Below are positions 1 to 64,000 of a stretch of DNA of 64,000 nt, one piece after another. The translations under genes and the position numbers were made by a program. The notes under the pieces were generated by a model that saw only the letters and a program-made list of their open reading frames with translations, ran no database searches and had not been told where the DNA came from. The stretch is taken from NCBI GenBank assembly GCA_002269645.1, contig NIVC01002256.1:62001-126000 (forward strand). Reading direction: 5' to 3'. The number at the start of each line of letters is the position of its first letter. Within the stretch, counting starts at the first letter, position 1. This stretch comes from Macrostomum lignano. Its lineage: Eukaryota.

Positions 1-440
1 CCCTACACTGTTCCAGGCCAAGTGTACATTGCTCTTAGTCCAAGCCTTCCCAAACCAACTAATTACTGCCCCACTGCGCACTGCCCAGTCCCAGGCTTCC
101 CCCAACCCCCACCCACTGCCTCAGTGTACATTGCTTCAGTGTCAGCCTTCCCCCAAACCCACCTACTGCCTCAGTGTACATTGCGTTAGTGTCAGCCTTC
201 CCCCAAACCCACCCACTGCCCTAGTGTACATTGCTTCTGTGTCAGCCTCCCCCAACCTCCACCCACTGCCTCAGTGTACATTGCTTCAGTGTCAGCCTCC
301 CCCAACCCCCACCCACTGCCTCAGTGTACATTGCTTCAGTGTCAGCCTTCCCCCAAACCCACCCACTGCCTCAGTCAACATTGCTTCAGTGTCAGCCTCC
401 CCCAACCCCCACCCACTGCCTTAGTGTACATTGCTTCAGT
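1..440. repeat. Minisatellite, 50-bp unit, about 8 copies
   Basis: tcagtgtacattgc recurs at 121, 171, 221, 271, 321, 371, 421 (period 50). Confidence 0.9.
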
Positions 441-969
441 AACCCCGTACAGTGTCATTCCTAGTCCTAGCCTTCCTTTAACTGCCTATCCCGTACATAA
501 TTAACTCTAAAACCTCAGAATACATTTACCAGCTTGTGTGAAGAGCAAAACTAAGTACTTTATTCCTCGTCATAATATCGCAAAAATCCTCACTATTACA
601 CTTAAGTGCTTCAGACAACAGTTTGCGCTTTTTTGGGATTTTTCGTTGTTTACTGATCCCCTGCATCGGCTCTTGACCCACACTCGACTCTCTCGATGGG
701 TTCGCTTTTTGGTTTGGGGTATGAGAGCATGGGAGCTTTTCGCTTCCTAGAGAGATGATGAGGGAGATGAGAGAGTTCCAAAATTTAAAGCTGCGAGATG
801 CGCGGCATCCTCCCCCTCCCCCGTTCGTCTGGAGCCTGTCAGTCAATATCTTCCACACCCAGATGAGCGGATCTGAGGGATTAGGGATTAAGGATATCGC
901 GTGGCAGAAAAATAGTCTAAAGGGGCTACTAAGCGGGTCTGGGCTGGGGTTGCTTCCTATCTGCCTTTC

Positions 970-1320
970 CAGGATCGCCTCAGGGAAGTCCCAATCATTG
1001 GAATCTCCTTCAGGAAAATGCTAGCCATTGGAATCTCTTCAGGGTTATCCCAGTCATTGGAATCTCCTCAGGGAAATCCCAGTCATTGGAATCTCCTCAG
1101 GGAAATCCCAGTCAGGCAAATTACAACCAGTGGAATCACCTCCAGGGAAATCCCAAATCAGTGAAATCTCCTCAGGAAAATCCCAGTCTGTAGAATCTCC
1201 TCCACGTATATCCCAGCCATTGGAATCTCCACGGAAATCTCATTTACTAAAATCCCCTCCTGGGAAATCCCAGTCATTTCCTTTCAGTGAAACCTCTGTA
1301 ATCCCAGTGAATGGAATCCC
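970..1320. repeat. Degenerate minisatellite, about 30-bp unit
   Basis: Recurrent ggaatctcctcagggaaatcccagtcatt-like units. Confidence 0.7.
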
Positions 1321-1733
1321 ATATTAATATGAAAGCAAATATCAGTATAATCTAATATTCGCTTCAGACTAATGAGCCGCACTTTAAACAAAGGCAGAAA
1401 TCGATCTAAGGTTCTACTACCAGTGGTTACAATTAAAAGTACACTATATATGTATATACACTATATCATGGGAATTATTTAAATCTGTAGGAGGCAAGTA
1501 AGAACCCGTCAAATGACCTTGAGCAGTTGCTACTCTCTCGCGCATCAATCAGCGTTGGTTTTCGCGAGAACTTTTTTTACCAAACGAAGAAAACGAAAAT
1601 CTTTTATACTTGTATAAAGTATAGAGAGAAGATTGCATATATATATATATATAGCCTACATATGTCTGAAGGACAGGACTTGCTGATTATATTGTAAGCT
1701 GGGATTGCGTGTGTGACAAATTTGCTTAAGTTG

Positions 1734-1773
<40 letters not shown>

Positions 1774-3191
1774 GTCTTCTCTCATCTCCTTCTCACTCCT
1801 CACTCACTCGATGTGCTTTTTTTATCGGAATTCGCTGCGTCTTCTGTCGACTGGTGTGGCGCTGATGGCATGCGAATTTGGTTTAACACTAATTTCTGCC
1901 TGCTGTGTTGCTCAGGTCGGGGCAAGTACTGGGAGCTGCGGGAGAGCGGATAGCACTTTGAGTGGGAAGGTCCAGAGAATAAATGGATAAGGGAATATGA
2001 GAGAGTGATTGGTAGTTGTCGGCCACAATTTGACTGCCAACGATTTAGATTAAGGTTCGGAAGTAGGGTTGGGTTTAGGTTTACGTTTAGGTTTTGATTT
2101 TTAACCTCAAGGGCCAGATAGAGAACCCAGTGCATGGCTGCGGGCCTGAGGAGGGCAGAGAGGGGAGAAAATAGAAACAAAAAGATAGGAGAGGAGAGAA
2201 GAGAAGGGAGAGGAGAGGAGATTGTAGACAAGAAAACTGAGAATAGACGCAAACCTTGAGCGTGCCCGGGTTCGATTCCGTTCCCATCATAACATGGGAA
2301 TATGAGATAATTATAAGGGTAGCGCGGATTGATAGCAGTGTATGGCAGAATGGTGAGCAGTTATTTCATCTCATTAGCCATGCAGGTCTTTAATAATAAA
2401 GAGTTCAGTTTGGTTAAGCCAGCGCGCAGTGCGCAATGTCAATGCTCCCATCAATCAAATTTTCAGTCAAAGAAGTTCCCCAATCATCAGTGAGGCATTC
2501 AAGTTTGGCTTTCCATCGGCATTTAGCTCAATCCCTACTAATCTTGTAGATGCCAATAGAATACAGCTGGGAGGGAAGGACTGCGCGGTAACCGATCCTT
2601 GTGTATCATCATGCAAGCAGTTTCAAGCAGCAGTGCTCCTCCTCTGTAGTTCCACTTCCTATTAAAGGTCTTGGGGAGTTTATATGCGGCACATTGAATA
2701 TGTTTAACTTAGTTTAGCATGTTTTTATAGTGCGTGTAGAGAGCTTAACAGTAGGGCAAATTGAATGTAATTTTGCGTTTGCTATTCTTCGGGAGAGGGT
2801 CTGGGTCTGCTAGCATTTGACTGTTGATTGTCTTAGCCAGCCCTACTTGGTTTTGTCTGCAATTATAGAGGAGTTTGTCGGTGTTTAGTGTTGCTTTACA
2901 GGGGAATTAATAAACCAAAGTGAGGGTTAATGTGTGAATTAACAAGTGTGCGATTTGATAACTGATTAACCTACAAATATGACGGTTCACACCTTCCTTT
3001 CTAGTGGAACGATAGTCTATGGCCAAACCTCACTAAAAACAAAGCCTGAGAACTCAAAACGAGGCCTGTTAACCGGTTAACAGGCCTAATAACAAGGCCT
3101 GAGAACATTTTAGAACGACTATAATTTGTCAGTTAGTCCATTAGAAGTATAAACTATCAACAGCAGTAACGACCGATTCATTCTTGCCGAT

Positions 3192-4391
3192 TCACTCGAA
3201 CATGATTTCTACGGTGTTGGTGTCACCGTGGACAGTCATGCGCATCTTCTTGGTAGTACCCTCAGACACAACATCTTGCTCATTGGTCCGCCCGTTGGAC
3301 TCCACGGCTCCTCCGGCGTGTAGAGCGTAGGTCATACGCAAATGGTCCTGGACGTCTAGCCGTATGTACCTCTCAATTGCGTTGGACGAATGTCCAGTGA
3401 CGCGGGCTATATCGTCCCTAGCCAGTCCAGCCCGATGCAACGTGCTGGCACAAGTCTTCCTTAGAGACTGGTTTGAGAATTTACCATCCGTAGACACGGG
3501 TTTGGTGATATTCGCCACAATGGAATCGAGAGTATGCCGGCCGATAGGTCCATTCTGGTACCATCTGCCGCTCTTAATGGCAGACTCACTTCGAAACCAA
3601 GTCAGAAAGAGGTTCTCGTGCTTACATTGCTCCGGTCGGTAGCCGTCGTAGATTTTATAAATGCACGGAAGGCAGCGCTCATGATCTGGGGTGTGCGAAG
3701 CCATGACAACCTTCACAGGACGATTCTTGCTTCTGATCCCAGCGTTGTTGGTTTTCGTGCTCCGCTCCTCTCTGTAGACCAACATTTCCTGGCCATCGTG
3801 TAGTTCCAAGCAAATCTCTTCGCCTCTCTTTAGACTGTGCAGCTCTGTACCACCACGTATGGCGAAGTTTTTTCCGATATAGAACACGAGCGTATACACC
3901 AGAGTCTTGGGATCGCCTGTACCAAGGAGTTTCTTATCCCATAGATCTTTTTCCGTGTCGAACGGAATCGGGTCAGAAGCAAACTTTCCAGCAACGTTGC
4001 CCTCCTTGGTCGTCTCCTTCATCGCAGCATCAAGCGCTCTTCGAGCACCCAGAAAATCGTCATCTTTCCATAGATTCCAGTTAGTGCCAAGTCCAAAATG
4101 TACGTGTCGCTGCAACATGTTAAACACATCTCTCAGACTGCTCGAGTTATACTTGGTACCGTCAGTTTTTCTAACCTCGAACAGGAAGGTCTTTAGTAGA
4201 TAGTTCCAATCCGATTTTCCCCATTCGGAACGCTCCTTAAACACAGATAGACCGCAGGCGTCTCCATGAAGCAGTTTGGTTTGCCTCTCCTGAAACCAGT
4301 CGTCAAATAGCTTTAGTGCCCATCGTTCCTTCCGGCGTGTCGATTCCGGCACAGCAGCGTCAATCCTTTCAGCAACCTCGTTATCGGACAT
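3192..4391 (-). CDS. Crypton tyrosine recombinase (DUF3504/ZMYM-QRICH1-KCTD1-like YR domain), N-terminally truncated but open, 399 aa from the junction ATG
   Basis: YR motifs FAIRGG (R), KTNNAG (K), NQSLR (HxxR position), VTGHSS (H), IERY (Y). Frame open 4415-3192; ATG at 4391-4389. Confidence 0.8.
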   Translation of the reverse strand: MSDNEVAERIDAAVPESTRRKERWALKLFDDWFQERQTKLLHGDACGLSVFKERSEWGKSDWNYLLKTFLFEVRKTDGTKYNSSSLRDVFNMLQRHVHFGLGTNWNLWKDDDFLGARRALDAAMKETTKEGNVAGKFASDPIPFDTEKDLWDKKLLGTGDPKTLVYTLVFYIGKNFAIRGGTELHSLKRGEEICLELHDGQEMLVYREERSTKTNNAGIRSKNRPVKVVMASHTPDHERCLPCIYKIYDGYRPEQCKHENLFLTWFRSESAIKSGRWYQNGPIGRHTLDSIVANITKPVSTDGKFSNQSLRKTCASTLHRAGLARDDIARVTGHSSNAIERYIRLDVQDHLRMTYALHAGGAVESNGRTNEQDVVSEGTTKKMRMTVHGDTNTVEIMFE

Positions 4392-4631
4392 TAACCTACA
4401 GATATGACGGTTCACACTAAATTCCTAGGCTCCTTCCTTTCTAGTGGAACGATAGTCTATGGCCAAACCTCACTAAAAACAAAGCCTGAGAACTCAAAAC
4501 GAGGCCTGTTAACCGGTTAACAGGCCTAAGAACAAGGCCTGAGAACATTTTAGAACGACTATAATTTGTCAGTTAGTCAGTTAGAAGTATAAACTATCAA
4601 CAGCAGTAAAGACCGATTCATTCTTGCCGAT

Positions 4632-5381
4632 TTACTCGAACATGATTTCTTCGGTGTTGGTGTCACCGTGGACAGTCATGCGCATCTTCTTGGTAGTACC
4701 CTCAGACACAACATCTTGCTCATTGGTCCGCCCATTGGACTCCACGGCTCCTCCGGCGTGTAGAGCGTAGGTTATACGCGAATGATCCTGGACGTCTAAC
4801 CGTGTACCTCTCAATTGCGTTGGACGAATGTCCAGTGACGCGGGCTATATCGTCCCTAGCCAGTCCAGCCCGATGCAACGTGCTGGCACAAGTCTTCCTT
4901 AGAGACTGGTTTGAGAATTTACCATCCGTAGACACGGGTTTGGTGATATTCGCCACAATTGGAGTCGAGAGTATGCCGGCCGATAGGTAGACACAGATAG
5001 ACCGCAGGCGTCTCCATGAAGCAGTTTGGTTTGCCTCTCCTGAAACCAGTCGTCAAATTGCTTTAGTGCCCATCGTTCCTTCCGGCGTGTCGATTCCGGC
5101 ACAGCAGCGTCAATCCTTTCAGCAACCTCGTTATCGGACAGTAAAGCAAATCTAGAAGCCTCGTTTTCTCTCAGTTCAATGTCATTTAACCAGTCGAAAG
5201 CGAGTTCCAAGTCGTGTTCCATGATTCTCAGTTCTCTCTGATTTTCTCTAGCTGCCCAAACCTTTCCGTTCTCGCTTTTTAATTTAAGCATCGAATCTTT
5301 AACTTTAATTTTTATGTCTATGGTTAAATGTGGGGCGGCTGCTCCCCACACCCCCGCTTTTGACGAATACCTCACTCCCAC
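4632..5381 (-). pseudogene. Internally deleted, frameshifted second copy of the Crypton recombinase; carries the true N-terminus
   Basis: N-terminal ...ENEASRFALLSDNEVAERIDAAVPESTRRKERWA matches copy 1. Deletion junction near 4988-4992 (gatag near both breakpoints), a 2-bp deletion near 4803 and a 1-bp insertion near 4959. Confidence 0.85.
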
Positions 5382-5408
5382 TCCCAGTCGCTTCCAATAT
5401 CTGTAGAT

Positions 5409-5558
5409 TAAGTACGATCTTTGTCTGTTCTTTTGGTTCTATGGCAGAAAGACCTCGGACGCAATTCTAAGGCCTCGGTTTCGCCTCGGCCTGAGAACAG
5501 CGTCCTCGGCCCTTCTCTGCCATAGGAACCAAAAGAACAGACAAAGATTATATACTTA
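5409..5558. mobile_element. 150-bp foldback (MITE-like) element abutting the Crypton TTAA end
   Basis: Arms taagtacgatctttgtctgttcttttggttctatggcaga / tctgccataggaaccaaaagaacagacaaagattatatactta, plus inner stems ggacgc/gcgtcc, ttct/agaa and aggcc/ggcct. Confidence 0.7.
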
Positions 5559-5564
5559 GATAGG

Positions 5565-6560
5565 TGGATCAGCAAATGACTGAATGAATGAGTGAATCAA
5601 CAGTAGCAAGTGAATAGGTGAATCAACTGTAACAAGTTAATGAGTTAATGGGTGAATCAACAGTAACAAGGGAATGAGTGAATAGGTAAACCAACAGTGG
5701 TAAGTGAATGAGTGAATGGGTAAACCAACAGTAGCAAGTGAATGAGTGAATGGGTAAACCAACAGTAACAAGTGGATGAGTGAATAGGTGAATCAACAGT
5801 AACAAGTGAATGAGTGAATAGGTAAACCAACAGTAACAAGTGGATGAGTGAATAGGTGAATCAACAGTAACAAGTGAATAAGTGAATGGGTAAACCAACA
5901 GTAGCAAGTGAATGAGTGAATGGGTAAACCAACAGTAGCAAGTGAATGAGTGAATGGGTAAACCAACAGTAACAAGTGAATGGGTGAATCAACAGTAACA
6001 AGTGAATGAGTGAATAGGTAAACCAACAGTAACATGTGAATGAGTGAATGGGTGAATCAACAGTAACAAGTTAATGAGTTAATGGGTGAACCAACAGTAA
6101 CAAGTGGATGAGTGAATAGGTGAACCAACAGTAACAAGTGGATGAGTGAATAGGTGAACCAACAGTAACAAGTGAATGAGTGAATGGGTAAACCAACAGT
6201 AACAAGTGAATGAGTGAATAGGTAAACAAACAGTAACATGTGGATGAGTGAATAGGTGAACCAACAGTAGCAAGTGCATGAGTGAATAGGTGAACCAACA
6301 GTAACAAGTGAATGAGTGAATGGATGAATCGACAGTACCAAGTGAATGAGTGAATGGGTGAATCAGCAGCAACTAGTGAATGAGTTAATGGGTGAATCAG
6401 CAGTAGCGAGTGACTATGTAAATAAGTGAGTCAACAGTAGCAAGTGAATGAGTGAATGGGTGAATCAACAGTAACAAGTGACTATGTGAATAAGTGAATC
6501 AACAGTTACAAGTGAATGAGTGAATCAACAATAACAAGTGAATGAGTGAGTGAATATAGA
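5565..6560. repeat. Intronic minisatellite, 34-bp unit
   Basis: gtgaatgagtgaatgggtaaaccaacagtaacaa repeated; ends about 25 bp before the kinase exon acceptor. Confidence 0.9.
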
Positions 6561-6586
6561 AACTAATTAGCGTTACCTTACTACAG

Positions 6587-8388
<1,802 letters not shown>

Positions 8389-8819
8389 TTATGCCTGATT
8401 AGCATCAGTATGAAAATTTAGCGTGAAAGTACTTTTTCGTACTTTTCCTTGCGTGTTGAATAGAGAAGAGCAGCTTATAGTGCTAATATAAATGGCGAAG
8501 ATATGATGCAGGCTCCTCCTATTATTATTCATTTCTAGATCTTGTTGGTGATAATTATTTAATTATTTTTGGCGATTTTTCGGCGTCTGCTTTTTGGCCT
8601 GTCTGCCTTGCTTGTTTCACGTAGTTCTTGGCAAATTCATTTTAGTTCCATGAGCTGACGATATATATAATTAAAAATGATAATAATTCGATTCATATTC
8701 TAAAGATGATTGTCTAAGGCTAAGCAGTTCTATCACAAAGCTTTTCTAGCGTCTTAAATATTTGTTTTTGTACACAGCTTTGCACTGCCATTTGCACATT
8801 TAAATCCCTCCCTTAAATA

Positions 8820-9720
8820 CTCCCCATCTCACTCCTGAGGACTCCCTATCTCACCCCTGAGCACTCGCCATCTCACTCCTGAGCACTCGCCATCTCACCC
8901 TTGAGCACTCGCCATCTCACGCCTGAGGACTCCCTCATCTCATTCCTTAGGACTCCCCATCTCACCCCTGAGGACTCCCCCATCTCACTCCTGAGGACTT
9001 TCTATCTCACTCCTGAGGACTTTCTATCTCATTCCTTAGGACTCCCCATCTCACCGCTATGGACTCCCTCATCTCACTCCTGAGGACTCCCTATCTCACC
9101 CCTGAGGACTCCCCCATCTCACCGCTATGGACTCCCTCATCTCACTCCTGAGAACTTCCTATCTCACTCCTGAGGACTCCCCATCTCATTCCTTAGGACT
9201 CCCCATCTCACTCCTGAGGACTCCCCATCTCATTCCTTAGGACTCCCCATCTCACTCCAGAGGACTCCCTATCTCACTCCTGAGGACTCCCCATCTCACT
9301 CCTGAGGACTCCCTATCTCACTCCTGAGGACTCCCTATCTCACTCCTGAGGACTCCCCCATCTCACTCCTGAGAACTTCCTATCTCACTCCTGAGGACTC
9401 CCCATCTCATTCCTTAGGACTCCCCATCTCACTCCTGAGGACTCCCCATCTCATTCCTTAGGACTCCCCATCTCACTCCAGAGGACTCCCTATCTCACTC
9501 CTGAGGACTCCCCATCTCACTCCTGAGGACTCCCTATCTCACTCCTGAGGACTCCCTATCTCACTCCTGAGGACTCCCCATCTCACTCCTGAGGACTCCC
9601 CATCTCACTCCTGAGGACTCCCTATCTCACTCCTGAGGACTCCCCATCTCACTCCTGAGGACTCCCCATCTCACTCCTGAGGACTCCCCATCTCACTTCT
9701 GAAGACTCTCCATCTCACAA
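8820..9720. repeat. Minisatellite, 22-bp unit with about 220-bp higher-order block
   Basis: ctcactcctgaggactccccat repeated; the variant block starting ctgagaacttcc recurs near 9148 and 9368. Confidence 0.9.
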
Positions 9721-10929
9721 GTAATGAATACTTATCTCACCCATTTATTTTCCTCTCCAGTTTCGTATTTTGCTGCTAAAATTTTTGGTTTCTTTGAACA
9801 AAAAAGTTTTTATTATAAATAATAAATTTAGATAACAATTCACTACTTTTTCTACTTGTGCGAGTAGAAAGTTGCGCAAATTGATGGCCTTTTCAGCTGA
9901 TATAACCGATTATATTATACGATTGCATTTTTGTACGCCTGCAATGCTCAGTTGAACCACCGCTCGCCCCAAGGACCCCTGCAGAGGAGAGTAAATTGAA
10001 GCCTAGTCAAGCTTATGTCTGCTGCTTTTTCCAGGATTTTTATCGTTGCTTCGAAATACGCGCTTTTTGCTTCATTTTTTCCCCTGGACTCAATTGCTGC
10101 TCCCGTCTGGCAGTTTAAATAGAATAAATAGCCTGCTCAGCTTAAACTTATTACTCTCATTGTTAATTCTTCTGATTGTGCTCTATTTTTTCCTTTTGTA
10201 ATAGTATATATTTTAAATGCGTAAGGTGTGCTTTTTACTCCAGTAATTGTGTTTTGCGTGTTGTTAGTCAATATCTATATATTTAACTATTGTACACAAT
10301 TATATTAATATTGAGTATAACTTTACTTGCGTTTAATATACATGTGTGTTTCTTAAACATTTTATTTTATTCTATAATATCTATAGTCGGATACTTGGGA
10401 GTTTTACTCTGCCTCAAGACTTGTGCCTGGCCTGTGTACATTATCTCTGAGCCACTTATGGCATACGAAATACCTGCTATGCGCAAAACACAGTTTTGTA
10501 ATGTTTCCTAGAACTGCGCTTGCTGCTGCTGTTGTTGCTATTCGACCATATAGTAAATGTTTCGTTTTAATTTATTCACGTTTTAAAAAGTTATGCTCAT
10601 TTGTTACATTAGTATTATTGTTTATAATAAGTTACCTGCGGTTCTGCTCGCTCTGACTGCTCTAAGTGGAATAGAATATAATCGCTTTTAAACTTTATTA
10701 ATGTTTGATAAGATTTTATGGCCTTCATTATTGACGCTCGACGTCTCCAGCTGGTGGGATTGAAATTCTTTAAGTTTTTTATGACGCTTGAACTTTTTTC
10801 TGTACTTTATTTGCATGTTATTGGTCTTTTTTGTTACTCCTGTTTTTTATTATTCAAGAAATCGAGTAGAATATCATCCGCTTTCAATTCAATACGAATA
10901 AGGTTTATCTACACACACGCGTGGACCAA

Positions 10930-11775
10930 CCCCATGACGGCTTTTCTCACCCTAATATACACCTGGCCTGACCAGCCCACGAGAGCCTCTCTACCCCCAA
11001 TGTACACTCGGTCTGACCAGCCCATGAGAGCCTCTCTCCTCCCAATGTACACTCGGTCTACCAGCCCACGAGAGCCTCTCTCCTCCCAATGTACACTCGG
11101 CCTGACCAGCCCACAAGAGCCTCTCACCCCAATGTACACTCGGCCTGACCAGCCCACGAGAGCGTCTCTCCCCCAATGTACACTCGGTCTACCAGCCCAC
11201 GAAAGCCTCTCTCCCCCCAATGTACACTCGGCCTGACCAGCCCACAAGAGCCTCTCCCCCCAATGTACACTCGGCCTGACCAGCCCACGAGAGCCTCTCT
11301 CCCCCCAATGTACACTCGGTCTACCAGCCCACGAAAGCCTCTCCCCCCAATGTACACTCGGCCTGACCAGCCCCAAACGAGAGCCTCTCCCCCAATGTAC
11401 ACTCGGCCTGACCAGCCCCAAACGAGAGCCTCTCCCCCAATGTACACTCGGCCTGACCAGCCCCAAACGAGAGCCTCTCCCCCAATGTACACTCGGCCTG
11501 ACCAGCCCCAAACGAGAGCCTCTCCCCCAATGTACACTCGGCCTGACCAGCCCCAAACGAGAGCCTCTCCCCCAATGTACACTCGGCCTGACCAGCCCAC
11601 GAGAGCCTCTCTCCCCCCAATGTACACTCGGTCTACCAGCCCACGAAAGCCTCTCCCCCCAATGTACACTCGGCCTGACCAGCCCCAAACGAGAGCCTCT
11701 CCCCCAATGTACACTCGGCCTGACCAGCCCCAAACGAGAGCCTCTCCCCCAATGTGCACTCGGCCTGACCAGTCA
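10930..11775. repeat. Minisatellite, 43-45-bp unit
   Basis: cccaatgtacactcggcctgaccagcccc... repeated. Confidence 0.9.
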
Positions 11776-12124
11776 CTTGAAGGTTTTTCTACTTCGATCT
11801 CTACCTCTCCTTGATCTCTTCTTACTCAAGCTTGTATCTCTCCCTGCTTCCTGGATTTTCTCCATTTCGGTTTGAATGTCTAGCTATTTCTAAGTCTGGA
11901 ATTTTTCTGCTATTTTGACAAGCCAACTATTTGATGCCTATATTTACTTATGCCTGCATGCATATGCATATGTTTATATAACATAATATCTATATTTAAA
12001 TTTATATGTGCAATAGAGTCTGCGCACTCTTCAATAAAAACAATATTGCAGTGCAGTGCTGCGTTTTTCTCAGCAATATTTAACAATTGCTCCTTCATCA
12101 TTGAACTTTTTCTGTGCTTTGTAG

Positions 12125-12740
12125 AGAGATTTGAGAGTAGAAGCTTATCTCAGCAGGTGAGATTTGAGAGTAGAAGCTGACCTAAGTGAGTGAGATTTCA
12201 GAGTAGAAACTGATCTCAGTAGGAGAGATTTGAGAGTAGAAGCTGATCTCAGTGAGAATGAGATTTCAGAGTAGAAGCTTATCTCAGTAGGAGAGATTTG
12301 AGAGTAGAAGCTTATCTCAGCAGGTGAGATTTGAGAGTAGAAGCTGACCTCAGTGAGTGAGATTTCAGAGTAGAAGCCAATCTCAGTAGGTGAGATTTGA
12401 GAGTAGAAGCTGACCTCAGTGAGTGAGATTTCAGAGTAGAAGCAAATCTCAGTAGGTGAGATTTGAGAGTAGAAGCTGACCTCAGTGAGTGAGATTTCAG
12501 AGTAGAAGCCAATCTCAGTAGGTGAGATTTGAGAGTAGAAGCTGACCTCAGTGAGTGAGATTTCAGAGTAGAAGCCAATCTCAGTAGGTGAGATTTGAGA
12601 GTAGAAGCTTATCTCAGCAGGTGAGATTTGAGAGTAGAAGCTGACCTCAGTGAGTGAGATTTCAGAGTAGAAGCCAATCTCAGTAGGTGAGATTTGAGAG
12701 TAGAAGCTGACCTCAGTGAGTGAGATTTCAGAGTAGACGC
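12125..12740. repeat. Minisatellite, 39-bp unit (78-bp dimer)
   Basis: gagatttgagagtagaagct... alternating with gagatttcagagtagaagcc... Confidence 0.9.
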
Positions 12741-12834
12741 TGAAGTCTCGCATAAACAATCTCATTTCTGCAATCCTTGTCCAATAAATTCAACACGAAA
12801 ACGCACCCCAATTAAAAGATAGCGCTGAGAAATC

Positions 12835-15587
12835 ATGTCCTCACTTACTGTACACGTCAAATGGCAGAAGCAGAAATTCTCCGATGTCCCCGTGGACACC
12901 AGCCAACCACCAGAGCTGTTCAAAGCCACTCTGTACAGCCTCTCTGGTGTGCCTCCGGACCGGCAGAAGGTGAGGCTTTGACTTGGTGGGTATCCGTTAG
13001 GGTGTCTTGAGTCTCCGGAATCGCGGATTGTCCCTTTTCCTAAGACGGTTGTCCACTCTGCTTTGAATTGGGGTGTCCAAAAATCCTCCGATGGGATGTG
13101 ATGTTCACTATGTTCTAAACAATCTAAAACCGAAGTGTCCACAATCTATCTAGGGTGTCCGCAATCCTAATCTAGGATGTCCACAATCCTAATCTAGGAT
13201 GTCCACAATCCATCTAGGGTGTCCGCAATCCTAATCTAGGATGTCCGCAATCCTAATCTAGGATGTCCACAATCCATCTAGGGTGTCCGCAATCCTAATC
13301 TAGGATGTCCGCAATCCTAATCTAGGATGTCCACAATCCATCTAGGGTGTCCGCAATCCTAATCTAGGATGTCCACAATCCTAATCTAGGATGTCCACAA
13401 TCTAGGGTGTCCGCAATCCTAATCTGGGATGTCCGCAATCCTAATCTAGGATGTCCACAATCTTAATCTGGGGTGTCCGCAATCCTAATCTGGGATGTCC
13501 ACAATCCTAATCTGGGGTGTCCACAATCCTAATCTGGGATGTCCACAATCCTAATCTGGGGTGTCCACAATCTTGATCTAGGGTGTCCACAATCTTAATC
13601 TGGGATGTCCACAATCCTAATCTAGGGTGTCCACAATCCTAATCTGGGGTGTCCGCAATCCTAATCTAGGGTGTCCACAATCCTAATCTGGGATGTCCGC
13701 AATCCTAATCTAGGGTGTCCGCAATCCTAATCTAGGGTGTCCACAATCCTAATCTAGGGTGTCCACAATCCTAATCTGGATGACTCAAACTCAAACTCTA
13801 CCTCTAACTCCAGGTAATGGTGAAGGGCACCGTGCTGCCAGACGACAGCTGGTCGGGCATCGCCCTGAAGCCCGGCGCCACGGTTATGCTGCTTGGGTCG
13901 GCCGAGGCTCTGCCGGAGGCTCCGGCCACGCCGCCTGTAAAATTTGTTGAAGACATGGACGAAAGCGAACTGGCCAAGGCGATAGACTTGCCGCCGGGTT
14001 TGAACAATTTGGGCAATACCTGCTATATGAATGCCACATTGCAGTGCCTGCGCAGCGTGCCAGAGCTCAGGTCCATACTGTCCAAGAATCGGCTGGCTGG
14101 CCTGGGCGGTGCGGCAGCTTCAGGCGGAGGTCCCGAGGTGCTGGTATCGGCCATGTCTAATCTGTTTGCCGCGCTGGAAAAATCTGGCAACACCGTGTCG
14201 CCGCACGTATTTTTGCACCTGATGCACGCCGCGTTTCCGCAGTTTGCTACCAAAGCTGAAGGCGGTGTGTTTCAGCAGCAGGATGCCAACGAGTGCTGGG
14301 TGGAGCTGGTGCGCTGTCTGCAGAGCCGGCTGCCCGTGAGTTATGAACTGGGGGGGGGGGGGCAAATTCATTTAGGGCTTGTGTGCACGAACATTTGCCG
14401 TTGGATGTTGTGTGAGATTCACAGCCATCAGAGCCAACCTCACATCGGGGGTCAGGGGGGACAAACTTTGATCGGGGGTCAGAGGGGGACAAACCTTGAT
14501 TGGGGGTCAGAGGGGGACAAACCTTGATCGGGGGTCAGGGGGACAAACCTTGATCGGGGGTCAGAGGGGGACAAACCTTGATCGGGGGTCAGGGGGGACA
14601 AACCTTGATCGGGGGTCAGAGGGGGGCAAACCTTGATCGGGGTCAGGGGGGACAAACCTTGGTCGGGGGTCAGGGGGGGACAAACCTTGATTGGGGGTCA
14701 GAGGGGGACAAACCTTGATCGGGGGTCAGGGGGACAAACCTTGATCGGGGGTCAGAGGGGGACAAACCTTGATTGGGGGTCAGAGGGGGACAAACCTTGA
14801 TCGGGGGTCAGAGGGGGACAAACCTTGATCGGGGTCAGGGGGGGGACAAACCTTGATCGGGGGTCAGAGGGGGACAAACCTTGATTGGGGGTCAGGGGGG
14901 ACAAACCTTGATCGGGGGTCAGAGGGGGGCAAACCTTGATCGGGGGTCAGGGGGACAAACCTTGATTGGGGTCAGAGAGGGGGTAAACCTTGATAGGGTA
15001 TCAGACGTCACAACCGGAAGTGAGGTTAATTACCCAAATTTTGGTGGCAGATTGGTATTTTAACAAAACTGTAACTTCCTAACCTGGCCAAGACAACCGA
15101 GGCCGGCGGTTCAACGGACGTCTCCTTCACTGACCGCTACCTGACCGGCTCCATGACCTGCCGGCTGACCTGCCAGGAGTGCGGCCCGAAGCCGAGCCGG
15201 AGGTCAATTTGGTTGAGACGTTCAGCCAGTTGAGCTGCTTCATCGACAAGGACGTCAAGTACTTGCACACGGGGCTGACTAACGCTATGAAGAGCTCGCT
15301 GACTAAGCGCTGCGACCGGCTTGGCAGGGACGCCGTGTACTCCAAGCAGAGCAAGATTACCCGCCTGCCGGCTTATCTGACTGTCCAGTTTGTCCGCTTC
15401 TACTATAAGGAGAAGGAGCAGGTCAACGCCAAGGTGCTCAAGGATGTGAAATTCTCCCTGACGCTTGACGTCTATCAGCTGTGCTCCGAGGAGCTGCAGG
15501 CCCGGCTGAAGCCTGTGCGGGAGCAGGTGAGGCTGACTGGCGGATAAGCGGGCAGACAGCAGACACTAAGACTCTAGATAGACACCA

Positions 15588-15665
<78 letters not shown>

Positions 15666-15810
15666 CAGACAGACAGACACCAAGACAGACACCAAGACAG
15701 ACAGACACCAAGACAGACACCAAGACAGACACCAAGACAGACACCAAGACAGACACCAAGACAGACAGACACCAAGACAGACACCAAGACAGACACCAAG
15801 ACAGACACCA

Positions 15811-15867
<57 letters not shown>

Positions 15868-15894
15868 CCAAGACAGACACCAAGACAGACACCA

Positions 15895-15927
<33 letters not shown>

Positions 15928-15942
15928 CCAAGACAGACACCA

Positions 15943-15989
<47 letters not shown>

Positions 15990-18287
15990 GACAGACAGAC
16001 ACTAAGACAGACAGACGGACAGACACTAAGACAGACAGACAGACAGACAGATAAGTGAGTGACGTTCCCCCCCCCCCAAAACCCTCGCAGCTCCGCCGCA
16101 TGGACGAATGGCTCGCCCTGCAGTCCGGAGCCGCCAAGCGACGTCCCGGCGGTCCGGCCGTGGCTCAAGGCGCGGAGCAGGCCGCCACCGCCGACACGGG
16201 CACCAACAACGCTTCGTGGCCTCCGTCGCTGCCGCCGCTGGACCCGGGAGCGCCGCCGCCGCCGGCCTACTACTTCGAGGACGATCCGGGCTCGAACGCT
16301 AGCGGACAGTACATGCTGCAGGCGGTGCTCACGCATCAGGTGCGCTTCGTTGGCTTTTCATGTATAATCAGCTGGCTTTGCTTAGCTTAGGACTAGCCTA
16401 ATTCCATTTATTAGCCAACCCATACCCACTCCGTAGCCAACCTAATCCTCCATCTTAGGGTAGACAACCTAATCCTTTATCTTAGGGTAGACAATCTAAA
16501 TCCTCCATCTTAGGGTAGACAATCTAAACCCTCCATCTTAGGGTAGACAATCTAAATCCTGCATCTTAGGGTAGACAATCTAAATCCTCCATCTTAGGGT
16601 AGACAATCTAAATCCTCCATCTTAGGGTAGACAATCTAAATCCTCCATCTTAGGGTAGACAATCTAAATCCTCCATCTTAGGGTAGACAATCTAAATCCT
16701 CCATCTTAGGGTAGACAATCTAAATCCTCCTTCTTAGGGTAGACAATCTAAATCCTCCATTTTAGGGTAGAAAATCTAAATCCTGCATCTTAGGGTAGAC
16801 AATCTAAATCCTCCATCTTAGGGTAGACAATCTAAATCCTCCATCTTAGGGTAGACAATCTAAATCCTCCATTTTAGGGTAGACAATCTAAATCCTCCAT
16901 CTTAGGGTAGACAATCTAAATCCTCCATCTTAGGGTAGACAATCTAAATCCTCCATTTTAGGGTAGACAATCTAAATCCTCCATCTTAGGGTAGACAATC
17001 TAAATCCTCCATCTTAGGGTAGACAATCTAAATCCTCCATCTTAGGGTAGACAATCTAAATCCTCCATCTTAGGGTAGACAATCTAAATCCTCCATCTTA
17101 GGGTAGACAATCTAAATCCTCCATCTTAGGGTAGACAATCTAAATCCTCCTTCTTAGGGTAGACAATCTAAATCCTCCGTCTTAGGGTAGACAATCTAAA
17201 TCCTCCATCTTAGGGTAGACAATCTAAATCCTCCTTCTTAGGGTAGACAATCTAAATCCTCCATTTTAGGGTAGAAAATCTAAATCCTGCATCTTAGGGT
17301 AGACAATCTAAATCCTCCATCTTAGGGTAGACAATCTAAATCCTCCATCTTAGGGTAGACAATCTAAATCCTCCATTTTAGGGTAGACAATCTAAATCCT
17401 CCATCTTAGGGTAGACAATCTAAATCCTCCATCTTAGGGTAGACAATCTAAATCCTCCATTTTAGGGTAGACAATCTAAATCCTGCATCTTAGGGTAGAC
17501 AATCTAAATCCTCCATCTTAGGGTAGACAATCTAAATCCTCCATCTTAGGGTAGACAATCTAAATCCTGCATCTTAGGGTAGACAATCTAAATCCTCCAT
17601 CTTAGGGTAGACAATCTAAATCCTCCATCTTAGGGTAGACAATCTAAATCCTCCATTTTAGGGTAGACAATCTAAATCCTCCATCTTAGGGTAGACAATC
17701 TAAATCCTCCATCTTAGGGTAGACAATCTAAATCCTCCATTTTAGGGTAGACAATCTAAATCCTCCATCTTAGGGTAGACAATCTAAATCCTCCATCTTA
17801 GGGTAGACAATCTAAATCCTCCATCTTAGGGTAGACAATCTAAATCCTCCATCTTAGGGTAGACAATCTAAATCCTCCATCTTAGGGTAGACAATCTAAA
17901 CCCTCCATCTTAGGGTAGACAATCTAAATCCTCCATCTTAGGGTAGACAATCTAAATCCTCCATCTTAGGGTAGACAATCTAAATCCTCGCATTTCCAAT
18001 CCATCCCTCAGGGCCGGTCGAGCTCCTCCGGTCACTACTTGGCCTGGGTGCGCAAAGCGGACCAGCCCGCCAACGCCAATCTCGAGGAGGATGTCTGGTT
18101 CAAATTCGACGACGACTACGTCTCCCCAGTTACTGGGGCCGACATCCTGCGCCTGAGTGGCGGCGGCGACTGGCACTGCGCCTACCTGCTGTTGTACGGA
18201 CCGCGGCAGCTTGACCGGGATTATTCCAGCCTGCCGCCTCCCACCGATGCCTCTGCTAGCCAGGGTGGCGCGGCCGGCACCAATTGA
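12835..18287 (+). CDS. USP14: Ubiquitin carboxyl-terminal hydrolase 14 (Ubp6); exons 12835-12969, 13814-14335, about 15093-15526, 16091-16339, 18012-18287; one apparent 1-bp deletion near 15185
   Basis: N-terminal UBL (VHVKWQKQKF...PPDRQKVMVKG), Cys box GLNNLGNTCYMNATLQCL, QQDANECW, His box LQAVLTHQGRSSSSGHYLAWV, and WFKFDDDYVS...GGGDWHCAYLLLY. Canonical splice sites. Confidence 0.95.
13140..13780. repeat. USP14 intron 1 minisatellite, 22-bp unit
   Basis: tagggtgtccacaatcctaatc repeated. Confidence 0.9.
14440..15000. repeat. USP14 intron 2 G-rich minisatellite, 26-28-bp unit
   Basis: gggggtcagagggggacaaaccttgatc repeated. Confidence 0.9.
15550..16053. repeat. USP14 intron 3 compound (CAGA)n / caccaagacaga repeat
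   Basis: Visible in sequence. Confidence 0.9.
16440..17990. repeat. USP14 intron 4 minisatellite, 28-bp unit, about 55 copies
   Basis: tagggtagacaatctaaatcctccatct repeated head-to-tail with no spacers. Confidence 0.95.
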
Positions 18288-19344
18288 TGCGGTTTATTTT
18301 TAGCTTATTGATTAATAATTCAATTATTATTTCATAATTGTCCGATTGGTTGGCTCAGACTGTGACAGTTATAATACTGGCTCTATAATTGGGTTCTCTT
18401 ATGGTTTTTTGAAACTTTCGATACATATCGGTGGAATCGTAGTTTTCTAAACTGTTTCCATACGTATCGGTTTCATTTGGGGTTTTCTTAATTTCGATAC
18501 ATATCGGCATCATCGAAGCACTATTGAAGTTTCCCTAAATACTGCCTTAAACAAATAGTCCCCGTGAGTCTGAGGTTGCGACGTACAATTGGCAAATAAC
18601 TGCATCCTGTGGCGTGTTTCTGCTATCTGCTAAAGCTCCATTCTTCCTATTCTTCCCCATACAATGACTTCTCCTGTGTAACTGACTGTGCTTCAACCCT
18701 ATGGACAAACAACTGTTTGCTTTTTGTTATATTATTTTACTATCCAGCAAATTTGAATGTTCTGAAATATTTTCTGCTCTTTTCCTTTCTTTGCTTTTTC
18801 TATGTAGTAGCAGAATTTCTAGTTGACTTAGGTCTGCTTGTGCGGGGGGGGTGAGCTGGCGTTTTGTCTTCTATTGCTATTTTTCCACAATAATTTGATT
18901 TCCGCTCTGTTAATGCAGTTTGGCATTTCCGTTTGTTTTGCCTTTCACACAATCCGATTCGCCAGTGAAAAAGTTTAATTAATATAATTTATCAATTATT
19001 TGATATTTTGTGTATTGGCGAAGATCAAGTAGTGAAGCCCTGTGGTCCACTCAATATCCCAGTGACCATGTGTGTTCCCCAAACTGCGTGCGTCTGTCTG
19101 TATTTCCTTCTTTAGCGCTTCTATTTAGCTCTTTCTCGTTTTATTTCCCAACAAGTTGAGTTTGATATCAGTGAAAATAATAATATGCAAACATTGACGT
19201 GCTCGGGCCGCCTTTGTCTCTTATATTTATTTTGAAATCTTTATCTTTGTTTTGTTGCTTTTTATTGCAGTGTAACCGTTGACTGATTATAGTCATTTTA
19301 ATAACCTTAGTGAGCAGCATTCGCCCTCCCTTACCGCCACTCTT

Positions 19345-20385
19345 TATAACTGAATTTGACCCGCCACCCCTCTCCTCCAGTCCCCAACTGAACCGCCACC
19401 CCTCCCCCAGTCCTTATCTGAACCGCCACCCCTCCCCCAGTCCTTATCTGAACCACCACCCCTCCCCCAGTCCTTATCTGAACCGCCACCCCTTTCCAGT
19501 CCCCAACTGAACCACCACCCCTCCCCCAGTCCTTATCTGAACCGCCACCCCTCCCCCAGTCCTTATCTGAACCGCCACCCCTCCCCCAGTCCTTATCTGA
19601 ACCGCCACCCCTCCCCCAGTCCTTATCTGAACCGCCACTCCTCTCCCAGTCCTTATCTGAACCGCCACCCCTTTCCAGTCCCCAACTGAACCACCACCCC
19701 TCCCCCAGTCCTTATCTGAACCGCCACCCCTCCCCCAGTCCTTATCTGAACCGCCACCCCTCCCCCAGTCCTTATCTGAACCGCCACCCCTCCCCCAGTC
19801 CTTATCTGAACCGCCACCCCTCCCCCAGTCCTTATCTGAACCGCCACCCCTCCCCCAGTCCTTATCTGAACCACCACCCCTCCTCCCAGTCCTTATCTGA
19901 ACCGCCACCCCTCCCAGTCCTTATCTGAACCGCCACCCCTTTCCAGTCCCCAACTGAACCACCACCCCTCCCCCAGTCCTTATCTGAACCGCCACCCCCC
20001 CCCAGTTCTTATCTGAACCGCCACCCCTCCCCCAGTCCTTATCTGAACCGCCACCCCTCCCAGTCCTTATCTGAACCGCCACCCCTCTCCAGTCCCCAAC
20101 TGAACCGCCACCCCTCCCCCAGTCCTTATCTGAACCGCCACCCCTCCCCCAGTCCTTATCTGAACCGCCACCCCTTTCCAGTCCCCAACTGAACCGCCAC
20201 CCCTCCCCCAGTCCTTTCCTGAACCGCCACCCCTCCCCCAGTCCTTATCTGAACCGCCACCCCTTCCCCAGTCCTTATCTGAACCGCCACCCCTTCCCCA
20301 GTCCTTATCTGAACCGCCACCCCTCCCCCAGTCCTTATCTGAACCGCCACCCCTCCCTCAGTCCTTATCTGAACCGCCACTCCAA
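19345..20385. repeat. C-rich minisatellite, about 30-bp unit
   Basis: ctgaaccgccacccctcccccagtccttat repeated. Confidence 0.9.
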
Positions 20386-20432
20386 ATGAGCCGTTCATGC
20401 GCTGTCAACCGCATGCATGCTCTCAGCCAGCC

Positions 20433-20738
20433 ATGGCGCAAAAGCCGGAGCCGTTCTACAACTTCAGCCGCCAGCCGCAGCCCTATTACGATATTAAGCT
20501 GCCTCAGCCGAAGGCGGTCTCACCTTTGATCCGAGCCGCCCGCTGGGGCTTTTTATTGACCGGCATAATTTACGGCTACACCAGGTTCAATTATCTGGTG
20601 CGCAAGGAGGAGCGCGAGTGGCCGCAGACCCGGGCCATTCTGGAGCGGCGTAAGCACGAGTACGAGGCCAGTCAGAAGATGCGCGGCGAAGTTGAGATGC
20701 TCGAACTGGCTAAGGAGGCCGGCGTGAAGCCCAAGTGA
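20433..20738 (+). CDS. ATP5ME: Mitochondrial ATP synthase subunit e, 101 aa
   Basis: VSPLIRAARWGFLLTGIIYGYTRFNYL matches the subunit e signature (VSPLI...R...L..G..YG), followed by a charged helical tail. Acceptor ctctcag lies 6 nt before the ATG. Confidence 0.85.
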   Translation: MAQKPEPFYNFSRQPQPYYDIKLPQPKAVSPLIRAARWGFLLTGIIYGYTRFNYLVRKEEREWPQTRAILERRKHEYEASQKMRGEVEMLELAKEAGVKPK

Positions 20739-21224
20739 ACTCTGTTCTTGTTTTAATACTTTTTTGGCCTCTGACATCTAAAATAACCCAAAAACCGTTA
20801 TAATAACTTTATTATTAGCTCTAGTGTCTATAGCAAATAATCTAATATATCCGATAAAAAATTGTGTGCTACTACTGCTATGCTAGCAGTAGTGTAGTTT
20901 GGTTAATTACCATTTTTAATAGGATCCCATCTTAGTTATATCAATCTATATTTTATATTTTCCATTCGTAGTTTTGTCAAACTTTTGTTAAATTGAAAGT
21001 GGCATCTGTGTACTTTATGTACGTCAACACCTGCTGAAGGATTCTAAGCTATTTCTATTAGGGAAATTGTTAAGATGATAAAATATTATTTGACTAAATA
21101 TAGCGTTGCCCCAGATATCCAACTGTCTGTTTGACTTTAATTTTTTTATTGATATTATTTTACTTTTTATCACCTTAAGTGCTTCATTCAGCGAGGTTCC
21201 TGTAAGGGGGGTCAATTTCCCCTT

Positions 21225-21640
21225 GATATCTTCATATATCTGGGTTTCTGTAGGGGGGTCAATGTCCCCTTGATTCCAGTATTTAGCCAGGTTTCTGTAG
21301 GGGGTCAAAGTCCCCTTGATTTCAGTATTTAGCCAGGTTTCTGTAGGGGGTCAAAGTCCCCTTGATTTCAGTATTTAGCCAGGTTCTTGTAGGGGGTCAA
21401 TGTCCCCTTGATTCCAGTATTTAGCCAGGTTCTTGTAGGGGGTCAATGTCCCCTTGATTCCAGTATTTAGCCAGGTTCTTGTAGGGGGTCAATGTCCCCT
21501 TGATTTCAGTATTTAGCCAGGTTCTTGTAGGGGGTCAATGTCCCCTTGATTCCAGTATTTAGCCAGGTTCTTGTAGGGGGTCAATGTCCCCTTGATTCCA
21601 GTATTTAGCCAGGTTCTTGTAGGGGGTCAATGTCCCTCAT
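21225..21640. repeat. Minisatellite, 46-bp unit
   Basis: gtagggggtcaatgtccccttgattccagtatttagccaggttctt repeated. Confidence 0.9.
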
Positions 21641-21645
21641 TCTAG

Positions 21646-22431
21646 TACTCAGCCAACAGTCTGCCACCCCTCCCGCAGTCTAATGGTAAGCAGAATTCGC
21701 AGCAGCTCAGTCGCCAACGCGTCGCCACCGCCGCTGCCGCCACCCAGACTGACGTAGGCACTGTTGATGACCTTCGGCACCTTGAAGAGCTGGCGGAGCT
21801 GCGGCTTCGCCTGTCAGTGGCCACCGATCAGCTGATCCGCCTGCGCTCCGCCTACTGCGCCTTCCCCGGCAGGGAGGACGCTCTCGATCGGTGGTCGCGC
21901 AGCGTCTTTCTCGGCATCTTCCACGACGATGACGAGGACTTGTCTTCATCGTCTGACACTGACTCTGACGGCAGTGGTGCCGAAAGCGGCGGCAGCAGTT
22001 CGGCAGACGCCGACGGCGAGCTGTTCAAGCCGAGGCGCCTTCGACGAGTTTCAGTCTCGTCGGCGTCTCGATCTCGGTCTAGGACCAACTCGTCGACTTA
22101 TTTAGCTACAAATATCAGAACAAAGACCAGTCATAGGAGTAGCAGTCTTTGCAACAGACGCCAAAACTCTTTAGCGTCGTTAATAACGAAATTAACCGCG
22201 CCGCTGGTATGGATTTTATCGGCATTGGTGCTTTGGCCCGCTGGGGTAGCTTGGCGACGTTGTCGACGATTAACAGCGGCGGCGACAGCGACAAGGATAA
22301 GGAGGCCGAACGCTCTGATTGGCTGGCGGCCCCGGCCTCTCTGCTGCCTGCTGGCCTTGCTGATTGGCTACGCCGTCTGCCTGCACCTCGTGTTGGCCCA
22401 CTGTCTACTGGGCTTCCTGGCCGATTATTAA
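21646..22431 (+). CDS. Probable terminal exon of an unidentified membrane protein (coiled coil, acidic/Ser patch, two C-terminal hydrophobic segments)
   Basis: Frame open for 786 nt from acceptor ctcattctag at 21645; GC-rich codon usage like neighbouring exons; no Met in frame. Confidence 0.5.
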   Translation, partial: YSANSLPPLPQSNGKQNSQQLSRQRVATAAAATQTDVGTVDDLRHLEELAELRLRLSVATDQLIRLRSAYCAFPGREDALDRWSRSVFLGIFHDDDEDLSSSSDTDSDGSGAESGGSSSADADGELFKPRRLRRVSVSSASRSRSRTNSSTYLATNIRTKTSHRSSSLCNRRQNSLASLITKLTAPLVWILSALVLWPAGVAWRRCRRLTAAATATRIRRPNALIGWRPRPLCCLLALLIGYAVCLHLVLAHCLLGFLADY

Positions 22432-23814
22432 CACTGTGCCATCCACCGCTATGAGTCACAAGGCATCACGTTAGTTGTAAAATCGTAAGAGTCGCGAGAA
22501 AGTCGTTTAAGACTCGTGTTAGCGCTTAGCTTTCTACACACTAACTCGAGTAGACTAAATAGAGTTTTTTAATAAATGCGAAATGCGATTCTAATTCATA
22601 AAGCGATGCAGGTGCGCTTTAGACGACTCTATCGCGCCTCAGATACGACCTGCGGCCTTAGAGTCATTATAGAAGCGTCCCAGAATCACTTACATTGCCC
22701 CAGAGTTGTAGAGTCGACTCTTTGACAACTCTTTAGCGAATTGTACCATGATATCTCGTAGTTCTAGAGTCAATTATTTCCTATTTTACCTATGTTACCT
22801 GTAAAGCACTGGGACGATTTCTGGCCTTGGTACCGTTTTCATCGGTCGCTGTCGGTGGTCAACATAATTAGCATGACCGCTTGTCTCCTCGCTAGCTGTT
22901 GCGGGTCACTTGTATACTTTTTTTACAGCTTACGAAACTCCAACTAGCCTACTGTACTTAGTAGAAATTTGAGCATTTGCAGAACCACTTACCAACGACT
23001 TGACAACTCACTCGACGCATTAATAACTTAACAGCCATTGTTTTGTTTGTGATTTGAATCTTTAGAGACTGAGTTGCAGGAGAGTCGCCCTCCCCACAGA
23101 GAGTATTTTATCCAGGGTCCATGGACTGTAGTAAATTTCTAACTTTGTCTACAGAGCTGTTGTCCTTGATTTTGCAAAATAACCTGAATAAAATATGTGA
23201 TACGATTTCGGTAATTAGCTACTTTGTTTAAGTTGTTCTCAATGGTTATGAGTAATCCCCATATCCGTCCTTCGACTAATTATCATAACAAATGTGCCTT
23301 TTGCTGCCAAATGATTACATTTAAATTTATTCTCATCTTCCACTGACGTACTCGTAATGTGCACGTAGACGGTGAGATTTTGTTAAAAATTGTGTCACAC
23401 ACACTGGACTAGTTGCAGTAGTAGTTGGTGCATTTTTTCTTAACATGCTTAGAATAATGTTTTTATTGTGATTGCTATATTTTATTTGAATTTCGTTACT
23501 AAGGGGTGAATTGTTGATGTGCATACTCCTAAAATATAGTCAAATCCACGTATTATTTTTAAATCGAAATACTACATAATACAATATAGTCTGTGATTTA
23601 TTGATTATTGTATAGAACTTTCTTTAAAAATAGATTATTACATACATTAGGTGCATCAACTAAGATAATGAGGAAAATCTAAATAATTCGCTTATCTGGG
23701 TTGTTTATATGCTTCTAAACTTTTGTTATCACAAAGATTAACGCATTGGCGGGAGTGTAAAACACAGTATTTCTCTTTATTAAATTTACACGGAATAATG
23801 AAATCAATTCACGG

Positions 23815-23922
23815 GAAAACTTCTGATCGAACAGTGCAAGTCTCCTGAAAATCGGTTCAGCCGTTTTTGCTAAAATTGATCACACACACATACCTACCGA
23901 CAGACCATTTTTAGTATATATA
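23815..23922 (+). mobile_element. Possible 3' end of a non-autonomous Helitron/Helentron-like element
   Basis: Short hairpin aaaatcggttcagccgtttt, then a CA microsatellite and ttttagtatatata; this arrangement is recalled from invertebrate HINE/Lep1-like ends. Confidence 0.3.
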
Positions 23923-23924
23923 TA

Positions 23925-24919
23925 CGAGGGGTGTCCAAAAAGTAGTGATACTTTTAACCGTAGCTCTCGTTCTGTAGCTTCCTGTGATTTAAAATTTTAT
24001 GAACTGATAGCGGAAAATCTCTTCTACAGACTGCTTTTTGAATTTTTAAAATTGATACTAGAGAACAAAAGTTATACCCACGAAAGTAACAGTACCTGTA
24101 CCATAGAGTTACACAAATTATATCGAAATTTATAATAGTTGACTTCTGCACTCATTCATTAAGAAGGCATCGATAAATGTCTTGTTTAAGCAATACCAAA
24201 CCCCAATTGCAAAATGATGCTCACTGTGACTGACTGAAATTTATCTATGGACGGGATCAGGCGCAGAAAAAATAAAGCATTAAATGCATTACTTTACTTG
24301 CAAACAGAGGATCGCTTGCATTTTGCGATTCGTTCATGATTTCATTGCCCATACTCGACAACACACATGAATGTGCACTCAGTTGTTGCTCAGCAAAGTA
24401 CTATCTTCACTCTTTGGGGCGCTGGCCATGGTGCCTCAGAAATTCACGCAAAACTTTGCTCTGCGCACGGATCCTCTGCGGTCAGCAAAATGACAGTTTA
24501 TCGATGGATGGAGCAGTTCAGCGAGGGAAGAATTGACTTGGCAGATCAGCATTGGACGGGGCGGCCATACGTTCATCGACCTGATGTACTGGCGGACTCC
24601 ATTCTGAATCTTCTTGACGAGGACTCCCGAATGACCATTAGAGAGATCGCTGACAGGTTGGACAAGCCGAAATCAACAATTCATCGAAGCTTACTCGGCA
24701 TGGATCTCGTGAAGCTCAGCCTATAATTTGTGTAACTCTATGGTACAGGTACTGTTACTTTTGTGGGTATAACTTTTGTTCTCTGGTATCAATTTTAAAA
24801 ATTCAAAAAGCAGTCTGTAGAAGAGATTTTCCGCTATCAGTTCATAAAATTTTAAATCACAGGAAGCTACAGAACGAGAGCTACGGTTAAAAGTATCACT
24901 ACTTTTTGGACACCCCTCG
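23925..24919 (+). mobile_element. Non-autonomous mariner derivative with 198-bp terminal inverted repeats, flanked by TA
   Basis: TA|CGAGGGGTGTCCAAAAAG... at 23925-24122 is the reverse complement of 24722-24919 (2 mismatches). Confidence 0.92.
24367..24726 (+). CDS. Truncated mariner transposase (both HTH DNA-binding subdomains, no DDD catalytic domain), 119 aa
   Basis: GASEIHAKLCSAHGSSAVSKMTVYRWMEQFSEG...TGRP...DSRMTIREIADRLDKPKSTIHRSL; ends before the WVPHEL linker, with the stop supplied by the right inverted repeat. Confidence 0.8.
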   Translation: MNVHSVVAQQSTIFTLWGAGHGASEIHAKLCSAHGSSAVSKMTVYRWMEQFSEGRIDLADQHWTGRPYVHRPDVLADSILNLLDEDSRMTIREIADRLDKPKSTIHRSLLGMDLVKLSL

Positions 24920-25130
24920 TATATATTCCTAATCCAGGATGTGGGCTTGCTTATTTAGATTCCCTATTCAGGACAAGGGCGTTTAAATTCCATAATTCTG
25001 GTTTAGGACTTAAGAGCCAGCTCCTGTAGCTATTGAGACTAAGAGTACATAAGTTGCTTCTAGGGGTCTGATTACAAGTTTACATGCCAAACTGTTTAGT
25101 TCTCAAATTGACAAAGTGAGCCAGTTATAT

Positions 25131-25769
25131 TCAGGTATTCATGTACTTCGCGGCACAGTTGACCGTCACATTGACGAAGCTCTTGACGTAGACTCGATTC
25201 TCGCCGCCATTTTTCGGGCTGCATCTCTGCTGTAGCTTGTACACCTGACGGAAGTAGACTATGTCAACGCATTTTACTGGCTGTTGCCGACCGTTGCTCT
25301 TGTACACGATTGCTTCAGACTGAATGCATTCGGCGTGCACTATTAGCATTGGCACGGTGTCCGGGTAGTGCATCACCCTGTAGCGCACTGGACACACCCG
25401 ACTGCTCAGATCTCTCAGCGGCTTCATTACCGGCATTGCTTCCGGGTACTGATCGTCGGTTTCCGATGTCTTTGCAAGCTCTTGCATCTGTTCAGCCAGG
25501 CTGTTCCACTCTTGAATTCTTAGCTCCTTCGGTAGATAAGTGTCGGCTGTGGAGTTCACGATCTCCTCGATAAGGCAGTCGGTATTGGACCTCTTTGTAA
25601 AACAGTTGCTTACGATTGACCTTGAATTGTTGTCTCGACAAGTGACATCTGCGCTGCTGTTCAGTCGAATAAACGTTCGAGGCTTAGAGCTGCCATCGGC
25701 GAGCACCGAGTAGACTGTTATTGCTGCTAATAGCGAGCAGCAGATCGCGGCCTTCCTCGTGGGCATCAT
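25131..25769 (-). CDS. Secreted IL-17/noggin/trunk-superfamily cystine-knot-like protein, paralog 1 (intronless, 212 aa)
   Basis: Hydrophobic signal peptide; C-terminal RVCPVRYR...YPDTVPMLIVHAEC...KCVDI...RQVY...RC...YVKSFVNVTVNCAA. Confidence 0.7.
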   Translation of the reverse strand: MMPTRKAAICCSLLAAITVYSVLADGSSKPRTFIRLNSSADVTCRDNNSRSIVSNCFTKRSNTDCLIEEIVNSTADTYLPKELRIQEWNSLAEQMQELAKTSETDDQYPEAMPVMKPLRDLSSRVCPVRYRVMHYPDTVPMLIVHAECIQSEAIVYKSNGRQQPVKCVDIVYFRQVYKLQQRCSPKNGGENRVYVKSFVNVTVNCAAKYMNT

Positions 25770-28700
25770 GTTTTTGGGGCTTACTAGACTTTAAGACGTT
25801 TACAAAGATTTTGGTTTCAAATGGATTTGATTAAGCTAACTCATGCAAGCAGGGTGCTGCTCTTTTTATGTGTTTCTAGATGTTTACAATGAAAAACTCC
25901 ATGTCCCGGGCTGAACACGCCAGTGACTAAATTAAGCCAGGAAGGTGGTACTATCAAGAAGTGAACGAATCTGTGTGTTTACGTGTGTCAGTTTGTCACG
26001 GGAGCTATACTATCCTGTGCAAAATATAGCCAGTAAAGTGTCAGTGTCAGCCCCCAATTGACACCTGCGTAACGTGTACTGCAGCAGTCATTTCTAATTT
26101 TAAACTACTTTTACTTGAAAACACGCGTAGGCGTGTGTACATGTAGTAAATCTCTGCTGGACTGTAGATTGATTTATAAGTCTGGTCATTTGATTTATAT
26201 CTAATATATCATGTATCATCATATATTTAGTTCCAGTTAGGATTTGATTTTAGTAGCTTATAGTTATCTATTAAGGTCCTCCTGTAGGCTAAAAATTCCA
26301 TTTCATAATAAGTAGTACATGTATAAGTAACGTGTTTAGTGACATCGTTATGAGTCATGACAATTCACACGTGATGGGTTTCGACCTTCCGGCCCCCTTG
26401 TGGGGAAGCCTTCGGGCCTCAGGCTCAGAAATAAATCAATTAGAGACCTGGCCCCCCACTCCTGTCAGATGGTCAGCCCCATGGTAGCTTGATCGTGTGG
26501 CGAGCAGTCTAGGTCCTATAGCTAAGAGAGGGACAGCGAGAGAGACAAGCAGGGAGAATTTTGAAGGTAGAAATCAGTTAACCCGCAGGTTAGCTAACTC
26601 GCTGCCACCAGCCCGTACGTCCTGGCTCACCACACCGGGACTCTCGAAATCGGGCTTCCGACTAGAAGGGGCTTTGCACTTACCTGCCAACTAGTGTCTT
26701 TTTGCTGTCAATCCCGAAGTCATAGCCGATGATAAGGGACACTGCTGGGACTTGATCGCATTCGCCATGCAGGTACAGAGGGGACTTGTGCAGGGTATTC
26801 TTGCAGTGGCGAGACTAATGGGGTAGCTACATGTACTATTACATTGCTAAATACGAAGAATTGTACTTTTGGCCTTCGACGCGCCAACTAGCCTCTCCTA
26901 GCGCTGATGATAGACTAACTCGAACTTCAGAGACCGCATGATTCATTTACCCGAGCCGCTTGGCTAACCTAGAGTGCACAAAGTACATCTCTGGCGCCGA
27001 TTCTGCACTCCTGGCAGCTTCGCTAACTGATTTGATAGATTGATCAACTGAGAACTGCCTTGCCATTGGTCCACTGTGACCGGCGCCTACTAGCTTAGCT
27101 ACTCATCTGAGCCATCGGCGAACAAAGAAATAAAACCGATAAAAATAACTGTTAGATTTAACCTTCTCCTTAGATCGCTTCACACTTCAGATTGAATTGG
27201 AGTTTAGACTACTAGCAGTATTATTGAATGACTTCTGCCTCAGCAACAGCACTATTGAACAAAATGAGCAAAACAGGGGACAGATAAGGGACCACCCAAT
27301 CAAGCAAGTCTAGATAGCCTCTCACCCAACCAATCAGAAACTCAACAGCCGGAGACCAGGAAATCCACAGTAACCGAATCGGCTTGATGCTTCGCAGCTG
27401 TAGACTCGGGATGATGCTGTCACAGTCCTCGCAGATAGCTAGCAGGTGATGATCTTAACTTTGATGTTCGCTGCTGATGACCGGGGGACTCGTCCTTGAT
27501 GATGAGGGGGGAAGTCGCAATCCGGGGATCAAGAAACGACGGTCGGGCTCCGGGAACCAGAAATGTCGGGAAGGTTCCTCCGCGGGAGAGCCGGGTGAGG
27601 GTCCGAGCGGGCCAAAAACACCGGTTTAAATAGCCGCCAACTAGACCACAGTTTGTTATAATGGAACACGTCGATTCTGATTGGCTGAGCCGTTTTGTTA
27701 AAATGAGCGCCGAATTTTCTGATTGGCTTAGCTTGTTGCTACCCAGAATCACGTGACCGGGAGATCCTATCAGTTCCCACAGGGTCGTAAAAAGATGACA
27801 GGTGCGGCCATAAATTAATCAAAATCGCAACAAAATGATTTATGACTTTTCGCGAAGGATTGACAGAAATTAATGAAAAAATATACATTAGAAAGCTCTT
27901 ATTAAATAGAAAGTGAAGATAATGAAGAGAAATCACTAATCGCTAATCCCAAAGTACTTTTAGGGGTAAAACGCATAGCTGTCAAAGCTGTCACACGCTT
28001 GAGTGAACCCGGACAATTGGCTCTGACCTCACAAATCTTGATGGCCTGTCAAAATGATGAGAAAAAAGCTGCCATTCGCATCCCCTCAGGCCATCTGGCG
28101 CCAGCCTCAACACTGAGTGAGGCGCAGGTGGCTGTCAGACAAACTTTGAAAGCGATGATTTACGACCCAAAAAGCTGCGCCTATGTTATTATGACTACTA
28201 GTATGACCAAACATTATATCTAGTATAGATTCTATGACAATTCGCAGAAAAAGAATAAAAATTCCCTTAGCCTGCTGTCAGTAGGCTAGTAAGTTTAGAG
28301 CCCATGTGCTAGCGCGGGATTTGGGAAAAAGTGCGTCCTCATCACATGTTACATGTAAATAGTGATAGATGATTAACAGACTAAATATAAAAGGTTCCCA
28401 TTTTAGCTGTATTGTCTGGATTCCGTGCTCTGGAGTACTCTGGACTAGTAAGGTTACAGGTGATGCGTTGTACAGCGGATCACTAGCTTCAGGAATGAGT
28501 GTCGGCGTCGAGTCGTCGACTGACTGACGACTGACCAGTTTGATCATCTGATGAGATTCAGACGGCAAAATAAGAAATGTCGGGTAAAAAAAACAAAAAA
28601 TTCGAAAAGTACCCATTCATTCTCAAACTCTCAATCAGTCTCTTAAGTTTCCATGTACATCTTGATTTCCCAACTTAAAAATGGACAAAATGAATCAAAC

Positions 28701-31700
28701 ATCTTTACCTTCCAGTGTTCATGCACATTATTTTCTTTGAGTTACGATTCAAAATATTAACTTATAAAATATTTCAGAAGCGAAATTTTTTATTACATTG
28801 TTAAAAACTGCATTTTTTTGTTTTTGAACGTCCGGTCCACTCCGGGAAAACCCTATTTAAATTCACCACCTCCCTGAGATTTTCAAACTGAAATCTGAAG
28901 TTTTCAAAGGAATTGGAACTTCGTACCTCACATTCACAGTCACAGGCTCACGTTTCACACCAGCCGCAACAAATGGAATACAACACTCGACGCAGCTCTG
29001 AACTGACTCCCCCATGCTGTACTGTAGTTTAGTATAGTAAGAAATAGCTGCATATAGCACATGGGATCGCCATCTCATTTTTGTATTACTATTATTAGTG
29101 TCATTTTTGTTAGAAAATGTATTGTGGCTTTTTAAACTTTCAATTAAGGATTTGGCCCTTATCCCGCCGGGATTTGGGTTTGTAAACTTTGTATTTTTTG
29201 CAAAACTCAATATTGTAAACTTAAAGTTTAGATTTATAGCACTTCTGAGAAGGAAAACTTTTAGCAGGAATTTACTCTAAAAATTCGTTTAAAAAACCAT
29301 TTTTTATTCTGGGTGTTTAGGGGTTCAATCCTGAGATCACAGGGATTCCAAATTCGCTATCATTTTTAGTATATTGGATTAATAACAAAGATATCAAACA
29401 AACAAACAAACAGAAAAATTGCTAGGACTTTTAGTTTTTTTAGTATTTAGAAGCCACAAGGAATAACTAAACAAACAGCTTGCTAGATAATGCACAACAC
29501 TCGTAATACTACTCTATTACCGGAATTGTTTAATGCGCCACTTGACTTGATTTGGCCTGGGGGGCGGGCTGGGGGTCCGGGGGCCGTAGGTCTTAGAGTC
29601 TTTATAGGCCCTGGGGGCCGGGGCCCTTGCTTCTTTGTTGTTTTGTGCCTTCGCTTCTGGAATGCGATAAAATAGTGCCACGAACCAGGCTCCGTTAAGT
29701 GCCGAAGACTCCCCTATTCTCTTCTATGCCCCTCCCTTCCGTTCTCTCTGCGCGTTCTCTCTCTAGCTTCGATCGATAAATTCCAAGCTTAGGCAGCACT
29801 CTGGTTGGCTGGTTCAACCTCCCCCACCCTTACGGCACACCTACCCCCCCAGGCCCAAAACTCCAGTTAGAAAAAGGACACAAAACCTTCCTTCCCTTGC
29901 GTTGTTTGTTCGTCTGCTCTGCTGTTCCACTTAGCTCCCCGCATTTTAACCTAGGCCTCCGGTGTGTATTAGCCAAAGGATTCCAAATCCCGCGTCTGAT
30001 TCCTTTTCTTTCCTAAGAGTGTTCTCTATCCCCTCTCTCATGTTGGAAAAGCCAGTGAACCAACGTAAGTTGTGTCATCGAAGTCATATTTAACTAACAA
30101 CTCCACGTTACACCCTTGCCTTACACAAGTTACACAAGTTACACTACGGCTTGTACTTTGCCGGTTGTCATTTTGATTTGAATACTCTACTAGCAAACAA
30201 AGAAGCTAGTCTTAATTATAAAAACTTTTTTAGAAAAAATGACTCCAAACCAATTGACGTCTTATCTGACAGTACTGGAAAGCTAATTGGCTTAGCAAAT
30301 CTAGCTATTTAAAGCAAACGCCCTCGCTCTAATACTGTCAGGTAATGATGTCTATTGAAGGAGTATTCGCCAAGTGTTTGCCAATTGTTACCATTCTGTC
30401 CATCTTGCAGTTTGTAAATGCTACCATGGACAACTCTAGTTGTCCATGAATGCTACTCGCATTCAAGTCGCCAGCTAGTTGGCCAAGCCTAAGCCTAAGA
30501 TATGCACGTTTACCCAGCCACTGTTTATATTTCGCCATAATAGGAACTAAATTTTTGTCAAATAAATCCATATAAAAATGACGGCATTGGGCGTTAGACT
30601 TAACATGATTTACCGTGTTTTGGAATTTTGTGCAGACTGCGGACTCGTGTTATTTGTTGCTCACTGCAAAAGCAAAATATCTCTTATAAACTACAATCTG
30701 CAACTGCTTTGCTATAACAAGTATCAACGTCGTAGTTAATTTTAGCGATTAAGTTTTCTCCAATTCTAATTTCTAATATGATATGGCCATGCCATCATAG
30801 GTGAGCACAAAATCAAGCTGAAACTTGGAATTAACTACAATTACAATGCGCCATATCAGTGCCCAATAATTTGCCGATAATTAAACAATTAAACTAATTT
30901 TACAGATAAGAAAATATAAAGATAATGGAAAGAGTAAGACGAAGGAATGAATAAACAGGAACAGATTACAGAGAATAAGAAATAAAAAATCTGGGTAATT
31001 AATTAATTTATTATGTCAGAAAAGTAGTAAAATATGTTTGTATGCTAATACTAAATAATACATCACATCAATACCGCAGCGAAAGCAAAGATCTTCCGCC
31101 TTGCTGTCTGGGACTCGGAGAGCTACTACTACTACACTACTGGCTACTGCTTCTTCGCACACTTCTGTGGTGATTTTTGCTCCCGTCCCGACTCCCAATC
31201 CCAACTCGGCAGTGTATATTTATGCAATCAAAGTGAGTTACGAGCGTATTTCCGATACATATGCTCGCTACGTGTATGCGTTATACTAACACTATTTTTT
31301 ATAATACATGTATGGGTGTAGATGCGCATAAAGAAAGTAGACTATAATATAATAAGTACATATATCAATTCTATCCGAGTCTGTTTGCCTGAGAATTATT
31401 AAGCCATACAATTTTGGAATCGGGTAGCACACGTTTAAAATGTACTTGAAGGTGTTTTTTTAATGCTGAGAATATGCCAATGCTAATATAATGGATAGGC
31501 TGCACAGAGTTAAAACGAGCTAAAACGTCAAGGCACCGAAGCGTTGTATATGGTTTGTTTCTGCCTCTACGTGTACATGTACGTTAGTATTGATGCATTG
31601 GTGTTGCAGTTAGCGCGCCAAGTGAGGATTTACCACAGACAGTCTCCCTCAAGGCGTGCGGCACACTGTGACACTGGCTTTGCTCTGAACCAAAAGGTTT

Positions 31701-32499
31701 ATTGGCCATAGACGTTCTCAGCGGGGGCTGTCGTGCGCTTCAACCTCTTTTTAACACGCGTACAAGTATGTACATGTAAGTGAAACGATTCTTAGTCCTC
31801 CTAAAACAATGAAATTGCCATAGACGTTGCTCCTCTGGAAAAGGATCGGACTGGGAAATAGAAAGAAATAAGCGAGAAATACATGTACGCTTCTGCTTAC
31901 TGCCCAAGTTAAATGACTACATGTACATATAAATCAGGGGTCGCGGCAATCGACTGCCCGCGAAGCCTCTCTAACCGGCCCTCGGCTCCTTTGTGAAACT
32001 TTGCAATAGCAATCCGGCCTGTTCAAGGTTTGAGTCTCTTCTCAGCTAACTCTTCTTTTCTCTCGCTGTCGCCTCCCTCTCTTCTCCACCAGTCTCTCCT
32101 CTTCCAATTCCCAATTTTTTCACCTCTCCTTCGCTCTCCTCTTCCCCTCTCCTCTCTCTTCCCCTTTCTCACCTCTCCTCTCCTCTCTCTCCCTCTCCTC
32201 TCTCTCCCCTCTCGTCTCTCCCCTCTCCTCTCCTCTCTTCTTTCCACTCTCATCTGGCCACAACCATAAGCTGGAGCTGGATTCTTTATCTGGCCCTCGA
32301 GGTGTTTCGCCGACCTCTAGACAAAATGAAACTTCATGCACATACTTACATGAATGTACATGTACATCAGAGGGTTATAAACTGCAATGCATGAAATCTT
32401 CTACATGTACATGTATATGGTGGCATGGTCATATGCATATGTATAATTGTACATGTATTCGGTAGTCTAAACAAGGGAGGTGCTAGAGACCAGAAGTGT

Positions 32500-33230
32500 G
32501 CTACATGTAAAAGAAGAAGGGGTGCTAGAAGCAGAAGGGGTGATAAGCAGGAGTGCAAGAAGCAAAAAGGATACTAAAAGCAGAAGAAGTGCTAGAAGCA
32601 GAGGGGATGCTAGAAGCAGAAGAGGTGCTAAGCAGGAGTGCTAGAAGCAGAAGGGGCGCTAGAAGCAGAAGGAGTGCTATAGAAGTAGAAGGGGTGCTAC
32701 AAGCAGAAGGGGCGCTATGAAGCAGAAGGAATGCTAGAAGCAGAAGGGGTGCTAGAAGCAGAAAGGGTACTAAAAGCAGGAGCGCTAGAAGCAGAAGGGG
32801 TGCTAAGCAGGAGTGCAGAAGGGGTGCTACAAGCAGAAGGAATGCTAGAAGCAGAAGGGGTGCTAGAAGCAGAAAGGGTACTAAAAGCAGGAGTGCTAGA
32901 AGCAGAAGGGGTGCTACAAGCAGAAGGGGTGCTAGAAGCAGGAGTGCTAGAAGTAGAAGGGGTGCTAAGCAAGAGTGCTAGAAGCGGAAGGGGTGCTAAA
33001 ATCAGGAGTGCTAGAAGCAGAAGGGGTACTAGAAGCAGAAGGGGTGCTAGAAGCAGAAGGGGTGCTAGTCCTAGAAGCAGAAGGAGTGCTAGAAGCAGAA
33101 GGGGTACTAGAAGCAGAAGGGTGCTAGAAGCAGAAGGGGTGCTTGATGTACATGTATATCAGAAGTCAGGTGTGCTGGAAGTCAGAAGTGTTTTTAGCAG
33201 CAGAAGGGATGCTAGAAGCAAAAGGTGAGC
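32500..33230. repeat. Degenerate minisatellite, 18-bp unit
   Basis: gctagaagcagaaggggt repeated. Confidence 0.85.
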
Positions 33231-33889
33231 TACATGAAGACGCTCCTGAAGCACATGAAGCAGCTACAGGGCTCATGAAATTTTGAGCACTATCGCTATC
33301 ATTCAAGCTTTGCTTTTGCTTTGCTTGCAATGGCGAGGGTCTTTGCTTGTGCCTGCCAATGCATATTTGCCGTACATTAAGCATGCAGGCTCCTCTTCCA
33401 CCACACACAGGCGCTTCCGCATTGCTTTTTTATGAAAAGCATTCAACAATGAGCACTCACTCCTGGGCGAAAACGGGAAAATTGTTTTTTTCTGCAACTT
33501 AACTAAAAAGCAATTGTCAATTCTGTTCAAGAATTGCCCCAGAATTGCCCTGTAGCTGTGTATGCCATCCTGCTACCGGTCCATTCAGTCTCTTTGTTTC
33601 CTTTGTCTTCATCAGAATGAAAGTCTCTCTGTGGGGTTCTATCCATCAACTCATCAATTGCATTGCCTGACATCTTCGTTGCTTATGCAGACAGAAACAT
33701 GATTGAAAACTTCTTACCGGAACAACAGTGGCAGCTGGAATTTTCCATTGTTCCTGAGCCCCCTGCTGCACCAGCACCGGCACACAACGGCAATGCGGAC
33801 CTGGCAGGTGTTTTTAGGAAGCTTCCTGAAAACACTATTTTTTACCCACCGACAAACCTCTGCCGCTGATGTTTGCTGAGATGTGAGAA

Positions 33890-35629
<1,740 letters not shown>

Positions 35630-36434
35630 ATCATCATCTATCTATTTTTGTCATTTCTTATACTGAAAATATTTTTATGAGATAAAATTAAAATATTTGC
35701 TTAGTTACCTGTAGACTACTATGAGTAGAAGATTGTGAACAAGGAATGTCGAAATTCATAAGGCAAGTCATTCTGCCTATTTGTCATCATCCTATTTGTG
35801 CCAGATATCAATTCGTAGCGGTCGTAAACTTTTGATACTAATTTAGTTTTTGTTTATCGCGCTGCAAAACTGTGTGCTTCTAACTTGCTTGCTTCTGCTC
35901 CGGGAGAGGCCACAACAAGCGCAACAAAGTGGGTACAGCTTACAGCACAGCATTACAGACTTGTAGTTTATGCTGTCTCCCAACCAATGCAAATATTAGT
36001 AAACTGCCGATCGAAGTATTAATGCATACAGTGGGAAGAGTTGCATTGGAAATTTCTTGACTTGTCGGGTCCTGAACTGCACTGCCCCTCCGCCTGAATT
36101 CAGCTGGCACTAATCTTGTGGCCGCTTTGGACTGGAGTTGCGGGGGGGACTCTGGCTGGGGGGCTGCTGCGCCTATGCAGTAATGTATAGTATGTAACTT
36201 CTTTACTCTTAAAACGAACTATAGGCATGCATTTCTAGAATTAGAGATCTGGATCGGAAACAGAGCTCTTAATTTGGGTGTAAAATTTAATATTTAAAAG
36301 CGATAGTTCAATCTAATATAATGTATATTTAATAATATAGTGTATGTAACTTGTTTGCGACTTGTCAGCCACAGATCAGCTGGAAAAAGTAGGACTGAAC
36401 CTTTCTGGAGCCTAATCAGATGAAATGGCGCCTG

Positions 36435-36546
36435 GGCGCCAGCACCAAGTGGCGCCAGCACCAAGTGGCGCCAGCACCAAGTGGCGCCAGCACCAAGTGG
36501 CGCCAGCACCAAGTGGCGCCAGCACCAAGTGGCGCCAGCACCAAGT
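36435..36546. repeat. Perfect 16-bp tandem array x7 (ggcgccagcaccaagt)
   Basis: Period 16, visible directly. Confidence 0.9.
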
Positions 36547-36810
36547 CTTCACCACCAGGGCCAGGCTCACTCAGCTCGGGCCAAACCCGGTTCTCTCCGA
36601 CGTTTTCAGGCCCGAGAGTATCCCACCACTCGCCCGGTACCTCAGGGACACGGGACGAGATGATTTCTTCTCCACCGCCGGTGCGGACGGTCACGCTGCA
36701 GACGAGACCGACAGGTCCCCTTAAGCGACATCACTTCGATGGAAGTCTTTGGTCGCCAGAGGCTAGAGGAATGGGCGGTCGGACGATGCCCCCTGCAGCT
36801 AAGTCAAGTC
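36540..36810 (+). mobile_element. 3' fragment of a non-LTR retrotransposon (I/Nimb/Ingi/R1-like ORF2 C-terminus, 3' UTR and AAGTC tail)
   Basis: RARLTQLGPNPVLSDVFRPESIPPLARYLRDTG resembles the L..(F/Y)L..TG terminus of RNase H-bearing LINE ORF2; ends in aagtcaagtc. Confidence 0.5.
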
Positions 36811-37060
36811 AGATGAAATGGCTCCTACTCAGATATATGAAATGCCGCCTACCTACTCAGTTATGAAATGCCGTCTACTCAGTTATGAGATGCCGCCTAC
36901 TCAGTTATTAAATGCCACCTACTCAGTTATTAAATGCCGCCTACTCAGATAAAATGGTGCCTACTCAGATATGAAATGGCGCCTATTCGAATATGGAATG
37001 GCGCCTACTCAGTTATGGAATGCCGTCTACTCAGTTATGGAATGGCGCCTACTCAGACAA
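36810..37060. repeat. Minisatellite, about 22-bp unit with atgaaatggcgcc core
   Basis: atgaaatg(g/c)cgcctactcagtt repeated. Confidence 0.8.
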
Positions 37061-37211
37061 AAGGACGCCCCTCAAAGTTTTGTCCTCTGAAATGAGAGTG
37101 TTTTCCATTCCGGACTCTACTCTATCTAGAAGTCCCTGCCAAGAGGGTCGAGGAGAGGGTTGACGTCCATTCCCTCACTCTACCCCTTCGCGTTTATTCT
37201 TCTGCCGTATC

Positions 37212-37270
<59 letters not shown>

Positions 37271-37565
37271 GCGCCGAATAAGTTATTGATTTCACTTTGC
37301 GCAGATCATGAGGCCCGCTGCACCTCCTCCAGTTCTAGGCAGGCATTGGGCGAGAGATCGACTGGCATTAATCTGCGCGGCCAGGGTTCATAAGTAATAA
37401 AAACTCGTTGCGGCGAGAGGCGTGCCTTCGAACTATTTTATTTTTATCTCTACTTTCTGCTAAAATACAACCTCGATTGTTCCACGGCATCATCAGTGAC
37501 AGCTGAAAGTTCCAATTTGGTTATATATCTGCGACACTCGTCCTCACGAATTACTTTTTGAGACT

Positions 37566-39946
37566 ATGTCTGGAGAAGGCGGTAAGTTACAGCTGATGGA
37601 GCTGCCCCAAGCATATCGAAAAGTCCCGAATGGTCACCAGATCCCGAATGGCGCCCTCACCAGATCCCGAATGGCGCCCACACCAGATTCCGAATACTGC
37701 CCTCAGCAGATCCCGAATGGCGCCCTCACCAGATCCCGAATGGCGCCCTCAGCAAATCCCAAATGGCGACCACACCAGATTCCGATTGGTGCCCTCACCA
37801 GATCCCGAATGGCGCCCTCACCAGATCCCGAATGGCGCCCTCACCAGATCCCGAATGGCGCTCTCAACAAATCCTGAATGGCACCCTCAGCAGAATTCGA
37901 ACGGCGCCCCTCCCAAACAGACCCAAATGACGCCCCTCCCAAACAGACCCAAATGACGCCCCTACCCAAACAGACCCAAATGACGCCCCTACCGAAACAG
38001 ACCCAAATGACGCCCCTACCGAAACAGACCCAAATGACGCCACTACCCAAACAGACCCAAATGACGCCCCCTACCGAAACAAACCCAATGACGCCCCCTA
38101 CCGAAACAGACCCAAATGACGCCACTACCCAAACAGACCCAAATGACGCCCCTACCCAAACAGACCCAAATGACGCCCCTACCCAAACAGACCCAAATGA
38201 CGCCACTACCCAAACAGACCCAAATGACGCCACTACCCAAACAGACCCAAATGACGCCCCCTACCGAAACAAACCCAATGACGCCCCCTACCGAAACAGA
38301 CCCAAATGACGCCACTACCCAAACAGACCCAAATGACGCCCCTACCCAAACAGACCCAAATGACGCCCCTACCCAAACAGACCCAAATGACGCCCCTACC
38401 CAAACAGACCCAAATGACGCCCCTACCCAAACAGACCCAAATGACGCCACTACCGAAACAGACCTGATCCTAAAAATGGTAACCACTCAGCCCCTTTTCC
38501 ATTCAAAATGGTGCCAGCATAGCAAAACCTAGCTAGACCGATCCGTCGTAGCACCCCCCTCCCCCACCAGAACCCAGTTGTAGCACCCACAGGTAAAATT
38601 ATCTTTATCCTTAGATTATACCGTACATTTAATAGAAATTATTTTACGCATTTGCATCTGAAAATTTACTTCGAAGTATTAGCAGTTGCAAAGCGACAAC
38701 GCCCCTATTTTGGCATTTCAGAAGAGGCCCCAGCGGCAGAGGTTGGTTCGATCAACATTATTTTTAGTTCGCATGGTAAAGGCAGAACGTAACCCCACAG
38801 TGCTTCTTGCCGGCCGTAAACGACCGCGGCATTGGGGCATTGTATATTAATAAGAAATCTTTACTGCTAATTTAGGGTCGTCCTAAGCATCAGCTTAATC
38901 AAACAATTTGCGCTATAGGGAACATTTGCGAGAGAAAGACGCTTGCTCGCAGACCCCAACCCTTACCCTACAATCTCGCCATTTCTGATCAACCGCCCAC
39001 GTCCTGCTTGCTGCTGCTGCGTAGTTGATGCGCCCATGTAATTGGTACCGTTCAGACTAAAGTAAATAAGAGAAATTATTTATGACTAACTATATGCTGA
39101 ACTGCTTCCTGCAAAGCTTGCAAATCTTATTACACAGGGTTCTTTGTACTGACCTGATTTGGACTCACTGTACACAATGCATCTGACTCGTCAAACTTTC
39201 AGACCACGACTACAACTGAGGAGATGAAGACAGTCGAAGAGACAACTACAGAGGTTTGGTCCTTTCTTGGCTCTGTGTTTCAGTTGGACTGCGATTGATA
39301 CTTATTGCAACTGTTTATTTTCCTATTATTATCACGTCTATCCCCCCCGCCTGTCCCATCTCATTCCCTTCTAGCCAATCATGGGCTAGCCTAAGCCTAG
39401 CGTATGTACACTTCCTGTCCCATCTACCCTTCGTCAACAGCCTCACTCTATCGCTCTCATCTCTGATTGGCTATCGCAGCGTCCAGTGAAGTTTGACATT
39501 TAGCTCAGAGATCGAAATAAGTGGATTGGGTTCAAATCGCGCACAGTACACTTGACTGAATAAGAGAGGGGCTGGCTGGATTTCTATGTCTCTCTTGCTT
39601 TCTCTCTCTGTCCCCAGCCTGCCTCCCAATCATTTCCTATGTACACTCAGTCAGTCAGTCAGTCAGTTGTGTCTAAATGTCTATTTTCTCTTTCCCACCA
39701 GTAGCCACGAATAACAACCTCATTCCTCAGCCTCCCTTTCAATCCGATTGGCTATCGAATCGATTGACAAATAAGGTCAAATCAACGCTCTCGTCTCAGT
39801 TAATGTTATCAACATAAGATTTTCTGCTTTTCCAGGAAGCAAAAGCCGGCGATGCCTCTAATGGCGACTCCAAGGCTAAAGAGGGCGACGTGAACAAGAA
39901 CGTGAAAGACCAACAGCCTGGCAATGTCTGCTGCAACATTGTGTGA
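37566..39946 (+). CDS. Small acidic CaaX-terminated protein (65 aa) built from micro-exons 37566-37581, 38722-38741, 39203-39253, 39836-39946
   Basis: Phases match (1,0,0), giving MSGEGEEAPAAETTTTTEEMKTVEETTTEEAKAGDASNGDSKAKEGDVNKNVKDQQPGNVCCNIV*. GT-AG at all junctions; AATAAA at about 39950 and 39966. Confidence 0.65.
37622..37890. repeat. Minisatellite, 23-bp unit
   Basis: gatcccgaatggcgccctcacca repeated. Confidence 0.85.
37900..38465. repeat. Minisatellite, 27-bp unit
   Basis: acccaaacagacccaaatgacgcccct repeated. Confidence 0.9.
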
Positions 39947-40599
39947 CACAATAAATTGCTTTGTTTAATAAACGAATGCTACGGTAAACAGTCAATTACG
40001 GGCAACTCTTGATAATGAGTACTTCTGTAAATCTTAGTGTTATGTGCTCATCAACAGCTAACCCCTCCAACTGACGCTGTGATGGGCATGCGAAACTTTT
40101 AGATCATGTGTAACAGCGTGAGTTGGGAAAGGATTTCAGCTGAATACTCGTATGCTCCAATGGACGAAATTGTTTATTTTCGTAATTCAAAAAACGTTTG
40201 AAGGAATTTAAATTAAATATTGCAATCACTATAAAGCTTTTTGCTCAGTAACTAAACATCTTTAAGTTATACTACGTCAGCTTTTTCTCAAAAATTGGGT
40301 ATTGGAATTCCTTGTTTCGACTTAACAAACTTTAAATAATAAACATCGATAAAAGACTGTCGCTATCTCCTTATACCTTTTATGTGGTGAAGGATCTAAT
40401 AAAAATAGTTTTTATTTGCTAATTGACCGATAAATTGTTTAAATTCAACAATAGTCAACGTACATCTACATTGCAACTGCATATCCGGTATACAAAGCAG
40501 CACGATCTGTATACTCACTCGTATGTTTATCCAGGTGCTTTATTTGAAGCTTTCGAACAACGTAAATAATTTATTACGTACATGTCCTGCCCATCACTT

Positions 40600-40862
40600 A
40601 AAATCCATAGGCCACAGCCTAGAGGTCCGGCGCGGCGCTCTGATGTGCCAGCGTCCCAGGCTCGATTCCAAGTGCAGTCACATTAATTTGGGGCTAAATT
40701 GGAATCTCAGCTTGGCTCTGCTCTCGCGCAATTAACGGCCTTGAGGGCCAACCCACAAGGCACAGTGAAGTGTACATGCCTAACGATAAATAAAGTTAGG
40801 GTCACTGTACACTCCTGTGCGAGTGTGTGCCTGCGCGTATGACTGCGTACGTATCCGCGCGC
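40600..40862 (+). mobile_element. tRNA-derived SINE family A, 3'-truncated copy
   Basis: Shares ...ctctgatgtgccagc...ccaggctcgattccaagtgcagtcacattaatttggggct... with 45540 and 63300-63654. Confidence 0.8.
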
Positions 40863-40924
40863 ATCTATTAATGCTGTAATAGGTTTTTAAGGATTTGAGA
40901 GGATTTGGACTTAAAGGATCTAGG

Positions 40925-41330
40925 AGGGCTGTGGTCTAGCAACTGAGAATCTGGGAGGCTGGCCCAGAGGCTGAGGATTTGGGAGGCTTGTCCAACAACT
41001 GAGGATCTGGGAGACTGACCCAGCAACTGAGGGTCTGATAGACTTGTCCAACAACTGAGGATCTTGGAGGCTGGCCCAGCAACTGAGGATCTGAGAGGCT
41101 GGCCCAGGGACTGATGATCTGAGAGGCTGGCCCAGGGACAGATGATCTGAGAGGCTTGTCCAACAACTGAGGATCTTGGAGGGAGGCTGGCCCAGTAACT
41201 GAGGATCTGGGAGGCTGGCACAGCAACTGGGGATCTGGGAGGCTGGCCCAACAACTGATGATCTGGGAGGCTGGCCCAGCAACTGAGATCTGGGAGGCTG
41301 GCCCAGCAACTGAGGATCTGAGAGGCCCAG
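40925..41330. repeat. Minisatellite, 28-bp unit
   Basis: tgggaggctggcccagcaactgaggatc repeated. Confidence 0.85.
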
Positions 41331-41549
41331 GAAATACTAGGAACTGAGAGTTCCTAAGATTCAAGCATAAATTGAAAGATCAAAGGCATTCGTCACTAAT
41401 CGGTATCTACATCGCTAGAAACCTGGGCACGTGCGTTTTCGACGGCGACGTGAACGACTCCTCAGGTGGCTGACGCTGCGGCGGTGGCTGCGACTCCAGC
41501 CAGTTCCGAGACTGCGCCGCCTGGTGCGCCTCGTCTAAACCACTGTGAT

Positions 41550-43806
41550 TCAGAGGCCACCGACCAAATAATGCCTCGCTGGCTGGAGCTCTGAAAGGTG
41601 AGGCGAAGCAACGATGCGTCTTTGTGAAACCAACCAACCAACCAACCAACCAACCAACCAACCAACCAACCAACCAACCAACCAACCAACCAACCAACCA
41701 ACCAACCAACCAACCAACCAACCAACCAACCAACCAACCAACCAACCAACCAACCAACCAACCAACCAACCAACCAACCAACCAACCAACCAACCAACCA
41801 ACCAACCAACCAACCAACCAACCAACCAACCAACCAACCAACCAACCAACCAACCAACCAACCAACCAACCAACCAACCAACCAACCAACCAACCAACCA
41901 ACCAACCAACCAACCAACCAACCAACCAACCAACCAACCAACCAACCAACCAACCAACCAACCAACCAACCAACCAACCAACCAACCAACCAACCAACCA
42001 ACCAACCAACCAACCAACCAACCAACCAACCAACCAACCAACCAACCAACCAACCAACCAACCAACCAACCAACCAATCAACCAAGGAACTAACCAAAAA
42101 ATCGAACACATTAACTAACAAACCTTGCCGAGGCGTGCTGTTGCTCCATCACTGCTGTCAGCATCCGAGGATGCCGAGAGCTCGCTGACTCTCCCAGCTC
42201 CGTCTCCGATGGCACCGCTCGAAGCCGACGCCTTGATCTGCTGATCAGAGACTCAGCGGGGTCGAGGCAGCACTGGACGATCTTGTCGTTGAGTCCGCTG
42301 ACAACCACAATGTCCGCGTCGTCTGCGGAAGTGCCGTGCCAAGTGCAGCCGCTGAGCAGCGATGCCTCCGATGTAGTGAACCGCCCGGAAAGGTGGCGGG
42401 CTCGAGCTGGCATCACCCGGTCAGTCATGGGCAGCAGCTCGGCGCTCAGGCTGGTGAGGGTCTCCATGCTGGGCAGCGTTAGCAGGTCTCGGGAGCCGCC
42501 CAGTCCGTCGCCACCGCTGGGAGACACCTGCGTGATCAGAGAATAGCGGACAGCTTATTATCCGAACCTCAATATTGGAATCCCAGAACCTGTTTCAGAA
42601 TTTAGGAGCTTCAGAATCGGGAATCTTAAAATTAATAATATTAATAATAATAATTGATTTCACCTGCCCTACTGATCAGATGTGCAACCGACTTGACTTA
42701 GCTGCAGGGGGCTCCGTGCGTCCGGAAACAGCGAAGAGACGTTGCATGTGCAACCGACAGCTCAGCCGCTGCTATTGCGCGGTGCATCTGAAGGCTGTGT
42801 ACGGCTGTTCAGTCCAAGGACTGGAGGGAGGGGGGGTCGCCACACGCACCCTCAATTACCCCAGCTTATGCTGGCACCCATTTTACAGAGCCTGGGTGAA
42901 CTGAAGCGATGCAGAGTTAAGTTTCTGTTTTGCCCAAGGACACAAATTGTTCCGAGTGCCGAGTGGGTCGAGAATCGAACCCCCGACTTTTCAGTCGGGG
43001 GTTTTCAGTCGGAAGAACCTAGCTAATGGCCACGGACCAGAGGAGAGAGACAAGGGGAGGGAGGAGAGAAGAGGAAAGAGATGAGAGATGAAAGAAGAGA
43101 GGAAAGTCGAGAGAGGAGATGAGAGATGAAAGAAGAGAGGAAAGTCGAGAGAGGAGATGAGATGAGATATGATATATAAGATATGGGATGAGAGAAGAGA
43201 AGAGAGAGAAGATAAGATGAGAGAGGAGAGGAGAGAAGGGGGCGAGGTAATAGAGAGAATAGGAGAGACAGGTGGTAAGTGAGCTGATAAGAGACGCAAA
43301 CCTTAAGCGGGCCGGATTGCTATTATTAAGTTTCTAAGGTCCCTCCGGCCAGATAGAAAGGTGGCTCGCGGGCCGAAGTTTGCCGACCCGCGCTCTAACC
43401 GCTAGGCTACAGCCCGCTTGAAATTAGGTCAGAATAGGAAGCTCAGAAGCTCAGAGTCTCAAAGCATCACCTGAATGGCCACAGTCCGCCTGTCAAGAGC
43501 CAGCCTAATAAACGGCTGCATCGCTCGTTTCAAGTTGCGCCTCCTCTGCCGTTCCTCTTCCACGCGTACAGTCGGAGTGCTGCGCAGAAAGGCGCTCACC
43601 TCCCGGTCCAGCTCCCGCTTCCCAGCTCGCCGGTTGATGTGCGACACAATCATGAACAGGATGGCCATGGCGTAGACCGTTACCACCGTCACAACGTACC
43701 ACATGGCGCCGTTGTGATCGTAGGGAGTCTCAGCTGGAGCCGTAGTCACCGGCGGGGCACCAGTGCCGTTCGACAGCAGTCCCAACAAGTAAGTTCGGCG
43801 ACCCAT
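41550..43806 (-). CDS. Single-pass membrane protein with KCNE/SMIM34-like transmembrane segment, about 269 aa; exons 43806-43471, 42527-42124, 41619-41550
   Basis: N-terminal NGT sequon, no signal peptide, [27 protein letters not shown], then basic [14 protein letters not shown] junctions with matching phases (0,2). Confidence 0.65.
41628..42085. repeat. (AACC)n intronic microsatellite
   Basis: Pure tetranucleotide run. Confidence 0.95.
42690..43005 (-). mobile_element. tRNA-derived SINE family B with CORE-like central domain
   Basis: Minus strand gggttcgattctcg (B box), then gtgtccttgggcaaa...cttcagttcacccaggctctgtaaaatggg; second copy at 63035-63200. Confidence 0.65.
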
Positions 43807-44244
43807 TGCTGACAGGCCAACTTGTCAGGCTATAGAATTCTCGCGAGCTCGAGGTGAATTGGTTTTAAGAAAGAATGAAGCGGGAGGAGGGAGAGAAAAG
43901 ACAGAGAGTAAAGGCTTACTGAGATGGCCTTTGCATTAACTGCAGCCCCACCTCAACTGTCCTCTAAACTATATAGTCCTTCAGCCTCGCCTAGAACCGC
44001 CATTTGCCTGCTTTGCAGATAGAATGCAAACTAACTATATAGATAATAAACACTGCTATATGGCAAGTTAAGATACACGCAAGTCTGCATAATATTGTAC
44101 CGCTTTGTGGTGCATAGAATAATTAGACAACTACAGACAATAGTTCGTATTTTTAGAGATTCAATGTGATATACGATGCAATTGTAGAGTGTAATTGCTT
44201 CATTTTGGAGTAACTGGTATCTGACTTTAATAGATACGTAGGGC

Positions 44245-44768
44245 CCTGATGTTGGGGCACTGATGTGTTGGGGCACTGATGTATTGGGGCACTGATGTAT
44301 TGGGGCACTGATGTGTTGGGGCACTGATGTATTGGGGCACTGATGTATTGGGGCACTGATGTATTGGGGCACTGATGTATTGGGGCACTGATGTGTTGGG
44401 GCACTGATGTATTGGGGCACTGATGTATTGGGGCACCGATGTATTGGGGCACTGATGTATTGGGGCACTGATGTATTGGGGCACTGATGTATTGGGGCAC
44501 TGATGTATTGGGGCATTGATGTATTGGGGCACTGATGTATTGGGGCACTGATGTATTGGGGCACTGATGTTGGGGCACTGATGTATTGGGGCACTGATGT
44601 ATTGGGGCACTGATGTATTGGGGCACTGATGTATTGGGGCACTGATGTATTGGGGCACTGATGTATTGGGGCACTGATGTATTGGGGCATTGATGTATTG
44701 GGGAATTGATGTATTGGGGCATTGATGTATTGGGGCATTGATGTATTGGGGCACTGATGTATTGGGGC
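44245..44768. repeat. Minisatellite, 16-bp unit
   Basis: actgatgtattggggc repeated about 32 times. Confidence 0.92.
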
Positions 44769-45147
44769 CGGCAGTTTTAACTTAATTGTAAGATAAAAAG
44801 GGCGAAGATGAATGAATTTTAAAAAACATTTCTAAGAAACTCTCCAAAACCGTTGCCTACTATTTTAGCAAATCAGCCTTGGAACGTTGCCAAAAATCTT
44901 TCTTTGGTTCAGTGCTGCCCTTATATAAACAAGCGAGCCCCATGAGATGACGAATGCAAGTCTGTCAATGTCACTAGGGCTTCGGGGGCCGCCCACGACC
45001 AAGCGGATTACGTGTGCCCTATTTTTAGAACTGTTTAAACAGAAACGATTGTAGAAAAGGAGCGTCGAAGTTCTTTGAAATCTATCCAATTCATATCCAA
45101 ATAGCCTTGCTGAGAATTGAAGCGCGGTAGCAGTTAAGGCCTCGGAA

Positions 45148-47945
45148 ATGCTGGAATTAAATTCCTTTAAGAGTCTTCAGGTTTTATCGGCTGTGGCTCT
45201 GTTGCTGACCAGCTGCTGCAGCGTTGATTCATCAGCCTCTAAGCAGGATGACGCACGAATCTTTCGCCAGATTCGAAGAGACGAAATTCAATGCGAGGCG
45301 AACCTCCAGCTGCCGCGTTGCGAGGGGAACTCAGAAGCTGCTGACTCAGACTGCTACTTGGTTGAGGAGTCGCCGAGGCAGGAGTTCGGTGGCGGCCACG
45401 GCGGTGGCGGCGGCGGCAGGAACATCTTGAAAAGCGGCGAGTGGAACCGGATGAGGCGGGCGATGCAGGTAACTGCATATTGCATATTCCTCCTTTTTTA
45501 GATTATCTAACTTAAACATTTTATATCTTGTACATTCAGGGGGCCGTAGCTCAGTGGTCTGGCGCGGCGTTCTGATATGCCAGCGGCCCAGGCTCGATTC
45601 CAAGTGCAGTCACATTAATTTGGGGCTAAATTGTAACTCGGCTTAGCTCTGCTCGTGCAATGAACGCTCTTCAGCGCCAGCCCCTATTGCACACAGTGAA
45701 GTGTACGTGCCTGACGATAAATAAAGTTTGGGTCGCTGTACACTCTTGTGTGAGAGTGTGCCTGTGCGTATGACTGCGTACGTATCTGCGCGCTTTTGTG
45801 CCTGCTCAGGGGTGTCGGCGGAATAGGCAGTAATGCCTCTCGCCGGTTGTGCGACAATGTCGCTTAAAGTGCGCCAGGGTGCACCTCTAATAACAAAATA
45901 TTATATGTTGTGCATTCCCTAGACTGTAAATTAAGTTAAATATTCGCCTACGTCGTATTGCATGTAGCCTGGACTCACGCATTCAACGTACACTTCACCC
46001 TTATCTTTCTGTCCCACTTAGCTTGGCCCCACGCACTCAACGTACACTTCACCCTTATCTTTCTGTCCCACTTAGCTTTACCCCACGCATTCAACGTACA
46101 CTTCACCCTTATCTTTCTGTCGTACTTAGCTTGGCCCCACGCATTCAACGTACACTTCACCCTTATCTTTCTGTCGTACTTAGCTTGGCCCCACGCATTC
46201 AACGTACACTTCACCCTTATCTTTCTGTCCTACTTAGCTTGGCCCCACGCATTCAATGTACACTTCACCCTTATCTTTCTGTCCTACTTAGCTTGGCCCC
46301 ACGCATTCAACGTTCACTTCACCCTTATCTTTCTGTCCTACTTAGCTTGGCCCCACGCATTCAACGTTCACTTCACCCTTATAATCTTTCTGTCGTACTT
46401 AGCTTGGCCCCACGCATTCAACGTACACTTCACCCTTATCTTTCTGTCGTACTTAGCTTGGCCCCACGCATTCAACGTACACTTCACCCTTATCTTTCTG
46501 TCGTACTTAGCTTGGCCCCACGCATTCAACGTTCACTTCACCCTTATCTTTCTGTCCCACTTAGCTTGGCCCAACGCATTCAATGTACACTTCACCCCTT
46601 ATCTTTCTGTCCCATTTAGCTTGGCCCCACGCATTCAACGTACACTTCACCCTTATAATCTTTCTGTCGTACTTAGCTTGGCCCCACGCATTCAACGTAC
46701 ACTTCACCCTTATCTTTCTGTCCTACTTAGCTTGGCCCCACGCATTCAACGTACACTTCACCCTTATCTTTCTGTCCCACTTAGCTTGGCCCCACGCATT
46801 CAACGTACACTTCACCCTTATCTTTCTGTCGTACTTAGCTTGGCCCCACGCATTCAACGTACACTTCACCCTTATCTTTCTGTCGTACTTAGCTTGGCCC
46901 CACGCATTCAACGTACACTTCACCCTTATCTTTCTGTCCTACTTAGCTTGGCCCCACGCATTCAATGTACACTTCACCCTTATCTTTCTGTCGTACTTAG
47001 CTTGGCCCCACGCATTCAACGTTCACTTCACCCTTATCTTTCTGTCCTACTTAGCTTGGCCCCATGCATTCAACGTACACTTCACCCTTATCTTTCTGTC
47101 CCACTTAGCTTGGCCCCACGCATTCAACGTTCACTTCACCCTTATCTTTCTGTCGTACTTAGCTTGGCCCCACGCATTCAACGTACACTTCACCCTTATC
47201 TTTCTGTCCTACTTAGCTTGGCCCCACGCATTCAATGTACACTTCACCCTTATCTTTCTGTCCTACTTAGCTTGGCCCCACGCATTCAACGTACACTTCA
47301 CCCTTATCTTTCTGTCGTACTTAGCTTGGCCCCACGCATTCAACGTACACTTCACCCTTATCTTTCTGTCCTACTTAGCTTGGCCCCACGCATTCAATGT
47401 ACACTTCACCCTTATCTTTCTGTCGTACTTAGCTTGGCCCCACGCATTCAACGTACACTTCACCCTTATCTTTCTGTCCTACTTAGCTTGGCCCCACGCA
47501 TTCAATGTGTGCGTAAAAAACTCTAATGTACATGTACATCCAGCCCCACTCAGCCGTTTGAAAACTCCTTCCTGACCCGCAGTCAATCGCCAGCGAGTCC
47601 CGCCTATCGGACAGCTATCCATCAGCAATGAGCGACACGGTATTTCAACCGCTGTCGGATCTTCGCGACCGCTACTGCCCAGTCGCCTACAGACTCGACG
47701 CCGACCCCAGTCGATTTCCCGTCCTGATAGTGCAGGCGGACTGTCTCCACGGGCAGGGAGCCCGTTGCCTGGGCCCTCTAGGAGACGCCTGCATCTGCCA
47801 GCCGGTGCTGCACTACAGGCAGATCTACAACCGACTGTCGGACGGTTGCAGATACAACGGCTCCGAGCAGCTCAGAGGCGGCGTATTCGTTAAAGCTTTC
47901 GCAAATGTTAGCGTTAACTGCGCCGCTGTTAAACACGTAGTTTAA
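45148..47945 (+). CDS. Secreted IL-17/noggin/trunk-superfamily cystine-knot-like protein, paralog 2 (227 aa; exons 45148-45468, 47583-47945)
   Basis: Signal peptide; phase-0 intron cag|gtaact ... cccgcag|TCA; C-terminal DRYCPVAYRLDADPSRFPVLIVQADC...CICQPV...C...FVKAFANVSVNCAA with IL-17-like YR.D.DP.RFP. Confidence 0.75.
45540..45890 (+). mobile_element. tRNA-derived SINE family A, near full length, intronic
   Basis: A box tagctcagtggt and B box ggctcgattcc; body shared with the 40600 and 63300 copies. Confidence 0.82.
45955..47507. repeat. Intronic minisatellite, 54-bp unit, about 28 copies
   Basis: gcttggccccacgcattcaacgtacacttcacccttatctttctgtcgtactta repeated. Confidence 0.95.
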
Positions 47946-48517
47946 ATTAGCAAATTTGATGACGAAAACTGAATTATTATTTTTTAGTAATAGCTAGCGC
48001 TAGTATAACTGATGTTTCATAACGGGGGACCACAAAGACCACTAGAAGTTACCGGTCGTAATACCTCATCAAATTAATTGAAGACTAATTAGTAAGACTA
48101 AAAATTGATGAAGCCACCTCGAACCAACCAGACCAAAATGTTTTTTTCCGTCTCGCGAATGTATCTCTCGCAATTGCAACGGTAACTTCGTAGAGATTCT
48201 TTGATCCCTGAATCGTAAATTGAACCCTCACTGATGACGGAGAAAGTTCAAATTTACCGATCTAGTGACTCGACTTCTTGGAACACCCGTTATATATTAT
48301 TCTATACAATTGTAGCATAATTGCATAGCTATATGGTACCCCATAATTCCATTAACATCAAATCAAATTACCATTTAATGTTCATTACTCATTCATCAAA
48401 CTGAGTTCATGCGTACTCCTCTTTATTCGTACAGCGAAACTTTTAAATTTTTGCATGACTTGCATGATTTGAGCAGACCATATCATGCAGTTCTGTGTCG
48501 GTGCGCGGCCTTACGCA

Positions 48518-50095
48518 CTTCATTCACTCCCCTCTCTCTTCATTCACTCCCCCCTCTCTTCATTCACTCCCCTCTCTCTTCATTCACTCCCCTTTCTCTT
48601 CATTCACTCCTCTCTCTCTTCATTCACTCCCCTCTCTCTTCATTCACTCCCCTCTCTCTTCATTCACTCCCCTCTCTCTTCACTCACTCCCCTCTCTCTT
48701 CATTCACTCCCCTCTCTCTTTATTCACTCCCCTCTCTCTTCATTCACTCCCCTCTCTCTTCATTCACTCCCCTCTCTCTTCATTCACTCCCCTCTCTCTT
48801 CATTCACTCCCCTCTCTCTTTATTCACTCCCCTCTCTCTCCATTCACTCCCCTCTCTCTTCATTCACTCCCCTCTCTCTCCATTCACTCCCCTCTCTCTT
48901 CATTCACTCCCCTCTCTCTTCATTCACTCCCCTCTCTCTTCATTCACTCCCTTCTCTCTTCATTCACTCCCCTCTCTCTTCATTCACTCCCCTCTCTCTT
49001 CATTCACTCCCCTCTCTCTTCATTCACTCCCCTCTCTCTTCATTCACTCCCCTCTCTCTTCATTCACTCCCCTCCCTCTCCATTCACTCCCCTCCCTCTT
49101 CATTCACTCCCCTCTCTCTCCATTCCCTCCCCTCTCTCTCCATTCCCTCCCCTCTCTCTTCATTCACTCCCCTCTCTCTTCATTCACTCCCCTCTCTCTT
49201 CATTCACTCCCCTCTCTCTTCATTCACTCCCCTCTCTCTTCATTCACTCCCCTCTCTCTTCATTCACTCCCTTCTCTTTTCATTCACTCCCCTCTCTCTT
49301 CATTCACTCCCCTCTCTCTTCATTCACCCCCTCTCTCTTCATTCACCCCCTTCTCTCTTCATTCACTCCCCTCTCTCTTCATTCACTCCCCTATCTCTTC
49401 ACTCACTTCCCCCTCTCTCTTCACTCACTTCCCTCTCTCTTCATTCACTCCCCTCTCTATTCATTCACTCCCCTCTCTCTTCATTCACTCCCCTCTCTCT
49501 TCATTCACTCCCCTCTCTCTTCATTCACTCCCTCTCTCTTTATTCACTCCCCTCTCTCTTCATTCACTCCCTCTCTCTTCATTCACTCCCCTCTCTCTTC
49601 ATTCACTCCCCTCTCTCTTCATTCACCCCCCTCTCTCTTCATTCACTCCCCTCTCTCTTCATTCACTCCCCTCTCTCTTCATTCACTCCCCTCTCTCTTC
49701 ATTCACTCCCCTCTCTCTTCATTCACTCCCCTCTCTCTTCATTCACTCCCCTCTCTCTTCATTCACTCCCCTCTCTCTTCATTCACTCCCCTCTCTCTTC
49801 ATTCACTCCCCTCTCTCTTCATTCACTCCCCTCTCTCTTCATTCACTCCCCTCTCTCTTCATTCACTCCCCTCTCTCTTCATTCACTCCCCTCTCTCTTC
49901 ATTCACTCCCCTCTCTCTTCATTCACCCCCTCTCTCTTCATTCACTCCCCTCTCTCTTCATTCACTCCCCTCTCTCTTCATTCACTCCCCTCTCTCTTCA
50001 TTCACTCCCCTCTCTCTTCATTCACTCCCCTCTCTCTTCATTCACTCCCCTCTCTCTTCATTCACTCCCCTCTCTTTCTCCATTCACTCCCCTCT
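48518..50095. repeat. Polypyrimidine minisatellite, 20-bp unit, about 78 copies
   Basis: cattcactcccctctctctt repeated. Confidence 0.95.
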
Positions 50096-50529
50096 GTCGA
50101 TTCACTTTCCTGTCTGTCTATTTGATTTCCCACGAGCATTCAATATTCCCATGGATTTACATTTCCTCATCACTTTGAGGCGCATCAAGCTGTTTAAATA
50201 AAAAAGTCAGAATATATTGGAATTATTGTTTTATAGGCGCGTTTTGAATTAAAAAAAGAAATTAATTTTTATAAATCAAATATTTTGGCAGAAAGAATAA
50301 TCAATTTTTTGTCTTTGTGTAGAAAAATCCAGAGTAAGTGTGATTCTTTAAACTGTAAAATTTTGATAAAAAATTATTTCAAAACATTTGTCTTCAGTGC
50401 ATTAAAACAATTTTATAGAAATTCGTTTAGCCAACAGGCTCAAGATAAATATGAGAAATCTTGATTGCTATTGTACAGTAATTAAAAGTGAATTAATTGT
50501 TTTCAACATCAGTGACCACCGCTAGGACT

Positions 50530-59289
<8,760 letters not shown>

Positions 59290-59439
59290 CTGCAATTGAA
59301 GGTCGATGGTTGTGCCCGAATCAGCTACTGGAAGTAGTACCTGAGCTTGTGAATTTATGAGCTGGGATCTGCAGACCCGGTTGCTAAGGAAGACATTAAT
59401 AAGAACTGACAAATCAGAGCGATGAGATTCCTTCCTACG

Positions 59440-61860
<2,421 letters not shown>

Positions 61861-63034
61861 CGGTATTCTTATAGCGAGGGAATTTCGATAATCTTGAAGT
61901 TAAAGTTGGAGTCTGACAAATCCTAGAGTTAATGGACGCTGAGGTTCTTAGAGTTAGGAGAATGAGATTATATAAGATTTCTGCTTTCAGAGTCTGCCCC
62001 GGTAAGTTGCAGACTCGACAGCAGACTCCGAAGCAAATCGCATGTTACTCACGTCCAATATTGTCCATTCCGAGCGATGCTTTATCGCATTGAATAAAGT
62101 AGCAAAAGTGCTGGCAGATTTCACTGTAGAATGGAACCGTTGGGGGGGGGGTTTAAAAATTAAATGCAAATTTGTCACTGCAGCTTTTATGCTGCTGATG
62201 GTTAGCAAACAGCGACAGTACTTGCGGTTGCCAGGCGCCAGAGACCCCGTTGCTAAGTAAAACCTTAATGAGTCCAGATTGGAGCACATAGCCATAATTA
62301 TTCCCAAGTATTCCCAATAGTTGGTTGCTATTGGCAACTAATGGAGTACACAGAAATTTGCTCTCTCTTTAATCAAGAGTGCGACATGCACATGGGACTT
62401 CTGAATTGTTGTGAGCGGAAATCTCCTCACCTCATGATGCTTGACAATACTGGGATCAACTTCAGTTCCAATTATTAATGATTTAATTATATGTTAGCCA
62501 GAAACCGATTGCTGATTAACAAACTTCCACAGTTTGCAAAATTGCAAGTGGCTAAACAAACAGTGCTAGAAATATAATGTACGAGTTGAATTCGTTATCA
62601 ACCGGTTGTATTTATGCGTGTATGGCGGGCTTATTTTGACTGTGAACAGGTCGCAGAACCTGCATTCGCGAGTTTAACCAAATATAGTAGCTTAGGTAAA
62701 TTTTTGCGCTATACCTGCGAGCTCGTTTAATCTTATCACTTTAATGTTGGTCTACATGATCTTTATTTATAAGTCCTGTAAACATCCGCAGTTAAATATG
62801 ATCTGGTCCCGCGAGTCACCTTACTTATGCATCATCACTCAGCAGAGTTTGAAGCGCTAGGCTAAAATGCGATTTAAAATTCATTTTCATGGCGCCAATG
62901 TGCCATAGCTAGCTCAAGCCAAGCTCACGTACCGTTGGACATTTTTAGAAGCCGCTAACTACCGCTATAAAGCACGATAGCTAAATTAAATATGTCAACC
63001 TGTGGTAAGCGGAACGCTGAGCACACGGGCACAC

Positions 63035-63200
63035 GCTCCGTAAGGGAGTTGCAGCCTACTGGCTAGAGCGTCGGAGTCACGACTTGAAGGTCGGGGGTTC
63101 GATTTTCGATACACTCGGAACAGATTGTGTCCTTGAGCACAGTTTGTGTCTTTACTCTGCATCTGCTTCAGTTTATCCAGTTGTAAAATGGGGGTCATTG
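63035..63200 (+). mobile_element. tRNA-derived SINE family B with CORE-like domain
   Basis: ctggctagagcg (A-box-like), gggttcgatttt (B box), tgtgtccttgagca...cttcagtttatccagttgtaaaatgggg. Confidence 0.65.
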
Positions 63201-63299
63201 AGGCTGTGTGGCTCGGAGCGAGCTGGACGCGTTGAAGCTCCGCTCTGTCAAACCCTGATTGCAGCACTAAAAAGCAAACAGCTAGAGTAGTTTTCTTTA

Positions 63300-63654
63300 G
63301 AGGCAGGGGCCTGTGTGCTGCACCCTGGCGCACTTTAAGCGACATTGTCACACAACCGGCGAGAGGCATTACTGCCCATTCCGCCGACTCCCCTGAGCAG
63401 GCACACAAGCGCGCGGATACGTACGCAGGCACACACTCACACAGGAGTGTACAGCGGCCCTAACTTTATATTATCGTTAGGCATGTACACTTCACTGCGC
63501 CTTGGGGGGGTTGGCTCTCAAGGCCGTTAATTTCACGAGCAGAGCCAAGCCGAGATTCCAATTCAGCCCCAAATTAATGTGACTGCACTTGGAATCGAGC
63601 CTGGGCCGCTGGCACATCAGAGCGCCGCGCTGGGACCACTGGGCTGCGGACCCC
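63300..63654 (-). mobile_element. tRNA-derived SINE family A, near full length
   Basis: Reverse complement matches 45540-45890 along its length. Confidence 0.82.
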
Positions 63655-63884
63655 AACCGCTAGAGTGACTGTTGGCCCAGCTTTGTGTTGAGAATCACAT
63701 TGCTCAAATTTATTATTCTCACGGAGCTGCCCGCCCGGCTCTGATGGAACTCAGCGGCGCTGTCGCTCTCTATCAGCTGTGCCGCGCTTCTCTGGGCAAT
63801 GCCGAGCTCGAACCCCTGACCTCAGCTGCTACCCGAATCCTGCGCCAAAGCGCTCCAAAAACTCGCCTAACGGTGCCAACGACA

Positions 63885-64000
<116 letters not shown>

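What the first reader, a model, noticed from the sequence alone, without database searches (positions are those of the whole stretch)
25131..25769. IL-17/noggin-like cytokine pair with a broken cystine-knot ring (CxC replaced by CAA)
Seen: this ORF and the gene at 45148-47945 align throughout: signal peptide; a 3-Cys pro-region ending DC(L/YL)(I/V)EE; EWN...MQ; D.YP.AM; PL.DL..R.CPV.YR; P.LIV.A(E/D)C; C..(I/V)..RQ(V/I)Y; C; (Y/F)VK.F.NV.VNCAA. Established: knot growth factors use Cys I-IV threading a ring formed by II-V and III-VI, and vertebrate IL-17s lose I-IV. Inference: these proteins keep I-IV and II-V but both lack Cys VI (paralog 1 also lacks III), the mirror-image loss. That points to an undescribed secreted ligand subfamily with a distinct Cys-rich pro-domain.
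Basis: partly seen in the sequence, partly recalled or inferred. Interest (0 to 1): 0.7.

Follow-up and report, generated by a model that had tools for sequence, protein, structure and literature searches.

The report
Two unannotated flatworm IL-17-like genes
The window, from the flatworm Macrostomum lignano, carries two diverged, unannotated genes for secreted IL-17-family proteins; their "missing" third disulfide is a variant already described in invertebrates (type T1C), so the only new point is that IL-17 ligands occur in a flatworm.

Summary
ORF 25131-25769 (-), 212 aa, and a two-exon gene (45148-45468 + 47583-47945, +), 227 aa, are paralogs: 40% identity over 132 aa, E=2e-25.

Both pass Pfam's IL17 gathering score (33.7 and 25.0 bits; cut-off 24). 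No other family appears at E<=10, noggin included. An AlphaFold model of the p1 C-terminal domain (pLDDT 71) matches only IL-17F, IL-25 and IL-17A among its top 50 PDB hits (TM up to 0.69).

Alignments to IL-17F and IL-25 confirm the cysteine reading:
- Cys1/4 and Cys2/5 are present.
- The Cys6 position is Ala in both proteins.
- The canonical Cys3 position is Ala in p1 and Gly in p2.

This pattern is not undescribed. A 2024 PNAS paper (PMC11087794) defines it as IL-17 knot type T1C, common in invertebrates. A cleaved "pro-domain" is not supported, because the dibasic sites are not conserved between the paralogs.

What is new:
- The window is Macrostomum lignano (GCA_002269645.1, scaffold NIVC01002256.1).
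- Neither protein has a detectable relative in protein collections built from about 15 billion sequences.
- No IL-17 survey I could read covers Platyhelminthes.

Verdict: new members of a known kind, of modest interest.

The parts
25131..25769 (-). p1: single-exon CDS of a 212-aa IL-17-like protein (stop codon included)
   Evidence: ORF list and DNA. Pfam IL17 33.7 bits against a cut-off of 24.
25698..25769 (-). p1 predicted signal peptide (aa 1-24, MMPTRKAAICCSLLAAITVYSVLA)
   Evidence: The strongest 12-aa hydropathy window is at aa 8-19, mean KD 2.48. The cleavage site is inferred from small residues at -1/-3; no SignalP run was possible.
25524..25697 (-). p1 N-terminal extension with three Cys (C44, C56, C65) ending in TDCLIEE. 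No Pfam family.
   Evidence: It is conserved with p2 C49/C58/C69.
25152..25397 (-). p1 IL-17 domain (aa 125-206). Cys1=C126, Cys2=C148, Cys3 position=A153, Cys4=C167, fifth Cys=C183, N-glycosylation site N200, Cys5=C205. The Cys6 position, A207, is the next codon (25149-25151).
   Evidence: Pfam model positions 2-78 of 81. HMMER alignments to IL-17F and IL-25. AF2 model and Foldseek.
45148..45468 (+). p2 exon 1 (aa 1-107): signal peptide, three-Cys N-terminal region, Gly-rich insert, EWN..MQ
45469..47582 (+). p2 intron (phase 0, GT..AG). It holds a dispersed ~340-bp repeat and a 54-bp x 28.4 minisatellite (45965-47505).
47583..47945 (+). p2 exon 2 (aa 108-227 plus stop). The IL-17 domain is aa 139-223 (47676-47930). 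Cys1=C139, Cys2=C161, Cys3 position=G166, extra Cys C169 and C177, Cys4=C179, fifth Cys=C196, N215, Cys5=C220, Cys6 position=A222.
   Evidence: Pfam IL17 25.0 bits for the whole protein and 27.6 bits for the domain alone. Alignments.

Best explanation
p1 and p2 are an old, divergently oriented gene pair about 19 kb apart in the flatworm Macrostomum lignano. They encode secreted, N-glycosylated ligands of the IL-17 family.

Shown:
- Each has a signal peptide and an N-terminal extension of roughly 60-100 aa with three Cys.
- Each has a C-terminal IL-17 domain of four beta-strands.
- The domain keeps the Cys1-Cys4 and Cys2-Cys5 positions but lacks both partners of Cys3-Cys6. This is the described 'T1C' knot type.
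- p2 has an extra pair of Cys (C169, C177) in the strand 2-3 loop.

Inferred:
- By analogy with IL-17A/F, the fifth conserved Cys (p1 C183, p2 C196) probably bonds to one of the three N-terminal Cys.
- That bond would tie the extension to the core, perhaps across a dimer.
- The dimer would bind an IL-17R-type receptor (double FN3 plus SEFIR).
For: Sequence profile: Pfam IL17 scores above the gathering cut-off for both proteins, over nearly the whole model.

Solved structures: the only meaningful PDB sequence hits are IL-17F and IL-25.

Fold: the AF2 domain model has pLDDT 71. Its top 50 Foldseek PDB matches are all IL-17F, IL-25 or IL-17A, with TM 0.51-0.69 (mostly 0.60-0.69) and probability 1.00.

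Cysteine mapping: CPV-Cys and VKC-Cys fall on the two Ser positions of IL-17F. NC-A-A falls on AC-V-C of IL-25.

T1C definition: PMC11087794.

Signs of function:
- intact ORFs and canonical splice sites;
- a conserved signal peptide and a conserved NV[ST] glycosylation site;
- an even Cys count;
- dN 0.71 against a saturated dS of about 3.

A two-exon structure and local duplicates are typical of invertebrate IL-17 genes.
Against: - p2 is only 1 bit above the Pfam cut-off as a whole protein.
- PDB sequence E-values are weak (0.05-0.35).
- The AF2 model rests on a two-sequence alignment, and its coordinates could not be inspected. No disulfide geometry was measured.
- No relatives were found in any database, so there is no phylogeny and no conservation test beyond the pair.
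- No expression evidence was available.
- Whether M. lignano has an IL-17R, SEFIR or CIKS gene could not be tested here.
Confidence: 0.8

Rival explanations
1. One reading: an undescribed ligand subfamily defined by a new way of breaking the knot (CxC to CAA), with a distinct Cys-rich pro-domain that is cleaved off.
For: The CAA ending and the three-Cys N-terminal region are conserved in both paralogs. The N-terminal parts match no Pfam family. No relatives exist in the databases searched.
Against: Loss of Cys3/6 is already catalogued as IL-17 type T1C and is common in invertebrates. The dibasic sites are not at equivalent positions: p1 has KR59-60 between Cys56 and Cys65; p2 has RQIRR40-44 before Cys49 and RMRR101-104. 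The fifth conserved IL-17 Cys needs an N-terminal partner, which argues that the region is retained.
Confidence: 0.1
2. Same family, different job. Like crustacean CFSH or insect PTTH, these would be IL-17-domain neurohormones or developmental ligands, for example in reproduction or regeneration of this hermaphrodite. They would not be immune cytokines and might use a non-SEFIR receptor.
For: In ecdysozoans, IL-17-domain ligands act mainly as neurohormones (PMC11087794). CFSH type I and type II have 8 and 9-10 Cys plus an IL-17 domain (PMC10604874); p1 and p2 have 8 and 10 Cys after the signal peptide. p1 has a KR site about 35 aa after the signal peptide; by my recollection, not checked here, that resembles the CFSH precursor layout.
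Against: No sequence comparison with CFSH or PTTH was possible. The KR site is not conserved in p2. The matching Cys counts may be coincidence. This reading does not conflict with family membership.
Confidence: 0.25
3. The two genes are decaying or unexpressed relics, which would explain why no annotation includes them.
For: They are absent from every protein collection searched, including the NCBI gene set of the same assembly. No AATAAA signal lies within 400-450 nt downstream of either stop codon. The surroundings are rich in transposons and repeats.
Against: Both reading frames are intact after a divergence large enough to saturate dS. All structural Cys, the signal peptides, the glycosylation site and the splice sites are kept. 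The rough dN/dS is about 0.23.
Confidence: 0.07
4. They belong to another cystine-knot family (noggin, Trunk/PTTH, Spaetzle, NGF), and the IL17 hit is cross-talk.
For: Knot families are distantly related, and Trunk is reported as the closest relative of IL-17 (PMC11087794).
Against: No such family appears in Pfam at E<=10 for the whole proteins or the isolated domains. All top 50 structural matches are IL-17 family chains.
Confidence: 0.02

Closest known systems
Invertebrate IL-17 ligands of knot type T1C (Cys3/6 disulfide lost), as defined in PMC11087794 (PNAS 2024)
   Same: Both have an IL-17 domain with Cys1/4 and Cys2/5 kept and Cys3/6 absent. Both have the CP(W/V) motif with Cys in place of the chordate Ser, a signal peptide, a length of about 200 aa, a two-exon gene (p2) and local duplication.
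   Different: These come from a phylum (Platyhelminthes) absent from the surveys I could read. CPV replaces CPW. They have a three-Cys N-terminal extension. p2 has an extra loop Cys pair. No sequence-level relative was retrievable, so orthology to any published T1C gene is untested.
Human IL-17F, IL-17A and IL-25 (type T2; PDB 1jpy, 6hg9, 7uwk)
   Same: They share the fold (TM up to 0.69) and the Cys2 and Cys5 positions. They share the fifth Cys, which is interchain in IL-17F. They share the DP.R.P...A.C motif.
   Different: Vertebrate ligands have Ser at the Cys1/4 positions and keep Cys3/6. The flatworm proteins do the opposite. Sequence identity is only 14-24% in the structural alignments.
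Crustacean female sex hormone (CFSH), an IL-17-domain neurohormone
   Same: Both are secreted precursors of about 210-230 aa with a C-terminal IL-17 domain. Both have 8 (type I) or 9-10 (type II) Cys, and type I CFSH, like p1 and p2, carries an N-glycosylation motif.
   Different: CFSH is restricted to crustaceans. No direct sequence comparison was done. The conserved glycosylation site here is C-terminal, just before Cys5, not N-terminal. The dibasic site is not conserved between p1 and p2.

Membership tests
IL-17 family (Pfam PF06083) | Profile match above the curated gathering score over most of the domain | tested here: met
   p1 scores 33.7 bits (35.7 for the domain alone) and p2 25.0 (27.6), against a cut-off of 24. 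Model positions 2-78 and 3-80 of 81 are covered.
IL-17 family (Pfam PF06083) | IL-17 fold: two pairs of long beta-strands | tested here: met
   The AF2 domain model has pLDDT 71.1 and is all-beta. The top 50 Foldseek PDB hits are all IL-17F, IL-25 or IL-17A, with TMq 0.51-0.69. The model comes from a two-sequence alignment, so confidence is moderate.
IL-17 family (Pfam PF06083) | Secretory signal peptide | tested here: met
   Both have N-terminal hydrophobic cores, mean KD 2.48 and 2.28 over 12 aa, followed by small residues. No dedicated predictor was available.
IL-17 family (Pfam PF06083) | [quoted passage not shown] | tested here: met
   p1 has CPVRYRVMHYPDTVPMLIVHAECI and p2 has CPVAYRLDADPSRFPVLIVQADCL. 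The third residue is V rather than W; PMC8353272 mentions sporadic variation there.
IL-17 family (Pfam PF06083) | Fifth conserved Cys, interchain in IL-17F | tested here: met
   p1 C183 and p2 C196 align at or next to IL-17F 'HQGC'.
IL-17 family (Pfam PF06083) | Binds an IL-17R (double FN3 plus SEFIR) and signals via CIKS/Act1 | not testable with these tools
No paper pairs SEFIR with planarian or Platyhelminthes.
IL-17 knot type T1C (PMC11087794) | Cys1/4 and Cys2/5 present, Cys3/6 absent | tested here: met
   The Cys1, Cys4, Cys2 and Cys5 positions are occupied by Cys. The Cys3 position is A153 (p1) and G166 (p2). The Cys6 position is A207 (p1) and A222 (p2). Actual bonding was not measured.
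Noggin (PF05806) | Profile match to the noggin family | tested here: not met
   No hit at E<=10 for the whole proteins or for the separated N- and C-terminal parts. No noggin chain appears in the top 50 fold matches.
Trunk / PTTH / Spaetzle / NGF knot ligands | Profile or fold match to one of these families | tested here: not met
   Only IL17 is reported by Pfam at E<=10. The top 50 Foldseek hits are all IL-17 family chains.
CFSH (crustacean female sex hormone) | Signal peptide, precursor-related peptide, dibasic cleavage site and an IL-17-domain mature peptide with 8-10 Cys | tested here: inconclusive
   p1 has KR59-60 and 8 Cys after the signal peptide. p2 has 10 Cys, but its dibasic sites lie elsewhere. 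No CFSH sequence was available for comparison.

The most novel reading that the evidence does not exclude
These are the first IL-17-family ligands recognised in Platyhelminthes. They would show that an early-branching, regenerating, RNAi-tractable flatworm kept the ancestral IL-17 system in its T1C form. That would allow direct tests of IL-17 signalling in flatworm wound response, regeneration or reproduction, and of whether the system was lost in parasitic flatworms.
Probability: 0.45. Interest if true: 0.5.

Novelty: new member of a known kind. Interest (0 to 1): 0.35.

Why it matters
IL-17 is one of the few cytokine families shared by cnidarians and vertebrates. The surveys I could read skip flatworms:
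- PMC4517768 surveys only 10 invertebrate species and mentions flatworms just once, in passing.
- PMC8353272 lists its surveyed phyla in Table 5, and Platyhelminthes is not among them.
- The main texts of PMC11087794 and a 2026 preprint do not mention flatworms. The PNAS figure and supplements were not readable.

Finding two intact IL-17 genes that no annotation or protein database holds adds the phylum to the map. It also gives M. lignano laboratories two candidate ligands to test in a model that supports RNAi, transgenesis and regeneration assays.

It does not change what is known about cystine-knot architecture. The disulfide pattern is the published T1C type.

Tried and rejected
1. Word-indexed homology search with p1 and with the p1+p2 alignment at E<=10: nothing.
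2. Exhaustive HMMER search of 1.84 billion cluster representatives with the p1 + p2-exon-2 alignment (A1) as profile: 0 hits at E<=1e-3.
3. Exact look-up of p1 in public assemblies: not on record.
4. AF2 on full-length p1: pLDDT 43, unusable, so not used for a fold search.
5. phmmer of p1 alone against the PDB: only chance hits such as histone H4 and L1CAM. IL-17 chains appeared only with the two-sequence profile.
6. Supplementary sequences of the PNAS paper: not held. Direct comparison with published T1C genes was therefore impossible.
7. Search for more copies in the window by tblastn: only the two.
8. DNA-level similarity between the two loci: none. The duplication is old, and p1 shows no evidence of being a recent retrocopy.
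9. Pfam scan of ten other non-repetitive ORFs in the window for linked immune or receptor genes: only ATP-synt_E.
10. dN/dS: dS is saturated. LWL85 and YN00 failed, so the NG86 value is only indicative.
11. Noggin, Trunk, PTTH, Spaetzle and NGF: rejected, as set out in the membership test.

Full report
**1. What is in the sequence**

The ORF at 25131-25769 on the minus strand is real. It runs from ATG to TGA, has no intron and encodes 212 aa. I call it p1.

The region 45148-47945 on the plus strand holds a two-exon gene, p2.
- Exon 1 is 45148-45468 and ends ...GCG ATG CAG|GTAACT.
- Exon 2 is 47583-47945 and follows a pyrimidine tract and CAG.
- The intron is phase 0, and the spliced product is 227 aa.

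Across the junction p2 lines up with p1 without a gap (AMQ|SIASESRLSDSYPSAM against QMQ|ELAKTSETDDQYPEAM). This supports the gene model.

blastp gives 40% identity over 132 aa, E=2e-25.

tblastn finds no third copy in the window. The two loci share no DNA-level similarity. They are therefore an old duplicate pair, divergently oriented, with start codons about 19.4 kb apart.

**2. Source organism**

A neighbouring exon (13817-14527) is 99% identical to the USP14-like protein BOX15_Mlig029734g1 of Macrostomum lignano.

The contig that encodes that protein is NCBI GCA_002269645.1, scaffold NIVC01002256.1. Its positions 64835-87233 are 100% identical to window 2835-25233. The window is therefore NIVC01002256.1:62001-126000 of this free-living flatworm.

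**3. Family assignment**

Pfam reports only IL17 (PF06083).
- p1 scores 33.7 bits and p2 25.0 bits, against a gathering cut-off of 24.
- The isolated C-terminal domains score 35.7 and 27.6 bits over model positions 2-78 and 3-80 of 81.
- At E<=10 no noggin, Trunk/PTTH, Spaetzle, NGF, TGF-beta or DAN family appears.
- The N-terminal halves match nothing.

A two-sequence profile searched against all PDB sequences returns IL-17F (E=0.05) and IL-25 (E=0.35) as the only meaningful hits.

AlphaFold2 on full-length p1 failed, with pLDDT 43. On the trimmed domain (p1 aa 117-212) it gave pLDDT 71.1 and pTM 0.51, with an all-beta layout of two long strand pairs.

Foldseek of that model against the PDB gives IL-17F, IL-25 or IL-17A for all top 50 matches. 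TM scores range 0.51-0.69 (mostly 0.60-0.69), probability is 1.00, and the best E-value is 1.4e-3.

The sequences also fit the published invertebrate IL-17 motif 1 and a CPV variant of the CPW motif.

I conclude that both are IL-17-family ligands.

**4. Cysteine map**

The map comes from the HMMER alignments to IL-17F and IL-25 and from the p1/p2 alignment.

| Knot position | p1 | p2 | Aligns with |
|---|---|---|---|
| Cys1 | C126 (CPV) | C139 | Ser of IL-17F 'TSPW' |
| Cys2 | C148 | C161 | 'AQC' of IL-17F |
| Cys3 (Cys2 + 5) | A153 | G166 | second Cys of 'CRNLGC' in IL-17F |
| Cys4 | C167 | C179 | Ser of IL-17F 'MNSVP' |
| Cys5 | C205 | C220 | first Cys of IL-25 'ACVC' |
| Cys6 | A207 | A222 | second Cys of IL-25 'ACVC' |

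The fifth conserved IL-17 Cys (IL-17F 'HQGC') corresponds to p1 C183 and p2 C196. In IL-17F it forms an interchain bond to an N-terminal Cys; that bond is established knowledge, not tested here.

p2 has two further Cys, C169 and C177, in the loop between strands 2 and 3. I infer that they pair with each other.

After the signal peptide p1 has 8 Cys and p2 has 10, both even numbers.

The one correction is that p2's nearby Cys is not at the canonical Cys3 position.

**5. Is the pattern new?**

No. PMC11087794 (PNAS 2024) sorts IL-17 knots into five types:
- T1A has all three disulfides.
- T1B has lost 2/5.
- T1C has lost 3/6.
- T2 has lost 1/4 and is the tunicate and vertebrate type.
- T3 is the cnidarian type and lacks Cys5/6.

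The paper states that T1A/B/C are the prevalent types in all metazoans outside the olfactores. Amphioxus has 1, 3 and 2 genes of types T1A, T1B and T1C.

PMC4517768 and PMC8353272 had already shown that invertebrate IL-17s carry Cys where chordates have Ser. The 'CAA' proteins are T1C-type IL-17s.

**6. The N-terminal region**

The three Cys and the DC(L/YL)(I/V)EE, EWN..MQ, D.YP.AM and PL.DL motifs are conserved between the paralogs. No Pfam family covers them.

The basic sites are not at equivalent positions:
- p1 has KR59-60, between the second and third Cys.
- p2 has RQIRR40-44, before the first Cys, and RMRR101-104.

The fifth Cys needs a partner, and one of the three N-terminal Cys would otherwise be unpaired. 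I therefore think this region is a retained N-terminal extension, disulfide-tied to the core as in IL-17A/F, and not a cleaved pro-domain. This is inference, and N-terminal sequencing would settle it.

**7. Are the genes alive?**

In favour of function:
- Both frames are intact despite divergence that saturates synonymous sites. NG86 gives dN 0.71 and dS about 3.0 over 128 codons; the other methods failed.
- The signal peptides, all structural Cys, an NV[ST] sequon five residues before Cys5, and the splice sites are conserved.

Against:
- I had no expression data.
- No AATAAA signal lies within 400-450 nt downstream of either stop codon.
- The surroundings are repeat-rich.

**8. What is new**

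Neither protein, nor anything similar, is present in the collections searched.
- The 5.8-billion-cluster protein collection gave nothing, even at E<=10.
- The 1.84-billion representative library gave 0 hits at E<=1e-3.
- p1 is not on record as a called gene. The gene list of the same NCBI scaffold shows nothing at the p1 end of locus L001.

On the literature side, PMC8353272 lists its surveyed phyla and Platyhelminthes is not among them. PMC4517768 surveys 10 invertebrate species and mentions flatworms once, in passing. The main texts of PMC11087794 and the 2026 preprint never mention flatworms.

Searches that pair IL-17 or SEFIR with Macrostomum, planarian or Platyhelminthes return nothing relevant.

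So these appear to be unannotated genes, possibly the first IL-17 ligands noted in a flatworm. Two limits apply. The paper library is incomplete. The PNAS figure and supplements, which list the species surveyed, were not readable.

**9. Likely mechanism**

Shown: secretory signal, IL-17 domain and fold, T1C cysteine set, conserved glycosylation sequon.

Inferred from the family:
- The product is a secreted glycoprotein dimer, homo- or p1/p2 heterodimer.
- Two intrachain disulfides per chain (1-4 and 2-5) hold the four strands together.
- The N-terminal extension is linked through the fifth Cys.
- The dimer binds an IL-17R-type receptor and signals through SEFIR/CIKS-TRAF.

Whether the role is immune, wound-related or neuroendocrine is open. 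In ecdysozoans the IL-17-domain ligands CFSH, PTTH and ILC-17.1 are mainly neurohormones.

**10. Verdict**

These are new members of a known kind, from a phylum where the family had not been charted. Interest is modest, at 0.35.

Noticed in passing
window 3192-4415 (-) and 4899-5381 (-): A 407-aa ORF with DUF3504, a weak phage-integrase domain and a QRICH1-like domain, which looks like a Crypton-type tyrosine recombinase or a domesticated relative. A partial duplicate (about 97-98% DNA identity over shared segments) lies 0.5 kb upstream.
   Followed up: partly
window 24367-24726 (+): A remnant ORF with mariner/Mos1-type HTH domains (HTH_48, HTH_32, HTH_23) but no transposase catalytic part. 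It lies about 400 bp beyond the 3' end of p1.
   Followed up: partly
window 45965-47505: A 54-bp minisatellite of 28.4 copies (95% matches) fills most of the p2 intron. It produces long spurious ORFs in several frames.
   Followed up: yes
window 45539-45883, 40610-40862 (+), 63319-63654 (-): A dispersed ~340-bp repeat, with copies about 85% identical, sits in the p2 intron. Its 5' end looks tRNA-like (GGGGCCGTAGCTCAGTGG...), which suggests a tRNA-derived SINE. ARAGORN calls no tRNA anywhere in the window.
   Followed up: partly
window 33873-35685, 41407-42121, 44031-44754, 48409-50201, 50598-51308, 10718-11814, 15481-16336: The density of micro- and minisatellite arrays is very high. They cause strong local GC and AT skews (for example GC 0.27 and GC skew -0.76 at 34-36 kb) and many long artefactual ORFs.
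   Followed up: no
window ~2835-8388 (+), 13817-18284 (+), 20373-20735 (+), 21646-22431 (+): Neighbouring host genes are an SH2-tyrosine kinase, a USP14-like deubiquitinase, ATP synthase subunit e, and an annotated 250-aa protein with no Pfam family. None is obviously linked to IL-17 function.
   Followed up: partly
window 25131-25769 and 45148-47945: Neither IL-17-like gene nor any homolog is present in the public protein collections searched. p1 is not recorded as a called gene in the same assembly, so both appear to be missing from the deposited annotation.
   Followed up: yes
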